From assembly GCF_058153355.1 (NCBI RefSeq), contig NZ_CM177019.1: a stretch of 64,000 bases of DNA, one strand, 5' to 3'. Below, one piece after another: positions 1 through 64,000 of the stretch. Numbering within the stretch: the stretch's first letter is position 1; every line of letters begins with the position of its first letter. The translations under genes were made by a program, and so were the position numbers. The notes under the pieces were generated by a model. That model was given only the letters and a program-made list of their open reading frames with translations, was not told where the DNA came from and did no database searches.

Positions 1-726
1 ATCAACCAGCCCCTGCATGGATGCCAGCTCGTTACCGAGGTTGTACACGTAGCCGCTCATGGTCTGAATGCCATTGAGCACAAACACTTGTTGGTTTTCC
101 TGCGACAGCACGTTGCGCCCGTTCGGATACTTAATGCAGCAGGTTTCACACTCATCTTTTGGGCGGTCTTCCGAACGCGCGGTAAAGCAGCGGGCGGAGT
201 AGGCCAGCGGCAGATGACCGTAGCTCAAGACTTCCACTTCAAACTGGTTGCGAATGCCCAGCTCATCGCACTGATTAAGCAGATTCACCAGCCAGTCGCG
301 GGAAAGTTCCACCGGCATACACCAGCGCATCATTCCCTGTTTGAGCAATATTTTCAGCGTCACCGCGTTGTAGCAGTTCAGAGCGTGTCCGGCGACGAAC
401 GGCAGTTTGCGCTCAGCGCACATATTCACCACGCCGAGATCGCTGGCTTCAATCAGAAACTCACCGTTCTCAACATAGCGTTTCAGTTCGCCCAGTTCGG
501 AGGATGCCTGCACCAGCGCCAGCGTGGAGAGCACAATCTGCTTGCCACTTCCGGCGAGCGATTTTGCCATCTCCAGCCAGTCGCCAACTTTGGTTGCCCG
601 GCGTTTGCTACAGACCGCTTCACCGAGATAAATCACGTCTGCGCTGCTGGCGGCGGCCTGCTGATAAAAATCTTCCAGCGTCTCTTTTGGCCAGTACCAC
701 AGCACCGGCCCTAAGGAATATTTCAT
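1..726 (-). CDS. ubiV: U32-family protein UbiV (YhbV); N-terminal part only, C-terminus lies beyond window start
   Basis: Minus-strand frame open to window edge; ATG at 726-724 gives MKYSLGPVLWYW..., matching UbiV by recall. The listed + ORF 88-714 is its antisense. Confidence 0.8.
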   Translation of the reverse strand, partial: MKYSLGPVLWYWPKETLEDFYQQAAASSADVIYLGEAVCSKRRATKVGDWLEMAKSLAGSGKQIVLSTLALVQASSELGELKRYVENGEFLIEASDLGVVNMCAERKLPFVAGHALNCYNAVTLKILLKQGMMRWCMPVELSRDWLVNLLNQCDELGIRNQFEVEVLSYGHLPLAYSARCFTARSEDRPKDECETCCIKYPNGRNVLSQENQQVFVLNGIQTMSGYVYNLGNELASMQGLVD

Positions 727-734
727 TACTTTTC

Positions 735-1730
735 TCACTGCCATTTACGGTGATACGCGCCAAGAGTGGTTTGTGTGCCTTCGGACATCGACCCGAGCGT
801 CTCCATCCACGCGCTTTGCGGCACGAAGTTTTGCGGATCGGCCTTACAACGGTCGATAGCCTGACGCCAGACTTTCGCTACCTGGCTGACATACGCAGGG
901 CTACGCTGGCGGCCTTCAATTTTCACCGAAGCGATATTCGCCGCCATTAACTCTGGCAGTAGCTCAAGGGTATTGAGACTGGTTGGTTCTTCCAGCGCAT
1001 GATAGCGCTCGCCGTCCACCAGATAACGCCCTTTACACAGCGTCGGATAACCTGCGTTTTCGCCGTCCTGATAACGGTCGATCAGCACTTCGTTCAGGCG
1101 AGATTCCAGCCCCTGCGGCGTTTGCTGCCAGCGCACGAAACGGGCCGGAGAACATGCCCCCACGGTGTTGGGCGACTCACCTGTCAGATACGACGACAGA
1201 TAGCAACGACCTTCCGACATAATGCACAGACTGCCGAAAGCGAACACTTCCAGTGGTACAGGCGTGACCCGCGCCAGTTGTTTCACCTGATGAATCGACA
1301 ACACGCGCGGCAGCACCACGCGGGCAACGTCAAAATGGCGATGATAAAAGTGAATCGCCTCTTCATTGGTTGCTGAAGCCTGCACTGACACATGACGTTC
1401 AATATGCGGGTATCGCTCGGCGGCGTACTCCAGCATGGCGAGGTCGGCGAGGATCAGCGCGTCGGCACCCAGCTGCGCCGCCATATCCACGGCGCGCTGC
1501 CAACGGGCGTAACCGTCCGGATGCGCAAAAGTGTTAATCGCGATGTGAAGTTTGCGGCGATGTTGATGGACAAAACTCACCGCTTCCTGCAATTTTTTCT
1601 CGGTAAAGTTAAGGCCGGCGAAGTGACGGGCATTGGTATCATCTTTTAGCCCGATATAAACAGCATCTGCGCCGTTTTCGATGGCCGCCTTAAGCGCCGG
1701 GAGATTTCCGGCAGGGCAGAGCAGCTCCAT
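735..1730 (-). CDS. ubiU: U32 peptidase-family protein UbiU (YhbU), O2-independent ubiquinone biosynthesis
   Basis: ORF 735-1757; start set at internal Met (MELLCPAGNLPALKAA...) to match recalled ~331 aa length. Confidence 0.88.
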   Translation of the reverse strand: MELLCPAGNLPALKAAIENGADAVYIGLKDDTNARHFAGLNFTEKKLQEAVSFVHQHRRKLHIAINTFAHPDGYARWQRAVDMAAQLGADALILADLAMLEYAAERYPHIERHVSVQASATNEEAIHFYHRHFDVARVVLPRVLSIHQVKQLARVTPVPLEVFAFGSLCIMSEGRCYLSSYLTGESPNTVGACSPARFVRWQQTPQGLESRLNEVLIDRYQDGENAGYPTLCKGRYLVDGERYHALEEPTSLNTLELLPELMAANIASVKIEGRQRSPAYVSQVAKVWRQAIDRCKADPQNFVPQSAWMETLGSMSEGTQTTLGAYHRKWQ

Positions 1731-1938
1731 AATTTTTCCTGAAGGGTGCGCTATCAAAACGCAAAAATGTTAACGAACTGGGATTTTAGTTAACCTTGCA
1801 GCGACAATTTTTGATTTAAGGCAGTTAAAGTTGTATTGGTGGTAGCAGCAATTTCATATGGAATTGTTGATTTATACCGCTATGTTATTTTTCTGATATG
1901 GCAAAATAGGATGATTGTTGAAACAGGGAGTAAAACTC

Positions 1939-2463
1939 GTGTTGGATAAACTGCGTTCCCGTATTGTGCATTTGGGGCCATCTCTGTTGAGTGTACCGGT
2001 AAAACTGACGCCATTTGCGCTAAAACGCCAGGTTCTTGAGCAGGTCTTAAGCTGGCAATTCCGCCAGGCGCTGGATGATGGCGAGCTGGAGTTTCTTGAA
2101 GGGCGCTGGTTAAGTATTCATGTGCGTGATATTGACCTGCAATGGTTTACCTCGGTGGTGAATGGCAAACTGGTCGTTAGCCAGAACGCGCAAGCTGATG
2201 TGAGTTTTAGTGCCGACGCCAGCGATCTGCTGATGATTGCGGCGCGTAAACAAGATCCGGATACGCTCTTCTTCCAGCGTCGGCTGGTGATTGAAGGCGA
2301 TACGGAGCTGGGGCTGTATGTGAAAAACCTGATGGACGCCATTGAACTGGAGCAAATGCCGAAAGCCTTACGCATGATGCTGCTGCAACTGGCGGATTTT
2401 GTTGAGGCGGGAATGAAAACCGCGCCTGAAACCAAACAGACATCGGTAGGTGAACCATGCTAA
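1939..2463 (+). CDS. ubiT: SCP2-domain lipid carrier UbiT (YhbT)
   Basis: ORF 1915-2463; GTG at 1939 preceded by GGGAG gives 174 aa; divergent from ubiUV. Confidence 0.82.
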   Translation: MLDKLRSRIVHLGPSLLSVPVKLTPFALKRQVLEQVLSWQFRQALDDGELEFLEGRWLSIHVRDIDLQWFTSVVNGKLVVSQNAQADVSFSADASDLLMIAARKQDPDTLFFQRRLVIEGDTELGLYVKNLMDAIELEQMPKALRMMLLQLADFVEAGMKTAPETKQTSVGEPC

Positions 2464-2960
2464 TTCGAGTAGAAATTCCCATTGATGCGCCGGGTATTGA
2501 TGCCCTGCTGCGTCGTTCATTCGAAAGCGATGCGGAAGCGAAGCTGGTTCACGATCTGCGTGAAGATGGCTTTCTGACGCTGGGGCTGGTGGCGACAGAT
2601 GACGAAGGTCAGGTCATTGGCTATGTGGCATTTAGTCCGGTTGATGTGCAGGGCGAAGACCTGCAATGGGTCGGCATGGCACCGCTGGCGGTAGATGAAA
2701 AATACCGTGGACAGGGGCTGGCACGCCAACTGGTCTATGAAGGACTCGATTCGCTTAATGAGTTCGGCTATGCCGCAGTGGTGACGCTGGGCGATCCGGC
2801 GCTGTACAGTCGTTTCGGCTTTGAACTGGCGGCGCATCACGATCTGCGTTGTCGTTGGCCGGGCACTGAAAGCGCCTTCCAGGTACATCGTTTAGCGGAT
2901 GATGCGCTGAACGGCGTAACCGGTCTGGTTGAGTATCACGAACACTTCAATCGCTTTTAA
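2457..2960 (+). CDS. yhbS: GNAT-family N-acetyltransferase YhbS
   Basis: 167 aa ORF overlapping the ubiT stop; acetyltransferase-like sequence. Confidence 0.85.
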
Positions 2961-3249
2961 TCTCCGGGGTTTGCAGGCTGCTCAACAGTTCTGCAAACCC
3001 TGCGCCTTCCGCTACCAGACGCTCTTTTTGCCGTTTGGTCAGTTGCTTGATGCGATATTCCATCCGTAACGCCAGCGAGCGGTCGCCCACTGGCGCGGAA
3101 AACGCCAGCGTCAGTTCTCCTTTCCCGCGCAGTGCTTTCGCCCCTTTTCCGCTTTGGTGCTGCTGATAGCGGCGTTCAACATCCGTAGTGATCCCGGTAT
3201 AAAGCTTATTGTCGGCGGTACGGATCAAGTAAAGAAACCAGGGTGTCAT
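2947..3249 (-). CDS. yhbQ: GIY-YIG domain protein YhbQ
   Basis: ORF 2947-3261; start at [19 protein letters not shown] (GIY-YIG motif), ~100 aa. Confidence 0.85.
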
Positions 3250-3298
3250 CGTCTGCGTCACATGTTAAGGTCAGCCCACAGTATAAAAGAGAACAGCT

Positions 3299-3721
3299 AT
3301 GGAAACACTCACCGCCATCAGCCGTTGGCTGGCAAAACAACATGTTGTCACCTGGTGTGTGCAGCAGGAAGGGGAATTGTGGTGCGCCAATGCCTTTTAT
3401 CTTTTTGATGCACAGAAAGTTGCCTTCTACATTTTGACGGAGGAAAAAACGCGTCACGCGCAGATGAGTGGGCCGCAGGCGGCAGTTGCTGGAACGGTAA
3501 ACGGTCAGCCGAAAACGGTAGCGTTAATTCGCGGCGTGCAGTTTAAAGGTGAGATCCGCAGACTGGAAGGTGAGGAAAGCGACCTCGCACGCAAGGCGTA
3601 TAATCGCCGCTTTCCGGTTGCCAGAATGCTGTCGGCGCCGGTGTGGGAAATCCGGCTCGATGAAATCAAATTCACCGACAACACGCTGGGCTTTGGTAAA
3701 AAAATGATTTGGTTACGTAAC

Positions 3722-3742
<21 letters not shown>
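3299..3742 (+). CDS. yhbP: UPF0306 protein YhbP
   Basis: 147 aa ORF at conserved position between yhbQ and yhbO. Confidence 0.8.
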
Positions 3743-4278
<536 letters not shown>

Positions 4279-4279
4279 T

Positions 4280-4330
<51 letters not shown>

Positions 4331-4357
4331 GGGAGCGCAAGGCAGACAATTCTGTAA

Positions 4358-5003
<646 letters not shown>

Positions 5004-5075
5004 TTATTCCCAAGAATTGATAGTGAGCGTAATATTCACGCGCTCAATTATCATGACTAATTCCTGGGGAATGCT

Positions 5076-6116
5076 ATGACTGGTCAGTCTTCATCTCAGG
5101 CGGCAACGCCCATTCAGTGGTGGAAACCCGCGCTTTTCTTTCTCGTTGTCATTGCCGGACTTTGGTATGTGAAATGGCAACCTTACTACGGTAAAGCCTT
5201 TACTGCCGCCGAAACTCACAGTATCGGTAAATCTATCCTTGCGCAGGCGGATGCTAATCCGTGGCAGGCGGCGTTGGATTACGCGATGGTCTATTTCCTC
5301 GCGGTTTGGAAAGCGGCGGTGCTGGGAGTGATCCTCGGGTCGTTGATTCAGGTGCTGATCCCGCGTGACTGGTTATTGCGTACGCTTGGGCAATCGCGCT
5401 TTCGCGGCACGCTGCTGGGAACGCTGTTTTCGCTGCCGGGCATGATGTGTACCTGCTGTGCGGCTCCGGTCGCGGCGGGAATGCGTCGCCAACAGGTGTC
5501 GATGGGCGGTGCGCTGGCATTCTGGATGGGGAATCCGTTGTTAAACCCGGCGACGCTGGTGTTTATGGGGTTTGTCCTCGGCTGGGGCTTTGCCGCGATT
5601 CGTCTGGTGGCGGGGCTGGTGATGGTGTTGCTGATTGCGACGCTGGTGCAAAAATGGGTGCGTGAAACACCGCAAACACAGGCACCGGTCGAAATTGACA
5701 TGCCGGAAGTGCAGGGCGGATTTTTTAGCCGCTGGGGCAGGGCGCTATGGACGCTTTTCTGGAGTACGATCCCGGTATATATCCTTGCCGTACTGGCGTT
5801 GGGTGCCGCTCGCGTCTGGTTATTCCCCCATGCCGATGGTGCTGTCGATGACAGCCTGATGTGGGTGATTGCGATGGCGGTAGCGGGATGCTTGTTTGTC
5901 ATTCCCACGGCAGCAGAAATTCCGATTGTACAAACGATGATGCTGGCAGGTATGGGAACCGCTCCGGCGCTGGCATTGTTGATGACGCTTCCTGCTGTAA
6001 GTTTGCCGTCGCTGATAATGTTGCGTAAAGCGTTCCCGGCGAAAGCCTTATGGCTGACGGGTGCGATGGTGGCGGTGTCTGGTGTGATTGTCGGCGGGCT
6101 GGCGCTGTTGTTCTGA
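5076..6116 (+). CDS. yraQ: Inner-membrane permease YraQ
   Basis: 346 aa hydrophobic multi-pass protein. Confidence 0.85.
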   Translation: MTGQSSSQAATPIQWWKPALFFLVVIAGLWYVKWQPYYGKAFTAAETHSIGKSILAQADANPWQAALDYAMVYFLAVWKAAVLGVILGSLIQVLIPRDWLLRTLGQSRFRGTLLGTLFSLPGMMCTCCAAPVAAGMRRQQVSMGGALAFWMGNPLLNPATLVFMGFVLGWGFAAIRLVAGLVMVLLIATLVQKWVRETPQTQAPVEIDMPEVQGGFFSRWGRALWTLFWSTIPVYILAVLALGAARVWLFPHADGAVDDSLMWVIAMAVAGCLFVIPTAAEIPIVQTMMLAGMGTAPALALLMTLPAVSLPSLIMLRKAFPAKALWLTGAMVAVSGVIVGGLALLF

Positions 6117-6130
6117 TTTGAGGGAAAACA

Positions 6131-6307
6131 TGTCGGATGCGGCGTAAACGCCTTATCCGACCTACGGTTTGCATCGTTGCAGGCCTGATAAGACGCGGCA
6201 AGCGTCGCATCAGGCAACGGCAGTCGGATGCGGCGCAGGCGCCTTATCTGACCTACGGTTTGTGTCGTGTAGGCCTGATAAGACGCGGCAAGCGTCGCAT
6301 CAGGCAT
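6131..6307. repeat. BIME/REP cluster (several inverted REP units)
   Basis: Repeated gcctgataagacgcg...cgtcgcatcaggc and cggatgcggcg...ccttatccg palindromic units. Confidence 0.85.
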
Positions 6308-6319
6308 TACAAGGTGCTG

Positions 6320-6895
6320 CTATTTAATAAACGTAAACGCTGTGGTTACACGTTTTACGCCGCTCACCCGACTGGCAATATCTGCCGCCGCTTTCGCTTC
6401 ACGTTCAGTCACCAGCCCCATCAGGAACACTTCACCGTTTTCGGTGGTCACTTTCACGTTGGACGATTTCACCAGGTCGCTGGTTAAGAGCTGCGAACGC
6501 ACTTTGGTGGTGATCCACGTATCGTTAGACGCTTCGCCCAGACCAATCGGCTGGCCCTGACGAATCTCGTTATACACTTCGTTGGCACCGTCTACGCCCA
6601 TCGCAATTTGTTTAGCGCGAGCCGAAAGTTCAGCGTTTGGTGACTGCCCAACCAGCAGCACTTTGCCCTGATAGGCCGTTACATTAATGCGAGCTTCTTT
6701 CTTGATTTGTTCGTCTTTCGACAATGCGCTGTTCACGCGCACTTCCAGGGTTCCATCGTCCACCTGGGTGCCGACACTGCGTGGGTCAGTTGCGGCTTTT
6801 GTACCCACAGCCGCGGTGCCCACTACGGCGGCAGCAACGCAACCTTGCAACAGCAGTGCGGAAATAAGGACTGCGATTGGCGATAATGCCTTCAT
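6320..6895 (-). CDS. dolP: BON-domain outer-membrane lipoprotein DolP (YraP)
   Basis: 191 aa with lipoprotein signal (LLQGC) and dual BON-like domains. Confidence 0.9.
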   Translation of the reverse strand: MKALSPIAVLISALLLQGCVAAAVVGTAAVGTKAATDPRSVGTQVDDGTLEVRVNSALSKDEQIKKEARINVTAYQGKVLLVGQSPNAELSARAKQIAMGVDGANEVYNEIRQGQPIGLGEASNDTWITTKVRSQLLTSDLVKSSNVKVTTENGEVFLMGLVTEREAKAAADIASRVSGVKRVTTAFTFIK

Positions 6896-6904
6896 GTATT
6901 CTCC

Positions 6905-7495
6905 TTAAACATCCTGGTGAGGGAAAAGCGTGTTATCGATCAGATCGCACAAGCAATTTACCGTCAGCATATGCATTTCCTGAATGCGAGCACTACGATG
7001 CGAAGGAATGCGGATCTCCACATCCTGTGGCCCTAACAACCCTGCAAGTTCGCCGCCGTCATAACCGGTCAATGCCACAATGGTCATATCACGCGTAACG
7101 GCGGCTTCAACTGCTTTAACAATATCGCGGCTGTTGCCACGGGTGGAAATGGCTAATAACACATCTCCCGCATGACCCAGCGCCCGCACTTGTTTTGCAT
7201 ACACTTCATCATGCAAACGATCGTTGGCAATCGCCGTTAAGACAACATTATCAGTATTTAGTGCAATGGCAGGTAAGCTGGGCCGCTCCGTTTCGAAACG
7301 GTTGATCATGCTGGCAGCAAAATGCTGTGCGTTGGCAGCAGAAGTTCCATTACCACAACAGAGGATTTTGTTGCCATTGAGCAGAGACTGAACCAGCGTC
7401 ATGGCTGCACGGGAGATGGCATCCGGAAGCGCCTCTGCTGCCGCAATTTGAGTTTGAATGCTTTCAGTGAAGCAAGCTTTAATTCGTTCTTGCAC
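6905..7495 (-). CDS. diaA: DnaA initiator-associating protein DiaA (SIS domain)
   Basis: 196 aa SIS-domain protein. Confidence 0.9.
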
Positions 7496-7514
7496 GCTAA
7501 TCCTTAAACCTTAA

Positions 7515-7910
7515 TTATGAGTGGTCATTAAAGGCATCCTTAATCCACTCAACTTCATTCCCGGTGAAGGCTACCACATCGAACCGGCAATCCACAGTAT
7601 CAAAACTCCCATTATGACGCGCGAGCCACAAGCGGGCAGTCTGTAATAATTTGTGTTGTTTGCTGCGGGTCACACTGGCTGCCGCACCACCGTAAAGGGC
7701 TGAGCGGCGGTAACGCACCTCGACAAAAACGGTGGTCCTGCCTTCACGCATTATCAGATCGATCTCGCCGCCACGCTCGTTCACGTTAGCGGCGACAAAC
7801 CGCAGTCCTTTGCTCTCCAGCCAGCGACGCGCTTGTGCTTCCCACGCATCGCCGGTCTGTTTAGTGGTTAACTGGCGGGGACTACCTGACCTTGTTGGTA
7901 CTGTAGCCAT
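7515..7910 (-). CDS. yraN: UPF0102 protein YraN
   Basis: 131 aa ORF; 3' end overlaps lpoA start by ~43 nt. Confidence 0.85.
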
Positions 7911-9904
7911 GATAACTTCCTGTTAATTACGCAATCCGGGTTAGCCGTCAGACTTCCGGTATTACCGTTGATTTCGAAACCCTGAACCTGGCGCATTTGT
8001 GAGAAATGATTTGCCAACGACCAGGCATCAACGCCCATCGCATACATGCGAGCCAGCGAATAATCGTTATTCACCGCACTGAGCGCCTGCTGCATTAATG
8101 GCAGATTACCGCCTGCCAGCATCGGGATTTCGCTATATTGCAAACCTTCCATTTCCAGACGGAAATCCGGACCCGCGGTGCCTTGTGCGCTTCGGGAGCT
8201 GGCGTACAGCGTTGCACCGCTCTGGCTACCGTTACGCATGGCGATCATCGGTTTGATAAAAGCGATTTCGCCCGGCGTTGCCACAATGTACACCGCATCG
8301 ACACGGCCGCCATTATTGGTGAACTGGTCATCGGTTGGCGTGGTTTGCAGCGTTGGATTGTTGGTCGTTATGCCTGAGTCGGTTGTCGCTCTGGGAGTAA
8401 TCGGGCTACCGGTTAAAGCGATACCAGAACCACCGTTAACACCCGCGCGTAATTCGCTGGTGGAACCAAATTTTTGTTGCAAAACGGTGCCGCCACCCAG
8501 TTTCTGCCACTCTTGCGCAAACGCATTGGCTACGCGATCGCCCAATGAACTGCGTGGGATCAGCACCAGCGGCGCTTGTTTACCCTGGTCACGAATATGA
8601 CGCGCTGCATCGCGCGCTTCGTCTTCCGGTGAAAGCGCGAAGTAACAAATATTGACGCGGTTTTCGATATTTTCTGGCTGGTTCAGTGCCAGCACGTTCA
8701 GCGGGGTGTTGCTTTTCAGTAACTCTTCAACGTTATTTTTCAGCAACGGACCGACCACAATACTCGCGCCATCCTGCTGAACCTGGTTGAGGATCTGGCT
8801 AAGCGGTTGTGATGAGGTATCATAAATTTTCAGCTCTGCGGATGGATTCGCGGGGGCGCTTACCGCCGCAGTGCTTGCCGCCGGGGCGCTTACAGGCACT
8901 GGTTGAGCCGCGGTTTCTTCGCCTGTCAGATCGCTAACCGAGGCTTGTGCCGGGCTGGCAACGCCATCCACGGTTTGCGGCTGAGGTTGTTCTGCTACGT
9001 CTGCGGCAGGTGCGGCAGCTACCTGAGCCGCCACTGGCTGAGTGCCGATATTTTTTGCCGCTTCAAAGCCTTGCTGAATAGTGCGACCAAATACCGCTGC
9101 CTGGCCATTCAGTGGCAACAGCAGGGCGATTTTGTTGGTCGATGCGGGTTTAAATGCTTTTACGTTTACCAACTGCGTAGGCAGCATTTTCGCGCCCGGG
9201 TTGTTCGGATAACGTTTCTGCCAGTCGGCGATCCCAGCTTTCATCATGTCGGGATCGTTACGGTTATCAAACCAGATGCGCTGCAGATCAAGCCAGCCTT
9301 GCAGAATATTTTCGTCGGCGTTGATCACCAGCGTATTCGCCTGGTCCTGAGTCATGGAGGAGAGTGCCTGCCATGTAGCATCAATATTCTGTTGCTTTTC
9401 TTTCGCGCCGAGCAGGGGTTCCTGAGCAATTAAGGCGCGCAGTAAATCAATGGAAGGACGCCCCTGGCTGGCATCGATTTTTGCCTGCCAGTAACGCGCT
9501 TGCTGGTTTTGTTCTAAATCTGCAGGTGTGATTTTCGCCAGCAAGTTTTGCGCGCCAGCAAAATCTTTCTGCGCCAGCTTAATTTCTACTGCCAGAAGAG
9601 TTTTCTCGCGACGCTGGTAATCGTTCAGTTCCTGCGGCAGTTGGTTAAACAGCTCCACCGCCTGCCCGGTTTTACCTTCTTTCACCAGTGTACGAATGGC
9701 GAGTAATTGCCAGTTGATCCTGGTATCATCAGCGCTTTGCTGCATCTGCTGAAGATAAAAGGCAGAATCAGCCTGCGCCGTGCCCTGCATATAAGCAGTG
9801 GACTGATCGGGAGTATGGGTGCCACAACCGGCGAAAATCAGGGCTGCCAGAACAACAGGCAGACAACGCGCGGCTTTCAAACGAGAAAATGTTGAGGGTA
9901 CCAT
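7868..9904 (-). CDS. lpoA: Outer-membrane lipoprotein LpoA, activator of PBP1A
   Basis: ORF 7868-9934; start at [10 protein letters not shown], lipobox LIFAGC, TPR-like N-terminus. Confidence 0.9.
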
Positions 9905-9968
9905 AATGTATCCAGTGATATTTTTTTTACGCAATGCTCAATATTAAATCGGCAATACGGACGACACA

Positions 9969-10832
9969 ATGAAACAACACCAATCGGCGGATAATTCTCA
10001 GGGCCAGCTTTACATTGTACCGACGCCAATCGGCAATCTGGCGGATATCACCCAGCGTGCGTTGGAGGTATTACAGGCCGTTGATCTGATTGCCGCCGAG
10101 GATACGCGTCACACCGGTTTATTGCTGCAACATTTTGGGATTAATGCTCGGTTGTTTGCGCTGCACGACCATAACGAACAACAAAAAGCCGAAACGCTGC
10201 TGGCGAAGCTGCAGGAAGGGCAAAACATTGCGCTGGTTTCCGATGCCGGAACGCCGCTAATTAACGATCCTGGCTACCATCTGGTGCGTACCTGCCGTGA
10301 AGCGGGCATTCGCGTGGTGCCGCTACCTGGACCGTGTGCTGCTATCACTGCTTTAAGCGCCGCGGGTTTACCATCCGATCGTTTTTGTTATGAAGGCTTT
10401 TTACCTGCCAAATCAAAAGGCCGTCGTGATGCGCTAAAAGCCATTGAAGCGGAGCCGCGTACGTTGATTTTTTATGAATCCACCCACCGTCTGTTAGATA
10501 GCCTGGAAGATATCGTTGCTGTGCTGGGTGAGTCCCGTTACGTGGTGCTGGCGCGTGAGCTCACCAAAACCTGGGAAACCATTCACGGCGCGCCCGTTGG
10601 CGAGCTGCTGGCGTGGGTCAAAGAAGATGAAAACCGTCGCAAAGGCGAAATGGTGCTGATTGTCGAAGGTCATAAAGCACAGGAAGAAGACTTACCCGCC
10701 GATGCCCTGCGCACGCTGGCGTTGTTACAGGCTGAGCTTCCGCTGAAGAAAGCGGCGGCGCTGGCGGCAGAGATTCACGGCGTGAAAAAAAACGCGCTGT
10801 ATAAGTATGCGCTGGAGCAGCAGGGGGAGTGA
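9969..10832 (+). CDS. rsmI: 16S rRNA 2'-O-methyltransferase RsmI
   Basis: 287 aa tetrapyrrole-methylase-fold protein. Confidence 0.9.
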
Positions 10833-10881
10833 TTACTGGCGTCGCAGCAAGAATAGAGCTGCAACGCCTACACCGGACGAT

Positions 10882-11649
10882 TTAACGACGACACATCTCA
10901 TCAATCATGCATGTGAAATAGTTATGCAGCCATAAAAACGAAGCCGGGATAGCGGTAGAGACTTTAGCCGTGAGAAAACGTTCTGTCGCATCCTGCTTTC
11001 CTTCGCCAGTTATCAGTAGCAAAACTTCGCGGGTATTGAGAATATCCTTCAGGCCTAAGGTGATCCCACGAGTCACGGGGCGACCCGCGGTTTTTAGCAT
11101 CTCATGTTGCTGTGTTCTGGCATCAAGTTGACTGATATGGCAGGCCGGTTGCAGGCTTTCTCCCGGTTCGTTCAGCCCAAGATGACCGTTTTTCCCCAAT
11201 CCGAGAACGCATAAATCCAGACCGCCTTTGCGCGCAATCAGGTTCGTTACCCGTTCGCACTCTGTCTCATTTATCTCTTCGGAGCGAAAGCTGATGAGCT
11301 GGTCTTCACGTAGCCCCAGCGGCTGCACGATATGCTGTTGAAGGAAAGTTTCGCAGGTGCCAGGCATCGTTAATGGCAGATCCACCCATTCGTCGAGCTT
11401 CACGAAGGTGAGCTGGCTGACATCAACCTGCTGCTGGTGGATTTTTTCTACCAGATAATGATACGTCAGTAATGGCGTGGCTCCGGTCGCCAGGCAAATC
11501 ACGGCATCCGGTTTGCTACGGATCACGGCCAATAAATATTCGCTGGCACGTTCACTTAACGCCGTATAGTTTTCAACTTGTTGAAGGGTTTGCACAGGAT
11601 GAAATTCCTTTAGTAAAGAGGCACCACCAGACGCAGTGCCTCGTTCCAT
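10882..11649 (-). CDS. agaI: Galactosamine-6-phosphate deaminase/isomerase AgaI (NagB family)
   Basis: 255 aa NagB-like ORF; ATG overlaps agaD stop. Confidence 0.85.
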   Translation of the reverse strand: MERGTASGGASLLKEFHPVQTLQQVENYTALSERASEYLLAVIRSKPDAVICLATGATPLLTYHYLVEKIHQQQVDVSQLTFVKLDEWVDLPLTMPGTCETFLQQHIVQPLGLREDQLISFRSEEINETECERVTNLIARKGGLDLCVLGLGKNGHLGLNEPGESLQPACHISQLDARTQQHEMLKTAGRPVTRGITLGLKDILNTREVLLLITGEGKQDATERFLTAKVSTAIPASFLWLHNYFTCMIDEMCRR

Positions 11650-12441
11650 TTACAAAATGCCGAATGCGGAACAAACAATAGAGAGCACAAAAGTCACGCC
11701 GATTAACAGCACCGGATGCGCTTTTTTCACCCGCAGGAAGTAATACATCAACAGGGTGTAGGCCATCGGTAAAATGTTCGGGAAGACTTTATCGAAGAAA
11801 TCCTGCTGCAGCGCGACGCTGTGGGTACTGTCGATGGCAAACGATGTCACCACGTTAATATGCACATACGAAGCGATCAGCCCGCCGATTACCGTGATCC
11901 CGAGGATGGTTGCCGAACGAGCAATCATCTGCGAGTTCTCTCGCACTTTATCGATCGCCTTCACGCCGACTGAATAACCGACGTGGGTCCAGCCGACGCG
12001 CAGGAAAAAGATAAGCAGGTAAACGGCGAAAAATAGAATCGGCCCCAGCAAGTTTCCCTGGCTGGCAAATGATGAGCAAATTCCCGCCATAATCGGCAAT
12101 AAGGTAAACCAGAAAATCGCATCGCCAATCCCGGCGATTGGGCCAAACAGTGCCACTTTGAGGCCTTTAATGGTGTCGCGGTTTTCTCCTTTTTCTTCCA
12201 TCGAAATTAATAACCCCATCAGGAATCCGACCAGATTCGGGTGGGTATTAATAAATTCGAGGTTATCTTTCATCGCCGCGCTTAGGCCCGGTTTATCGTC
12301 CTTATAAATCTTTTTCAGGATCGGCAACATCGCCCAGGTAAAACCGCCCGCCTGCATCCTTTCGTAGTTAAAGCTTGCTTGTAGCAGTGACGAACGAAAG
12401 CCCAGACGGGTGATATCTTTTTTACTGATTTCAGATCCCAT
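11650..12441 (-). CDS. agaD: PTS galactosamine EIID AgaD
   Basis: ORF 11650-12588; start at MGSEISKKDITRLGF, mannose-family IID. Confidence 0.88.
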   Translation of the reverse strand: MGSEISKKDITRLGFRSSLLQASFNYERMQAGGFTWAMLPILKKIYKDDKPGLSAAMKDNLEFINTHPNLVGFLMGLLISMEEKGENRDTIKGLKVALFGPIAGIGDAIFWFTLLPIMAGICSSFASQGNLLGPILFFAVYLLIFFLRVGWTHVGYSVGVKAIDKVRENSQMIARSATILGITVIGGLIASYVHINVVTSFAIDSTHSVALQQDFFDKVFPNILPMAYTLLMYYFLRVKKAHPVLLIGVTFVLSIVCSAFGIL

Positions 12442-13234
12442 TGCTGTAGTCCTCTTCTTCATTTTTACTGGCAACGGGCTGCGGTTGCGCTTGCTGCCGG
12501 GATTTCGCATTGAAAAACTCATACACCGCAAAGCCTGCGCCCAGTACGGCAACCGGCAACAGGTTGCTGACCTGGATGTAGCAAACAAACAGGAAACCGG
12601 CGATCAGGTAAGGGATATATTGCGCTTTGAACATTACGCGCAGCAGCAAGCCAAAACCAACGGCAGGCAGAATACCGCCAGCCACTTCAAAGCCGTGGGT
12701 CAGCCAGGCGGGCATCGCTTTCACCAGCGCCTGCATCGCCCCTTGCGCCAGGTAAGTACAGAGGAAAGCAATCACCGCATACGCTGAAGCGACGATGAGC
12801 ATCGTTGTCCAGTTAAGTCGGGAAAACGCTGCCGTATCCGCATCTTTCGCGCATTTATCGGCTTTGGTCATAAATAATGAGAAAGCGGAATAGAAGAACA
12901 GAATGACGTACTGCATTAACAAACTAAACGGCAGGCCAAGACCAATTGCCGTTTTGGCATCAACGCCCGTAGACCATGCAATGACGGTGGTCATCAGACC
13001 CGCCATAATCGGGTTGGGCGGCTGAACACCACCTGCAGGGGTTAATCCGGCGAAAGCCAACTCTGTTAGGCCACCGGTAATTAAGCCAGTCTGAATATCA
13101 CCGAGAATAGCACCTGTAAGGGTACAAACGATTATCGGGCGGAATAAAAATAAGGCTTCCAGCCAAAAATCAATCCCCAGAACGAAAACTAACGCCGCCA
13201 GGGATAATCCCTGAATTAGGGTTATTTCATGCAT
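12431..13234 (-). CDS. agaC: PTS galactosamine EIIC AgaC
   Basis: 267 aa mannose-family IIC; 11 nt overlap with agaD. Confidence 0.9.
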   Translation of the reverse strand: MHEITLIQGLSLAALVFVLGIDFWLEALFLFRPIIVCTLTGAILGDIQTGLITGGLTELAFAGLTPAGGVQPPNPIMAGLMTTVIAWSTGVDAKTAIGLGLPFSLLMQYVILFFYSAFSLFMTKADKCAKDADTAAFSRLNWTTMLIVASAYAVIAFLCTYLAQGAMQALVKAMPAWLTHGFEVAGGILPAVGFGLLLRVMFKAQYIPYLIAGFLFVCYIQVSNLLPVAVLGAGFAVYEFFNAKSRQQAQPQPVASKNEEEDYSNGI

Positions 13235-13273
13235 TTTTATTACCTCAAACCAGTATTAAGGCGATTTTTGAAT

Positions 13274-13750
13274 TTAGTCAGGGATTTGTTCTTTTTGATC
13301 GCCGGGGACGTCCTGAATAAAAATATTCACACCGCGTTGTTTAATAAAGCGTAAGTCCGTGAGATCCTGGTCATCGACATAAACTTTACTGCTGATTTGC
13401 TTTTTCCCTTCCGAGAAATGCATATTGCCGACGTTGACATCTTTCAGGTCAATACCACCTTCTACCAATTTACGTACCGTTTGTGGTGTGCGGCAAATCA
13501 GGAAGATCTTCTGATGCGGTGCAGCTTTGCCGATGACGTTAATGGTTTTTTCGATAGTAAAGAAACGAATGCCAAAGCCGTAGGTTTCCGCGGTAATACC
13601 CATTAATTTCTGTTGAATATCATCGTTAGCGACAACATCATCCACGACTACCAGCAGATTTGCACCGATGGTAGATGTCTAGGTCACACCAACCTGACCG
13701 TGAACCAGACGGTTATCAATACGGGTTAAGAGAATATTTGGACTGCTCAT
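13274..13750 (-). pseudogene. agaB: PTS galactosamine EIIB AgaB interrupted by in-frame TAG at codon 24
   Basis: From ATG at 13750: MSSPNILLTRIDNRLVHGQVGVT-TAG-TSTIGANLLVVVDDVVANDD...; stop codon at 13681-13679; downstream 123-codon frame is intact. Confidence 0.7.
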
Positions 13751-13916
13751 TGTGTAATCCTCACCATAAAGTTGAATAATATAATTTTTTTAAATATATT
13801 ATTGTTGCGATATTTTACTGATGTATTTATTAAGTTTTAGTTATCTCCTTTACCATTAAGGCACTCCCCGATATTAATCGGGAAGTACATTGGGATAAAT
13901 CATAAAAAACTAATGA

Positions 13917-14789
<873 letters not shown>

Positions 14790-15944
14790 TTATGCCTGCC
14801 ACGGATGAATGATTACGCCTTGCACCACGCGGTTAACGGTGCCGCTGGCTGATGGGGTATCCGGCGTATTGCCCATGTGCAGCGACTGCATCAGTGCAAA
14901 CGTCTGGGCGTACATCAGGAAGCAAAATGCCTGCTCAACGTCGATAAAGTGACGTGACGGCGGCAGGATGATATGTGGACCGGCGGTAATAACGTCGTTG
15001 CCTTCCGCGGCGATGGCGATTACGCTCATTGCCTGGTTGTCACGGCGGAGTTCTGCCAGCAGATCAAGATCATACTGACGCGTATAGGGGTGGCTGGAGA
15101 CAAACACCACCACCAGCGTTTCGTCATCGACCAGTGATTTAGGCCCATGACGGAATCCGGTCGGGGAATCATAAAAGGCCGCCAGTTTACCCGCCGTTAG
15201 TTCAAGCACTTTCAGCGCCGACTCGCGTGCTGCACCCTGTAATCCACCACTGCCGAGATAAACGATCCGTTTCCATGGTGCGTAACCAAACACACCTTCG
15301 CTGAAATCGCCCAGTGAGGTCAGGATTGCCTGGCAACGATCCGCTACGTCGCGGAAGGTCTGGCTATTGATTGTCTCAGGTGCGAAAACCGCGAGGCAGC
15401 TGGCCATCATAGTGGTAATGCTACTTGTCATCGCAAAGCCGCGATCGTGCGTTTCTGCGGGCATCAGCAGGGCAAACGCGTTGTCGCTGTTGATCGCGTT
15501 TTGGTAAAGAGCGCCCGCTTCGTTGCAGGTGATCGGCAGGTGATAGCATTCCGGTACAAACTGATTCGCCAGTTCCACGGCGGCGACGCTTTCCGGGCTG
15601 TTGCCAGATCGACCGAAGGAGATCAACAGCAGTGGATGCGCTGGATTCAGGTAGTCCATTGGATTGGTGACCAGATCGGTGGTCGGTACGGCGCTGACGT
15701 TTTTGCCGGTATGGCTGGCAAGCCACGGCGCGATGATGTCACCGATAAATGCCGAGGTTCCGGCTCCGGTCAGGATGATCCGCAGATTCTCTTTGCGCAG
15801 TAACGGTTCAAGGAAGTTATTGAGCGCTGTACGTAACGCGTCGATGTTGGTGAGTGAACGGATCCATGCGCGAGGCTGATGGCGGATCTCTTCTTCAGTC
15901 CATGTGCCGGTGGTGGCGGCCGCTGGGGTGTAATTTTCTGGCAT
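14790..15944 (-). CDS. agaS: SIS-domain sugar isomerase/deaminase AgaS
   Basis: 384 aa tandem-SIS protein. Confidence 0.9.
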   Translation of the reverse strand: MPENYTPAAATTGTWTEEEIRHQPRAWIRSLTNIDALRTALNNFLEPLLRKENLRIILTGAGTSAFIGDIIAPWLASHTGKNVSAVPTTDLVTNPMDYLNPAHPLLLISFGRSGNSPESVAAVELANQFVPECYHLPITCNEAGALYQNAINSDNAFALLMPAETHDRGFAMTSSITTMMASCLAVFAPETINSQTFRDVADRCQAILTSLGDFSEGVFGYAPWKRIVYLGSGGLQGAARESALKVLELTAGKLAAFYDSPTGFRHGPKSLVDDETLVVVFVSSHPYTRQYDLDLLAELRRDNQAMSVIAIAAEGNDVITAGPHIILPPSRHFIDVEQAFCFLMYAQTFALMQSLHMGNTPDTPSASGTVNRVVQGVIIHPWQA

Positions 15945-15989
15945 AACTCAATCCTTAGTCTGATGAACTTGACTTCCGGCATTGCAGGC

Positions 15990-16110
15990 TTTGCTTGCCT
16001 TTCGTTTCATTTCACTTGGTGATTCGTTTCGTTGATTAAAATCTATAGAAAAGAAATCGAAAGTTAAATGGGGAAAAAAGAAATAAAACGAAATTTGTGA
16101 TCGTTGAAAG
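15990..16110 (-). promoter_or_regulatory. agaS promoter region with AgaR operator-like TTTCGTTTCATTTC motifs
   Basis: tttcgtttcatttcac (16003-16018), ttcgtttcgttg, and complement of gaaataaaacgaaa match the recalled AgaR operator consensus. Confidence 0.5.
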
Positions 16111-16294
16111 AAAAGACAAGGGAAGATTAAAGGATTGCGTGATGACGTCGCTATGTGTACCGATTGCTGGAAGCGGCGTACCGTAGAGCGGATAAGACGC
16201 GCCAGCGTCGCATTCGACACCACTGCACAGATTAAAACGAAAGAAAAAGAAAGGCCTTACGGGGGAAGTGAAGGCCCAATAAAGGAGCAAACCA

Positions 16295-17428
16295 TCAAAA
16301 CGAAGCTAATTGACCCTGAATCCAGATTTGTTGCACATGCAGTCCGCTATCCAGCGCAACGACGCTGGCGCGTTTGCCCGGTTTAAGTGATCCCAAAACA
16401 CCATCAACACCCAGCATTCGCGCCGGATGCAGCGACGCCATATGGATGGCTTCCGCTGGCGTTACGCCCGTCAGCTCGACCATATTGCGAACAGCCGCAT
16501 CAACAGACAGCGTACTGCCCGCCAGTCCACCGGACGCGGTACGGACAACGCCGTCGTGCATCTGCACCTCTTCACCACATAACGTATATTGACCATCCGG
16601 CATCCCGGCTGCCTGCATCGCGTCGGTGATCAGCACGATTCTCTCTTTCGCACAGCAACAACACAGCGACATCGCCGCCGGATGTACATGATGCCCATCG
16701 GCTATCAATTCCAGCCAGGCGCGCTTGTCCGTTAAACCCGCGCCAACCATTCCCGGTTCGCGGTGATGTAATCCTGTCATCCCGTTATAGCAATGCACCA
16801 GGCCGTCGGCACCAACATCAAATGCGGCGCGGGTTTGTTGCCAGGTTGCTGCGCTATGTCCCAGCATTACCCGCACGTTCTGCTGTTTAAGATGACGAAT
16901 GGCTTGTAACGCGCCCGTTTTTTCCGGTGCCAGCGCCACCACGCGCAAGGTATGCCGTGAAACAGCAATCAATTGATCCAGCTCGGCAATTTCCAGCTCG
17001 CGAAACAGCTCCGGCGGATGTGCGCCTTTATTCTGCGGCGTGAAGTACGGTCCTTCGAGATAACTCCCCAGCACTTGCGCACCAGGTCCACCGCGCTGGC
17101 AGCGTAGAGCAATACGTTCCAGCGCCGCATGAATGGTATTAAGCGGCGCGGTTACGGTAGTCGGCAACCAACTGCCGACACCTTCCCGTGCCTTGTGCAT
17201 TGCCAGCTTGTCGAGCACATCCGGCGCGTCATCCATAACATCAACGCCCGCACCACCGTGTACATGGGTATCGATATAAGCGGGGCAGAGCAGTTCCGCA
17301 TCGCGTTCAGCCACGCCCACTGGAATCGGTTCGATTGCTGCAATTACACCGTCAGCAATATGCAACTGATGATCATCAAGCCAGCCCTCCTCAGTCAGCA
17401 GCCTTCTGGCGCGCAGAACGTGTGTCAT
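16295..17428 (-). CDS. agaA: N-acetylgalactosamine-6-phosphate deacetylase AgaA (full length)
   Basis: ORF 16295-17449; start at MTHVLRARRLL; NagA-like amidohydrolase. Confidence 0.85.
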   Translation of the reverse strand: MTHVLRARRLLTEEGWLDDHQLHIADGVIAAIEPIPVGVAERDAELLCPAYIDTHVHGGAGVDVMDDAPDVLDKLAMHKAREGVGSWLPTTVTAPLNTIHAALERIALRCQRGGPGAQVLGSYLEGPYFTPQNKGAHPPELFRELEIAELDQLIAVSRHTLRVVALAPEKTGALQAIRHLKQQNVRVMLGHSAATWQQTRAAFDVGADGLVHCYNGMTGLHHREPGMVGAGLTDKRAWLELIADGHHVHPAAMSLCCCCAKERIVLITDAMQAAGMPDGQYTLCGEEVQMHDGVVRTASGGLAGSTLSVDAAVRNMVELTGVTPAEAIHMASLHPARMLGVDGVLGSLKPGKRASVVALDSGLHVQQIWIQGQLASF

Positions 17429-17859
17429 ATTCCTTCCTCGACCGGACATTCTTCATGGCAGCGGCCTAACTCGTCCACCAGACTGGTCAGCCCACGGTGT
17501 CCACACTCCAGCGCCTGTACACGGAATTCTTCACCGCTTAACCCTTCGCGCTCCAGCACCATTTCCAGTAACAGTTGCAAATTGGTGCCGGTGATCACTT
17601 CATAGCCCGGTTTTTGCATCGCCAGCGTTGAAGCCACGCGAAACGGTGTGCCGCCCAGCAAATCTGTCAGAAAAACAATGCCGTCTTCACAATCCAGTTT
17701 GGCAATGGCTTCTTCAAGCTGCGATGTAAGCAGCGCAGTGCTTGAGGTTTCCGGAAAATCAATGGCGATAAACTGCGACTGCTCGCCGAGGATTTGCTTC
17801 ATTGCTTTTTCCATGCCGCTGGCAAATCCGCCATGCCCTGTCAAAATAATACTTAACAT
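17425..17859 (-). CDS. agaF: PTS N-acetylgalactosamine EIIA AgaF
   Basis: 144 aa mannose-family IIA. Confidence 0.85.
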   Translation of the reverse strand: MLSIILTGHGGFASGMEKAMKQILGEQSQFIAIDFPETSSTALLTSQLEEAIAKLDCEDGIVFLTDLLGGTPFRVASTLAMQKPGYEVITGTNLQLLLEMVLEREGLSGEEFRVQALECGHRGLTSLVDELGRCHEECPVEEGI

Positions 17860-17876
17860 CTAATACCTCATTGTAT

Positions 17877-18761
17877 TTAAAGGAAATGACAGAATTTACC
17901 GACGATGCCAAGAACCACGGTAACCGCAATCAGGCGCAGCGGGCTCCAGCCGCGGCGTACCAGCCAGAACATGGTCAGGGTGTAGACCAGCGGTAAGAAG
18001 GCAGGCATCAGTTTGTCGATAACATCAGCCTGTAACTTAACCACTGCGTCGCCAGCGGTGATTTCCAGCGTGGTGCTTAAACGAACATAGGTTGCCACCA
18101 GCGCGCCGATTACCGTCATCCCAACGATTGACGCAGCATGGCCGACTTTTTTGGTATTCGCTTTAATGAGTGGAATCGCCGCCACGCCCATGCGGTAAGC
18201 ATAATGCGCCAGACCAAAACGCAGCCCCAGGTGTACCACGTTGAACAGCACAATAAAGACGACTGCGCCAAGAATAGAGCCTTGCAATGCCAGACTGGCA
18301 CCAATCCCGCCACAAATCGGCAGTAACGTTAGCCAGAACATGGCATCGCCAATCCCGCCGAGCGGCGCACCGACGGCAATTTTGGTGCTCTGAATACTGT
18401 TAACGTCCTGCTTAGAACGCTCCATCGCGAGGATAATGCCAATAACAAACGTCACCAGAAATGGATGGGTATTGAAGAAACCCATATGTCCCTTCATGGC
18501 GGGCGCCAGGTCGCGTTTATTAGTGTGGATCTTTTTCAGAGCAGGCAGCAGACCGTACAACCAGCCGGAAGCCTGCATACGCTCGTAGTTAAAAGAAGCT
18601 TGTAACAGCATGGAACGCCAGGCGACGCGGTTGATATCTTTTTTTGTTAGCTCCGCGCCAATGTTCTGATCTTCGTATACGTTTTCATTGACGCCTGTCA
18701 GTAGTGTCTCTTCATTTTCGCTGACGTTCGGCAGGGTGGTTTGATTAGATGCCATCTTCAA
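17877..18761 (-). CDS. agaE: PTS N-acetylgalactosamine EIID AgaE
   Basis: 294 aa mannose-family IID. Confidence 0.85.
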   Translation of the reverse strand: MKMASNQTTLPNVSENEETLLTGVNENVYEDQNIGAELTKKDINRVAWRSMLLQASFNYERMQASGWLYGLLPALKKIHTNKRDLAPAMKGHMGFFNTHPFLVTFVIGIILAMERSKQDVNSIQSTKIAVGAPLGGIGDAMFWLTLLPICGGIGASLALQGSILGAVVFIVLFNVVHLGLRFGLAHYAYRMGVAAIPLIKANTKKVGHAASIVGMTVIGALVATYVRLSTTLEITAGDAVVKLQADVIDKLMPAFLPLVYTLTMFWLVRRGWSPLRLIAVTVVLGIVGKFCHFL

Positions 18762-19524
18762 ATTCCTCTTTCTGTGCCGCAGGTTGAGTCGGTTCAGGAG
18801 ATTTACGCAGCAGGTCGATCAGCGCCATCGCCAGCGCGGCGGCAGCAATAGCCAGCACCGGTAACTTGAGCCAGGCTGCGGCAACGAAGCCCAGGATGAA
18901 GTAGGGGATATAGACGTTTTTCATCATGATTTTCAGCAGCACGGCAAAACCGATTGCTGGCATGATGCCGCCCGCGACGCCAAGGCCGTCGATTAACCGT
19001 TGCGGCAGGACATCAATGATGGTTTTTGCATGCTCCGCGCCGAAGTAGATAGGCAGGAAAGCGCAGAGAAAATAGAACGTGCCGAGTGCCAGCAATGCCA
19101 GATAGTTCACGCGTTCAATGCCGCGAGTATCGGCGTTCTCCGCCATCCGGTCGCAGCGGGACATCACGCCAGACATCACCGAGAACAGGAAGGTAATCCC
19201 CATCTGTACTGCGACAGCGAAAGGTACGGCGACACCGACCGCGACATCCGGTTTCACGCCAGTAGTAATGGCAAACGCCGTGCCGACGATAGTTCCGATA
19301 ATCACGTTAGGCGGCTGTGCGCCCGCCAGCGGTGCCAGCCCCATCCACACCAGTTCCAGCGTACCGCCGGTTAAAATACCGGTATGCAGATCGCCAAGCA
19401 CCAACCCAACTAACGGGCCGAGGACCACCGGGCGGTGCATATGGGTCAAGCCGTTAAACATATCCAGGCCAGCGATAAAGGCGATAATGCCCAACGCAAA
19501 TGCCTGCAACAGACTGATTTCCAT
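18745..19524 (-). CDS. agaW: PTS N-acetylgalactosamine EIIC AgaW (full length)
   Basis: 259 aa mannose-family IIC, not truncated. Confidence 0.85.
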   Translation of the reverse strand: MEISLLQAFALGIIAFIAGLDMFNGLTHMHRPVVLGPLVGLVLGDLHTGILTGGTLELVWMGLAPLAGAQPPNVIIGTIVGTAFAITTGVKPDVAVGVAVPFAVAVQMGITFLFSVMSGVMSRCDRMAENADTRGIERVNYLALLALGTFYFLCAFLPIYFGAEHAKTIIDVLPQRLIDGLGVAGGIMPAIGFAVLLKIMMKNVYIPYFILGFVAAAWLKLPVLAIAAAALAMALIDLLRKSPEPTQPAAQKEEFEDGI

Positions 19525-19534
19525 AATGAATCCC

Positions 19535-20008
19535 TCAAAGTAATTTAAAGAGGTCCACAGCAGGTTCTGTCGGAACGCCCTGAACGAAGCATTCCACCCC
19601 AGCGGCTTTCAGGTCGTTAAATGCCGCGATATCGCTCGCATCCACAGAAACCGTTTTGGCAATTTGCTGCTTGCCATTGGCATAGTGCATGTTGCCAACG
19701 TTAATGCGACTCACCGGGACACCACCTTTAACCAGCGTCAGGAAATCGGCAGGTGTTTTACAAACCAGCAGGATTTTCTGCCGATCGGCGGCGCGGTGGA
19801 TGTTGTCGATCACTTTTTGCAGCGTCCAGAAACGTACGGCGATCCCTTCTGCCAGTACCATTTCCATCAGGTTTTGTTGTACCGGATCTTCGGCAACCTC
19901 ATCATTGGCTACCAGCACCAGATTTGCCCCCGCAAATCCGACCCACTGAACGCCGACCTGACCGTGAATCAAACGCTCATCAATCCGGCTTAAAACAATA
20001 TTTGGCAT
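19535..20008 (-). CDS. agaV: PTS N-acetylgalactosamine EIIB AgaV
   Basis: ORF 19535-20044; start at MPNIVLSRIDERLIHGQVGV. Confidence 0.85.
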   Translation of the reverse strand: MPNIVLSRIDERLIHGQVGVQWVGFAGANLVLVANDEVAEDPVQQNLMEMVLAEGIAVRFWTLQKVIDNIHRAADRQKILLVCKTPADFLTLVKGGVPVSRINVGNMHYANGKQQIAKTVSVDASDIAAFNDLKAAGVECFVQGVPTEPAVDLFKLL

Positions 20009-20030
20009 AGCGTGTTCCTCTTTGTTTTGC

Positions 20031-21311
20031 TTATTGGCCTTCACAGGCTGTGTGGTACTGCGCCAGGATGTCCTGAATATGGTTGATAATGAGTTCCCGT
20101 GGTGTTGGCTGCAGCTCGCCGGAGCGAACTTTCACGTACTGCAGCGGCAAATACTGGCTGATGAGCGGTAGCGGAATTGGTGCATCCGCCAGATTACGAA
20201 CCAGATGAGCGAAAGCGTCATCAATCTGGCTGTCCGGCCAGTAATAGCGCACGCGATCCGAGTAGCTATAACCACGCGCCAGACGACGCGCGTTGCCGTC
20301 ACCGTGGTAGTGGCTTTGCCAGTATTCCGGGCGGTCGAGCATCACGTTTTCCAGCACCTGACGCAGACCGGAACAGGCTTTCGCTGGCACCAGTTCTTCT
20401 TCAATCGCCGCCAGAGAGAACAGAGCTTCACGCAGGGCGAAGGTCAGCGCCGGACCAACTTTCAGAATGGCAAAGTGGTCAATCACCAGCTGGCGCAGCG
20501 ATTGCGGCGTTTGGTAATCGGTAGAGTGCGCTTCGAAAATCAGCGTTTCGTAGTTTTCGACCATCTGGCTTAAGGCGGTCGCTTTAGCTGGCTGATAATC
20601 AATAACGTTGGTGTGATCGAATTCGACGCCGGGTTGTACCACCAGAGCAATGATGCGTGGCCAGATGGCATTCAGACCTTGCTTTTCAAAGGCGTGACGA
20701 TGGGCTTCCAGCGTGGCGCGGGCGGCATCCGGCGTGGTGACCGCCAGCTCGCTTAAGGTTTCATGCGCGCCGCCAGGTACCGGCACTTCGGTACCAATGA
20801 CATAGACCAGATCGGCTTCGCCAAAGTGTTCACGACAGGTTTCTTCCGCGACTTTAGCCAGTCGGGCGGCGCGTTCAGCCACGATGTCATCGGTTAAGGG
20901 AACCGGATCGTCCTGACAGGACATGCTGCAATCAAGGTGAATTTTTTTGAATCCTGCCGCCACGTAGCTTTTAATCAAATCATCGGCATTGGCCATCGCC
21001 TGAGCTGCAGGCAGGTTTTGCCAGCGGTTTGGCCCCAGATGATCACCACCCAAAATCAACGCATCCTGTGGGAAATTCAATGAGTCGGCGAGCTGACAAA
21101 CAAAGCCGCGAAAATCGGCGGGTGTCATTCCGGTATAACCGCCGAACTGGTCCACCTGATTGGATGTCGCTTCAATCAGTAACGGTGTTTGGTTTGCACT
21201 GGCGTAGCGGATTGCAGCTTCCAGCACCAGCGGGTGTGCGGAACAAACGGCATAAATCCCATTTGTTTTGCCCTTTTTGTGCTGCCTCACCATTTCTGTC
21301 AGATGTTTCAC
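20031..21311 (-). CDS. kbaZ: Tagatose-bisphosphate aldolase subunit KbaZ
   Basis: ORF 20031-21377; probable GTG start giving [15 protein letters not shown]..., ~426 aa. Confidence 0.85.
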
Positions 21312-21559
21312 TTTCCTCTCCAGTTCAGATTGCTGCGATATTAATCTTTCGTTTTGTTTCAGTTGATACTGCGTCATGGTGAGATAAAAATAAAACGAAA
21401 GATAATAGTTTTCTGATCTGATTCACAAAAGAAACATAATGAAAGTCTCTAAAACGAGAGTAGCTTGCGGCTGGGGGCAATGTGGGCTTGCATTTGCTTA
21501 ATAGAAAGGCGTTAATAGGCAAAACGAAATGAAACGAAAGTTTTACGAAAGGACTTACT
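21312..21559. promoter_or_regulatory. Divergent kbaZ / agaR promoter region with AgaR operator-like repeats
   Basis: Complements of aaaataaaacgaaag and gcaaaacgaaatgaaacgaaag give TTTCGTTTYATTTY-type motifs. Confidence 0.6.
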
Positions 21560-22369
21560 ATGAGTAATACCGACGCTTCAGGCGAGAAGCGAGTGACAGG
21601 CACCAGCGAGCGACGAGAACAAATCATTCAGCGCCTGCGACAGCAAGGGAGTGTGCAGGTTAACGATCTGTCGGCATTGTATGGCGTATCTACTGTGACG
21701 ATCCGCAACGATCTGGCGTTTCTGGAAAAGCAGGGGATCGCTGTGCGGGCCTATGGCGGCGCGTTGATCTGCGATAGCACGACGCCGTCAGTCGAGCCAT
21801 CAGTGGAAGATAAAAGCGCGCTGAACACTGCGATGAAATGCAGCGTTGCGAAAGCTGCCGTTGAGTTGATTCAGCCAGGTCATCGGGTGATCCTCGATTC
21901 CGGGACCACCACGTTTGAGATTGCTCGTCTGATGCGCAAGCACACTGACGTAATTGCGATGACCAATGGTATGAACGTAGCCAATGCACTGCTGGAAGCA
22001 GAAGGCGTTGAACTTCTTATGACCGGCGGGCATCTGCGGCGTCAGTCGCAATCTTTTTACGGCGATCAGGCTGAACAATCGCTGCAAAATTACCACTTCG
22101 ATATGCTGTTTCTTGGTGTAGATGCGATCGATCTGGAGCGCGGTGTCAGCACGCATAATGAAGATGAAGCCCGTTTAAACCGTCGGATGTGCGAAGTTGC
22201 GGAACGGATCATCGTGGTCACCGATTCCAGTAAGTTCAACCGTTCCAGTTTACATAAGATCATTGATACTCAACGTATCGACATGATCATTGTTGATGAA
22301 GGCATTCCTGCGGATAGTCTGGAAGGACTGCGAAAGGCTGGGGTTGAAGTGATTCTGGTCGGGGAGTGA
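21560..22369 (+). CDS. agaR: DeoR-family repressor AgaR
   Basis: 269 aa, N-terminal HTH plus DeoR C-terminal sugar-binding domain. Confidence 0.9.
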
Positions 22370-22901
22370 GAAATGGTGCCCGTAGCTCAACACGGATGTG
22401 TTCGGCGGGCATTGTTCACTGTCCTTTTACAGCCTGTTTTCTGCTCAAATTAGAAGCTTCAGCAAAGGTAATGCAAATGCATTATTAACAGCAGAAAGCG
22501 CCAGAACCAACGAAAAAAGAGAGCATGTTTCCCATTTTGCGAGGCGCTTTCCAAATCACCCGCTCAGTCCCCTCGCGTTGCAGTGCTAAAAGCACTATTT
22601 TGCAAATTTGTGACCTTCTTCACTCTCCCAAAAGGCGGTGATCTCACGGTGGGGATCCACTTTCTGCTTTCGCTTTTCTGCCGTTAGCACTCGCTATTTC
22701 GGCATCTCTTCTTTTCACTTTTTCAGTTTGTCATTTTCATTTGCGGTCAACCGAAAGTTCTGGAGTCGATTTTTCCAGGTTTCAACGCCGTTGTCGCGTT
22801 CACAAATTCACTTCTTTTCTTCTGATGTAATGCATTCAAAAGAAAATGAAAGCTGCAAAATGCAAGAATGCAACTAAATACTTTTTCAGGGAGCGATAAA
22901 C

Positions 22902-23672
22902 ATGCTAGATAGCCTAAGACGCCGCGAACAAATCATTGATTTGTTATGTGCCCAGGGAAGCGTACGCGTTGAGCCGCTCAGCATCCATTTTGGTGTCTCA
23001 TCGGTCACGATCCGCAATGACTTACGGTATCTGGAGCAAAAAGGTTGCGTCATGCGTTCCTATGGCGGTGCCGTGTTGAATCAACACTTTGCGCTCGACA
23101 GACCCTTGCAGGATAAAGATCGCCTTAATCGTGATGTTAAAGTGCGAATTGCCGAAAAAGCGGCCAGTTTTGTCAAAGATGGCGATACATTAATTATCGA
23201 TTCTGGTTCAACGACCACGCTAATTCCCGCTTCGCTCAAAGGGCGTCGGGATTTAGTCGTCATGACGAATGCCTTGAATATCGCCTGGGAAATGGCCAGT
23301 TTTGAACGGGTGGATGTTATGATCCTTGGTGGAAATGTTCGCCAGAGCGTCTACTCCCTGTATGGGCCTTCGGCAGAACAACAACTCCGGCAGTATCGCT
23401 TTGATAAGCTGTTTCTGGGCGTGGACGGCTTTTGCCTTGAAGCAGGGATTACCACGCCACATCCGGGTGAGGCACATCTGAACCAGGTGATGTGCCAGGT
23501 TGCGCAGGAAATTACTGTTGTCGCGGACTCCAGTAAATTTGGCCGCAAAAGCTTCTGTATGATCGGTGAAGTGAGCGAGATAGATCGACTGATTACCGAT
23601 AGCGGTATTCCGGAGAATTACAAAGCAGCATTAACGCAAATGGGTGTGGAAGTTGTGATTGCTGATGAGTGA
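22902..23672 (+). CDS. DeoR-family transcriptional regulator, AgaR paralogue (accessory)
   Basis: 256 aa; N-terminus RREQIIDLLCAQGSVRVEPLSIHFGVSSVTIRNDLRYLEQKG parallels AgaR; good RBS (GGGAG). Confidence 0.85.
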   Translation: MLDSLRRREQIIDLLCAQGSVRVEPLSIHFGVSSVTIRNDLRYLEQKGCVMRSYGGAVLNQHFALDRPLQDKDRLNRDVKVRIAEKAASFVKDGDTLIIDSGSTTTLIPASLKGRRDLVVMTNALNIAWEMASFERVDVMILGGNVRQSVYSLYGPSAEQQLRQYRFDKLFLGVDGFCLEAGITTPHPGEAHLNQVMCQVAQEITVVADSSKFGRKSFCMIGEVSEIDRLITDSGIPENYKAALTQMGVEVVIADE

Positions 23673-23676
23673 GAAA

Positions 23677-23708
23677 ATGTGGCTGGAGATAAACGTCGCC
23701 AGCCACAT
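23677..23708. terminator. Hairpin between convergent DeoR regulator and ROK kinase genes
   Basis: tgtggctgg...ccagccaca inverted repeat. Confidence 0.4.
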
Positions 23709-23716
23709 TACGTTAT

Positions 23717-24628
23717 TCAGGTTGCATGTTCGATTTGCAGCAACGCCGCGCCTCGTACACCGCTCGTTGCTCCGTGAATGGCAGAAAATACGCGCGCAGG
23801 TTCCAGTCCAGGAAGAAGATAACGCGTCATAGCTTTCGGCAATAACGTGTAAATTTCTTTGAAGTTAGACACACCGCCGCCAAGAACAAATGCATCTACG
23901 TCGAGAATATGCTGCAACTGTGCCAGCGTACAACCAACCATATCTATCCAGGCGCTAATGGTGGTGATGGCACTGGGAACGCCACGTTGATGATTTTCTA
24001 ACAATGTCTCCATAGTGATTTGCTCATCGCTGAAATGCTTATGTAACCAGAGCAAGCCAGGACCGGACTGGTAGCGTTCCAGGCACCCTTGCAAACCGCA
24101 GCCGCATTGTAATTCAGGCAGGTTATAGCGCCGCGTAAATGTCGCCGGGAGCGGTAAATGGCCAAACTCGCAGGCCATACGGTTACGGCCACGGTACAAC
24201 TGGCCATCAATAACTAATCCCCCGCCCATACCCGTGCCGATAATCGCGCCAAAGATCCGACTATATTGACGAGCTTGATCGGTATGCGCTTCTGATAGGG
24301 CGAAGCAGCAGCAGTCATTATCCATTATTACCGGGCGGTTAAGGCGATTTGCCAGATCGGTTAACACCTGGCGTCCGGTCAGGCAGGGAACGTTAGAAGA
24401 CAACAGTTTACCGGTGTGCCGATCCATAACGCCGGGCATCCCGATACCTATTTTGCCTTGCGTACCCGTGGCCCAGTCAGCGGTATCAATCAGAGACACA
24501 AATGTGGATAGAAAAAGCGCGTAATCCTGAACAGGCGTAGCTACCCGCTTGCGCCAGCAAATTTGTAAATCCTGATCAAAGGCGACTATCTCTGTTTTGG
24601 TTCCACCAATATCAACACCGTAAAACAT
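23717..24628 (-). CDS. ROK-family sugar kinase, NagK-like
   Basis: 303 aa; DIGGTK N-terminus and CGCG..C zinc motif as in N-acetylglucosamine kinase. Confidence 0.85.
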   Translation of the reverse strand: MFYGVDIGGTKTEIVAFDQDLQICWRKRVATPVQDYALFLSTFVSLIDTADWATGTQGKIGIGMPGVMDRHTGKLLSSNVPCLTGRQVLTDLANRLNRPVIMDNDCCCFALSEAHTDQARQYSRIFGAIIGTGMGGGLVIDGQLYRGRNRMACEFGHLPLPATFTRRYNLPELQCGCGLQGCLERYQSGPGLLWLHKHFSDEQITMETLLENHQRGVPSAITTISAWIDMVGCTLAQLQHILDVDAFVLGGGVSNFKEIYTLLPKAMTRYLLPGLEPARVFSAIHGATSGVRGAALLQIEHAT

Positions 24629-24646
24629 CGCTCATCTCCTTTGGTT

Positions 24647-25903
24647 TCACAGCACAACCAGGGTATTTTCCTTGCGAGCGCGTTCGGCGGCAAAGACCAT
24701 TAAATGACTTTCGAGCGATTCATCTGGTCCTGAAAGGATCATCGCTCGATCGTCAGCCATCACGGCATGGATAAAGCTGTCCATCAGATAGTAATCACCA
24801 CCACCGTGCCCTCCCATTTGGGTGTGAGTGCCTGCGTTTTTCTCTTCAACGGTGTAAATAGTTTCCTGGTCGGTGAGAAAATCAAAACACCGAATGGTGT
24901 TGCCATCGCCTTCCAGATAACCTTTCGAACCGAAAACTCGGGTTTTGCGATCCTCCATTTTCGTAAAGGCTGTCATTGTAAAAGTGACGCTCTGCTGATG
25001 CGCAAACTGCATGTTTACCACTTGATGATCAACAACATCGTTATCGCAGCAATAAACACAGCGACCATAGGGGCCGTCACGCAGGGCCTGACGAATATTC
25101 TCTTCAGTAGGATTTGGTGTTAACACGTGGCGAAAGTGAAACGTACATTTATGGGCTTCGCCAGCATAAATTTTGCATGCGGACCACGGGCAGGTCGCTT
25201 CTGCCTGGCAATCGAGACAGCGTTCGGCTGCGCCTTCAGGTTGGTTTTGTTTTACAAAATGGTTGAGCCCGCCAAATGAGCTAACGGTTTTACAGTTGTC
25301 TCCCATGATGTAGCGGATCCAGTCCAGATCGTGGCAGGACTTTTGTAACAACATAAATGATGATTCAGCCTCGTTGCGCCAGTTACCACGCACAAAAGAG
25401 TGTGCCTGGTGCCAGTAACCGACGGGTTCGAGATGCTGCATACTGATAATGTCGCCAATGATGCCGCTATCGAGTAAGAATTTGAGTTTTTGTGTATATC
25501 GGGTGTAACGAAGAACGTGTGCGACGGCTAATAAGACATTATTGCGTTTGACGGCATCAATGATAATGCGGCAATCGTGCTCTGTTGGCGCGAGCGGTTT
25601 TTCCAACAGAATGTGGTAACCGAGATCGGCAAAAGCGACGGCCGGATCTCTATGCATATTGTCTTGCGTACAAATAAGTACAGCATCAGCCATTTTTGGC
25701 CGAGCAGCAGCCTCTTTCCAGTTGCTAAAAATATTATCTGTCGGGATCGTATGCCGGGACACAACTTGCTCGCGGTAAGCCTCTCTAGGTTCAGCAACAC
25801 CTACCACTTGCATTCTGTCCGGATGCTCAAGGGCATAGCGGGAATATATTTCTCCACGTGCGCCTGCACCTATTACTAAAACAGTGACTTTATTTTTACT
25901 CAT
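24647..25903 (-). CDS. Gfo/Idh/MocA-family NAD(P)-dependent oxidoreductase with Cys-rich insert
   Basis: 418 aa; Rossmann N-terminus (VLVIGAGARG), EKP motif, Cys cluster CLDCQAEATCPWSACK...CVYCC. Confidence 0.8.
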   Translation of the reverse strand: MSKNKVTVLVIGAGARGEIYSRYALEHPDRMQVVGVAEPREAYREQVVSRHTIPTDNIFSNWKEAAARPKMADAVLICTQDNMHRDPAVAFADLGYHILLEKPLAPTEHDCRIIIDAVKRNNVLLAVAHVLRYTRYTQKLKFLLDSGIIGDIISMQHLEPVGYWHQAHSFVRGNWRNEAESSFMLLQKSCHDLDWIRYIMGDNCKTVSSFGGLNHFVKQNQPEGAAERCLDCQAEATCPWSACKIYAGEAHKCTFHFRHVLTPNPTEENIRQALRDGPYGRCVYCCDNDVVDHQVVNMQFAHQQSVTFTMTAFTKMEDRKTRVFGSKGYLEGDGNTIRCFDFLTDQETIYTVEEKNAGTHTQMGGHGGGDYYLMDSFIHAVMADDRAMILSGPDESLESHLMVFAAERARKENTLVVL

Positions 25904-25945
25904 ATAAAGAAATACCTTTCTGATAAATTCATCTTAATTGCTACG

Positions 25946-26704
25946 TTATAAATTACGAAAACTAACAAGATGAAATCCGTGTTTTTCAATCGCATATTTG
26001 AGTGACGGTGTAGTCAGAACCGTAAGTTCTTCCAGCCGTTGATAGCAGTAACTGCTCGACATTAAGTGGTTATCTACGAATCCAGGGTGACACATAATTT
26101 CCAGCGATTTTTCATCACGTTTTATGGCGCTATCGAGGAGTGATAAAAAAAAGTCTTCTGAAATATTATTATCGTAGAAATTACTGCTGAATCCCTCACT
26201 ACTTTTGGCATCCAGCGAATCGATTTTTTTCTCTCGCAGAACAGAATGGTCTATACGTAATGGTAAATTTTTCTCACGCGCGAACCGCGCGACAACGGGA
26301 TAAACCTGCGGGATCATATGAACGCTGTGATGGCTGTCTAAATGGGTGGGCTCCCGTTTAAATACATCAATAAAACGTTGATATTGAGAACTCAGTTCCT
26401 GTTCAATTTCACCCGTGTTTAATTGCCCTTGCTCCGCGACATCCCAGATCCATTTACCTAATTGGCCTGCGCGTACCAGCGAAGGCATATCCGTTAAGGC
26501 GGCGCCATAGCTCAAAACAAAATGTAACCCGACGCCGAGCTGTGGGGTTTCGGCACTTAAAGAGGCAGCATGATCAATTGCCGGAGCATTCATCATCGCA
26601 GTTGTTGAGCGAACGACACCATTTCGTACTGCCTCGATAATTCCATAATTAATACCTTTACTTAGTCCAAAGTCATCCGCATTCACAATTAATAAGCGTT
26701 GCAT
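25946..26704 (-). CDS. YdjC-family carbohydrate deacetylase (ChbG-like)
   Basis: 252 aa; NADDFG and HLDSHHxVH motifs. Confidence 0.85.
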   Translation of the reverse strand: MQRLLIVNADDFGLSKGINYGIIEAVRNGVVRSTTAMMNAPAIDHAASLSAETPQLGVGLHFVLSYGAALTDMPSLVRAGQLGKWIWDVAEQGQLNTGEIEQELSSQYQRFIDVFKREPTHLDSHHSVHMIPQVYPVVARFAREKNLPLRIDHSVLREKKIDSLDAKSSEGFSSNFYDNNISEDFFLSLLDSAIKRDEKSLEIMCHPGFVDNHLMSSSYCYQRLEELTVLTTPSLKYAIEKHGFHLVSFRNL

Positions 26705-26716
26705 AAGGCGTCCTTG

Positions 26717-28069
26717 TTATTGATGAGATTGGGTAAGTTCAGCAATGGTGCTGGAAAATTGAGGCAGATGTTTTTTATGGGCAATGATCAGTTCACGTAC
26801 TAATTTTTCAGCGTCGTTATCCGAGGTCATTAGCGGGTTAAGGCACAGAGCCAGCAGCGTATCGTTATAGTTACCACTTATTGCCGCCCGGGCTGCCGCA
26901 ATCTCAAAACATTTGATTGAATGAATGAGCCCCAGTACATTTTCGTCAAAATGAGTGAGACGCGGGTGGGGGGTAACACCGTTATTCCCCAGAATGCAGG
27001 TCATTTCAACGGTCCAGTCTTCAGGGATATTTTTTACACTGCCCTTGTGTGGAATATTAACGTAGTGTTCTGTTTGCGTGTCATTATAAATTGCATTAAT
27101 AACGGCACAGGCTGCATCTGAATAATACGCACCACCACGCAGATCCAGTTCTTCAGGTTTTGTATTTAGTTCTGGGTTCTTATACAGCTCAAATAATTTT
27201 CTCTCTAATGCCTGCACGACTTGTGCACGAACGCCATTTTTATAAAATTCCCCCATCTCAATAGCGAGCATTTCTTTATGTTTAAAATAGTAACGTAAGT
27301 AAGCACAGGGCAGGAGATTAAGTGCCCGAATTAAATTAGGATTGAAGGTTAAACTGTCAATATTTTTGACGGTACTTCCTTCAAGCAAACCTTCAACGAC
27401 GCCATCGAGCAATTCAGCAAAACGTGATTGTCCATTGACCCATACGTCTTTAAGAAAGACCATATGATTTAAGCCAAATATGTCTATTGAAAGATCATCG
27501 TCCGCGCCAAGTTTTAGGGCATTGCGAACGAAGCTCTTCATCCCAATAGGGACATTACAGACACCGATAAACCGTTTAAATTGGGTATGGCGGTACACGG
27601 CTTCAGTAACCATCCCGGCAGGATTGGTAAAATTAATAATCCAGGCATCAGGGCAAAGTTCCTCAACATCTTTGATAATATCAAAAACTACTGGAATGGT
27701 TCGTAACCCGTTGAATAAACCGCCCGCGCCATTGGTTTCTTGCCCGAGATATCCCTGACTTAGTGGAATCAACTCATCCATTTCCCGAGCTTTTAATTGC
27801 CCGACCCGAAATTGTGTGGTGACAAAGTGCGCGCCCTGTAATGCAGCGCGACGGTCAAGTGTTTTCACTATTTTTAACGGAATGCCAGCTTTTATCACCA
27901 TCCGCTGACAAAGGTCGAAAATAATGTCCAGCTTTTCTTTGCCTTCTTCAATATCAACTAACCATAATTCACTGACCGGTAATTCATCGTAGCGTTTTAT
28001 GAATCCTTCAAGGAGTTCTGGTGTATAGCTACTGCCACCGCCAATAGTAACGATTTTTAAGTTTTTCAT
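26717..28069 (-). CDS. Glycoside hydrolase family 4 6-phospho-beta-glucosidase (ChbF-like)
   Basis: 450 aa; strong similarity to ChbF by recall (IGGGSSYTPELLEGFIKRY, NFTNPAGMVTEA). Confidence 0.9.
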   Translation of the reverse strand: MKNLKIVTIGGGSSYTPELLEGFIKRYDELPVSELWLVDIEEGKEKLDIIFDLCQRMVIKAGIPLKIVKTLDRRAALQGAHFVTTQFRVGQLKAREMDELIPLSQGYLGQETNGAGGLFNGLRTIPVVFDIIKDVEELCPDAWIINFTNPAGMVTEAVYRHTQFKRFIGVCNVPIGMKSFVRNALKLGADDDLSIDIFGLNHMVFLKDVWVNGQSRFAELLDGVVEGLLEGSTVKNIDSLTFNPNLIRALNLLPCAYLRYYFKHKEMLAIEMGEFYKNGVRAQVVQALERKLFELYKNPELNTKPEELDLRGGAYYSDAACAVINAIYNDTQTEHYVNIPHKGSVKNIPEDWTVEMTCILGNNGVTPHPRLTHFDENVLGLIHSIKCFEIAAARAAISGNYNDTLLALCLNPLMTSDNDAEKLVRELIIAHKKHLPQFSSTIAELTQSHQ

Positions 28070-28145
28070 GTTACTTCCATACTCAATATTAAATTGACTT
28101 GTGATGCCATGGTTTATCTAAACGCTGGCATGATGAAGCGTGCTA

Positions 28146-29506
28146 TTAAAACTTTAATGCATTGGCAATGTCTTCTTCGCTTTCTTGTTTAATTATTTCA
28201 ACTTGTGCTTTGTTTGAGATAATGACAAAGGGAAGATAAACCATTGTGGCAACACCTAAGTTAAAGAGCGCCAGGAGTAATCCAGCAATGCTTCCATTCG
28301 AGCTAAAGAACGCATTGAGTCCAGGAGGCATGGTCCAGGGGGCAATATTTGTTGATGGCGGAATAATACCCATGTTATAGGCGATTAAGGTAATCCCGGC
28401 GAGAATGGGTTGAATCATCACAAACGGGATTAACATAATGGGGTTCATAATGATCGGCAAACCAAATAAAATAGGTTCGTTGATATTAAAGATACCAGAA
28501 GGTAACGCTAATTTAGCAACCTGACGATAATCTTCCCGGCGTGACGCAATGAAAATGGCGAAAATGAGTCCCAGCGTTGCCCCTGTTCCACCGAGGAACA
28601 CGTAAGCGTCAAGCATTGGCCCGGTCCAGAAATGGAAGGTTTTTCCTGCTTCCAGTGCCGCTTGTACTGAACCATATTGTGTATAGGTGGCGATATTCTC
28701 CAGTCCCCACGGACCCAACGTGCTGCTTTGCAACGCGGTTAATACTAAGCCGCCGTGGATACCAAAGAACCATAACAGGGAATTAAAGACAACGAATGTC
28801 CAGCCAACAATACCGCTCATTGACGTTAATGGCGTAGCCAGTGAGGTGATAATGACCTGATGGAAATTGGTGCCATATATCGACAATATCCCAGACAAAC
28901 TACCCATAATTAACAGGATGATAAACCCGGGCACCATTGCTGAGAATGAGCGTGATACTGCGGCCGGAACACTCGCGGGCAACCGAATCACCCAGTTGCG
29001 GCGGATAATAAAAGCGAAAATTTCCGCTACAACTAATCCAATGATCATACCAGACAGAATATTGGCGCCGCCTAACCAGTTTGCACCAATGACATTAGCG
29101 GTTTCTCCTGCCTTGAAGGGGGTGACAGTCATAAACGCTGCGACAGAGAGTAAGCCAACGGATAACGAATCAACTTTCCGTTCTTCGGCCAACCCCATCC
29201 CAATAAAAAAGGGGGTCATGAGTGACATAATGCCCAGCGTGCCATGATAAGCACTGTCACCGACGACGGTGAAGGCGCTTAAGGTTTTTATGGTCGATGG
29301 TTCCAGTCGGACGCCTAATGAATAAAAAAGGAGCCTTCGCCAAAATCTAAAAAAACGCTATTAATGAGGACAAATAACGTACCGGCTAACGTTAATGGCA
29401 TCATACGGATAAAACCGTTTTTTATTGCATTGACGTGAGGTTGTTTCCCTAATTTAACTGCAAAAGGAAGAATGAGTTTTTCAAGTAACGCCATCACTCC
29501 GGGCAT
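28146..29506 (-). pseudogene. PTS lactose/cellobiose-family EIIC (ChbC-like) split by a frameshift
   Basis: N-terminal 63 aa (29506-29315, ...[12 protein letters not shown]) and C-terminal 360 aa (from 29228) are in different frames; the second frame reads FYSLGVRLE... upstream to the junction. Confidence 0.75.
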
Positions 29507-29575
29507 AAAAATATCCTTATATACCGATTAATGTATCACTGCGACTTTGGTTTTATTAATATCCTGTTGCTATGG

Positions 29576-29893
29576 TTACTTTTGCTCTTTTTTTATTATG
29601 GCGATAGCTGATTTTAGAACACCTAAGCCATCAATTTTTCCATATAACATTGAATCAATAACTTCCACTGGCTTTCCTGGTAATAAGCTTTGGATCTCTG
29701 ATTGCATGTAAGCAATTTGAGGTCCCAATAATATAACATCGGCTTCCGGCCCTTTCTCTGCGGCAACAGATTCGGAGAATGCTTCGATAATTACTGGCAC
29801 ATCATATTTTATCGCCTGCACTTTCATTTTTGACACCAGCAGTGATGTTGACATTCCCGCTGAACAAAATAAGTATATTTTTTTCTTTTCCAT
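29576..29893 (-). CDS. PTS lactose/cellobiose-family EIIB (ChbB-like)
   Basis: ORF 29576-30109; start at [20 protein letters not shown] (phospho-Cys motif), ~105 aa. Confidence 0.85.
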
Positions 29894-30278
29894 AGGGACT
29901 CCAGATATATTACGTAATAATATATTTGTCATGCCATGAATGGCATATGAGGCGACTTTAATTAAAAAGGCACGGATGTTTATATTGATTTCCTGAATGT
30001 CGTCTTTTGGTATTAATCTCAAAAATTTCAGGAGCCATTGAATAATCTGGTTTATAGGATTGAATGTCAAGAGAGTGAAATTGTGGGCGTGTTGTAATAA
30101 AAATAGCACGGCTTTCGGTAGGTTTCTTTTTTAGCGGAATGAAAAGTACAGGCAAAATGGTAATTGAATAAATTAACGTTTTTTCAATAGATTACGTTTT
30201 TTCCTGCCTACAGGAATGAAAAAAACAACAATCTAAAAATACTTTAGATATGTGAGAGTTATCACTTACTTTTCGTGG

Positions 30279-30311
30279 GGAAAACGGGGAAACACAGTCT
30301 CCCCGTTTTCC
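30279..30311 (-). terminator. Stem-loop immediately downstream of garD
   Basis: ggaaaacgggga / tccccgttttcc perfect 12 bp inverted repeat. Confidence 0.4.
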
Positions 30312-30326
30312 GTTCATGCAAGGCCG

Positions 30327-31898
30327 TCAAGTCACCGGTGCCGGGTTAAACACCGCCAGTTGGTTATGCAGCCCCCATTGATCCGAGAAGGTTTTCTTCT
30401 TCCCGCTGGCGACGTCGAGAATAAAGTGGAACAGCTTCCAGCCCACTTCTTCTATGGTTTCTTCGCCGGTGGCGATGGTGCCTGCGTTGATATCCATTAA
30501 GTCAAACCAACGGTTTGCCAGTTCGGTGCGGGTTGCCATTTTAATGACGGGTACCGCCATCAGGCCGTACGGCGTACCACGGCCGGTCGTAAACACTTGC
30601 ACGGTGATACCCGAAGCCACCTGTTGCGTGCCACAGACAAAATCGCTGGCTGGCGTCGCGGCGTAAATTAATCCGCGTTTAGTCGGGCGTTGACCGGGCG
30701 ATAGCACTTCAACAATTGCGCTTTTACCCGATTTAGCAATGGAGCCGAGAGCCTTCTCCACTACGTTTGCCAGACCGCCTTTCTTGTTGCCCGGAGAAGG
30801 GTTGGCGCTGCGGTCGGTTTTTCCCATATTGAGATAGTTATCGTACCACTCCATCTCTTCCAGCAGACGCTTGCCGACCTCTTCGTTCACTGCGCGCGGC
30901 GTCAGCAGATGGATCGCGTCACGCACTTCTGTGACTTCTGAAAACATCACCGTTGCGCCGCAGCGCACCAGTAGATCAGACGCATACCCAACCGCCGGGT
31001 TTGCCGTTACGCCAGAAAACGCATCGCTGCCACCGCATTGCATGCCGACAACCAGTTCTGAAGCCGGACAGGTTTCTCGCTGACGTTGATTCAGTTTTTG
31101 TAGATGGCGTTCGGCGACCTGCAAAATATCCTCGACCATGGACTGAAAACCGACATGCTTTTCATCCTGCAAACTGACAATGCTGGCGCTTTCTACTGGA
31201 ATAGCTTGCACATCATCCGTTCCAGTCAGCAGGCGCTCAGGCTGCAACTTTTCACAACCCAGACCAATCACCATTACTTCGCCGCCAAAGTTAGGGTTCA
31301 GCGAAATATTGTGAATGGTACGGATAGGCACAACTGCCGCCGGTGCGTTAATCGCCACGCCACAACCGTACAAATGATTCAGCCCCACCACGCCATCGAC
31401 GTTCGGGTATTTCGGTAGCAGATCGCGTTCAATGATTTTTACTACGTAGTCCACCACGCCTGCCACACAGTGGACGCTGGTGGTGATGCCGAGCAGGTTT
31501 TTGGTGCCCACGCTGCCATCAGCATTGCGATAGCCCTCAAAGGTGTATCCTTCCAGCGGCGGTAAGGGTTCCGGGACTTTGGTTGCCAGTGGCAGCGTGT
31601 GTAACGGCGGCGCTTCCGGTAGTACAACCATTGATTCGTCGATCCAGCTTCCGCGTGGGATTGCGCGCACGGCGTAACCAATCACTTCGCCATAACGAAT
31701 AATTTCACCATTAGCCGGAATGTCCAGCAATGCGACTTTATGCCCCTGGGGAATATGTTCAATTAATTCCAGCCCATCCGGAAAACGCGTTCCTGCTTTC
31801 AGGCCATTATCATTAACAATAATTGCCACATTATCTGTGTCGTGAACTTTTATATAAAACGCAGTTGGCGTTTCTTGTCTGATTTCGATGTTGGCCAT
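30327..31898 (-). CDS. garD: Galactarate dehydratase GarD
   Basis: 523 aa, SAF + D-galactarate dehydratase domains. Confidence 0.9.
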
Positions 31899-32273
31899 TG
31901 TGCAATATTCTCCAGCCAGGGGTTATTAAAATGAGGACCTGGTCTCATTTAAAAAATAAATGACTTCATTGGGTGAAATAAGAATGTCAGGAGTTTAAAC
32001 GCAGAAATGTGATCAATGTCAATCATTTCAGGGATTGCAGTGCCGCCCGGCAAGGTAAAGCGCAAATCTGTGCTTTAGCGCGCAACCTTATGTGCATATG
32101 CTCAAAATAATATTTAAATAGTAATAATTAAATTAGCATTTGCACAATGATTATTATTCTCTCGCTGCTTATACTAATTCCTGAGTTCATTGTCGTAACG
32201 GCATAAATAAAACTCATAAATAACACCTTCCCCATAATAATAAAAATCAGCATAAGTACCCGAGGTAAATAAA

Positions 32274-33608
32274 ATGATTCTGGACACCGTTGACGTAAAA
32301 AAGAAAGGCGTGCATACCCGCTATTTAATATTACTGATTATTTTTATTGTTACCGCCGTTAACTACGCCGATCGTGCAACGCTGTCTATTGCTGGTACCG
32401 AAGTGGCAAAAGAGTTGCAGTTAAGTGCGGTTTCGATGGGTTACATCTTTTCTGCTTTTGGCTGGGCCTACTTGCTGATGCAAATTCCCGGCGGCTGGCT
32501 GCTTGATAAGTTTGGCTCGAAAAAAGTTTACACCTACAGCCTCTTTTTCTGGTCGCTATTCACCTTCCTGCAAGGCTTTGTTGATATGTTCCCGCTGGCC
32601 TGGGCAGGGATCTCCATGTTCTTTATGCGCTTTATGCTCGGCTTCTCGGAAGCGCCATCATTCCCGGCGAACGCCCGTATTGTCGCCGCCTGGTTCCCGA
32701 CGAAAGAACGTGGTACTGCCTCCGCCATCTTTAACTCGGCGCAATATTTCTCGCTGGCGCTCTTTTCGCCTCTGCTTGGCTGGCTGACTTTCGCCTGGGG
32801 ATGGGAGCACGTCTTTACCGTTATGGGGGTGATTGGTTTTGTGCTGACGGCGCTGTGGATCAAGTTGATTCATAACCCGACAGATCACCCACGTATGTCT
32901 GCGGAAGAGCTGAAGTTTATATCTGAAAATGGCGCGGTGGTCGATATGGACCACAAAAAGCTGGGCAGTGCGGCAGCAAGCGGTCCCAAACTGCATTACA
33001 TCAAGCAATTGCTTTCTAACCGCATGATGCTGGGCGTATTTTTCGGACAATATTTTATCAACACCATCACCTGGTTCTTCCTCACCTGGTTCCCGATTTA
33101 TCTGGTGCAGGAAAAAGGCATGTCGATTCTGAAAGTGGGTCTGGTCGCCTCGATTCCGGCACTGTGTGGTTTTGCGGGCGGCGTGCTCGGTGGTGTCTTC
33201 TCGGATTATCTGATCAAACGCGGTTTGTCCCTGACCCTGGCACGTAAGTTACCGATTGTGCTGGGAATGTTGCTGGCTTCCACCATCATCTTATGTAACT
33301 ACACCAATAACACCACGCTGGTGGTCATGCTGATGGCGCTGGCCTTCTTTGGCAAAGGATTTGGCGCGCTGGGCTGGCCGGTGATTTCTGACACCGCGCC
33401 GAAAGAGATTGTTGGCCTCTGCGGCGGCGTCTTTAACGTCTTTGGAAATGTTGCCTCCATTGTCACTCCACTGGTGATTGGCTACCTGGTAAGTGAACTG
33501 CACTCCTTCAATGCAGCACTGGTTTTCGTGGGATGTTCAGCGCTGATGGCGATGGTCTGCTACCTCTTCGTAGTTGGCGACATTAAACGTATGGAATTGC
33601 AGAAATAA
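32274..33608 (+). CDS. garP: MFS galactarate/glucarate transporter GarP
   Basis: 444 aa, 12-TM MFS; divergent from garD. Confidence 0.9.
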   Translation: MILDTVDVKKKGVHTRYLILLIIFIVTAVNYADRATLSIAGTEVAKELQLSAVSMGYIFSAFGWAYLLMQIPGGWLLDKFGSKKVYTYSLFFWSLFTFLQGFVDMFPLAWAGISMFFMRFMLGFSEAPSFPANARIVAAWFPTKERGTASAIFNSAQYFSLALFSPLLGWLTFAWGWEHVFTVMGVIGFVLTALWIKLIHNPTDHPRMSAEELKFISENGAVVDMDHKKLGSAAASGPKLHYIKQLLSNRMMLGVFFGQYFINTITWFFLTWFPIYLVQEKGMSILKVGLVASIPALCGFAGGVLGGVFSDYLIKRGLSLTLARKLPIVLGMLLASTIILCNYTNNTTLVVMLMALAFFGKGFGALGWPVISDTAPKEIVGLCGGVFNVFGNVASIVTPLVIGYLVSELHSFNAALVFVGCSALMAMVCYLFVVGDIKRMELQK

Positions 33609-33623
33609 GCAAAGGTATAAGCG

Positions 33624-34394
33624 ATGAATAACGATGTTTTCCCGAATAAATTCAAAGCAGCACTGGCTGCGAAACAGGTACAAATTGGTTGCTGGTCAGC
33701 ACTCTCTAACCCGATTAGCACTGAAGTTCTTGGTTTGGCTGGGTTTGACTGGCTGGTGCTGGATGGCGAACATGCGCCAAACGATATCTCCACGTTTATT
33801 CCGCAGTTAATGGCCCTGAAAGGCAGCGCCAGCGCGCCAGTAGTGCGAGTGCCGACCAACGAGCCGGTAATTATAAAGCGTCTTCTGGATATCGGTTTCT
33901 ATAACTTCCTGATTCCTTTTGTAGAAACAAAAGAGGAAGCAGAGCAGGCGGTGGCATCAACCCGTTACCCACCGGAAGGCATTCGCGGCGTCTCCGTTTC
34001 TCACCGCGCCAACATGTTTGGCACCGTGGCGGATTATTTCGCTCAGTCGAACAAGAACATCACCATTCTGGTCCAGATAGAAAGTCAGCAGGGCGTAGAT
34101 AACGTCGATGCCATTGCCGCTACCGAAGGTGTAGACGGTATCTTCGTCGGCCCCAGCGATCTGGCTGCGGCATTAGGCCATCTCGGCAATGCCTCGCACC
34201 CGGATGTACAAAAAGCAATCCAGCATATTTTTAACCGTGCCAGTGCGCACGGCAAACCCAGCGGTATCCTCGCGCCGGTCGAAGCCGATGCGCGTCGTTA
34301 TCTGGAATGGGGCGCGACGTTTGTGGCTGTCGGCAGCGATCTCGGCGTCTTCCGCTCTGCCACTCAGAAACTGGCTGATACCTTTAAAAAATAA
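33624..34394 (+). CDS. garL: 5-keto-4-deoxy-D-glucarate aldolase GarL
   Basis: 256 aa HpcH/HpaI aldolase family. Confidence 0.9.
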
Positions 34395-34429
34395 CCACCA
34401 CCGCAACAAGAGAGATGATTGATATGACT

Positions 34430-35314
34430 ATGAAAGTTGGTTTTATTGGCCTGGGGATTATGGGTAAACCAATGAGTAAAAACCTTCTGAAAGCAGGTTA
34501 CTCGCTGGTGGTTGCTGACCGTAACCCAGAAGCTATTGCTGACGTGATTGCTGCAGGTGCAGAAACAGCTTCTACGGCTAAAGCGATCGCTGAACAGTGC
34601 GACGTCATCATAACCATGCTGCCAAACTCCCCTCATGTGAAAGAGGTGGCGCTGGGTGAGAATGGCATTATTGAAGGCGCGAAGCCAGGTACGGTATTGA
34701 TCGATATGAGTTCTATTGCACCGCTGGCAAGCCGTGAAATAAGCGAAGCGCTGAAAGCGAAAGGCATTGATATGCTGGACGCCCCGGTGAGCGGCGGTGA
34801 ACCGAAAGCCATCGACGGTACGCTGTCAGTGATGGTGGGCGGCGACAAGGCTATTTTCGACAAATACTATGATTTGATGAAAGCGATGGCGGGTTCCGTG
34901 GTGCATACCGGGGAAATCGGTGCAGGTAACGTCACCAAACTGGCAAATCAGGTCATTGTGGCGCTGAATATTGCCGCGATGTCAGAAGCGTTAACGCTGG
35001 CAACCAAAGCGGGCGTTAACCCGGATCTGGTGTATCAGGCAATTCGCGGTGGACTGGCGGGCAGTACCGTGCTGGATGCCAAAGCGCCGATGGTGATGGA
35101 CCGCAACTTCAAGCCGGGCTTCCGTATTGATCTGCATATTAAGGATCTGGCAAATGCGCTGGATACTTCCCACGGCGTCGGCGCGCAACTGCCGCTCACA
35201 GCTGCGGTTATGGAGATGATGCAGGCACTGCGTGCCGATGGTTTAGGAACGGCGGATCATAGCGCCCTGGCGTGCTACTACGAAAAACTGGCGAAAGTCG
35301 AAGTTACTCGCTAA
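34430..35314 (+). CDS. garR: Tartronate semialdehyde reductase GarR
   Basis: ORF 34415-35314; start at MKVGFIGLGIMG. Confidence 0.88.
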   Translation: MKVGFIGLGIMGKPMSKNLLKAGYSLVVADRNPEAIADVIAAGAETASTAKAIAEQCDVIITMLPNSPHVKEVALGENGIIEGAKPGTVLIDMSSIAPLASREISEALKAKGIDMLDAPVSGGEPKAIDGTLSVMVGGDKAIFDKYYDLMKAMAGSVVHTGEIGAGNVTKLANQVIVALNIAAMSEALTLATKAGVNPDLVYQAIRGGLAGSTVLDAKAPMVMDRNFKPGFRIDLHIKDLANALDTSHGVGAQLPLTAAVMEMMQALRADGLGTADHSALACYYEKLAKVEVTR

Positions 35315-35410
35315 TGACGTCGTGCCCGGATGGCGTATTGCAATCCGGGCCTGGAATCCAGGCCGAATAAGAGAAACGCCCTCCGGCGTCATGTGGTAAC
35401 AGGCATAGGT

Positions 35411-36556
35411 ATGAAAATCGTAATCGCCCCAGACTCTTATAAAGAAAGTTTATCTGCCAGCGAGGTTGCGCAGGCGATAGAAAAAGGATTTCGGGAAATT
35501 TTTCCTGATGCACAGTATGTTTCCGTTCCGGTTGCCGACGGTGGTGAAGGAACGGTGGAAGCCATGATTGCAGCCACCCAGGGGGCTGAACGTCACGCCT
35601 GGGTTACAGGGCCGCTGGGCGAGAAAGTGAATGCCAGTTGGGGGATCTCCGGCGATGGCAAAACCGCGTTTATCGAAATGGCGGCGGCCAGTGGGCTGGA
35701 ACTGGTACCTGCGGAAAAACGCGATCCACTTGTGACCACTTCACGCGGTACTGGCGAGTTAATCCTGCAGGCGCTGGAGAGCGGCGCGACAAACATTATT
35801 ATCGGCATTGGCGGCAGCGCCACCAACGACGGCGGCGCAGGCATGGTGCAGGCGCTGGGGGCGAAATTATGCGATGCCAACGGCAATGAAATTGGTTTTG
35901 GCGGCGGTAGCCTTAATACTCTGAATGATATTGATATTTCCGGCCTCGATCCGCGCTTAAAAGATTGTGCTATTCGCGTCGCTTGTGATGTCACCAATCC
36001 GCTGGTGGGCGATAACGGCGCATCGCGCATCTTTGGCCCACAAAAGGGAGCCAGTGAAGCGATGATTGTCGAGCTGGACAATAACCTCTCTCACTATGCC
36101 GATGTCATTAAAAAAGCGCTGCATGTTGATGTGAAAGATGTCCCCGGCGCAGGAGCTGCGGGCGGTATGGGCGCGGCGCTGATGGCGTTTCTTGGTGCGG
36201 AACTGAAAAGTGGTATTGAAATCGTCACGACGGCGCTGAATCTGGAGGAACATATTCACGATTGTACGCTGGTGATCACCGGTGAAGGGCGTATTGACAG
36301 CCAGAGTATACACGGCAAGGTTCCGATTGGCGTCGCAAACGTGGCGAAAAAGTACCATAAACCGGTGATTGGCATTGCGGGTAGCCTGACCAATGATGTT
36401 GGCGTTGTACATCAGCATGGCATTGATGCGGTCTTCAGCGTATTGACCAGTATTGGTACGTTGGACGAAGCATTCCGCGGGGCTTATGACAATATTTACC
36501 GTGCTTCACGTAATATCGCCGCGACACTGGCGATTGGAATGCGCAACGCGGGGTGA
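35411..36556 (+). CDS. garK: Glycerate 2-kinase GarK
   Basis: ORF 35330-36556; start at MKIVIAPDSYKESL. Confidence 0.88.
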   Translation: MKIVIAPDSYKESLSASEVAQAIEKGFREIFPDAQYVSVPVADGGEGTVEAMIAATQGAERHAWVTGPLGEKVNASWGISGDGKTAFIEMAAASGLELVPAEKRDPLVTTSRGTGELILQALESGATNIIIGIGGSATNDGGAGMVQALGAKLCDANGNEIGFGGGSLNTLNDIDISGLDPRLKDCAIRVACDVTNPLVGDNGASRIFGPQKGASEAMIVELDNNLSHYADVIKKALHVDVKDVPGAGAAGGMGAALMAFLGAELKSGIEIVTTALNLEEHIHDCTLVITGEGRIDSQSIHGKVPIGVANVAKKYHKPVIGIAGSLTNDVGVVHQHGIDAVFSVLTSIGTLDEAFRGAYDNIYRASRNIAATLAIGMRNAG

Positions 36557-36588
36557 CAAGGGCGCGCAAACCCTCTATACTGCGCGCC

Positions 36589-36965
<377 letters not shown>

Positions 36966-36974
36966 ATTTTAACG

Positions 36975-37010
36975 AAAACCCGCCAGCGTAAACTGGCGGG
37001 TTTTTGCTTT
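36975..37010 (+). terminator. Rho-independent terminator of rnpB
   Basis: cccgccagcgtaaactggcggg hairpin followed by TTTTTGCTTTT. Confidence 0.85.
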
Positions 37011-37029
37011 TGAGAAGGGTGGTCGGAAA

Positions 37030-37125
37030 GATGAACGTCTTATCTGGCCTACAAAACAACGAAAATTCAATATATTGCACAGAGGCAATGTAGGCCTGAT
37101 AAGCGTAGCGCCTCAGGCAATTTTG
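37030..37125. repeat. REP elements
   Basis: cttatctggcctac ... gtaggcctgataagcg palindromic units. Confidence 0.75.
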
Positions 37126-37237
37126 TGTTTATCATCAGTCTCGGATCTGCTTCGGCAAGCTTTTACTTTTGGTGCAGACGGAAAGATGAACGAATATCTA
37201 AGCTATTAATAATAGACTTTGCAAGAAATCATTACAT

Positions 37238-38407
37238 TTATATTTCATTTAAAAGATCGTAATCATACGTATATTCTTTGCTAATAAAACGACACTCGTT
37301 GAAGCTAAATTCATCGTCTGAAAAGGAATTGTCAACAGAATCTCTCTCTTCCTCCAGGCTATTATCTGAAAGCAAGTCGTTTGAGTTAGTATAATCCAGG
37401 TTGTAATCGACAGTATAATTAATTTCTGGATCGGTTTGGTAATCATTTTTTTTGACGCAATCATATTCTTCAATAATTTTGTCGATATAATCATATGCTT
37501 TTTCTAATGAGAAGTTTTTCATCTCTGGTAATTTAACTTTGCTCAAATAATTATTAATTTTTGAGGGGTTTTTATATATGCTTTTTGTTAATTCTTTTTC
37601 TAATTTGTCTGTTATATTTGCTGTTGGTATGGATTTTATAATCGCATATCTCATGATTTTTAATTGATCTTCGGTTAAATCTCCAAGCTCATTTAAACAA
37701 CTTTCGACAAAGTTGATTTTTTCTCTGGAATAATCATCGCTGATACTTGTTAACGCTGGGGTGATTTTTAATAAAGAATTCCATGAGATAGTACCATTGT
37801 GTGTCGAACGCATAAAATTTATATTGTACATATTGGTTTTAGTAAACTTTGTTGCAAACAATGTAAAGGGATCTAAAGTCGCGTAAGCCATATGTTTATT
37901 TGAAAAATCATAACCAGTTAAATCGACGTTATGCAAGTCCAGATAGGATAAATCTATTACGTCGCCTGCTCCAGAGCTAAAGATTACATTTAGTCTTCTG
38001 ATTTCATTATGAATTTCCTTTAATGAACAATTTATGTTCATGATGTCTGTTGAAATTTTTTTGTTATTTAACGGTTCACAAATTATAAGTTCGCAAGTAT
38101 TGTCTGATCGTTGCGTTATTTGGGCATTATAACCTAAAAAGTCTATGCGAAGAGACGAGTCATTATAAAGTATTACATTTTTTAAGTATGCTAATTCTTG
38201 TTGAAAATCACCATCGATAATACATGTCCCACCAGGTTGCAACGCGCTGATTAACGTGACCATTTGTTTAGAAGTCTGTATTAGTTTTACTACACCTGGT
38301 GCTAGTGCTTTGAGGTCATTTATTATGGGGTTTTCAGGAAGGTCATTCATTTTTATACATACTAAATTATTACCTAAGTCATTACCTATTGATGAAACCG
38401 GGAACAT
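37238..38407 (-). CDS. yhaC: Uncharacterized protein YhaC (AT-rich; repeat-containing)
   Basis: 389 aa, N/D/Y-rich acidic C-terminus; low-GC gene. Confidence 0.75.
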   Translation of the reverse strand: MFPVSSIGNDLGNNLVCIKMNDLPENPIINDLKALAPGVVKLIQTSKQMVTLISALQPGGTCIIDGDFQQELAYLKNVILYNDSSLRIDFLGYNAQITQRSDNTCELIICEPLNNKKISTDIMNINCSLKEIHNEIRRLNVIFSSGAGDVIDLSYLDLHNVDLTGYDFSNKHMAYATLDPFTLFATKFTKTNMYNINFMRSTHNGTISWNSLLKITPALTSISDDYSREKINFVESCLNELGDLTEDQLKIMRYAIIKSIPTANITDKLEKELTKSIYKNPSKINNYLSKVKLPEMKNFSLEKAYDYIDKIIEEYDCVKKNDYQTDPEINYTVDYNLDYTNSNDLLSDNSLEEERDSVDNSFSDDEFSFNECRFISKEYTYDYDLLNEI

Positions 38408-38428
38408 TATTTTATCCTTTTTAAATAA

Positions 38429-38998
38429 TCAATGAGAATCATGATTAAAATGATCTGGTGAAAAAAAGAGAATTTGCCAACAATCTGAAACATTGTCAGT
38501 TTTATTAAAATGATTAAATTCCGTTAAGATAACTTCTTTTTGCGTGAACTTTGCGCAAAACTTAAAAATTGTCTCCTTGATACACTCCAGATCTTTTCTA
38601 TTGATGGCTGAACAAGTACATTTTTCGCCAAAAGGTGAAAATGTGCCTACATCTAAAGTTTGTATTATATAATCATCATTTACTCCTGTAGAAATATCTA
38701 TGATGAATGGACTTCTATTTTCCGGTTGGATTCGGATCATTACAGAAGAAACATCACCTTTATAGACATTCAATGCAGTAATCGCAGATAATATTCTCCG
38801 CAATTCATTGCTTATGCTGTAAATTTCATTAACGTCATTTGTCGATATAATCTCGGCAAATTTTATTTTTACCTTCCAATAATCAATGTTTCTATTATAA
38901 GTGTTAACAGTTTCGTACATTGGTGGTATCGAAGGGGGTAAAAAATGTGAAACCGAATAACCTTTCATTGATGCCTGCCTTGTCATCATGACAAACAA
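38429..38998 (-). CDS. yhaB: Uncharacterized protein YhaB
   Basis: 189 aa ORF directly downstream of yhaC, AT-rich; start uncertain. Confidence 0.65.
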   Translation of the reverse strand: MFVMMTRQASMKGYSVSHFLPPSIPPMYETVNTYNRNIDYWKVKIKFAEIISTNDVNEIYSISNELRRILSAITALNVYKGDVSSVMIRIQPENRSPFIIDISTGVNDDYIIQTLDVGTFSPFGEKCTCSAINRKDLECIKETIFKFCAKFTQKEVILTEFNHFNKTDNVSDCWQILFFSPDHFNHDSH

Positions 38999-39206
38999 TA
39001 ATCAATGCTTATTTTCCTTGCACGGTTCGCTCACAACTATCAAAAAACGCTCAATTACCCGGCATTACAGTCAACGAAGCAAAATTCTGTGGTCTACAAC
39101 GATGTAAAGCACAACGAAAATCCTCCTTGTTCTCTTATTCTGATCGTATAGCGATGAACATCAATTATTCGTTTTGTGATCATCAACACAAAATGCTATT
39201 TAGTAA

Positions 39207-39581
39207 CTATGGTGACAGTAGAAACGAGGGGAAACGATTGCATTCACAAAATGACGTCCTGTAAGAAGGGTGAAAGTTGATGTTAATCAATTGTTCGAGA
39301 TGATCAATATCTGTATTCGAAATTTTAAAACATTGATAAAATAAATGTTTGCCCTCCAACAAATAGCGAGAAAAAATGTGACGTGCCGCATTATTTATCG
39401 CTGAAAATGATTTATTTATAATAAAATTTGATAACTTGCTCATAAAATTTAACTCAAAATTTGCCTGGTAATTATCCGCTAATTGCTTGAAATATGGTCG
39501 CAGCTGCTTTTTTTTATTAACCACATAACGAATGATGTTATCGCCATAAAATATGGTTATCCCTGTCATTTTTTTTGACAA
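39207..39581 (-). CDS. tdcR: Putative tdc operon regulator TdcR (start uncertain)
   Basis: AT-rich ORF divergent from tdcA, position as recalled for tdcR. Confidence 0.5.
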   Translation of the reverse strand: MSKKMTGITIFYGDNIIRYVVNKKKQLRPYFKQLADNYQANFELNFMSKLSNFIINKSFSAINNAARHIFSRYLLEGKHLFYQCFKISNTDIDHLEQLININFHPSYRTSFCECNRFPSFLLSP

Positions 39582-39757
39582 AAATCAGGGTTTATGCTGA
39601 TTTATATACTTTAACTTATTGATATATAAGAATATTTAATTGATACAGTGATGTCCAAAAAAGTATTGAAAGTTAATTTGTGAGTGGTCGCACATATCCT
39701 GTTCATTTCATTTTGATACACTTCATGCCGCCAATGAGGTTATTAACGTAGGTAGTT

Positions 39758-40696
39758 ATGAGCACTATTCTTCTTCCGAAAACGCAGCATCTGGTAGTCT
39801 TTCAGGAAGTCATTAGAAGTGGCTCTATCGGCTCGGCTGCAAAAGAATTAGGGTTAACTCAACCCGCCGTCAGTAAAATCATTAACGATATTGAAGACTA
39901 TTTTGGTGTGGAATTAGTGGTGCGGAAAAATACCGGTGTAACATTAACACCTGCCGGTCAATTGTTACTTTCCCGTTCCGAATCCATTACCCGTGAAATG
40001 AAAAATATGGTTAATGAGATAAGCGGTATGTCTTCTGAGGCGGTGGTGGAAGTCTCATTCGGTTTTCCTTCATTGATTGGTTTTACTTTTATGTCCGGGA
40101 TGATCAACAAGTTCAAAGAGGTGTTCCCGAAAGCGCAGGTTTCTATGTATGAAGCGCAACTGTCTTCGTTCTTACCGGCAATCCGTGACGGTCGCCTGGA
40201 TTTTGCGATTGGTACGTTAAGCGCAGAAATGAAGCTTCAGGATTTACATGTTGAGCCGCTGTTCGAGTCCGAGTTTGTGTTGGTAGCCAGTAAGTCCCGA
40301 ACATGCACCGGCACCACCACGCTGGAGTCGTTGAAGAACGAACAGTGGGTGTTGCCACAAACCAATATGGGGTACTACAGCGAGCTGCTCACCACGTTAC
40401 AAAGAAATGGCATCAGTATTGAAAACATCGTTAAAACCGACTCAGTCGTGACAATTTATAATCTTGTTCTCAATGCTGATTTCTTAACTGTAATTCCTTG
40501 TGATATGACTTCACCTTTTGGTTCTAATCAATTTATTACTATTCCGGTTGAAGAAACATTACCTGTGGCACAATATGCCGCGGTATGGTCGAAAAATTAT
40601 CGTATTAAAAAAGCAGCATCGGTTTTGGTGGAATTAGCCAAAGAGTATTCATCTTATAATGGGTGTAGACGAAGGCAATTAATTGAAGTTGGTTAG
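39758..40696 (+). CDS. tdcA: LysR-family activator TdcA
   Basis: 312 aa LysR-type regulator. Confidence 0.9.
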   Translation: MSTILLPKTQHLVVFQEVIRSGSIGSAAKELGLTQPAVSKIINDIEDYFGVELVVRKNTGVTLTPAGQLLLSRSESITREMKNMVNEISGMSSEAVVEVSFGFPSLIGFTFMSGMINKFKEVFPKAQVSMYEAQLSSFLPAIRDGRLDFAIGTLSAEMKLQDLHVEPLFESEFVLVASKSRTCTGTTTLESLKNEQWVLPQTNMGYYSELLTTLQRNGISIENIVKTDSVVTIYNLVLNADFLTVIPCDMTSPFGSNQFITIPVEETLPVAQYAAVWSKNYRIKKAASVLVELAKEYSSYNGCRRRQLIEVG

Positions 40697-40794
40697 TTAT
40701 TTGTTTTTATTTAAACATAAATAATCCACCTGTCTGTTTTGCAGGTGTCGGTTACGGTTACCTACATATTTAATTCAGGCTAAGAGGTTTTATA

Positions 40795-41784
40795 ATGCAT
40801 ATTACATACGATCTCCCGGTTGCTATTGATGACATCATTGAAGCAAAACAACGACTGGCTGGGCGAATTTATAAAACAGGCATGCCTCGCTCCAACTATT
40901 TTAGTGAACGTTGCAAAGGTGAAATATTCCTCAAATTCGAAAACATGCAGCGTACCGGTTCATTTAAAATTCGTGGCGCATTTAATAAATTAAGTTCACT
41001 GACCGATGCGGAAAAACGTAAAGGTGTAGTGGCCTGCTCTGCGGGCAACCATGCGCAAGGGGTTTCGCTCTCCTGCGCGATGCTGGGTATCGACGGTAAA
41101 GTGGTGATGCCAAAAGGCGCGCCGAAATCCAAAGTAGCGGCAACGTGCGACTACTCCGCTGAAGTTGTTTTGCATGGTGATAACTTCAACGACACTATCG
41201 CTAAAGTGAGCGAAATTGTCGAAATGGAAGGCCGTATTTTTATCCCACCTTATGATGATCCGAAAGTGATTGCCGGTCAGGGAACGATTGGTCTGGAAAT
41301 TATGGAAGATCTCTATGATGTCGATAACGTGATTGTGCCAATTGGCGGTGGCGGTTTAATTGCTGGTATTGCGGTAGCGATTAAATCAATTAACCCGACT
41401 ATTCGTGTTATTGGTGTACAGTCAGAAAACGTTCACGGCATGGCGGCTTCTTTCCACTCCGGAGAAATAACCACGCACCGAACTACCGGCACCCTGGCGG
41501 ATGGTTGTGATGTCGCCCGCCCGGGTAATTTAACTTACGAAATCGTTCGTGAATTAGTCGATGACATCGTGCTGGTCAGCGAAGACGAAATCAGAAACAG
41601 TATGATTGCCTTAATTCAGCGCAATAAAGTCGTCACCGAAGGCGCAGGCGCTCTGGCATGTGCTGCATTATTAAGCGGTAAATTAGACCAATATATTCAA
41701 AACAGAAAAACCGTCAGTATTATTTCCGGCGGCAATATCGATCTTTCTCGCGTCTCTCAAATCACCGGTTTCGTTGACGCTTAA
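40795..41784 (+). CDS. tdcB: Catabolic threonine dehydratase TdcB
   Basis: 329 aa PLP enzyme (SFKIRGA). Confidence 0.92.
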
Positions 41785-41802
41785 TTAATTCGTTGAGGAT
41801 AG

Positions 41803-43137
<1,335 letters not shown>

Positions 43138-43162
43138 TCCGTAACTCAGGATGAGAAAAGAG

Positions 43163-44371
43163 ATGAATGAATTTCCGGTTGTTTTGGTTATTAACTGTGG
43201 TTCGTCTTCGATTAAGTTTTCCGTGCTCGATGCCAGCGACTGTGAAGTATTAATGTCAGGTATTGCCGACGGTATTAACTCGGAAAATGCATTCTTATCC
43301 GTAAATGGGGGAGAGCCAGCACCGCTGGCTCACCACAGCTACGAAGGTGCATTGAAGGCAATTGCATTTGAACTGGAAAAACGGAATTTAAATGACAGCG
43401 TGGCCTTAATTGGCCACCGCATCGCTCACGGCGGCAGTATTTTTACCGAGTCCGCCATTATTACCGATGAAGTCATTGATAATATCCGTCGCGTTTCTCC
43501 ACTGGCACCCCTGCATAATTACGCCAATTTAAGTGGTATTGAATCGGCGCAGCAATTATTCCCGGGCGTAACTCAGGTGGCGGTATTTGATACCAGTTTC
43601 CACCAGACGATGGCTCCGGAAGCTTATTTATACGGCCTGCCGTGGAAATATTATGAAGAGTTAGGTGTACGCCGTTATGGTTTCCACGGCACGTCGCACC
43701 GCTACGTTTCCCAGCGCGCGCATTCTTTGCTGAATCTGGCGGAAGATGACTCCGGCCTGGTCGTGGCGCATCTTGGCAATGGCGCGTCAATCTGCGCAGT
43801 TAGCAACGGTCAGAGTGTTGACACCTCAATGGGAATGACGCCGCTGGAAGGTTTGATGATGGGTACCCGCAGTGGCGATGTCGACTTTGGGGCGATGTCT
43901 TGGGTCGCCAGTCAAACCAACCAGAGCCTGAGTGACCTGGAACGCGTAGTGAATAAAGAGTCGGGATTATTAGGTATTTCCGGTCTTTCTTCGGATTTAC
44001 GTGTTCTGGAAAAAGCGTGGCATGAAGGACACGAACGCGCGCAACTGGCAATTAAAACCTTTGTTCACCGAATTGCCCGTCATATTGCCGGACACGCAGC
44101 CTCATTACGTCGCCTGGATGGAATTATATTCACCGGCGGAATAGGAGAGAACTCAAGTTTAATTCGTCGTTTGGTCATGGAGCATTTGGCTGTATTAGGC
44201 GTAGAGATTGATACAGAAATGAATAACCGCTCTAACTCCTTTGGTGAGCGAATTGTTTCTAGTGAAAATGCGCGTGTCATTTGCGCCGTTATTCCGACTA
44301 ACGAAGAAAAAATGATTGCTTTGGATGCCATTCATTTAGGCAAAGTTAACGCGCCCGCAGAATTTGCATAA
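43163..44371 (+). CDS. tdcD: Propionate/acetate kinase TdcD
   Basis: ORF 43151-44371; start at [21 protein letters not shown]. Confidence 0.9.
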
Positions 44372-44404
44372 TTTAGTTGAAGTATTGTAGAGAGATTATT
44401 TTTC

Positions 44405-46699
44405 ATGAAGGTAGATATTGATACCAGCGATAAGCTGTACGCCGACGCATGGCTTGGCTTTAAAGGTACGGACTGGAAAAACGAAATTAATGTCCGCGAT
44501 TTTATTCAACATAACTATACACCGTATGAAGGCGATGAATCTTTTCTCGCCGAAGCAACGCCAGCCACCACGGAATTGTGGGAAAAAGTAATGGAAGGCA
44601 TCCGTATCGAAAACGCGACTCACGCGCCATTGGATTTCGATACTAATATTGCCACCACCATTACCGCTCATGATGCGGGATATATTAACCAGCCGCTGGA
44701 AAAAATTGTTGGCCTGCAAACGGATGCACCATTAAAGCGCGCGCTGCATCCGTTCGGCGGTATTAATATGATTAAAAGTTCATTCCACGCATATGGCCGT
44801 GAAATGGACAGTGAATTTGAGTACATCTTTACCGATCTGCGTAAAACCCATAATCAGGGCGTATTTGATGCGTACTCACCGGATATGCTGCGCTGCCGTA
44901 AATCGGGTGTACTGACTGGTTTGCCAGACGGTTATGGTCGTGGGCGTATTATCGGTGACTACCGCCGCGTGGCGCTTTACGGCATCAGTTATCTGGTACG
45001 TGAACGCGAACTGCAATTTGCCGATCTCCAGTCTCGTCTGGAAAAAGGCGAAGATCTCGAAGCCACTATCCGTCTGCGTGAGGAGCTGGCGGAACATCGT
45101 CGTGCGCTGTTGCAGATTCAGGAAATGGCGGCGAAATACGGTTTTGATATCTCCCGTCCGGCGCAGAATGCGCAGGAAGCGGTGCAGTGGCTCTACTTCG
45201 CTTACCTGGCGGCAGTGAAATCGCAAAATGGCGGCGCGATGTCGCTGGGTCGCACGGCATCGTTCCTCGATATCTACATTGAGCGCGACTTTAAAGCTGG
45301 CGTGCTCAATGAGCAGCAGGCACAAGAACTGATCGACCACTTCATTATGAAGATCCGTATGGTGCGCTTCCTGCGTACGCCGGAATTTGATTCGCTGTTC
45401 TCTGGCGACCCGATCTGGGCGACGGAAGTGATCGGTGGGATGGGGCTGGACGGTCGTACGCTGGTGACCAAAAACTCTTTCCGTTATCTGCACACCCTGC
45501 ACACTATGGGGCCAGCACCGGAACCAAACCTGACCATTCTGTGGTCGGAAGAATTACCGATCGCCTTCAAAAAATATGCCGCGCAGGTGTCTATCGTCAC
45601 CTCTTCCTTGCAGTATGAAAACGACGATCTGATGCGTACTGACTTCAACAGCGACGATTACGCGATTGCCTGCTGCGTTAGCCCGATGGTGATTGGTAAG
45701 CAAATGCAGTTCTTTGGTGCACGCGCTAACCTGGCGAAAACGCTGCTCTACGCAATTAACGGCGGGGTGGACGAGAAGCTGAAGATTCAGGTCGGCCCAA
45801 AAACAGCACCGCTGATGGACGACGTGTTGGACTACGACAAAGTGATGGACAGCCTCGACCACTTTATGGACTGGCTGGCGGTGCAGTACATCAGCGCGCT
45901 GAACATCATCCACTACATGCACGACAAGTACAGCTACGAAGCCTCGCTGATGGCGCTGCATGATCGTGATGTCTATCGCACTATGGCGTGTGGCATCGCG
46001 GGCCTGTCAGTGGCGACGGACTCCCTGTCTGCCATCAAATATGCCCGCGTGAAACCAATCCGTGACGAAAACGGCCTGGCGGTGGATTTCGAAATCGACG
46101 GTGAATATCCGCAGTACGGCAACAATGATGAGCGTGTAGACAGTATTGCCTGCGACCTCGTTGAACGTTTTATGAAGAAAATTAAAGCGCTGCCGACCTA
46201 TCGCAACGCCGTCCCTACCCAGTCGATTCTGACTATCACTTCTAACGTGGTGTACGGGCAGAAAACCGGTAACACGCCGGACGGTCGTCGCGCCGGAACA
46301 CCGTTCGCACCGGGCGCTAACCCGATGCACGGTCGTGACCGTAAAGGTGCCGTGGCCTCGCTGACGTCGGTGGCGAAGCTGCCGTTCACTTACGCCAAAG
46401 ACGGTATCTCGTACACCTTCTCAATTGTCCCGGCGGCGTTGGGCAAAGAAGATCCAGTACGTAAAACCAACCTTGTCGGCCTGCTGGATGGGTATTTCCA
46501 CCACGAAGCGGATGTCGAAGGCGGTCAACACCTCAACGTCAACGTAATGAATCGGGAAATGCTGCTGGATGCCATCGAACACCCGGAAAAATATCCTAAC
46601 CTGACAATCCGTGTCTCTGGCTACGCCGTGCGCTTCAACGCACTGACCCGTGAACAGCAACAAGATGTTATTTCACGTACTTTTACCCAGGCGCTCTGA
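44405..46699 (+). CDS. tdcE: 2-ketobutyrate/pyruvate formate-lyase TdcE
   Basis: 764 aa glycyl-radical enzyme (RVSGYAV). Confidence 0.92.
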
Positions 46700-46712
46700 C
46701 GCCGGAGGATGT

Positions 46713-47102
46713 ATGAAAAAGATTATCGAAACGCAACGTGCCCCAGGCGCAATCGGCCCTTATGTTCAGGGTGTTGATTTAGGCAGCATGGTCTTCACCT
46801 CCGGGCAAATTCCGGTTTGCCCGCAGACAGGTGAGATCCCGGCTGATGTGCAAGATCAGGCGCGTTTAAGCCTCGAAAACGTCAAAGCGATCGTGGTTGC
46901 TGCCGGGCTGAGCGTGGGTGATATCATCAAGATGACCGTGTTCATCACCGATCTGAATGATTTTGCCACCATCAATGAAGTCTATAAGCAGTTCTTCGAT
47001 GAGCATCAGGCGACCTACCCGACCCGGAGCTGTGTGCAGGTCGCGCGTTTGCCGAAAGATGTGAAGCTGGAAATTGAAGCCATCGCAGTACGTAGTGCGT
47101 AA
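46713..47102 (+). CDS. tdcF: RidA-family enamine/imine deaminase TdcF
   Basis: ORF 46650-47102; start at MKKIIETQRAPGAIGPY. Confidence 0.9.
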   Translation: MKKIIETQRAPGAIGPYVQGVDLGSMVFTSGQIPVCPQTGEIPADVQDQARLSLENVKAIVVAAGLSVGDIIKMTVFITDLNDFATINEVYKQFFDEHQATYPTRSCVQVARLPKDVKLEIEAIAVRSA

Positions 47103-47180
47103 AGCCTAAAGCCTCGTGAGCGGGACGGTCGCAAGGTCGTTCCGCTCCACTTCACTGAACGGCAATCCGAGGGTGTGGAT

Positions 47181-57837: not shown

Positions 57838-58206
57838 TTAGTAGTCGCGCGCTTCCAGCTTTTTCAGCTCTTCCTGCGCTTCTGCCAGTTTCCGTTCGCG
57901 TTTGGCAATCTTATCGACATCGCCTTTTTGCTTCGCCTCGGCTAAATCTTGCTGGCGTTCCGCCACCTCATCTTTCTGCTTTGCGATTTTCTTCTGATGA
58001 TCGGCACGCAGCTGGCTATCTGAACAGTTGGCCCGGACTTCACTCAGGGCTTTATTCAGACCGTCAATATGATTCTGGTTTTGGTGTTTTTCGGCATAGC
58101 TGATCTCCTTAAGGATATTTTGCTCCTTTTCCTGACACAGGGTAGTGGCATAACTACCGGTACTAAGAGCAAAAAGAGAAACAGCTAAAGCGATGCGGTA
58201 TTTCAT
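57838..58206 (-). CDS. yqjC: DUF1090 periplasmic protein YqjC
   Basis: ORF 57838-58221; start at MKYRIALAVSLFALS (signal peptide). Confidence 0.85.
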   Translation of the reverse strand: MKYRIALAVSLFALSTGSYATTLCQEKEQNILKEISYAEKHQNQNHIDGLNKALSEVRANCSDSQLRADHQKKIAKQKDEVAERQQDLAEAKQKGDVDKIAKRERKLAEAQEELKKLEARDY

Positions 58207-58352
58207 TCTTGAACCTTCCATTGTGATTCGGACCTATTACAAAGGAACGATTGTCCAGACAACGAAGCGGTAGTGTTAACCACCGCCTCATTAATCATAG
58301 ACAGTTACGGTGAAATCACCAAAGTGAGTGATCTGTTTCGGATAACAGGAAG

Positions 58353-58736
58353 TTATCCGAAGCGATGAGAGTTATCCCGCAATCGGGTTAGCCACTGCAT
58401 AGCCTGACTATTATTGTCCTGCTGCGCAATGATGTAGCCATGGGGCAATGTTCTGTCGAGAACCGCTTTTGCTGCGGCACTCTGGTCACTGGAGTCAAAC
58501 GTAATTAACAGAGTGTCGTTTTTAGGGGTGATGCTTTTGAAAGGAATGCCGTGAGCGTCAAGGTGATGCCAGATTGAAAAACCGTCTGGCATCGTTGTGC
58601 CTTGATGAACGGCACGAATCGCCAGCGTAGACTCTTGCTGGCGAACCGCGGACCAGGCCAGCAACAGCGTGCCGACCAGAAGTAAAACAGCGCCGGACCA
58701 GGTTAGCTGGCGAAGCGACATGCGAGGTATTTGCAT
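58353..58736 (-). CDS. mzrA: Modulator of EnvZ/OmpR, MzrA (YqjB)
   Basis: 127 aa with N-terminal TM segment. Confidence 0.88.
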   Translation of the reverse strand: MQIPRMSLRQLTWSGAVLLLVGTLLLAWSAVRQQESTLAIRAVHQGTTMPDGFSIWHHLDAHGIPFKSITPKNDTLLITFDSSDQSAAAKAVLDRTLPHGYIIAQQDNNSQAMQWLTRLRDNSHRFG

Positions 58737-58739
58737 CCC

Positions 58740-59402
58740 TTACCCCCGATTTCCATATTTCTTTTTCCATAACACGACCAGAGAACCTGCCAGGCCAAAC
58801 ACCAGCAGCACCACCGGGAGCAGCATCAGGCATGACATCAGCTGGTCCTCGTACTTTAAAAATACCGGCGTTTTGCCGAGCATGTAACCCAGAGTTGTCA
58901 GGATTAATACCCACAGCAGACCGCTCATCCAGTTGAAGAACTGAAAGCGCGCGTTATTCAGCCCTGATAACCCGGCAATCGTCGGCAGCAGTGTTCTGAC
59001 AAACGCAATAAAGCGACCAATTAACAGCGCCGATAAACCGTGTTTATGAAAAAGATGGTGTGCGCGTTGATGATAATGCGCGGGTAAATGAGATAGCCAG
59101 TTTTGTACGGTGCGGGTATTGCCCAGCCATCGCCCCTGAATATAGCTGACCCAGCAGCCGAGGCTGGCGGCAACGGTCAGTAGCAGAATCGTTTGCGGAT
59201 AGCCCATCGCGCCTTTCGCAATCAATACGCCGACCAACACCAGTAAACTGTCGCCCGGTAAAAAGGCCGCCGGAAGCAAGCCGTTTTCAAGGAACAAAAT
59301 TACAAATAAAACAAAATAGAGCATGCCAATCATCGACGGATTGGCCAGGGTTTCAAAATCCTGCGCCCACAGGGCTTGCAGCAATTGGGTCAAAAGTTCC
59401 AT
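58740..59402 (-). CDS. yqjA: DedA-family inner-membrane protein YqjA
   Basis: 220 aa DedA/SNARE-associated family. Confidence 0.9.
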
Positions 59403-59746
59403 TCATTATTCCTGGTGAATCGGTTAACGCCACGCTGGTTTTAAAAGATGCACTACCGCAATGTTATTGCTTTTTTGGTATGTTCTGCGGGTTTGATACA
59501 TCAACACAGCCTGAACTATTCCCTGTTAAATCGTGAGATAAGAAAGCATTCAAAAGCATAAATTCAAATTGAATCTAATTGTAACAAAGGTCAACGTTGT
59601 TCGTTATCAAAATTACATGTCCGTGGTGTCTGATTTTGCTGAATGCAGGGGAGGGTGGCGAGAGGATTTACACAGGCTGACACTTTATACTTTTCGCTTA
59701 CCGACGAGGCAAACAGGCGCGTCGTTGCGCCTGCCGAATGGGGATT

Positions 59747-60523
59747 TCATTTGCTGCCGCTTGTGGCCGTATCAAGATGCACAACGGGATTTTCGGCGAA
59801 CAGATAGCGGTCGGCATTGAACTCGAAATCGTCGCTGGTTTCGTTAAATAACATGATCTTGGTGTTTTCCAGGTGCTGCCACATTGCCAGCTTAGCAGCA
59901 TGGGGATCCTTGCGAATTAACGCTTTGAGGATCTGATCGTGGTCATCGCACCAGTTATCGACAGTACGGGCATCAATATGCTCGTGCAGTTTTTTCCAGT
60001 ATGGGTTATGGCCACGTTGGGTCCACATTTTTTCAACGATGGCTGCCAGGGCGGAGTTCTGCGTCGCCAGGGCAACCTGAATATGGAACTGTAAATCCCA
60101 TTCGGAATCACGGAAGCATTGTTCGCCGCGCGCCTGCTCCTGGATGGCCATCAGTTTCATGATGTCCTGTTTAGTTACCTGGGTCGCTGCGAACTCGGCA
60201 ATATTACTTTCGATGAGCTGACGTGCCTGAAGCAGCTCAAACGGACCGTAATTGGCGAATTCCATATTAGTGTCAGCCGACTGCTGATGGCGCGGCTGGT
60301 TGGAAACCACATGAATACCCGAGCCTTTACGCACCTCTACATAGCCTTCAACTTCAAGCATGATGATGGCTTCACGAACCACGGTGCGACTGACGTTTTT
60401 TTCATCGGCAATAAAGCGTTCAGCAGGCAGTTTATCACCCACCAGATAGACGCCCTGTTCGATGCGCTCTTTCAGATCAGCGGCAAGTTGTTGATACAAA
60501 CGGCGTGGTTCAGTGATTTCCAT
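59747..60523 (-). CDS. exuR: GntR-family hexuronate regulon repressor ExuR
   Basis: 258 aa, GntR HTH + FCD domain. Confidence 0.9.
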
Positions 60524-60816
60524 ATGCGTCTCCCGGAGTGGAATGCGGACAAAGTTATCATACCACTTTATTCAAGGGTATGCCACGGTAGTTTTATTAC
60601 TCGCATCTATCTAAAATTAATATATATATGTATTTTTTATCTTTATATATTCCTAAATTTCAGCAGGTGATATTGCTGTGGTCTATATTTTTCAGTAAGT
60701 TAACCATTCTTTCAGAAAATACAATTTATATTGTCAATAGATTATTGCTTTGACATTTACCCTCTCAATCAATCTAATGTGCGCATTCGGTAACTTTCGT
60801 AAAAGAAAATATCATT

Positions 60817-61527
60817 GTGAAATGCATAAGAGTTCTATTTGTTCTGGTTTGTATTATTTTATTTTGGTCAATGCCAGGACAAGCAAATATGACGGTCTAT
60901 CCTATGTCTGTATCTATAAACAGTCAGGGAGAAGGAAGTGTTCGTGTAATATCGAAAACGGATGAAGTACAATATATAAAGGCAACAGTATTTCGTATCG
61001 ATAATCCATCAACACCACAAGAAAAAGAAATAGAAGTAACTTCAGGCGATGCAAACCAACTAGTGGTGATACCGCCCAAATTTGCTTTGCCTGGCGGTAG
61101 TAGCAAAACCGTACGTTTTGTGGCAATGGAACCTGAGCAAAAAGAAAAAAACTATCGGGTTAAATTTGCAGCTGTACCCAGCATTGATGATGCAACAGCT
61201 AATAAAAAAGATCTCTCCATGCAATTAACGGTTAACTTAATTTGGGGGATTGTTGTCAGCGTGCCACCTCAGCAGCCTGTGGCAAAGTTAGATATAAATG
61301 CCGATAAAAAGTTAATCAATAATGGCAATCAACGTCTTAAGATATTAACCATTGACTATTGTAAAAAAAGTGGCTCTGCGGAATGCAGAACACAGACCGT
61401 AAATAAAAACATTTTCCCTGGTCAGGAAAGAAGTTTAGAAGGCATATCTGGCTACGATAAAATCGTTGTCAAATATAATAACTGGATCACCAAGGATAAT
61501 GGCGAGTTTGAACTGGCGGTTCATTAA
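60817..61527 (+). CDS. Periplasmic fimbrial assembly chaperone, CS1/CFA-I (class 5) type, putative
   Basis: 236 aa, GTG start, signal peptide, low-GC; first gene of chaperone / major subunit / usher order. Confidence 0.6.
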   Translation: MKCIRVLFVLVCIILFWSMPGQANMTVYPMSVSINSQGEGSVRVISKTDEVQYIKATVFRIDNPSTPQEKEIEVTSGDANQLVVIPPKFALPGGSSKTVRFVAMEPEQKEKNYRVKFAAVPSIDDATANKKDLSMQLTVNLIWGIVVSVPPQQPVAKLDINADKKLINNGNQRLKILTIDYCKKSGSAECRTQTVNKNIFPGQERSLEGISGYDKIVVKYNNWITKDNGEFELAVH

Positions 61528-61556
61528 TTATCATTGTAATAAACAAAGGAATAGTA

Positions 61557-62057
61557 ATGAAAAAGGTATTCGCAAAATCCCTTCTGGTAGCGGCAATGTT
61601 TTCCGTTGCAGGTTCTGCATTAGCAGTACAAAAAGATATCACTGTTACTGCCAACGTTGATGCTGCTCTGGATATGACTCAGACAGATAACAGCGCACTG
61701 CCGAAAGCAGTTGAAATGCAATATCTGCCGGGGCAGGGCCTGCAATCTTACCAGTTAATGACCAAAATCTGGTCAAATGACACGACCAAAGACGTGAAAA
61801 TGCAGTTAGTTTCTCCTGCACAACTGGTTCAAAGCCTGGACGCTACTAAAGTTGTTCCGCTGACTGTTACCTGGGGCGGTGAAGAGATTAAAGCTGATGC
61901 GGCAACCACTTTTACTGCAACAAAAATCTTTGCTTCCGATGCGTTAACTAACGGTTCGCTGGCTAAACCACTGATGTTTGCTCAAGCCACCAAAGGTGTT
62001 CTGGAAACAGGTATTTACAGTGGCGTAGTCAGCATTTATCTGTCCCAGGATATCTAA
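61557..62057 (+). CDS. Class 5 (CFA/I-CS1-like) fimbrial major subunit
   Basis: 166 aa; signal peptide then AVQKDITVTANVDAALDMTQTDNSALP, resembling the CooA/CfaB N-terminus by recall; C-terminal GIYSGVVSIYLSQ. Confidence 0.7.
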   Translation: MKKVFAKSLLVAAMFSVAGSALAVQKDITVTANVDAALDMTQTDNSALPKAVEMQYLPGQGLQSYQLMTKIWSNDTTKDVKMQLVSPAQLVQSLDATKVVPLTVTWGGEEIKADAATTFTATKIFASDALTNGSLAKPLMFAQATKGVLETGIYSGVVSIYLSQDI

Positions 62058-62147
62058 TCCTAATAACAGAATTAACATGTAATAAAGGGAGGAAATTCCT
62101 CCCTTCTTTTAACTATTTTAGTATTTATTATGGATTACAGGACTGCC

Positions 62148-64000
62148 ATGGATAAAAAACTACTGGCTCTTTTGATCCTGGCGAGTATCAGCCCGGCAAA
62201 GGCAACATTAACAAAAATCCCCGCTGGTTTCGAGATTATTGCTCAAGGACAGCAGGAGTATATCGAGGTTTATTTTGCAGGGAAAAGTCTCGGTAAATAC
62301 TATGCAATGGTTAATCTTGATACCATAACATTTCTGGACTCATCGAGTTTATACAGTAAACTGGAATTGAACACCGACGATCAAAAAATCGCACGTACAG
62401 TGAAAGAAAAACTATCGCAACCGTTAGCTCGCCATGGTGAACTGGCTTGTGGCTTTGTACGTACTGATTCAGGCTGTGGTTTTCTTAATACTGAGACGGT
62501 AGAAATAATCTTCAATGATGAGGAAAGTTCAGCAACGCTCTTTCTCAATCCGCAATGGAGTTCTGCGTTTGATACGAAATCATTGTATTTAAATCCTGAC
62601 AAAAATACGGTTAACGCGTTTATACATCAGCAAGATATTAATGTGCTGGTACAGGACGATTACCAATCGTTGTCAATTCAAGGTAATGGTGCGCAGGGAA
62701 TAACAGAAAATAGTTATATTGGCGCCCACTGGAATTTCAACGGTTATGATGGTGATGATATCAGTGACAGTAATGCTGATGTCAGCGATCTCTATTATCG
62801 CTACGATTTTTTACGTCGTTATTATGTGCAGGCGGGGCGGATGGACAACCGCACATTATTTAATGCACAAGGTGGTAACTTTACGTTTAACTTTCTGCCA
62901 CTCGGTGCAATCGACGGAATGCGTATCGGGTCGACGCTCAGTTATTTAAACCAGACGCAAAGCCAGCAGGGAACCCCGGTAATGGTTTTGCTTTCGCGCA
63001 ATTCACGTGTTGATGCTTATCGTAATGAACAACTTTTGGGGTCGTTTTACCTCAATAGCGGTTCGCAATTTATTGATACCAATTCCTTTCCGCCAGGCAG
63101 TTACAGCGTGGCGTTAAAAGTCTATGAAAATAACCAACTCACCCGCACTGAGCTCGTGCCATTTACCAAAACCGGCGGTCTGACAGACGGAAATGCCCAG
63201 TGGTTTTTACAGGCGGGGAAAACCACATCTCAAGCTTCTGATGATGAAAGTTCGGCTTATCAGCTGGGTGTGCGCCTGCCATTACATCCGCAATATGAGC
63301 TCTATGCAGGGCTGGCGAATGCAGATGATGTTAGTGCCTTCGAGTTAGGCAATAACTGGACAGCAGATTTAGGCGTGGCAGGGAATCTACTCATCAACGC
63401 CAGCGTGTTCCGTAACGATGATGGTGGCAAAGGTGATATGCAACAGGCTAACTGGAGTCAATCGGGATGGCCGACATTGGGCTTTTATCGTACCAACTCT
63501 GATGGTGATGTTTGTACAACCGACAACCGAGAAAGCTACAACGCCTTAAGCTGTTATGAAAGCATCTCCGCGACGATTTCACAGAATCTTGTAGGCTGGA
63601 ACATGATGCTGGGTTATACCCGTACGCAAAATAACACGAATGACAATCTGCGTTGGGACAAACAGCAGAGCTTTGAAAATAACTATCTTCGCCAGACGAC
63701 GGCGCAAAGTATTTCCGAAACTTTACAACTCAGTGCTTCCCGCGCTTTCGTGATGCGTGACTGGATTTTGAGTACTACTGTTGGTGTTTTCCATCGTAAT
63801 GACAATGGGGATGATAACGACGATAACGGCTTGTACTTATCGTTTTCGTTATCTGATACGCCAACGATGGATAGCAATAACAACAGCTATTTAACCAATG
63901 TTTCTACTGACTATCGTTATAGCGATCAGGATGGCGATCAAACGTCATGGCAGTTATCTCATACCTTTTATAACGACTCATTCAGCCATAAAGAGCTTGG
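62148..64000 (+). CDS. Fimbrial outer-membrane usher (class 5-like), N-terminal ~617 codons; continues past window end
   Basis: Long open frame from ATG 62148 to window edge (MDKKLLALLILASISPAKA signal), N/D/Y/G-rich beta-barrel-like sequence. Confidence 0.65.
   Translation, partial: MDKKLLALLILASISPAKATLTKIPAGFEIIAQGQQEYIEVYFAGKSLGKYYAMVNLDTITFLDSSSLYSKLELNTDDQKIARTVKEKLSQPLARHGELACGFVRTDSGCGFLNTETVEIIFNDEESSATLFLNPQWSSAFDTKSLYLNPDKNTVNAFIHQQDINVLVQDDYQSLSIQGNGAQGITENSYIGAHWNFNGYDGDDISDSNADVSDLYYRYDFLRRYYVQAGRMDNRTLFNAQGGNFTFNFLPLGAIDGMRIGSTLSYLNQTQSQQGTPVMVLLSRNSRVDAYRNEQLLGSFYLNSGSQFIDTNSFPPGSYSVALKVYENNQLTRTELVPFTKTGGLTDGNAQWFLQAGKTTSQASDDESSAYQLGVRLPLHPQYELYAGLANADDVSAFELGNNWTADLGVAGNLLINASVFRNDDGGKGDMQQANWSQSGWPTLGFYRTNSDGDVCTTDNRESYNALSCYESISATISQNLVGWNMMLGYTRTQNNTNDNLRWDKQQSFENNYLRQTTAQSISETLQLSASRAFVMRDWILSTTVGVFHRNDNGDDNDDNGLYLSFSLSDTPTMDSNNNSYLTNVSTDYRYSDQDGDQTSWQLSHTFYNDSFSHKEL

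Follow-up and report, generated by a model that had tools for sequence, protein, structure and literature searches.

What does a Gfo/Idh/MocA-fold protein do when it carries a cysteine-rich insertion and is encoded among genes for N-acetylhexosamine use? The question is raised by an open reading frame with an ATG start (24647..25903, minus strand) in a 64,000-nucleotide window of Escherichia coli DNA. Its 418 amino acid product, hereafter the Gfo protein, belongs to a family that is annotated everywhere simply as oxidoreductase. It is large, with no fewer than 884 clusters at the 50% identity level that score E<=1e-30, and unusually conserved: at an identity of about 50% it extends from E. coli into Asgard archaea, protists, molluscs, crustaceans and fish (zgc:154075).

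The E. coli island

The genes for a ROK kinase, the Gfo protein, a ChbG-like deacetylase, a GH4 enzyme, and the PTS components EIIC and EIIB are all co-directional, separated in that order by 18, 42, 12, 76 and 69 bp, the 18 bp being the gap between the Gfo gene and the kinase gene downstream of it. An earlier sequence-only reading of this DNA had placed the Gfo gene in one operon with GH4, and the shared direction and intergenic gaps of 12–76 bp bear this out. The kinase (23717..24628, minus strand) is NagK-like, scoring 306.9 bits with the NCBIfam NagK model, under its cutoff of 380; it is proposed to be an AgaK-like kinase for released HexNAc. The deacetylase (25946..26704, minus strand) is a chitooligosaccharide deacetylase of the ChbG type (YdjC family), with 350 bits against a threshold of 227 for the equivalog NF002559, and is named chbG in RefSeq. 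The GH4 enzyme (26717..28069, minus strand) is an NAD/Mn-dependent 6-phospho-beta-glucosidase of the ChbF/LicH type, which matches PDB entries 5c3m (1e-152) and 1s6y (1e-151), in agreement with RefSeq. That this GH4 enzyme already gives the E. coli operon a glycosidase speaks against a glycosidase reading of the Gfo protein.

The ChbC-like EIIC gene (28146..29506, minus strand; NCBIfam NF007634) is frameshifted and contains in-frame stops. Compared with the gene of strain R32_14_1F, which is intact, as EIIC also is in strain EC42405, it has lost 1 bp from a T7 run at about 29324–29329. The ChbB-like EIIB gene (29576..29893, minus strand) scores 187.8 bits with NF007796 (cutoff 157) and is so annotated in RefSeq. 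A second AgaR-type DeoR repressor gene, agaR2 (22902..23672, plus strand), is convergent with the operon and reaches 365 bits with the AgaR equivalog of NCBIfam, against 260 needed.

With EIIB, EIIC, a GH4 6-phospho-beta-glycosidase and ChbG, the island has the composition of a chb-type PTS operon, and these four score at or near equivalog level as paralogues of the E. coli chitobiose operon, chbBCARFG. Compared with the latter, the island adds the Gfo enzyme, the ROK kinase and the AgaR-type repressor, and it adjoins the aga cluster. EIIA (ChbA) and the AraC-type ChbR are absent among the island ORFs, the regulator being of the AgaR-type DeoR class instead. The region upstream of agaR2 is enriched in CTTTC/GAAAG repeats (6 in 532 bp), and no enrichment of AgaR-type CTTTC repeats is seen upstream of the EIIB gene. 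Promoter and terminator scans gave results no better than those from shuffled sequence, and a PHROGs search with the Gfo, GH4 and ROK proteins returned no match. The island is rare: of 5426 complete E. coli genomes, 3 contain it.

Anatomy of the Gfo protein

Pfam assigns residues 7–129 to GFO_IDH_MocA (6e-19) and residues 138–414 to GFO_IDH_MocA_C / C3. Two features that define the superfamily are present: an N-terminal Rossmann domain (PF01408) followed by a C-terminal alpha/beta domain (PF02894/PF22725), and an EKP lysine together with a catalytic-type histidine on the helix that enters the C-terminal domain. The AlphaFold2 (AF2) model has a pLDDT of 96.3. There is no signal peptide, and the first Rossmann strand begins at residue 6 without any N-terminal extension; the protein is most likely cytoplasmic.

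Residue conservation was followed in 113 distant representatives (36–55% identity) and, separately, in 85 genome homologues. The dinucleotide-binding motif G12-A-G-A-R-G17 (GAGARG, residues 12–17; 25853..25870, minus strand) was located in alignment A1, in which G14, R16, G17, E38 and P39 are invariant in the family. From its place at the end of beta-2, E38 favours NAD over NADP as the probable cofactor. The EKP motif (E101-K102-P103, residues 101–103; 25595..25603, minus strand) supplies the lysine that is catalytic or contacts NAD across the superfamily; K102 is kept in 110/113 representatives and 85/85 genome homologues, and HMM alignments place the motif over the EKP of YjhC and RgNanOx. 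The length, Rossmann N-terminus and EKP motif read earlier from the letters alone are thus all confirmed.

Further along, translation and HMM alignments define the segment K188-S-C190-H191-D192-L-D194 (25322..25342, minus strand). H191, D192 and D194 are each present in 113/113 representatives, H191 also in all 85 genome homologues, and H191 lines up with the catalytic His178 of RgNanOx, whose residue roles have been described (PMC7535918). The usual Asp of the D-x3-H motif is replaced in the Gfo family, the position holding Lys or Gln (K188/Q187). Y133 is kept in 83/85 genome homologues.

A cysteine-rich insertion and a predicted metal site

A family-specific stretch of about 80 residues (212–290; 25034..25270, minus strand) separates the first strand of the C-terminal sheet from the second. 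RgNanOx bridges the equivalent of these residues in about 12, and the stretch is therefore a true insertion. It is modelled confidently (pLDDT >=93, AF2), and a fold search found no PDB structure that covers it, with query-normalised TM scores of 0.64–0.72 against target-normalised scores of 0.73–0.84.

The region 25058–25219 (minus strand) translates to CLDCQAEATCPWSACKIYAGEAHKCTFHF...GRC, and CVYCC comes next. About nine cysteines in an insert of some 60 residues had been claimed from the sequence; the insertion is real and the quoted strings are present, but the count is eight within 58 residues (C229, C232, C238, C243, C253, C282, C285 and C286), out of 13 in the whole protein. Four of them form the signature C229-x2-C232-x5-C238...x43...C282 (25058..25219, minus strand), recognised from translation and conservation, with C286 just downstream. 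C229, C238 and C282 occur in 113/113 representatives each and C232 in 112/113; all four are found in 83/85 genome homologues each, and they are also present in the scallop and crab orthologues. Because these positions are near-absolute in both sets, the cluster goes beyond chance. Conservation among orthologues thus extends to these four and not to the other four of the eight: C286 is a frequent fifth cysteine (71/113 representatives), and C243, C253 and C285 are lineage-specific.

C229, C232, C238 and C282 constitute a predicted Cys4 metal-site signature, which upholds the earlier suggestion of a metal or Fe-S site. Judging by their conservation, these four residues most likely serve to hold a structural metal, Zn(Cys)4 being the favoured form. 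Such a metal would rigidify the 80-residue insertion beside the active-site strands. A [4Fe-4S] or other Fe-S cluster on the same cysteines, with a role in redox chemistry, sensing or electron transfer, is an unlikely alternative in our estimation, although the arrangement C-x2-C-x5-C plus a distal cysteine, with C238 followed by P239, is similar to the Fe-S loop of EndoIII/MutY, and all four ligands are invariant in aerobes and anaerobes alike. Against it, Pfam detects no flavin or other electron-relay domain, ligation by four cysteines argues against a Lewis-acid cluster, and members of the family are plentiful in strict aerobes and in animals. The region around the cysteines is also mostly coil and short helix in the AF2 model, as in zinc knuckles. 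The metal might nonetheless be a redox-sensitive Fe-S cluster or a zinc switch that gates activity. A literature search for Gfo/Idh/MocA proteins in connection with iron-sulfur, zinc or GalNAc retrieved nothing relevant.

The C-terminal loop and GH109

At the start of a C-terminal helix lies the loop G364-G-H366-G-G-G-D370 (24794..24814, minus strand; from translation), a candidate catalytic acid/base loop. The family carries it as an invariant GH-G-G-[GA]-D-[YF] motif: H366 is found in 106/113 representatives, H366 and D370 each in 83/85 genome homologues, and the loop is retained in scallop and crab. When a profile of residues 288–418 alone was run against 177,635 PDB sequences at E<=10, the sole matches were 6t2b and 2ixa, both GH109 enzymes; the matches are weak (E 0.11 and 0.16) and are aligned on MGGHGG(G/M)D(Y/F) and the helix after it. 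A phmmer search of PDB with the C-terminal 79 residues alone found no match, GH109 being revealed by the family profile only. According to the part of PMC10755693 that cites Teze 2020, the GGHGG loop of GH109 bears the catalytic acid/base. The conserved GGHGG loop that marks GH109 is present in the Gfo protein as GGHGGGD at residues 364–370, and we propose that the two loops may be equivalent.

The GH109 enzymes, among them Elizabethkingia NagA (2ixa/2ixb), Akkermansia AmGH109A (6t2b) and Bacteroides thetaiotaomicron BT4243, are NAD+-dependent alpha/beta-N-acetylgalactosaminidases. They are secreted through a Tat signal and have an N-terminal extension of 60–90 residues, whereas the Gfo protein has neither; the GH109 fragments compared here carry RRxFLK signals and PF10518. 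GH109 also lacks the 80-residue Cys4 insertion, and has EVP where the Gfo family has EKP, as in dehydrogenases. The Pfam model Glyco_hydro_109_C (PF21252), which the GH109 fragments carry, does not match the Gfo protein even at E<=10. In hhalign comparisons with N-terminal GH109 fragments (<=268 aa), only the Rossmann domain aligned, ending at residue 154. The segments EPVGY163WH and KSCH191DLD resemble the GH109 motifs of Tyr226 (GEAAYIH) and His259 (YPTHGLGP), but lie beyond the point where the alignment stops, and Y163, the candidate counterpart of Tyr226, varies between Y, W and F in the 85 genome homologues. By these comparisons, the Gfo protein falls outside GH109 at the level of sequence. 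Shewanella AgaO, presumably annotated as GH109, was considered as a member of the same family and rejected, since it has been described as a lipoprotein that is secreted.

Because the Gfo family has the GH109 catalytic GGHGG loop, a glycosidase is favoured: the protein most likely acts in this way rather than as a net dehydrogenase, with NAD+ probably kept as a catalytic cofactor. The shared loop thereby favours the hedged suggestion, made at first reading, that members of this kind can act as glycosidases.

Other relatives

Fold searches rank ordinary dehydrogenases about level with NAD-glycosidases, which speaks against the glycosidase reading. For the Gfo protein, every NCBIfam equivalog stays far short of its cutoff (82 bits at best, against 450), so that it is no ordinary dehydrogenase of the inositol or glucose-fructose type. 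Such an identity had been named at first reading as one of two findings that would undo the interpretation, the other being a cysteine cluster not conserved among orthologues; neither was borne out, although conservation is limited to four of the eight cysteines.

The closest PDB matches by sequence and profile are the 2,7-anhydro-Neu5Ac oxidoreductases RgNanOx and E. coli YjhC (6z3b/c, 6o15; E 3e-30 with the family profile), whose use of NAD is redox-neutral. That these are the nearest solved relatives by sequence, and that H191 coincides with their catalytic histidine, would suit a redox-neutral NAD-cofactor isomerase, either a NanOx-like anhydro-sugar hydratase or a HexNAc 4-epimerase that converts free GalNAc to GlcNAc and supplies the NagK-like kinase. 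The NagK-like character of the ROK partner fits this too, and an epimerase would account for GlcNAc-type (chb) and GalNAc-type (aga) genes occurring together. The match to RgNanOx and YjhC is, however, confined to residues 1–212; these enzymes lack the insertion, do not match the GHGGGD loop and belong to a different sugar context. The HxxH motif of NanOx/YjhC (H-H-x-H) is replaced by K-S-C-H, and the C-terminal loop of the Gfo protein matches that of GH109, not NanOx. Anhydro-sugar context is absent, and no sialic-acid genes are found near the Gfo gene in 89 loci. CUT1/GPH importers and GH29 and peptidase neighbours indicate glycosides rather than monosaccharides, and the adjacent AgaS, KbaY and PfkB imply that GalNAc-6-P is metabolised as such and not epimerised. 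Of the functions weighed here, an isomerase seems to us the least probable.

The GH188 oxidoreductive sulfoquinovosidases SqgA (8qc2, 8qc3, 8qc5) share with the Gfo family the Lys of EKP. They have just 16–20% identity to the Gfo protein, carry residues that bind sulfonate, are encoded among sulfoquinovose genes and lack the Cys4 insertion, while the Gfo gene lies in a HexNAc context. GH177 and GH179 are described as CAZy families of NAD-dependent Rossmann-fold enzymes related to GH109 and common in environmental and rumen metagenomes. Their members include an archaeal beta-GlcNAc-ase/beta-glucosidase (QFQ13829.1) and the Tannerella sialidase SiaHI, and published accounts differ on which of the two families contains the archaeal enzyme. 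The Gfo family is likewise frequent in the rumen, in Lentisphaeria and Kiritimatiellae MAGs, a likeness to GH177/GH179 that is drawn by description only. Fervidibacter homologues of GH109/177/179 were inactive on heterologous expression, which counts against a glycosidase reading.

Genomic context across the family

In 89 loci, the Gfo gene was found beside sugar kinases (ROK, APH, GHMP and BadF-type), CUT1 ABC importers, AgaS/KbaY/AgaA and GH29 fucosidases. Many loci lack any sugar context, a point against the glycosidase reading. A sugar kinase lies three or fewer genes away in 25/62 loci (15 ROK, 5 APH, 4 GHMP and 1 BadF-NagK). The four kinase types are mutually unrelated, the 15 ROK loci span three phyla, and some kinase neighbours are followed by NDP-sugar transferases. 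That four such types and NDP-sugar transferases accompany the gene implies that the product is a free sugar. AgaS, KbaY, KbaZ, AgaA, PfkB kinase and AgaR-type regulators occur nearby in Proteobacteria, Chloroflexi and Deinococcales, and 9 loci pair the Gfo gene with a DeoR gene. CUT1 ABC importers were counted at 21 loci, a GPH glycoside symporter at a single one. These partners point to a function tied to N-acetylhexosamine/GalNAc metabolism.

In Citrobacter and RIT691, the same garD|agaR slot holds an ABC-Gfo-ROK arrangement without any other glycosidase. As an ABC importer replaces the GH4/ChbG/PTS front end in the closest relatives, the conserved functional partner of the Gfo protein is the kinase and not that front end. 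The first reading had paired the protein with GH4, a deacetylase and a kinase; of these, the kinase stands. A role in anhydro-MurNAc recycling, for which the APH and NTP-transferase neighbours (AmgK/MurU-like) were considered, was set aside because these kinases and transferases reach no NCBIfam model and because the aga, GH29 and GH123 contexts are those of GalNAc and host glycans.

The same neighbourhoods bear on whether the protein might be a true sugar dehydrogenase or ketoreductase that depends on NAD and carries out net redox chemistry on a free sugar released by GH4 or another glycosidase. An example would be a HexNAc or glycoside 3-dehydrogenase like BT2158/BT2159 or the levoglucosan-dehydrogenase types. 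We regard this as improbable: every NCBIfam score is far under cutoff, a 3-keto or lactone product would be unsuited to the C6 and C1 kinases or NDP-sugar transferases immediately downstream, and partner lyase, isomerase or lactonase genes do not recur in the locus census. It would also leave the invariant GH109-type GHGGGD loop without explanation.

Proposed function

On balance, the Gfo protein is probably a cytoplasmic, redox-neutral, GH109-like N-acetylhexosaminidase with NAD as cofactor, which feeds GalNAc to the ROK kinase and the aga pathway. An oxidation-elimination-hydration-reduction mechanism is known from GH109, GH4 and GH188. From the observed anatomy, conservation, GH109 motif match and gene associations, we infer similar chemistry here. 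Helped by K102 and H191, NAD+ would oxidise a terminal N-acetylhexosamine at its C3-OH, after which the acidified C2 proton would be abstracted and the aglycone eliminated, H366 of the G-H-G-G-G-D loop acting as acid/base. Water would then re-add and NADH reduce C3, giving free HexNAc, probably GalNAc. The ROK kinase would phosphorylate the freed sugar, which would enter the aga (GalNAc to tagatose) pathway encoded beside the island.

In the E. coli island, the chb-like PTS (EIIB/EIIC), the ChbG deacetylase and the GH4 6-phospho-beta-glycosidase would act upstream. They may strip beta-linked 6-phosphorylated GlcNAc, leaving an unphosphorylated HexNAc-glycoside for the Gfo enzyme. Speculatively, the substrate could be GalNAc-alpha-Ser/Thr derived from core-3 fragments, or else a HexNAc disaccharide. 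There is a precedent in B. thetaiotaomicron, where the GH109 enzyme BT4243 cleaves the Tn antigen and the APH kinase BT4240, encoded in the same operon, phosphorylates the freed GalNAc (PMC11992087). The pairing of Gfo protein and ROK kinase parallels this Bacteroides pair of GH109 and GalNAc kinase.

Significance

NAD-dependent oxidoreductive glycosidases (GH4, 109, 177, 179 and 188) are rare, and cleave both anomers as well as substrates with poor leaving groups; GH109 has been used for blood-group conversion. A more far-reaching and tentative proposal, which we hold to be possible but rather doubtful, is that the Gfo family makes up a new family of glycoside hydrolases or a GH109-like branch that is deeply set apart, GH177/GH179 having been compared by description only. 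It would consist of cytosolic NAD-cofactor N-acetylhexosaminidases with an active-site lid organised by a Cys4 metal centre and, in all three domains of life, would provide the missing reaction that opens HexNAc/GalNAc salvage, upstream of GalNAc kinases.

If the glycosidase reading is true, it would explain how the many GalNAc/HexNAc clusters equipped with importer and kinase, but not with a classical glycosidase, gain access to their substrate, and it would add a metal-stapled architecture to the class of NAD-glycosidases. For E. coli, the locus would be a rare accessory island that extends the aga pathway to HexNAc glycosides of the host-glycan type. In vertebrates and invertebrates, an orphan gene would gain a function.

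Protein architecture and family distribution

The Gfo gene (24647-25903, minus strand) encodes a protein of 418 residues, exactly where the sequence-only reading had placed it, and the Rossmann N-terminus and EKP motif of that reading lie at residues 12-17 (GAGARG) and 101-103. Pfam assigns residues 7-129 to the Gfo/Idh/MocA NAD-binding domain and residues 138-414 to the C-terminal domain. In the family-profile alignment, residues 212-290 form a true insertion, the equivalent of which is spanned by about 12 residues in RgNanOx. Fold searches found no solved structure covering the insertion. An AlphaFold2 model based on 127 sequences has a mean pLDDT of 96.3, with at least 93 in the insertion.

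The family is large and widespread. More than 8000 word-sharing matches were found at E<=1e-10, with about 60% identity across phyla, and an exhaustive search at E<=1e-30 gave 884 clusters (50% identity). At 50-60% identity, the family extends across Enterobacteriaceae, Vibrio, Chloroflexi, Planctomycetes, PVC phyla, Actinobacteria, Deinococcales, and Thorarchaeota. Full-length eukaryotic matches to the E. coli protein in AFDB50 (TMq 0.91-0.96, 44-52% identity) come from oomycetes, amoebae, Naegleria, choanoflagellates, and chytrids, and among animals from annelids, molluscs, crustaceans, fish (zgc:154075), turtle, and lamprey. Two family representatives are animal chromosomal genes, from the scallop Pecten maximus (P0124, XP_033750096.1) and the crab Eriocheir sinensis (P0361, XP_050732994.1). 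Both proteins retain EKP, CCHDVD, the four-cysteine pattern, and the GH[GS]G[GA]D[YF] loop.

A putative four-cysteine metal site

The cysteine-rich stretch translates as CLDCQAEATCPWSACK...CTFHF...GRCVYCC and contains 8 cysteines in 58 residues, rather than the nine or so counted earlier. Conservation among orthologues, on which the earlier proposal had staked itself, divides this cluster. In 113 full-length family representatives (36-55% identity), C229, C238, and C282 are present in all 113, C232 in 112, and C286 in 71; among homologues from named genomes, C229, C232, C238, and C282 are each found in 83 of 85. C243, C253, and C285, on the other hand, are confined to the enterobacterial lineage. 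The near-invariant residues, C-x2-C-x5-C...x43...C, constitute a putative Cys4 site, which lends support to the metal site suggested for the insert.

Structural zinc is the favoured metal for several reasons: neither a flavin nor a relay domain is present, four ligands are available instead of three, the family is common among aerobes and animals, and the cysteines lie in knuckle-like coil. Given these features, a [4Fe-4S] cluster, the other type of centre that a cysteine cluster had brought to mind, is unlikely.

Divergent paralogues at two loci (L088, 12267-13454; L059, 9688-11226) have neither the Cys4 motif nor the GHGGGD loop, and in a Verrucomicrobia MAG, 3 kb separates one such paralogue from a canonical copy. 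The two features appear to be gained or lost jointly.

Relationship to GH109 and other NAD-dependent enzymes

We lean towards a cytoplasmic, GH109-like N-acetylhexosaminidase that uses NAD as a cofactor, carries a structural Cys4 metal site, and would supply GalNAc or another HexNAc to the adjacent kinase. Among solved proteins, YjhC and RgNanOx are the nearest by sequence; both use NAD as a redox-neutral cofactor, and H191 lines up with the catalytic His178 of RgNanOx. The match is limited to residues 1-212, and a NanOx-like isomerase or epimerase is a rather improbable identity for the protein. Fold searches give YjhC, RgNanOx, and SqgA (the NAD-dependent sulfoquinovosidases of GH188) the highest or nearly the highest scores, and ordinary dehydrogenases score almost equally, so the fold alone is not decisive. 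A true dehydrogenase is nonetheless doubtful, if slightly less so than an isomerase or epimerase; no curated NCBIfam model came near its cutoff, the best being UDP-GlcNAc 3-dehydrogenase (82 bits vs 450).

Unlike the fold, one invariant loop, G-G-H366-G-G-G-D370, does discriminate. In GH109 N-acetylgalactosaminidases, the catalytic acid/base is located in a conserved GGHGG loop, according to the summary of Teze 2020 in PMC10755693. When a profile of family residues 288-418 only was run against all PDB sequences (E<=10), exactly two matches were returned, both GH109: AmGH109A (6t2b) and Elizabethkingia NagA (2ixa). The alignments fall precisely on the GGHGGGD loop and the next helix (MGGHGGGDYYLMDSFIHAV against MGGHGGMDFVMLSRIVECL). 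They are weak (E 0.11 and 0.16), but their specificity is striking because about 100 Gfo/Idh/MocA proteins have been solved. The key link to GH109 is thus a short motif, and it supports the glycosidase activity that had been raised as a possibility, here as a prediction. H366, D370, and Y133 are each conserved in 83 of 85 homologues from named genomes, and K102 and H191 in all 85.

Membership of GH109 at the sequence level fails. The Pfam GH109 C-domain does not match the protein, GH109 enzymes have EVP in place of EKP, carry Tat signals, and lack the Cys4 insertion, and hhalign against GH109 N-terminal fragments aligned only the Rossmann part. Plausibly, the protein works like a GH109, GH188, or GH4 enzyme, yet by sequence it is not GH109.

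Association with sugar kinases

A characterised precedent for pairing with a kinase exists in Bacteroides thetaiotaomicron, where the GH109 enzyme BT4243 frees GalNAc from Tn antigen and from Forssman and A-antigen structures, and an APH kinase encoded in the same operon, BT4240, phosphorylates it (PMC11992087). The AgaR regulon of Shewanella likewise has an unexplained gene for a secreted Gfo/Idh/MocA protein, agaO, beside a ROK-type GalNAc kinase (PMC2996990).

Among 89 homologue loci, a ROK kinase directly adjoins the gene in 15 (Proteobacteria, Ktedonobacter, Actinobacteria). APH-family kinases occur in 7 (5 without duplicate contigs) and GHMP kinases in 4, two of them beside a GlmU-like uridylyltransferase. 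One Vibrio locus pairs an APH kinase with a GalT-like DUF4922 protein, and one Deinococcales operon has the order ABC-PfkB-NagK(BadF type)-AgaS-Gfo. Of 62 loci whose flanks were adequate, 25 encode a sugar kinase no more than three genes away. These kinases belong to four unrelated superfamilies with both C6 and C1 regiochemistry; therefore, the common denominator would be a free (N-acetyl)hexosamine made by the Gfo enzyme. Other neighbours are CUT1-type ABC importers (21 loci), AgaR-type DeoR regulators (9), AgaS (6), NTP-transferases (5), and M20 deacylases, KbaY, and AgaA (4 each).

A GH29 alpha-L-fucosidase gene lies directly upstream on the same strand in 8 loci from six phyla (Cluster 9: L021, L025, L043, L045, L057, L066, L069, L088). 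This adjacency falls outside what a GalNAc model alone explains, and suggests that fucosylated HexNAc glycans may be substrates there. A second enterobacterial context is seen in Citrobacter youngae (L016, 3587-9266), where a GPH-family glycoside:cation symporter gene is followed by that of an 896-aa protein without an NCBIfam match, which overlaps the start of a Gfo gene with a GHSGGD loop variant.

The E. coli island and its Citrobacter counterpart

In E. coli, the operon runs on the minus strand through EIIB (29576-29893), a ChbC-like PTS EIIC (28146-29506), GH4 (26717-28069; ChbF/LicH type, E 1e-152 to 5c3m), a ChbG-like gene (25946-26704), Gfo, and a ROK kinase (23717-24628). The genes are co-directional with gaps of 12-76 bp, which bears out the co-operonic arrangement with GH4 read from the sequence. 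The AgaR-type regulator agaR2 (22902-23672) is convergent with the operon, and no EIIA gene is found among the island genes. Compared with E. coli R32_14_1F, EIIC is one base short in a T run (T7 to T6, ~29324-29329), which brings stops into frame; either the source strain carries a pseudogene here or the sequence contains a homopolymer error. CTTTC/GAAAG repeats, like those of AgaR operators, are enriched in the agaR/kbaZ intergenic region (21378-21559; 5 in 182 bp). They are also enriched 5' of agaR2 (22650-22770; 6 in 532 bp), but only a single repeat lies upstream of EIIB.

The 8-kb island (22370-30330) lies between agaR and garD, a slot occupied by prlF-yhaV in most E. coli genomes. It replaces most of prlF-yhaV, leaving a prlF remnant at 22405-22488, and 5155 of 5158 matching E. 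coli genomes share only this 84-bp piece annotated as prlF. The full island is present in 3 of 5426 complete E. coli genomes, from goat, bovine, and guinea-fowl isolates. At 0.42-0.48, its G+C content is below that of the flanks (0.52-0.53), pointing to horizontal acquisition. Beyond this region, a sharp G+C trough at 38001-40000 (0.336 vs ~0.5 around it) marks sequence that may also have been acquired horizontally.

We infer the following pathway. The chb-like PTS would import and 6-phosphorylate a beta-GlcNAc-terminated glycoside, ChbG would take off the acetyl group, and GH4 would release GlcN-6-P. The Gfo enzyme would then cleave the leftover unphosphorylated HexNAc glycoside by NAD-mediated C3 oxidation, E1cB elimination, hydration, and reduction. 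The freed sugar would be phosphorylated by the ROK kinase, and the adjacent aga genes would finish catabolism. Speculatively, the imported glycoside could be a core-3 type GlcNAc-beta1,3-GalNAc-alpha-Ser/Thr fragment or a HexNAc oligosaccharide.

The same chromosomal slot in Citrobacter werkmanii (L011; 84% identity) and Enterobacteriaceae RIT691 (L012), at 3700-10200 in both loci, has the order garD, SBP-perm-perm-ATPase-Gfo-ROK, agaR2, agaR-kbaZ-agaVWEF-agaA. Here an ABC importer replaces PTS, GH4, and ChbG, and the module contains no other glycosidase. The uptake and first-cleavage module is exchanged around a constant core of Gfo, ROK kinase, and regulator.

Follow-up and report, generated by a model that had tools for sequence, protein, structure and literature searches.

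How a PTS can take up its sugar when its operon encodes a IIB and a IIC component and no IIA is the question raised by a small island in the E. coli chromosome. The window (the whole 64-kb stretch of DNA that was analysed) runs from the aga genes through the gar genes to the tdc genes, and the island, approximately 7.8 kb long, is inserted between agaR (21560-22369) and garD (30327-31898). Its G+C content is below that of its surroundings (0.40-0.45 across 26-30 kb). A literature search on this island gave nothing usable. In this study, we consider it rather probable that the island is a chbB-chbC-chbF-chbG cassette combined with a Gfo/Idh/MocA oxidoreductase, a ROK kinase and an AgaR-like repressor, that it is expressed from its own promoter and fed by ChbA in intact alleles, and that the allele in the window carries a genuine frameshift. 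The features of the island are listed in Table 1.

Table 1. Features of the island in the window, with the range of dN/dS and dS among three alleles
Feature	Position	Strand	Length	Remarks	dN/dS	dS
PTS IIB, ChbB paralogue, intact	29576-29893	-	105 aa	Pfam PF02302, E 4e-14	0.02-0.09	0.04-0.65
PTS IIC, ChbC paralogue, frameshifted pseudogene in the window	28146-29506	-	453 aa when intact		0.015-0.03	0.20-0.30
IIC N-terminal ORF	29315-29506	-	63 codons			
IIC C-terminal ORF	28146-29228	-	360 aa	Lacks the first 93 residues		
IIC-GH4 spacer	28070-28145	-	76 bp	Place of chbA and chbR in canonical chb operons		
GH4 6-phospho-β-glucosidase, ChbF paralogue	26717-28069	-	450 aa	Pfam PF02056 and PF11975	0.045-0.07	
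YdjC/ChbG-like deacetylase	25946-26704	-	252 aa	Pfam PF04794; NCBIfam NF002559, 350 > 227	0.12-0.16	
Gfo/Idh/MocA oxidoreductase, conserved Cys cluster	24647-25903	-	418 aa	Pfam	0.085-0.10	
ROK sugar kinase, NagK-like	23717-24628	-	303 aa	Pfam PF00480	0.08-0.14	
DeoR-family repressor, convergent with the operon	22902-23672	+	256 aa	Pfam	0.04-0.09	
Best sigma-70-like promoter match in the island (10 of 12), upstream of IIB	30042-30070	-		TTGACA-17-GATTAT		
Conserved block, candidate DeoR/AgaR-type operator	30112-30144	-		TTTC...GAAACCTACCGAAAG; invariant columns in the PTS and ABC versions		

The proteins of K-12 chbBCARFG were compared with the window by tblastn. The amino acid identities were 79% for ChbB, 72-80% for ChbC, 74.5% for ChbF and 57% for ChbG, and no match to ChbA or ChbR was found in the window. 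The island IIB is of the lactose/cellobiose/chitobiose type (TC 4.A.3) and scored above the NCBIfam cut-off for ChbB equivalogs (NF007796, 189.8 versus 157), and the intact 453-aa IIC homologues of three complete genomes exceeded that for ChbC (800.6 versus 760). Based on these identities and equivalog scores, we concluded that, in its PTS part, the island carries a chb paralogue of which only chbB-chbC-chbF-chbG is left. Remnants of chbA and chbR were sought in the short spacer between IIC and GH4, and none were found there. The nearest relatives of the IIC outside the island cluster, from Superficieibacter and Salmonella, are only 77% identical to it, and these relatives, together with a 479-aa variant from E. 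coli, lie in canonical chb operons with a IIA and an AraC-type regulator.

Compared with E. coli chbBCARFG, the island keeps the gene order IIB-IIC-...-GH4-deacetylase, and its IIB, IIC and ChbG-like proteins all pass the NCBIfam equivalog cut-offs. In contrast, chbA and chbR are missing, a Gfo/Idh/MocA oxidoreductase and a ROK kinase have been added, and the regulator is of the DeoR/AgaR-like type rather than the AraC type. The island repressor is an AgaR equivalog by NCBIfam (NF040755, 365 > 260), and the ROK kinase falls under the cut-off for the NagK-type equivalog (NF009835, 306.9 < 380). The two loci also differ in position, the island lying at agaR-garD and chb at osmE-katE, in their unrelated upstream regions, and in the frameshift that the IIC carries in the window. 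PTS permeases without a IIA of their own are common, and the sharing of IIA components is well known. What is new here is a chb paralogue that lacks chbA and chbR and has gained enzymes and another type of regulator. The system itself is of a known kind, and the current understanding of the PTS is not overturned by the findings on this island.

The earlier note on this DNA had claimed that the island encodes only IIB and IIC and no IIA, and it had allowed for a small IIA ORF that was missed. No such ORF was found by tblastn, by a Pfam scan of the ORFs or by a ChbA profile. K-12 ChbA, as a query for a IIA of the lactose/cellobiose type, had no tblastn match at E<=10 in the whole 64-kb window. 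The 59 unannotated ORFs between 22370 and 30330 (stop to stop, >=45 aa) contained neither PF02255 nor any other IIA family at E<=1, and ChbA as the positive control scored 3e-32 in the same scan. A ChbA profile run with the filters off (--max) against every ORF of >=30 aa in 53 loci gave only chance matches (E>2) in all copies of the island, and real matches were found only in canonical chb loci. According to the annotation of the homologous stretch in strain R32_14_1F, the sole IIA of the window is AgaF of the aga cluster, which belongs to the mannose family and thus to another PTS family than the island IIB and IIC. The absence of a IIA therefore stood and the IIB is intact, but the claim did not hold for the IIC, which is frameshifted in the window. 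The segment given in the note (28146-29893) takes in the IIB together with this broken IIC.

The IIC of the window differs from that of the three complete genomes with a 453-aa IIC by a one-base deletion, which shortens a run of seven T to six (29324-29329, minus strand); the run of seven is also present in K-12 chbC. As a result of this deletion, the reading frame meets a premature TAG at 29315-29317 and ends after 63 codons (...GEGSFFIH). In tblastn, ChbC matched in two frames, with residues 1-61 in one and 62-452 in the other, and the remaining 360-aa ORF spans positions 58-317 of the 319 in the Pfam model. A full-length IIC permease (PF02378, about 450 aa) is encoded in the three complete genomes and not in the window. 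Because the IIC is a frameshifted pseudogene, transport via the island PTS is probably nil in the strain of the window; the transporter is probably inactive, or at best very leaky. Annotations should list the IIC of this strain as a pseudogene and should not present the 360-aa ORF as a working permease.

A change of this kind could also be an error of assembly or homopolymer sequencing, in which case the IIB and IIC of the strain would be as intact as in the three complete genomes. The change is indeed the loss of one base within a homopolymer, another such loss lies 1.2 kb away (~28112), and cyuP in the window is likewise frameshifted. However, the run of six is also seen in a Logan assembly (run SRR28786219) that matches the window at 99.995% identity across 21 kb. 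In addition, the NCBI proteins identical to those of the window are EGO8351122 (IIB) followed by EGO8351123 (GH4), with no IIC protein annotated between them, and an allele of 93.5% identity, present in other runs, has undergone this slip as well. The independent Logan assembly and the consecutive NCBI accessions that skip the IIC indicate that the frameshift is genuine. An assembly artefact was rejected as its source on these two grounds, and we regard a sequencing error as highly improbable. Compared with all three complete genomes, the loss at ~28112 shortens a run of four T to three in the IIC-GH4 spacer, and the independent Logan contig has it too.

Most carrier contigs encode the full 453-aa IIC. 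The divergent allele mentioned above, found in runs SRR26188678 and SRR26188679, has the same change from seven T to six in an IIC that is 93.5% identical. Because its flanking polymorphisms differ within 12 nt of the tract, this is most simply explained by an independent slip. In assembly GCA_030511265.1 and two other samples, the IIC is interrupted by IS1. Disruption of the IIC has thus occurred at least three times among carriers, twice by the loss of a T and once by IS1, and such repeated loss could mean that the system is often dispensable. We had also considered that disruptions are enriched in the IIC, and this claim was dropped since the cases came from searches that used the IIC and are biased for that reason. 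The other genes of the island are mostly full length in their clusters, which is not a fair test of enrichment in the IIC.

Because one tract slipped independently in two alleles, we asked whether the two tract lengths might form a reversible switch, with the window captured in the OFF phase, either by slipped-strand phase variation or by low-level -1 slippage in translation or transcription. On the run of six, a -1 slip in the P site would be expected to regain exactly the SFFY frame. Nevertheless, core chbC has a run of seven T too, and we know of no phase variation in core chbC; seven bases is also short for a contingency locus. We consider a switch very unlikely, and the loss of a base in the window is treated here as a genuine frameshift.

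Without a IIA in cis, it could be argued that the island PTS is a relic that was never functional in Escherichia and that its IIC losses are neutral decay. Selection on the island genes bears on this point. The dN/dS ratios were calculated by the Nei-Gojobori method for three alleles, namely those of R32_14_1F, GF4-3 and SRR26188679, the last after repair of its frameshift. The dS ranged from 0.04 to 0.68 over all island genes, and the strongest constraint in the island was found in the two PTS genes, IIB and IIC. This strong purifying selection suggests that the IIA-less system has been functional, a reading that applies to alleles other than the frameshifted one of the window. The absence of a IIA and the three independent disruptions of the IIC are what a relic would lead one to expect. 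However, a system that never functioned for want of a IIA is hard to reconcile with dN/dS values of 0.015-0.09 for IIC and IIB, the tightest in the island, at substantial dS. The majority of carrier contigs also keep the full-length IIC, and the frameshifted divergent allele still has a dN/dS of 0.03, which indicates that its loss of the IIC was recent. Altogether, we find it extremely unlikely that the system was never functional; on the substitution pattern, a functional history is favored, which implies that the frameshifts are probably recent. The dS of a single pair of alleles also differed several-fold between genes (R32_14_1F versus GF4-3: 0.65 for IIB and 0.13 for GH4), and this spread suggests recombination among island alleles.

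If intact alleles function and no IIA lies in cis, a Lac-family IIA must act in trans. The gene chbA was found in 5394 of the 5426 complete E. coli genomes (99.4%). A chimeric query, made of the island Gfo gene and K-12 chbA, matched two separate places in each complete carrier of the island; therefore, all three of them also have chbA. In R32_14_1F, the osmE-chbBCARFG-katE locus is complete and encodes a ChbA of 116 aa. From residue 6 to residue 23, a segment containing the Cys10 phosphorylation loop (CSAGMSTS in the island IIB), the island IIB does not differ from ChbB. Over its whole length it can be aligned with the ChbB chains of the ChbA-ChbB complexes 2WWV and 2WY2 and was also aligned to 1H9C, and its Cys10 loop is the same as that in the ChbB structures 1H9C and 2WWV. 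A literature search on the interface of the ChbA-ChbB complex gave nothing usable. In view of the chbA genes of the carriers and the identity of the IIB to ChbB around Cys10, we believe that ChbA is the most likely donor, and that intact island alleles most likely borrow it; for the strain of the window, the matter is moot.

The donor in intact carriers might instead be an accessory Lac-family IIA encoded elsewhere, or a IIA or HPr acting across families. The check for chbA covered three loci by DNA similarity, and a blastn search would miss divergent IIA(Lac) paralogues; the regulation of the island also appears independent of chb. Against this, a second IIA(Lac) was present in none of the loci examined, and the IIB and ChbB agree in 79% of their residues and throughout the active-site region. 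To our knowledge, ChbA is the sole Lac-family IIA of K-12, and transfer from a IIA to a IIB of another family is not the rule. We therefore consider another donor unlikely, and ChbA is retained as the probable source of phosphate for intact alleles.

A IIA shared between systems has well-known precedents. The Glc-family IIBC proteins PtsG, TreB and AscF of E. coli use IIA-Glc (Crr). Studies have shown that in E. faecalis one Lac-family EIIA, the CelA1 hub, serves several EIIB/EIIC pairs (PMC11976118). A pneumococcal survey found that EIIA-devoid PTSs exist and are sometimes cross-activated in trans (PMC3302838). Like the E. faecalis CelA1 system and the Glc-family IIBC proteins, the island has an EIIB and EIIC without a IIA in cis and would receive its IIA from another operon. 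It differs from them in that its presumed donor is encoded by a core operon that is paralogous and separately regulated, and its dependence on that donor is deduced from the genes. If ChbA does serve a second IIB/IIC, enterobacteria would offer a clear case in which a core operon and a horizontally assembled operon share a Lac-family IIA as their hub, and such a hub would constrain when the accessory pathway runs.

The earlier note had also proposed that borrowing ChbA implies regulatory coupling with the chb system. The chb promoter region is controlled by NagC, ChbR and CRP. We had considered whether this promoter was carried over into the island, and this was rejected, because the region upstream of the island operon had no significant similarity to the regions upstream of chbB in K-12 and Superficieibacter. 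Control of the PTS genes presumably rests with the AgaR-like repressor of the island and not with ChbR or NagC. Coupling may thus be argued only in a narrower sense: if ChbA is the donor, its supply is under separate control, and this could limit the function of the island PTS. The PTS-specific leader also contains a palindrome, ATGCCA-TTCA-TGGCAT (29931-29946), some 40 nt before the start of the IIB gene, and divergent alleles keep it with one change in the loop.

A search with the Gfo protein gave 37 related loci. A version of the island with an ABC transporter, at about 5700-13000 of the respective loci, occupies the garD-agaR site in Citrobacter werkmanii, in two further Citrobacter strains and in Escherichia sp. 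MOD1-EC7003. These islands share with that of the window the chromosomal site, the Gfo (82-84% amino acid identity), the ROK kinase, the DeoR-family repressor and the promoter/operator block. They differ in having a CUT1-type ABC transporter (a substrate-binding protein, two permeases and an ATPase) in place of IIB-IIC-GH4-ChbG, and they have no glycosidase or deacetylase. The upstream block common to the PTS and ABC versions consists of TTTC...AAAGAAACCTACCGAAAG followed by TTGACA-17-GATTAT. The shared regulatory block and the differing transport genes indicate that the island is a mosaic with an exchanged transport module, and we believe that it documents a modular replacement of an ABC transporter by a PTS behind a fixed regulatory region. 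On this basis, a more specific course of events may be offered tentatively, although we think that it is rather doubtful as a whole: an ABC importer of the Citrobacter kind was swapped in Escherichia for chbBC-FG without the IIA and the regulator, so that the PTS would need both the island inducer and core ChbA, as a two-input gate, and would be under strong purifying selection, yet repeatedly turned off by slippage in the run of seven T or by IS1.

The following pathway for intact alleles was deduced from the known chb pathway. The IIC would import a β-linked, probably N-acetylated disaccharide. This would be phosphorylated by IIB~P through a relay of EI, HPr and a Lac-family IIA in trans, most likely core ChbA. 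The ChbG-like and GH4 enzymes would then deacetylate and cleave the product, and the free sugar released would pass to the oxidoreductase and the ROK kinase. The ABC version may import this same sugar directly.

A substrate could not be assigned through the oxidoreductase, for which a PDB sequence search, an AF2 model (pLDDT 86) and Foldseek gave generic, about equally good and non-discriminating matches. The top Foldseek matches, at 13-18% identity, were YjhC, RgNanOx, NAD-dependent glycosidases and levoglucosan dehydrogenase. Enzymes opening anhydro-sugars or cleaving glycosides by means of transient NAD oxidation are among the closest structures. Within the Gfo family, C229, C232, C238 and C282 are invariant and C286 is nearly so, and the motifs CTQDNMH and GHGGGD are found across Enterobacterales, Vibrio, Lentisphaerae and Paenibacillus.

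The island is rare in E. coli. In a megablast search with 21000-37000 of the window, only three of the 5426 complete E. coli genomes contained the full stretch with the island, namely R32_14_1F (goat, CP074749), EC42405 (bovine, CP043414) and GF4-3 (guinea fowl, CP053258), and the flanks matched in all genomes. In most E. coli, the slot between agaR and garD is occupied by the prlF-yhaV toxin-antitoxin pair. This pair is absent from the window (22370-22901) and from two of the three complete carriers. In GF4-3, prlF-yhaV is retained adjoining the island (2425-3224 of its locus), and yhaV is annotated as a pseudogene there.

Two further differences from R32_14_1F were observed in the window beyond the island. 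A 7-bp tandem duplication (TAAAGCC TAAAGCC) lies at the end of tdcF (~47094-47107). The amino-acid permease gene cyuP (yhaO, 48820-50152) is split into ORFs of 287 aa and 177 aa by a frameshift near 49645, caused by a one-base insertion (CTTTATTC versus CTTTTTC), and cyuP of R32_14_1F is intact. Besides the IIC, cyuP is the second pseudogene of the window.

Follow-up and report, generated by a model that had tools for sequence, protein, structure and literature searches.

The chbBCARFG operon of E. coli, which encodes the PTS system for N,N'-diacetylchitobiose, contains genes for IIB and IIC, a GH4 enzyme (ChbF) and ChbG, together with an EIIA gene (chbA) and an AraC-type ChbR. Here we analyze an accessory chb-like island found in a window of 64,000 nt (contig NZ_CM177019.1 of RefSeq assembly GCF_058153355.1; all coordinates refer to this whole stretch of DNA), in which the EIIC gene is broken at a run of T residues. 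Two described kinds of homopolymer-dependent inactivation can be set beside it. Slippage pseudogenes of enterobacteria resemble island EIIC in every main respect: loss of one base from an A:T run, an early stop, clonal inheritance and recurrence in another lineage. Contingency loci, known from Haemophilus, Neisseria, Campylobacter and Helicobacter, resemble it in that the length of an intragenic homopolymer sets the ON or OFF state and that both states occur naturally, but they differ in that the island tract is short (7 nt) and unconserved and its OFF state is fixed in the clone and not mixed. Compared with typical slippage pseudogenes we found no material difference, the youth of the lesion being its sole notable feature. 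The island gene is an ordinary slippage pseudogene in an accessory chb-like operon, and its kind is already known. A search of the literature for chbC pseudogenes and frameshifts found nothing relevant.

The identity of the broken gene was established from its repaired protein, that is, the translation obtained after one T is added at the run. By full-length profile score, this protein belongs to the Lac/Chb family of PTS EIIC subunits (ChbC): it scored 800.6 bits against the NCBIfam equivalog for the N,N'-diacetylchitobiose PTS subunit IIC (NF007634; curated cutoff 760), with repaired residues 1–453 aligned end to end on profile positions 1–452. The structure of ChbC from B. cereus (PDB 3QNQ) aligned to residues 6–442 (E = 8.6e-56).

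EIIC lies second, after EIIB, in a cluster on the minus strand, and all of the other island genes are intact in the window (Table 1). The cluster is located between agaR and garD, and only 3 of 5,426 complete E. coli genomes carry the locus, in keeping with the earlier reading of this region as an island. With chbBCARFG it shares the IIB, IIC, GH4 and ChbG types, but it does not hold the full content of that operon (IIB, IIC, IIA, ChbR, ChbF and ChbG) and, unlike it, includes a DeoR/AgaR-type repressor, a Gfo/Idh/MocA oxidoreductase and a ROK kinase. Because both an EIIA and an AraC-type ChbR are absent, the island is a chb-like paralogous cluster and not the chb operon itself, of which it represents a second, accessory copy at another chromosomal site. 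No close orthologue of island IIC was found among species-representative genomes when contigs were scanned with the repaired protein (best 77%). Promoter and terminator counts across positions 27900–30400 were no higher than in shuffled sequence, giving no evidence of an internal restart promoter or an intrinsic terminator in that interval.

Table 1. Features of the island and of the frameshift site in its EIIC gene (window coordinates)
Feature	Coordinates	Strand	Remarks
DeoR/AgaR-type repressor of the island	22902..23672	+	256 aa; intact; convergent to the cluster
ROK-family sugar kinase	23717..24628	-	303 aa; intact
Gfo/Idh/MocA oxidoreductase	24647..25903	-	418 aa; intact; exact sequence serves as marker of the T6 clone
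chbG-like chitin disaccharide deacetylase	25946..26704	-	252 aa; intact
GH4 6-phospho-beta-glucosidase-like	26717..28069	-	450 aa; intact; follows the broken IIC
Whole chbC-like PTS EIIC pseudogene	28146..29506	-	1361 nt; 1362 nt if intact
ORF for the rest of EIIC, shifted frame	28146..29228	-	360 aa; first ATG is Met92 of the intact protein
N-terminal EIIC remnant ORF	29315..29506	-	63 aa; keeps only the first hydrophobic segment (about residues 35–57)
Premature TAG stop from the -1 frameshift	29315..29317	-	codon 64; read from the sequence
T6 homopolymer, site of the 1-nt loss	29324..29329	-	A6 on the + strand; T7 in all intact orthologues
Second T7 run in the same EIIC gene	29349..29355	-	20 nt upstream of T6; unchanged; internal control
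PTS EIIB, first gene of the island operon	29576..29893	-	105 aa; intact

In gene sense, the site of the lesion reads GGC GAA GGC TCC TTT TTT ATT CAT TAG GCG, and the N-terminal remnant accordingly ends in ...GEGSFFIH. The preliminary description had proposed that one nucleotide was lost from the T run, that an intact gene would need T7 and that the remainder of IIC continues in the adjacent frame. Each of these points was borne out by comparison with the complete genomes and by the reading frames themselves. All three complete E. coli genomes with the locus have T7 and an intact 1362-nt coding sequence; within the gene, no indel other than that in the T run separates them from the window; insertion of one T restores a 453-codon ORF as predicted; and the remaining part of the protein is found as an open frame of 360 aa (Table 1). 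Translated in a single frame, the whole gene contains 24 internal stops. Since translation meets a stop at codon 64 and one hydrophobic segment is left, with no uninterrupted frame spanning all of the transmembrane segments, the window copy is a pseudogene of a ChbC family member.

Comparison with orthologous islands, which had been suggested as a check, gave T7 in every intact orthologue, including additional intact copies in many public assemblies. The repaired window protein (453 aa) is identical to an intact protein (P0007) present on at least 24 public contigs, and the island as a whole is 99.3–99.7% identical to those of R32_14_1F and EC42405. The nearest T7 alleles, from GCA_015300905.1 (L061) and SRR22877529 (L063), differ from the window by three substitutions in a ~3.7-kb part of the island, plus the T run. 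Apart from the frameshift, window EIIC contains no amino-acid change, and because there is neither a second defect nor any other change of this kind, the lesion is evolutionarily young. Contigs of 39,649–39,652 bp were considered as immediate sisters of the clone and rejected, being only about 99% identical.

The same lesion was found in other public data. Exact copies of the 63-aa and 360-aa products are present on three Logan contigs (assembled from SRA runs), and the clone-specific Gfo/Idh protein is present on five contigs (three from Logan and two from NCBI); the three Logan contigs with the 63-aa fragment belong to the same size class as the Logan contigs carrying Gfo/Idh. In the NCBI assembly of the clone, the accessions for IIB and GH4 are consecutive (EGO8351122 and EGO8351123), which leaves that assembly without a protein record for IIC. 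One contig, from SRR28786219, has T6 and differs from the window by two substitutions (window positions 21839 and 16066) with no gaps in 21,257 bp. Given these two differences, this contig was determined separately from the window, and its source is probably another isolate. We count at least two truly independent determinations of T6, as some of the reads behind the clone's Logan and NCBI assemblies may be shared.

Very probably, then, the broken gene is a real, inherited and young slippage pseudogene of an accessory chbC-like EIIC, and the real inactivating slip that the preliminary description offered as one option is supported by a T6 allele that is heritable and clonally fixed. Replication slippage would have dropped one T:A pair (T7 to T6) within the Phe-Phe-Tyr codons TTT TTT TAT, and the resulting -1 frameshift would end translation at codon 64 and leave the first transmembrane segment alone, with the mutation then passed on within the clone. 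The island permease would be non-functional, presumably with loss of transport. According to the paper on the 3QNQ structure, an EIIC deprived of its N-terminal part is reportedly not expected to function; and by eye, no strong ribosome-binding sequence was noted upstream of Met92, the first start in the shifted frame. About 1.2 kb of message would go untranslated, which may cause Rho-dependent polarity on GH4, chbG, Gfo/Idh and ROK, and selection on the island would probably be relaxed. A +1 slip would recreate a perfect gene, such that the lesion should be reversible at ordinary mutation rates.

Island EIIC has been inactivated in other lineages as well. A sequence that is 94.4% identical to the window (L007; SRR26188679, 2 contigs) also has T6, although this T6 is less secure because the run it comes from has more than 19,000 contigs. 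Once repaired, the L007 protein is most similar to intact proteins of the E4385/E3659 type, and substitutions flank the T run 3 nt upstream and 17 nt downstream. The slip has thus happened at least twice, which makes the T run a hotspot. Indel rates in E. coli climb exponentially with run length (PMC8510543). In a third lineage (L070, GCA_030511265.1; SRR30129413 and SRR30129450), T7 is kept and an IS1 element is inserted in island IIC near codon 349 (L070 positions 5058–5209, equivalent to window position ~28450). The 359-aa product truncated by this IS1 is labeled by NCBI as a normal 'PTS transporter subunit EIIC' (WP_302301581.1). That EIIC was knocked out three times independently in a rare island suggests that selection on the permease is relaxed or, possibly, negative. 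With six runs of at least 7 nt in the coding sequence of the island, two hits on one T run are statistically unremarkable.

A further idea is that the T7 run acts as a low-frequency, reversible mutational switch that has repeatedly been selected to OFF. Such a reading would cover two T6 alleles and an IS1 knockout in a rare island whose six other genes are intact, and repeated loss would be expected if expression of the permease burdened some hosts, as might happen through toxic sugar phosphates, a missing cognate EIIA, or entry of phages or bacteriocins. We consider it unlikely.

Also unlikely is a phase-variable switch in which T7 (ON) and T6 (OFF) flip at high frequency to modulate the island permease. 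It can draw on the independent slips of the T run in two lineages, on three inactivations of EIIC in an island that is itself rare and on an OFF allele that is otherwise undamaged and that a single +1 slip could revert. Against it, T6 was found in every sequenced member of the clone despite SNP divergence and, the second T6 lineage aside, T7 in all other lineages sampled; ON and OFF lengths were not mixed within the clone or among very close relatives. T6 throughout the clone and T7 elsewhere are what would be expected of infrequent slips that are then inherited clonally, and not of a rapidly flipping tract. The tract itself is also not conserved where synonymous alternatives exist. Among the 14 homologues in which our scan found an SFF(Y/F) motif (68–77% identity), the peptide GEGSFF(Y/F)S is kept, but the T run is 4, 5, 6, 7 or 8 nt long depending on the choice between TTT and TTC. 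The run is a by-product of coding Phe-Phe-Tyr and in all likelihood not a selected switch. At 7 nt, it is short, typical homopolymeric contingency tracts being longer than this, and the third knockout, an IS1 insertion, is irreversible by slippage. The phase-variable option raised in the preliminary description thus finds no support as a dedicated switch, T6 being clonally fixed and the tract unconserved, even if a +1 reversal is possible in principle.

Very unlikely, in our assessment, is the other option raised there, that the strain truly has T7 and an intact gene and that T6 is a homopolymer sequencing or assembly error. The lesion is of the type expected from such errors, a 1-nt contraction of a 7-nt run, which is a classic error site, in a gene that is otherwise free of defects, and an artefactual T8 exists at this very run in the public E4385 assembly (GCA_004745385.1). 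However, the homopolymers of the window agree in nearly every case with those of EC42405, the complete genome closest to it (98.7% identity across the first 56 kb). Among the 24 EC42405 runs of at least 7 nt (seventeen 7-mers and seven 8-mers), the IIC run was the only one to differ, with all seven 8-mers matching, and 2 of 286 runs of at least 5 nt differed. The window had only nine indels relative to EC42405 in 56 kb, of which six are intergenic and one lies beside the tdcF stop, even though 88% of the sequence is coding; single-base gains and losses were balanced. Because the indels are mostly intergenic and show this balance, the pattern is that of real evolution under purifying selection, and not the many, mostly coding and one-directional run discrepancies expected of an artefact. 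In addition, T6 recurs in three Logan assemblies, including the one separated from the window by two SNPs in 21 kb, and a nonsense substitution in the window's agaB gene was likewise reproduced there, which no run-length error can yield.

The E4385 strain, an Escherichia sp., illustrates how different an error-ridden assembly looks. When its public assembly (L068) was compared to the Logan assembly of SRR8835206 from the same strain (L069), we found no substitutions but 10 indels in 8.2 kb, all of them +1 in homopolymers, by which IIB, IIC, GH4 and ChbG are falsely broken. Because of these systematic errors, we rejected its T8 as true heterogeneity of the tract; protein records from this assembly, for example the 445-aa GH4 TGC14962.1, are artefacts. 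An indel in the IIC–GH4 spacer (28113–28115), where the window has A3 in gene sense and the three complete genomes have A4 or A5, was considered as a sign of poor assembly and rejected as well, since A3 is common to several T7-bearing assemblies (L061, L063, L064 and L067) and is a natural polymorphism.

Programmed recoding, by which full-length EIIC would be made from T6 through transcriptional slippage (an added U) or -1 ribosomal slippage, is extremely improbable: polymerase and ribosome slippage are possible on U/A runs, and a -1 slip of the P-site tRNA-Phe after TTT TTT would read TAT TCA TTA and restore the frame, but all orthologues and homologues examined are single-frame, with no conserved discontinuity and hence no conserved need for recoding, the zero-frame phasing TCC|TTT|TTT|ATT forms no canonical X XXY YYZ heptamer, and a 6-nt run is too short for E. 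coli RNA polymerase, which slips appreciably only on longer runs. Rescue, if any, would be a low-level leak and not a designed mechanism.

The EIIC lesion is not the only one in the window. The gene for the galactosamine PTS EIIB, agaB (13750..13274, minus strand), has a nonsense substitution (W24*, TGG to TAG, at 13679–13681), and the resulting 123-aa restart ORF is also present on the Logan contigs of the clone. A different truncated AgaB of 123 aa (P0097) was found on 65 contigs of other E. coli, and truncation of agaB may be widespread. The cysteine-utilization permease gene cyuP (yhaO; 48820–50152, plus strand) has a +1 frameshift at ~49645, where an extra A interrupts a T5 run (CTTTATTCT versus CTTTTTCT), which is no simple change in run length, and is split into ORFs of 287 and 177 aa. 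Neither cyuP fragment had a match when looked up exactly in the public protein collection, so this frameshift stands without independent confirmation. With agaB W24* and the cyuP frameshift beside the EIIC lesion, the clone is really accumulating pseudogenes.

Several other differences were observed in the window. Relative to EC42405, a 7-bp tandem duplication (TAAAGCC TAAAGCC) at ~47100–47106 spans the tdcF stop and leaves the TdcF protein unchanged. In strain GF4-3 (L003), a prlF-yhaV toxin–antitoxin pair sits between agaR and the island; blastn gave no hit to it in the window, where a 532-bp spacer (22370–22901) alone separates agaR from the DeoR-type repressor gene, and neither gene is annotated in EC42405 or R32_14_1F. 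A fimbrial chaperone gene (60811–61527) shares only 81% identity with its EC42405 counterpart; small indels are numerous, and ATC stands at the position of the reference start codon, whereas its neighbors are over 99% identical. Similarly, rsmI (9969–10832) is 94.8% identical between flanks of 97–99%. Both regions look like recombination patches, judging from these local drops in identity. Over window positions 1–24000, none of the 5,426 complete E. coli genomes exceeded about 98.3% identity; complete genomes thus give poor coverage of the host lineage.

For annotation, these results mean that EIIC should be recorded as a genuine pseudogene and not 'corrected' to an intact frame, and they predict that the strain is unable to use the PTS permease of the island. 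They also illustrate how a real homopolymer frameshift can be told from an artefact using public data: by comparing all runs with those of a close relative, by searching independent assemblies for exact copies of the truncated products and by using an error-ridden assembly as a positive control. For the biology of the organism, island EIIC is another case of an accessory sugar-uptake island in early decay, and the three independent knockouts of its permease hint, if only mildly, at selection that is relaxed or negative.

Follow-up and report, generated by a model that had tools for sequence, protein, structure and literature searches.

A rare, strongly diverged allele of the AT-rich yhaB-yhaC gene pair between rnpB and tdcR of Escherichia coli

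What are the two AT-rich open reading frames that lie between the RNase P RNA gene and tdcR in this stretch of E. coli DNA, where did they come from, and what might they do? A sequence-only reading of the window (the whole stretch analysed, 64,000 nucleotides of contig NZ_CM177019.1, RefSeq assembly GCF_058153355.1) had called them yhaC and yhaB and described them as a horizontally acquired, probably H-NS-silenced pair of unknown function. Their identity can be stated plainly: this is the catalogued E. coli gene pair yhaB-yhaC, present here as a rare, strongly diverged allele. It occupies the same chromosomal slot as the K-12 pair (b3120-b3121), with the same operon layout and full-length collinearity, and the gene order rnpB - yhaC - yhaB - tdcR - tdcA is conserved, at about 78% nucleotide identity. 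At the protein level, YhaC is 65% identical to its K-12 counterpart over the full length, with a tail 6 residues shorter, and YhaB is 78% identical. The NCBIfam YhaC family, NF007262, aligns collinearly from end to end (residues 1-389 against profile positions 1-395 of 395, E=8.9e-172), with a score of 571.4 bits that is below the equivalog cutoff of 765. What the window holds is an ordinary AT-rich, probably H-NS-silenced islet carrying a gene pair already on record, and not a new kind of system. As to function, the earlier description still applies, since the operon is listed as “Unknown” (PMC12218254).

The two genes are co-directional on the minus strand, flanked by rnpB and tdcR (Table 1). 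Of the ORF lengths first proposed, 389 and 189 amino acids, the coordinates and strand hold, but yhaB is better read as 179 amino acids. Its ATG at 38968 is where RefSeq begins the gene in R32_14_1F, a near-identical strain, and has a better Shine-Dalgarno sequence than the upstream TTG at 38998, the start that gives the 189-residue ORF (38429-38998). With a common strand, a gap of 21 nt between yhaB and the downstream yhaC, and a ribosome-binding site of its own for yhaC, the pair is predicted to form a two-gene operon. The neighbours were also named correctly, with rnpB and REP elements on one side and tdcR on the other, as matches to RF00010, an inverted REP pair and NF008507 attest. tdcR, which encodes 78 amino acids in the window and 72 in K-12, lies directly upstream of yhaB on the same strand.

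Table 1. Features of the rnpB-tdcR interval, in window coordinates
Feature	Position	Strand	Remark
rnpB (RNase P RNA)	36589..36965	+	Rfam RF00010, 318.6 bits
rnpB intrinsic terminator, hairpin and T-run	36979..37005	+	sequence reading, tandem repeat searches
AT-rich block, GC 0.32	37000..39750 (about)		yhaC, yhaB, tdcR, tdcR-tdcA spacer
REP elements, inverted pair (BIME-like)	37039..37103		gap from rnpB to yhaC 3′ end
yhaC, divergent allele	37238..38407	-	389 aa
Acidic D/E/N/Y-rich tail	37241..37447	-	YhaC residues 321-389
Pentapeptide repeats, ten tandem	37808..37957	-	YhaC residues 151-200
yhaB, divergent allele	38429..38968	-	179 aa from ATG
CRP-like box TGTGATCATCAACACA	39175..39190	.	about 215 bp upstream of yhaB ATG
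tdcR	39207..39443	-	NCBIfam NF008507, E=1.8e-43
FNR consensus TTGAT-N4-ATCAA, perfect	39277..39290	.	inside tdcR

The left edge of the variable block is rnpB itself, which is 100% conserved between haplotypes in the identity profile. Just beyond it, the 3′ end of rnpB and its terminator are single-copy in the window, whereas K-12-type strains repeat them 3.5 times as a 113-bp unit, so that the window's rnpB-yhaC spacer lacks this array. The REP pair in the spacer consists of an exact element (37039-37052, plus strand) and one with a single mismatch (37090-37103, minus strand); the whole 64-kb window has 15 REP matches versus 0.45 expected. An 18-bp inverted repeat that brackets the pair (37120-37137 and 39177-39194) was considered as a set of terminal inverted repeats and put down to chance: its left arm is missing from K-12-type haplotypes, and shuffled sequences gave 1.3 comparable pairs.

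Given that more than a fifth of the nucleotides differ from K-12, are these still genes? The longest stop-free run at the locus is 396 codons, whereas 500 shuffles averaged 84 and never exceeded 152; the probability of meeting no stop along yhaC is 9e-15. Against K-12, dN/dS is 0.30 for yhaC (dS 0.66, Fisher p 3e-16) and 0.24 for yhaB (dS 0.52, Fisher p 2e-9). Because the frames run far beyond chance length and dN/dS for the pair is 0.24-0.33 at synonymous divergence of 0.5-0.66, yhaB and yhaC are real coding genes. Both ORFs have stayed open despite about 22% nucleotide divergence, the one indel is a multiple of three, and neither CDS has a pseudogene flag in the window-type genomes inspected in detail. 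Open frames and low dN/dS across so deep a divergence require purifying selection to have acted over the long term in each of the two allele lineages, although that selection appears to be relaxed.

It is here that decay has to be weighed. Strains can do without the pair, and many lineages are losing it: about 1,060 of 5,426 complete genomes (about 20%) keep only a 58-bp remnant, and frameshifted copies of yhaB or yhaC occur in several strains. The dN of yhaB and yhaC is 11-18 times the highest value for a neighbouring gene. Two close K-12-type alleles show dN/dS of 0.97, H-NS binds the genes in K-12, where they are silent, and a yhaC nonsense mutation that arose in a laboratory-evolved K-12 strain was tolerated (PMC7907822). 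The many losses and the raised dN could just as well signal genes that are turning into pseudogenes. On this account yhaB-yhaC would be the remnant of a once-functional lineage-specific or foreign cassette, its role lost, drifting under H-NS silencing. We think that unlikely, in view of the low dN/dS of the deep comparison with both frames open, the full-length yhaC-like sequence kept in about 4,300 genomes, and the conservation of the yhaB leader and both regulatory boxes.

Composition sets the pair apart from its surroundings as strongly as had been claimed. yhaC has a GC content of 0.314 and yhaB one of 0.317, versus a median of 0.52 across the 41 long ORFs of the window (z about -3.7), and GC3 is 0.29 and 0.26 versus a median of 0.56, values readily distinguished from those of the neighbours. 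The AT-richness ascribed to the two genes is, in fact, a property of a wider block that also takes in tdcR and the tdcR-tdcA spacer, both of which likewise differ from the K-12 alleles. The proposal of horizontal acquisition stays plausible from composition, which is strongly atypical, but no donor, phage, plasmid, integrase or att repeat accompanies it, and the position is fixed. More specifically, we found neither donor species nor integrase nor att-like repeat for the window locus, and no copies of the pair in phages or genuine plasmids. Integration at rnpB was rejected, as no duplicated rnpB 3′ end flanks the block. One strain does carry an integrase beside rnpB, with no att-like repeat there. 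Every variant encountered sits at a single position and is either another version of this gene pair or a deletion of it. Three partial matches considered as alternative architectures (P0103, P0106 and P0135) proved to be assembly chimeras or error-ridden ORFs.

Nor does the unusual divergence of this allele require a separate import. The 50-kb neighbourhood is 96-97.6% identical to K-12, with dS of 0.008-0.29 for 27 neighbouring genes (about 0.12 typical), and the strains with the window-type allele also share divergent flanks. Since flanking dS is about 0.12 and these flanks are common to window-type strains, the allele divergence is the product of a divergent host lineage and of a local pace of evolution 4-5 times faster than in the surrounding genes. 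Ancient balanced polymorphism and an introgressed cassette were set aside on the same grounds, the flanks being K-12-like and shared by window-type strains.

Homologues beyond the species were sought widely. Word-index matches for both proteins are all from E. coli or Shigella. Among 1.84 billion (1.84e9) representative proteins, YhaC retrieved solely its own cluster, fragments, and pentapeptide proteins aligned at positions 140-215. A scan of species representatives gave nothing beyond mis-binned E. coli contigs; the apparent “Collinsella” and “Bacteroides” loci, from metagenome-assembled genomes, are 93-99.5% identical to E. coli. As far as these searches reach, yhaB-yhaC are true orphans restricted to E. 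coli and Shigella. The problem posed by the pair is thereby narrowed: these are orphans whose reading frames have nonetheless been maintained through deep divergence.

For H-NS, which the sequence-only reading had proposed to check by ChIP, the published data bear it out for the K-12 allele: yhaC is H-NS-bound in all ChIP-chip studies (PMC3661553, Table 1), and the “promoter islands” described in predicted foreign DNA of K-12 include yhaC and the tdcA/tdcR spacer (PMC3661553). In the window's own allele, there are 15 H-NS-motif-like sites, versus 7.8 expected from composition. The AT-rich block is presumed to be the H-NS-bound region, and the yhaB-yhaC operon is probably H-NS-silenced. Low GC and dense promoter-like and H-NS-motif-like sequence are what the locus shares with the H-NS-silenced islets of K-12. 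Unlike xenogeneic islets of this kind, it comes with neither a mobility gene nor an att repeat nor a donor lineage, and its two genes have diverged in step with their host, in the manner of vertical inheritance.

What do the proteins look like? The repetitive middle that had been noticed in YhaC consists of ten tandem pentapeptides. Their centres read L L L F M L L F M F, in the same register as in the K-12 allele, and fit the pentapeptide pattern of PF00805 (tandem five-residue units with a hydrophobic L/F centre, consensus A(D/N)LXX), although the Pfam score, 12.1 bits at E=0.15, is under the gathering threshold of 20.2. Profile matches to genuine pentapeptide-repeat proteins reach E=3.5e-9 within the repeat segment only. 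The pattern is shared with Np275/Np276 (PDB 2j8k), Qnr/MfpA and HetL. The pentapeptide proteins matched carry many more units (5-23 Pfam-matched stretches) than the ten or so in YhaC, whose run is also far shorter than in the characterised members. The tail also fits its first description as acidic and N/D/Y/E-rich (pI 4.05, 52% D/E/N/Y), and it closes in an invariant motif, YTYDYDLLN-x-I, that K-12 shares. At the other end, YhaC opens with 30 polar residues, half of them (50%) S/T/N/P/I, and sequence analysis predicts no transmembrane segment or signal peptide. AlphaFold2 models, built from 16- and 9-sequence alignments, had pLDDT values of 34 and 39 and were unusable; that of YhaC (mean 33.7) has no strands in residues 150-200 and is too low in confidence to inform. 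The domain layout is, for this reason, read from sequence alone: an N-terminal alpha/beta region, the pentapeptides, a helical stretch and finally the acidic tail, which would be disordered. If the ten pentapeptides fold as in other family members, they would make ~2.5 turns of a beta-helix.

YhaB, ~20 kDa and mildly acidic (pI 5.7), has four conserved cysteines in a C-x-C-x10-C-x8-C arrangement. It drew no chaperone-family or other match in our Pfam, NCBIfam or profile searches; the precomputed annotation places PF27690 on P0071, which is 99% identical to the window's YhaB, and on all 26 homologs. The absence of any recognisable enzymatic motif was confirmed for both proteins, as no enzymatic family in Pfam, NCBIfam, PHROGs, PADLOC or PDB matched above threshold. 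Two weak matches, to a methylene-THF dehydrogenase in PDB (E=0.0056) and to Pox_VLTF3 in Pfam (E=0.0015, below cutoff), were judged noise. The remote-homology check likewise returned no characterised housekeeping protein; the pentapeptide segment of YhaC alone was matched, and its remaining ~340 residues matched nothing in the searches. The pair would encode soluble, non-enzymatic proteins. Tentatively, YhaC may bind rather than catalyse, acting as a scaffold or decoy through its putative beta-helix face and acidic tail, and YhaB could, with low confidence, be its partner.

The pentapeptide segment brings to mind bacterial effectors. In PipB/PipB2, SopA, NleL/EspX7 and the paralog-like E. coli backbone protein YjcF, as in YhaC, the pentapeptide module is one part of a bigger protein whose N-terminus has little structure; within the Enterobacteriaceae such effectors, too, lie in AT-rich, H-NS-type islets. 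In NleL/EspX7, a pentapeptide beta-helix comes after an N-terminal part that lacks structure (PMC3013003). NleL, however, also has a HECT-like catalytic domain, and YhaC has no catalytic domain. YhaC could, accordingly, be imagined as a cryptic type III effector of ETT2 or LEE, with YhaB as a chaperone-like companion. Pentapeptide repeats recur in such effectors, PipB (NF011744) is the sole non-self NCBIfam match of YhaC, and the gene is AT-rich, H-NS-bound, set in a backbone islet, E. coli-restricted and fast-evolving. A polar N-terminus without signal peptide, an invariant extreme C-terminus (which we take to resemble, loosely, the C-terminal LFNEF motif of PipB2) and a small, mildly acidic ORF directly upstream would also fit. 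The PipB match, though, scores 14.6 bits (E=0.014) versus a cutoff of 274 and covers residues 151-202 alone, with no homology beyond the repeat. A relationship to EspX/YjcF fared no better, with an hhalign probability of 5% and only the repeat segment aligning. With YhaB lacking a chaperone-family match, and intact copies kept in K-12, which has no functional type III system, we regard this explanation as very unlikely.

A two-gene AT-rich operon with presence/absence polymorphism and fast evolution, adjoining a stable-RNA gene beside which an integrase is found in one strain, might also be a conflict system (anti-phage, toxin-antitoxin or an immunity pair) kept variable by an arms race. Some pentapeptide proteins do carry TIR domains or occur in defence systems (P0138; HalA model), and a study of 92 E. 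coli genomes from wastewater placed yhaC with its leading positively selected genes (PMC9110714). Nevertheless, no family in PADLOC-DB 2.0 matched YhaC, YhaB or TdcR at E<=1, and PHROGs returned nothing significant for the pair. Effector domains such as nuclease, NTPase or TIR are absent from both proteins, phages and genuine plasmids carry no copies, and the single fixed position shows no alternative cassettes. As for positive selection, a gene-wide signal was rejected: pairwise dN/dS is 0.22-0.45, below 1 in every deep comparison, and the sliding-window maximum over the YhaC tail is 0.64. Recombinant alleles such as P0007 could inflate site-model signals of positive selection; the selection claimed in PMC9110714 is of this site-level kind. 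A conflict system is thus, to our minds, highly improbable.

The upstream region carries two regulatory boxes. The perfect FNR consensus inside tdcR is the only match in the 64-kb window, where 0.12 is expected, and in K-12 an FNR ChIP target has been assigned to yhaB (PMC1802558). The CRP-like box is conserved (1 mismatch) across five haplotypes, including the deletion form, while the sequence around it varies; a K-12 CRP site upstream of yhaB is listed in PMC12871828. Both boxes have counterparts upstream of the K-12 pair. The reading that we favour, and consider probable for identity and regulatory picture together, is of an E. coli-specific tdcR-yhaB-yhaC AT-rich islet belonging to a rare divergent lineage. 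Going by the K-12 allele, the operon would be silenced by H-NS in laboratory conditions, and the predicted FNR and CRP sites would allow expression in anaerobic, catabolite-derepressed, gut-like conditions, responding to the signals that the neighbouring tdc operon obeys. These putative boxes point to the conditions in which a phenotype might be sought: anaerobic, without glucose and with H-NS relieved. It is also conceivable, although decidedly doubtful, that YhaB-YhaC form an E. coli-restricted, fast-evolving interaction module, such as a secreted effector and its partner, or a decoy. If so, it would target a host or phage protein through the beta-helix and a docking motif in the acidic tail, be on solely in the anaerobic gut once FNR and CRP overcome H-NS, and represent a new functional class among uncharacterised E. 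coli genes.

Window-type alleles were found in 18 of the 5,426 complete E. coli genomes, and in all 18, the pair is annotated as “hypothetical protein (x2)”. At 571 bits against the cutoff of 765, and 65%/78% identity, NCBI PGAP consequently labels both products “hypothetical”. A divergent allele that falls below the NCBIfam cutoff and is labelled in this way may lead pangenome analyses to split one locus into two “genes”.

The yhaB-yhaC pair and its listing as "unknown" are already catalogued (PMC12218254), in agreement with the sequence-only reading that it is functionally uncharacterised. What is new here is a quantification of its allele divergence and the cause of it, its orphan status across billions of sequences, the pentapeptide register and invariant C-terminal motif of YhaC, and the conservation of FNR and CRP boxes; these points help to focus experiments and reveal no new kind of system. 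The E. coli chromosome in the window runs garPLRK, rnpB, yhaC, yhaB, tdcR, tdcABCDEFG, with Rfam, REP and NCBIfam matches placing rnpB and the REP elements on one side of two co-directional ORFs and tdcR on the other, as had been proposed. In R32_14_1F, a RefSeq strain near-identical to the window, the annotated yhaB start is the ATG equivalent to position 38968, which is preceded by AAGGCAGG and gives 179 aa. Because the yhaB stop lies 21 nt from yhaC, and yhaC has its own AAGGA, the genes are read as an operon with yhaB transcribed first.

Features of the yhaBC locus and other segments of the window
Feature	Position	Strand	Detail
rnpB	36589-36965	+	Rfam RF00010, 318.6 bits
rnpB-yhaC interval	36966-37238		113-bp unit in single copy, then REP pair
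Inverted REP pair	37039-37052 and 37090-37103		15 such matches in window, 0.45 expected
yhaC	37238-38407	-	ORF, 389 aa
yhaB	38429-38998	-	ORF, 189 aa if counted from TTG
Counterpart of K-12 CRP site	39175-39190		
tdcR	39207-39443	-	NCBIfam NF008507, E=1.8e-43; just upstream of yhaB
TTGAT-N4-ATCAA	39277-39290		perfect; sole such match in 64 kb
rsmI-agaI junction	~10514-10925		yraHIJK missing
aga (N-acetylgalactosamine) cluster	16853-19149		intact (nagA/agaF/agaE/agaW region)
agaR-garD cluster	22415-30327		~7.9 kb, GC 0.42-0.49
Low-GC ORF	60871-61527	+	218 aa, GC 0.39, GC3 0.32; unlike its neighbours

The low GC noted for the two ORFs holds up when computed. GC, at 0.52-0.61 in garK and rnpB, drops to 0.30-0.36 from ~37000 to 39750; yhaC, yhaB and tdcR have GC of 0.314, 0.317 and 0.325 and GC3 of 0.29, 0.26 and 0.34, respectively, against window medians of 0.52 and 0.56 (41 long ORFs; z of about -3.5 to -3.7). 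The AT-rich block therefore spans tdcR and the tdcR-tdcA spacer besides both ORFs. These ORFs cannot be put down to AT-richness: the longest stretch free of stops extends over 396 codons, whereas 500 composition-matched shuffles gave 84 on average and never more than 152. On the rnpB side, K-12-type strains carry 3.5 tandem copies (positions 2044-2436 of the K-12-type haplotype L002) of a 113-bp unit consisting of the final ~23 nt of rnpB and its terminator, and the ~340-bp length difference from the window is due to this difference in copy number.

The window yhaC and yhaB differ from the K-12 alleles, with 65% (YhaC) and 78% (YhaB) protein identity to the K-12 type. At the nucleotide level, identity is ~78% from directly after rnpB to the tdcR 3′ end; it rises to ~92-93% across the bulk of tdcR and the spacer upstream of it (88% in the part closest to tdcA), and garK, rnpB and tdcA stand at 94-100%. 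Window YhaC aligns end to end with the NCBIfam "YhaC family" model at 571 bits, under the 765-bit cutoff, and for this reason both genes are labelled "hypothetical" by PGAP in each of the 18 complete genomes with the window-type allele. Those 18 stand among 5,426 complete E. coli genomes; in ~4,300 of these the alleles are K-12-like (76-79% identical to the window in nucleotides), and ~1,060 retain no more of yhaC than a 58-bp remnant. Some strains have frameshifted yhaB or yhaC copies, and one has lost yhaC through tdcG, with an integrase and IS26 adjoining rnpB. The operon would thus be dispensable, its loss under way in many lineages.

An ancient or introgressed allele was our initial reading, since yhaC and yhaB have a dS of 0.66 and 0.52 relative to K-12, far above garK (0.125) and tdcA (0.084). 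It was dropped, as the whole neighbourhood is unusually diverged from typical E. coli and its diverged flanks are common to the strains with the window-type allele. Over 50 kb the window shares 96-97.6% identity with a K-12-like genome and 98.7% with its nearest relative; the 27 neighbouring genes have dS values of 0.008-0.29, with ~0.12 as the typical figure; and lpoA is ~95% identical to that of most genomes. Over the lpoA segment, the best match among complete RefSeq E. coli genomes is 98.2%, so none attains 99%, a level reached or exceeded by only 12 records over cyuA-yhaK. Given these counts and this background, the source strain appears to come from an E. coli lineage that is divergent and has been sparsely sampled. 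Among ordinary strains, too, yhaC evolves 3-4 times faster than its flanks. The simplest reading is that the window's allele would be native to its own rare and divergent lineage, and that the yhaBC locus outpaces its neighbours 4-5 times at synonymous and >10 times at nonsynonymous sites.

That yhaBC is a decaying remnant is suggested by its frequent loss, but is doubtful in view of the low dN/dS across this deep divergence: 0.30 for yhaC (Fisher p 3e-16) and 0.24 for yhaB (Fisher p 2e-9), hence purifying, though relaxed, selection on both proteins in both lineages. No gene-wide dN/dS >1 was found, the maximum being 0.64 over the YhaC tail. A scan of 92 wastewater genomes ranked yhaC at the top end of genes under positive selection (PMC9110714), a signal to which recombinant alleles could contribute. 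One such, P0007, a YhaC from a 1.5-kb contig, has a K/D-type N-terminal and a window-type C-terminal half, and thus records intragenic recombination between deeply diverged alleles. Next door, tdcR encodes 78 aa in the window and 72 aa in K-12; its dN/dS of ~1 (13 nonsynonymous, 3 synonymous differences) and its frameshift in N96, another strain with the window-type allele, cast doubt on it as a well-constrained protein-coding regulator.

No enzymatic motif had been recognised in either protein, and searches of Pfam, NCBIfam, PHROGs, PADLOC and the PDB gave no significant match besides YhaC's own family. A word-index search of 5.8 billion proteins returned nothing beyond E. coli and Shigella sequences, and an exhaustive YhaC-profile HMM search of 1.84 billion representatives found only its own cluster, fragments and chimeras of it, and large pentapeptide-repeat proteins aligning solely at profile positions 140-215. 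A scan that took one genome for each bacterial species yielded two loci, both of which proved to be mis-binned E. coli contigs. No copies were found on phages or genuine plasmids. A defence or toxin-antitoxin-type conflict system is accordingly very improbable: besides the lack of PADLOC matches, neither protein has an effector domain, and the pair occupies one fixed locus with no mobile copies.

The repetitive middle of YhaC proves to be an uninterrupted run of ten pentapeptides (residues 151-200), with L L L F M L L F M F at their centres and a register that is kept in both alleles, and the acidic tail is equally evident (residues 321-389: pI 4.05, 52% D/E/N/Y), variable except for its last residues, YTYDYDLLN-x-I, which are invariant in all alleles. 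The N-terminal region is weakly predicted to be alpha/beta and ~205-320 helical. In YhaB, four cysteines are conserved (C-x-C-x10-C-x8-C). Both proteins lack a TM segment and a signal peptide, and their AlphaFold2 models are of unusable quality (pLDDT 34 for YhaC and 39 for YhaB). The pentapeptide module resembles those of PipB/PipB2, SopA and NleL/EspX7 (PMC3013003), which raises the idea that YhaC is a cryptic type III effector and YhaB its chaperone-like partner; this is unlikely, however, as the PipB model scores YhaC at 14.6 bits where the cutoff is 274, and with YjcF, a pentapeptide protein of E. coli, the repeat alone aligns (hhalign probability 5%). Only tentatively, we favour non-enzymatic binding proteins, in which YhaC would be a scaffold built on pentapeptide repeats and ending in an acidic tail, and YhaB its small Cys-rich partner. 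P0016, a 547-aa in-frame YhaB-YhaC fusion on a 2-kb E. coli contig, arose by a deletion running across the 3′ end of yhaB and the spacer; such a fusion would fit the two proteins working together but is no proof of it.

As to regulation, the sequence-only reading expected H-NS silencing. In K-12, a 706-bp "promoter island" within yhaC is H-NS-bound in all ChIP studies, and a second lies at tdcA/tdcR, both in predicted foreign DNA (PMC3661553); the window allele has 15 H-NS-motif-like sites (at most 2 mismatches) where composition predicts 7.8. The K-12 FNR ChIP target assigned to yhaB sits within tdcR (PMC1802558), and the window has its perfect TTGAT-N4-ATCAA there. A CRP site is mapped upstream of yhaB in K-12 (PMC12871828), and five haplotypes, the deletion form among them, keep its box amid variable adjacent sequence. 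From the K-12 data and these conserved sites, we infer that yhaBC is silenced by H-NS and, like the tdc operon next to it, poised for expression under anaerobic, catabolite-derepressed conditions; overall it is probably an E. coli-only, FNR/CRP-poised accessory operon.

The window differs from K-12 elsewhere. Between agaR and garD, the prlF-yhaV toxin-antitoxin pair of K-12 is replaced by a cluster, also in R32_14_1F, encoding a second AgaR-like repressor, a ROK protein, a Gfo/Idh/MocA oxidoreductase, ChbG, a 6-phospho-beta-glucosidase and PTS IIC and IIB components. The yraHIJK fimbrial operon, between rsmI and agaI in K-12, is absent from R32_14_1F as well, so that agaI directly follows rsmI in the window. 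In the K-12-like genome, a deletion within the aga cluster has left truncated pseudogenes behind.

Follow-up and report, generated by a model that had tools for sequence, protein, structure and literature searches.

A CS1-like (class 5) fimbrial operon between exuR and exuT of Escherichia, with a divergent promoter-chaperone cassette

Introduction

What lies next to exuR when exuT does not? In the stretch of DNA analysed here (64 kb, hereafter the window), exuT sequence is absent throughout, and the hexuronate regulator gene exuR is instead adjoined by low-GC reading frames that a preliminary description assigned to a fimbrial operon. This raises the questions of which fimbrial family these genes belong to, how they came to lie beside exuR and whether they are likely to serve in making a pilus.

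We conclude with considerable confidence that the window holds the 5′ 3.4 kb of the chromosomal alpha-clade (class 5, or 'alternate') operon called 'CS1-like' or eafABCD, a low-GC island of ~5.4 kb and four genes flanked by the exuT terminator and the promoter region of exuR. The locus is already known: it is annotated by RefSeq, was described in E. coli SE11 in 2008 under the name 'CS1-like' (ECSE_3375-3378; PMC2608844) and in E. coli W in 2011 as eafABCD 'between exuT and exuR' (PMC3032704). Its recognition in the window is a correct but ordinary finding and the locus itself adds nothing new; the modest new point is a divergent cassette that takes in the promoter region together with four-fifths of the chaperone gene, from its 5′ end.

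Results

Transcribed away from exuR, the operon comprises genes for a chaperone, a major pilin and an usher, all three seen in the window (Table 1), with a gene for a two-domain tip adhesin in fourth position in close relatives. The order of low-GC genes given in the preliminary description agrees with both the open reading frames and the base composition (41.4% GC from position 60571 to the window end vs. 49.6% in the remaining window), and the very AT-rich region of ~290 bp that it placed before them measures 293 bp. The exuR gene, annotated at the corresponding position in E. coli records, is 99.2% identical to that of EC42405 and 94.3% identical to that of an empty-site E. coli. All visible fimbrial ORFs (chaperone, pilin and the 5′ 617 usher codons) are intact, and their dN/dS ratios vs. 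other alleles (0.05-0.11) indicate purifying selection; these ratios, together with the Pfam matches described below, mean that the ORFs are not due to chance.

Table 1. Features of the exuR-proximal end of the fimbrial island (positions in the window)
Feature	Position	Strand	Remarks
exuR, GntR-family hexuronate regulator	59747..60523	minus	258-aa ORF; conserved left flank of island
exuR-proximal intergenic part	60524..60569		still aligns with empty exuT-exuR spacer
island-borne AT-rich regulatory region	60570..60816	plus	31% GC measured over 60524-60816
divergent allele cassette, ~806 bp	60586..61391	plus	breakpoints read from alignment
periplasmic chaperone (CfaA/CooB/TcfA type; eafA-equivalent)	60817..61527	plus	236 aa, GTG start
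CS1-type major fimbrial subunit	61557..62057	plus	166-aa ORF
stem-loop and T-rich tract between pilin and usher genes	62085..62113	plus	terminator-like site, 9 pairs
outer-membrane usher (TcfC/CfaC type), partial	62148..64000	plus	frame open to window end

The chaperone, whose GTG start is preceded by a weak ribosome-binding site and whose signal peptide has a predicted cleavage site before NMTVYP, matches Pfam PapD_N (2.4e-7). It is closer to CfaA/CooB than to PapD/FimC: the best match among solved structures is CfaA (7e-32, 35% identity), followed by EcpB (1e-8), SfaE (1.4e-4) and FimC (3e-3), with classical FimC/SfaE-type matches reaching just 1e-4 to 4e-3. The NCBIfam TcfA model also matches (2e-40), under its equivalog cut-off. 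The protein is 80.8% identical to the SE11 chaperone and its dN/dS is 0.08-0.11.

The peptide quoted in the preliminary description as resembling CooA/CfaB-type pilins, AVQKDITVTANVDAALDMTQTDNSALP, corresponds to residues 23-49 of the pilin ORF. The signal peptide ends in ...GSALA and the mature protein begins with VQKDITVTANVD, presumed by analogy with CfaB structures to be the donor strand. This segment aligns with VEKNITVTASVD of CfaB at 9/12 identical residues, and the two pilins are 40% identical overall, so that the resemblance to CfaB holds. The pilin matches Pfam Fimbrial_CS1 (PF04449; 4.8e-23) and, among solved structures, CfaB (3.8e-23), CsbA of CS17 (1.4e-14) and CooA (1.4e-11). An identical protein is encoded by EC42405, 692 index blocks of public assemblies contain it, and it is 95.8% identical to the SE11 pilin; an exact look-up of this protein led to the loci L004-L010.

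The usher frame opens at 62130 or 62148, giving 623 or 617 codons depending on which in-frame ATG is used; the annotated start of the EC42405 usher maps to 62148. Counted from there, 617 codons of a protein of 894 aa lie in the window, which ends 69% of the way through it. The 623 visible residues match the Pfam TcfC E-set (7.8e-20) and Usher_TcfC (2.8e-31) domains, with no match to the classical usher domain PF00577, and the NCBIfam TcfC model matches at 2e-116, under its cut-off. The visible part is 99.8% identical to the EC42405 usher and 92.9% to that of SE11. These TcfC-type-only Pfam matches, with the CfaA and CfaB matches above, confirm the class 5, CFA/I-CS1-like assignment. A classical gamma/pi family, named in the preliminary description as the competing possibility, does not fit better and is ruled out by the weak FimC/SfaE matches and the lack of PF00577 in the visible usher.

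Several well-studied systems share this architecture. CFA/I of ETEC (cfaABCE) has the same gene order, a conserved donor-strand motif and a two-domain adhesin like the CfaE-like one of the relatives, but is plasmid-borne, whereas the locus described here is chromosomal and has no adjoining gene for an AraC-type activator; CFA/I depends on the AraC-family activator CfaD/Rns. CS1 pili of ETEC (cooBACD) belong to the same pilin family with the same architecture, but the pilin in the window is farther from CooA than from CfaB. The Tcf system of Salmonella Typhi (tcfABCD) is similar in that the NCBIfam models TcfA, TcfB, TcfC and TcfD match all four proteins, as the top or sole match for three of them, and in the TcfC E-set and barrel domains of the usher. 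The scores, however, lie far under the equivalog cut-offs (139 vs. 500, 99 vs. 384, 535 vs. 1428 and 117 vs. 589), and the operon is therefore of a paralogous type and not Tcf, which occupies a different genomic site. The cable pilus of Burkholderia cenocepacia (cblBACD) provides the best NCBIfam match of the pilin, CblA, ahead of TcfB, but at 118 bits vs. a cut-off of 225 and in another organism; the cbl locus has regulators of its own. The cut-offs thus rule out orthology to either Tcf or Cbl.

Beyond the window end, the nearest relatives, whose ushers are 99.7-99.9% identical over the visible part, carry the remainder of the usher gene, then a CfaE-like adhesin and then exuT, with all four operon genes intact. 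The fourth gene is found in all close relatives, and exuT lies no more than 88 bp beyond it in EC42405, L008 and five other relatives. The L008 adhesin, named by RefSeq as a CfaE/CblD tip adhesin and with Pfam CfaE_2nd on record, aligns with CfaE across residues 59-357 (E 6.8e-26), spanning both domains; the adhesin of the nearest relatives is 73% identical to that of SE11. In tip adhesins of this kind a conserved arginine, R181 of CfaE/CooD, is needed for binding. The RRYD stretch of CfaE, which we take to hold the arginine required for CFA/I binding, falls opposite a four-residue gap in the pairwise alignment with the L008 adhesin, where the loop alignment is uncertain, and the receptor specificity of CFA/I should therefore not be assumed for it. 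The E. coli W locus shares chromosomal site, gene order and protein families with that of the window, as does SE11's; however, its cluster was said to have no tip adhesin (PMC3032704), whereas the fourth gene of the relatives matches CfaE.

The operon is common. It is carried between exuR and exuT by 1904 of 5426 complete E. coli genomes (~35%), counting those in which at least 80% of a 4.3-kb query was covered. Where the locus is annotated, the genes run in the order exuR, chaperone, CS1 type major subunit, TcfC-domain usher, CfaE/CblD tip adhesin, exuT, and in these E. coli contexts no regulator gene adjoins the operon. SE11 has the locus at exactly the same exuR/exuT site, its chaperone accession being identical to that of L002. 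Two transcriptome studies report mRNA of the pilus operon, one in urine-derived A/B1 UPEC from infected patients (PMC4128348) and the other at higher levels in HUS-associated STEC (PMC6033998). Full-text literature searches returned no functional study of Eaf/CS1-like fimbriae, their production as pili or their binding.

The region upstream of the chaperone gene contains a candidate operon promoter, TTGACA (60750-60755) and TCTAAT (60773-60778) separated by a 17-nt spacer. It was missed by a consensus scan because the scan rule demands an A at the second position of the -10 hexamer. Both hexamers are unchanged between two intergenic alleles whose identity elsewhere is just ~60-79%, consistent with promoter activity. 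With up to 2 mismatches allowed, the Rns/CfaD binding-site consensus TATTTTTTTATC (PMC2579436) does not occur in 60524-60816, the intergenic region; its 21 matches across the window are not concentrated there. A version one base shorter, TATTTTTTATC, occurs at about 60631, before the chaperone gene. In the pilin-usher spacer, the arms AAGGGAGG and CCTCCCTT form a hairpin with a T-rich tract behind it. Eight alleles conserve both the stem and this tract but differ in the loop, and the hairpin is probably a partial terminator setting the pilin:usher ratio. Nothing in 59000-64000 matched a non-coding RNA family at the Rfam gathering score.

The promoter region and most of the chaperone gene stand apart from the remainder of the window. 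Within the cassette, the EC42405 and SE11-type alleles are 78-82% identical to the window, vs. 99.2-99.95% outside it, in a background ~99% identical to EC42405, and the promoter region is largely unalignable with that of the SE11-type allele. The cassette allele is rare and deeply divergent (dS above 1). L008 carries the same cassette (98.3-99.5% identity); among complete E. coli genomes, none exceeds about 84% identity to it. The chaperone protein of the window, taken with either plausible start, matched no protein record exactly.

Discussion

The preliminary description rightly took exuT to be the normal neighbour of exuR, since the two genes lie 129 bp apart in an E. coli genome that lacks the operon, and it left open whether the fimbrial genes are an insertion between them or mark a rearrangement breakpoint. 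The absence of exuT from the window, with the far junction lying beyond 64000, would be expected if exuT had moved elsewhere. However, the window is collinear from end to end with EC42405 (about 98.7% identity), the adhesin gene is followed by exuT in EC42405, L008 and five other relatives, and the same layout recurs in representatives of two divergent Escherichia species, L013 and L014. We therefore retain the insertion, as an island between exuR and exuT, and regard a rearrangement as hardly credible. The island is bounded by the exuT terminator on one side and begins ~47 bp upstream of exuR on the other, with the left junction at ~60569/60570, after ...ATACCACTTT; when the empty site (L003) is aligned locally with occupied ones (L008, L001), the alignment stops at ACCACTTT. 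A low GC content (43.6% vs. 50.9% in the flanks) and a presence/absence polymorphism, with only about a third of E. coli positive, would also fit a mobile element acquired recently by horizontal transfer, but this is improbable: the junctions show no integrase, IS element, tRNA or direct repeats, the same site is occupied in several Escherichia species or cryptic clades, and the alleles differ by a dS of 0.5 to above 1, with a dS of 0.31 for the neighbouring exuR. The shared site and the deep divergence point rather to an island of long standing, later subject to loss and to allele exchange through homologous recombination.

Whether this old island still makes pili in the present strain is a separate matter. 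Many E. coli chaperone-usher operons have been described as cryptic (PMC3559732), and a decaying remnant would be in keeping with the AT-rich regulatory region, with the absence of an activator gene at the locus and with disrupted copies elsewhere in E. coli, such as the frameshifted adhesin of CFSAN027343 (the usher of L006 is also called shorter, at 888 aa); the visible sequence, moreover, stops before the 3′ third of the operon. Against this, the visible ORFs are intact with low dN/dS across a deep divergence, the nearest relatives have four intact genes, and in vivo transcripts have been reported for the E. coli locus. We thus think it unlikely that the operon is such a remnant, although its AT-rich control region does suggest that laboratory cultures express it poorly or not at all.

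On the model of the homologous CFA/I and CS1 systems, a sigma-70 promoter ~30 nt upstream of the chaperone gene would start transcription, and the conserved hairpin after the pilin gene would let just a fraction of the transcripts through to the usher and adhesin genes. The CfaA-like chaperone would cap pilin and adhesin after their export by Sec, and at the TcfC/CfaC-type usher the N-terminal strand of each subunit (VQKDITVTANVD in the pilin) would complete the fold of the preceding one. Such donor-strand assembly would yield a presumably adhesive pilus tipped by the CfaE-like adhesin.

A fuller reading, which we judge to be evenly balanced between right and wrong, is that the exuR-exuT site is an old polymorphism across Escherichia, made up of the presence or absence of the operon and of allele classes separated by the dS values above, and that the operon in the window is a rare hybrid in which the promoter region and most of the chaperone gene entered from an unsampled, cryptic-clade-like lineage through homologous recombination and were joined to a pilin, usher and adhesin of EC42405 type. 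If this is so, the strain may regulate its operon differently, and so divergent a chaperone must still work with the same pilin. Both the mosaic segment and the deep allele classes offer natural variants for tests of regulation and of chaperone-subunit compatibility. The importance of the locus is otherwise modest, that of a CFA/I-like pilus locus widespread in E. coli and present in other Escherichia species. A scan of contigs from other species found 5 loci, 2 of which are evident contaminants or fragments, namely a contig of a Lachnospiraceae MAG and a 426-bp Bradyrhizobium contig with Escherichia-like sequence.

Locus and its insertion between exuR and exuT

The preliminary description, made from the sequence alone, had placed a CFA/I-CS1-like operon beside exuR, and its account of the locus was accurate when we checked the ORFs, the AT-rich region, the gene order and the cited pilin peptide, which corresponds to residues 23-49 of the 166-aa ORF. 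GC content is 41.4% from 60571 to the window end vs. 49.6% in the remaining window, and the island as a whole (about 5.4 kb) has 43.6% GC vs. 50.9% in its flanks. Purifying selection is strong on all three visible genes (dN/dS 0.05-0.11).

Features of the window discussed in the text
Feature	Position	Strand	Size	Remarks
yraQ-dolP spacer repeat	6132-6306		~85-bp unit	two adjacent copies, ~90% alike
naRNA4 match	6182-6253	minus		overlaps repeat copies
agaR-garD interval	~22900-29900
ES036 (CssrF) matches	55887-55927; 56064-56104	minus		yqjG-yqjF spacer
exuR	59747-60523	minus	258 aa	ORF
Intergenic region upstream of exuR	60524-60816		293 bp	31% GC
Counterpart of exuR upstream box	60550-60569			AGTTATCATACCACTT
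Divergent segment	60586-61391		~806 bp
TTGACA	60750-60755			17-nt spacer to TCTAAT
TCTAAT	60773-60778			probable promoter, with TTGACA
Chaperone	60817-61527	plus	236 aa	ORF, GTG start
Major pilin	61557-62057	plus	166 aa	ORF
Stem-loop	62085-62113		9-bp stem	with T tract, between pilin and usher genes
Usher	62130/62148 to last window base	plus		frame open throughout

In annotated records the order is exuR (minus strand), chaperone, CS1-type major subunit, TcfC-domain usher (894 aa), CfaE/CblD-family tip adhesin (358 aa), exuT (minus strand), uxaC and uxaA, while 129 bp separate exuR from exuT in an operon-free genome. exuT is absent from the whole 64,000-nt window, which fits a position about 2.9 kb beyond the window end. 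The preliminary description had allowed for either an insertion or a rearrangement breakpoint at exuR. The latter can be rejected, both from the order of exuR, operon and exuT in the annotated records and from the collinearity of the window with EC42405, a bovine E. coli isolate from France (a 47-kb alignment at 98.7% identity, rising to 99.2-99.95% for exuR, the yqj and pilin genes and the part of the usher inside the window). Together with the comparison of occupied and empty sites, this identifies the operon as an insertion between exuT and exuR. The same comparison allowed us to deduce the junctions: the exuT terminator hairpin (AAGCCGCC...GGCGGCTT) is retained beside the island on one side, and on the other the sequence is retained as far as a point some 47 bp upstream of the start codon of exuR (...ATACCACTTT). 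Neither junction shows direct repeats, an IS element, an integrase or a tRNA.

A megablast search of 5426 complete E. coli genomes with positions 59700-64000 (4.3 kb) found exuR in 5422 and the query, covered over at least 80% of its length, in 1904. The exuR, operon, exuT layout also occurs in representatives of two further, divergent Escherichia species; their yqj genes share about 93.5% identity with those of the window. Two other public records contain Escherichia-type eaf/exuR sequence, most likely through binning errors or contamination: a 'Lachnospiraceae' MAG, on a contig of 5.7 kb, and a 'Bradyrhizobium' assembly, on one of 426 bp.

Family assignment and earlier descriptions

Pfam matches were PapD_N for the chaperone (2.4e-7), Fimbrial_CS1 for the pilin (4.8e-23), and the TcfC E-set (7.8e-20) and TcfC usher barrel (2.8e-31) for the visible usher. 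Among solved structures, the chaperone was closest to CfaA (7e-32, 35% identity), followed by EcpB (1e-8), SfaE (1.4e-4) and FimC (only about 3e-3), and the pilin was closest to CfaB (3.8e-23, 40% identity), followed by the CS17 subunit (1.4e-14) and CooA (1.4e-11). The CfaB-like pilin N-terminus noted earlier was borne out, the start of the mature pilin, VQKDITVTANVD, which is the presumed donor strand, aligning with CfaB VEKNITVTASVD. These matches place the genes in the alpha (class 5, alternate) chaperone-usher clade, in agreement with the original assignment; the far weaker FimC match and the TcfC-type usher exclude a classical gamma/pi family. NCBIfam Tcf models match chaperone, pilin and usher, with CblA as the pilin's top model, but all score far under the equivalog cut-offs, and orthology to Tcf, Cbl, CFA/I or CS1 was rejected.

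A 'CS1-like' operon, ECSE_3375-3378, was listed in the 2008 genome paper of E. coli SE11 as common to E24377A, HS, ATCC 8739, 536 and SMS-3-5, with 71-100% amino-acid identity (PMC2608844). In SE11 it occupies the site between exuT and exuR, and the accession of the chaperone is that of L002, one of our operon-bearing loci. Identity to the SE11 proteins is 95.8% for the window pilin, 92.9% for the visible usher and 80.8% for the chaperone. A 2011 paper on E. coli W gave the operon the name eafABCD and likewise placed it between exuT and exuR (PMC3032704). Both names, 'CS1-like' and eaf, are in use in the subsequent literature; the E. coli locus is reported to be transcribed in A/B1 urinary isolates taken directly from patients (PMC4128348), and its transcript levels were higher in HUS-associated STEC (PMC6033998). 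The operon is already known, annotated and named; our literature search found no publication dealing with how its fimbriae are assembled or regulated or which receptor they bind.

A mosaic promoter-chaperone allele

Against a background that is EC42405-like and 99% identical, a segment spanning the promoter region and the first four-fifths of the chaperone gene stands out as a rare and deeply divergent allele. Its intergenic part aligns only poorly to the alleles of EC42405 and of SE11 type, with which its coding part shares no more than 78-82% identity (dS about 1.1-1.3, vs. 0.5 for pilin and usher between window and SE11 types). Because the segment begins 16 bp inward of the left island junction (60569/60570), the alignment suggests one crossover in or near the conserved exuR-proximal flank and a second inside the chaperone gene. 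The segment recurs in L008 (GCA_002966045.1), the nearest relative, at 98.3-99.5% identity; a large protein-position index has it in only three contigs, against 692 blocks for the linked pilin. Outside L008 its closest allele is that of Escherichia sp. MOD1-EC7003, at 86.5% identity over the 5′ portion of the chaperone gene, with nothing nearer than about 84% among complete E. coli genomes. This segment, the shared layout in divergent Escherichia and an exuR dS of 0.31 vs. empty-site E. coli point to an island that is old, falls into deep allele classes and has undergone both losses and exchange through homologous recombination. Deep alleles, loss and recombination are the usual pattern for surface-structure loci; the mosaic allele is a modest population-genetic point rather than a new system.

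Predicted expression, assembly and adhesin

The TTGACA/TCTAAT pair, which lies some 30 nt upstream of the GTG start codon, is probably the operon promoter, since it is invariant between two intergenic alleles that are otherwise only about 60-79% identical. The stem and T tract between the pilin and usher genes are kept in eight alleles with variable loop sequence, as would be expected of a partial terminator that raises the pilin:usher ratio. By analogy with CFA/I and CS1, the chaperone would cap pilin and adhesin, and the usher would polymerise them via donor-strand exchange into a fibre tipped by the adhesin. No AraC-type regulator gene adjoins the operon in annotated records, and the intergenic region has no match to the published Rns consensus at ≤2 mismatches.

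Upstream of exuR, the empty-site locus L003 carries a palindrome-like box, ATTTGTTATACCACTT (6855-6870, 31-46 bp upstream of exuR), with three mismatches to what we take to be the UxuR/ExuR-type box (chance expectation 0.05). The counterpart in operon-bearing genomes, AGTTATCATACCACTT, has lost this match. Given this loss, and a divergence between the haplotypes that is far greater in the upstream region than within exuR, the two might not autoregulate exuR alike.

The L008 adhesin matches CfaE over both domains (6.8e-26, residues 59-357). In this alignment the RRYD stretch of CfaE faces a gap, within a loop where the pairing of residues is uncertain; as RRYD holds the arginine needed for CFA/I binding, the receptor specificity of the operon's adhesin may differ from that of CFA/I. 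The CfaE match does not bear out the statement in the E. coli W paper that the cluster is without a tip adhesin (PMC3032704). Beyond the window, in the operon-bearing loci L012-L014, the adhesin is by far the most divergent operon gene between lineages (66-81% nucleotide identity vs. 85-91% for the usher), and only the C-terminal pilin-domain part of the L013 adhesin could be aligned; the receptor-binding domain is thus the fastest to diverge.

Other features of the window

The agaR-garD interval is collinear with EC42405, where the annotation gives a cluster of seven genes (a second AgaR-like repressor, ROK protein, Gfo/Idh/MocA oxidoreductase, ChbG deacetylase, 6-phospho-beta-glucosidase, PTS IIC and PTS IIB); SE11 has the prlF-yhaV toxin-antitoxin pair there. 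The repeat in the yraQ-dolP spacer overlaps an Rfam match to naRNA4, a REP-derived nucleoid-associated RNA. The yqjG-yqjF spacer holds two equal-scoring Rfam matches to the sRNA ES036 (CssrF), both barely exceeding the gathering score, and overlapping BLAST pieces in this spacer suggest a length difference of about 200 bp relative to EC42405.
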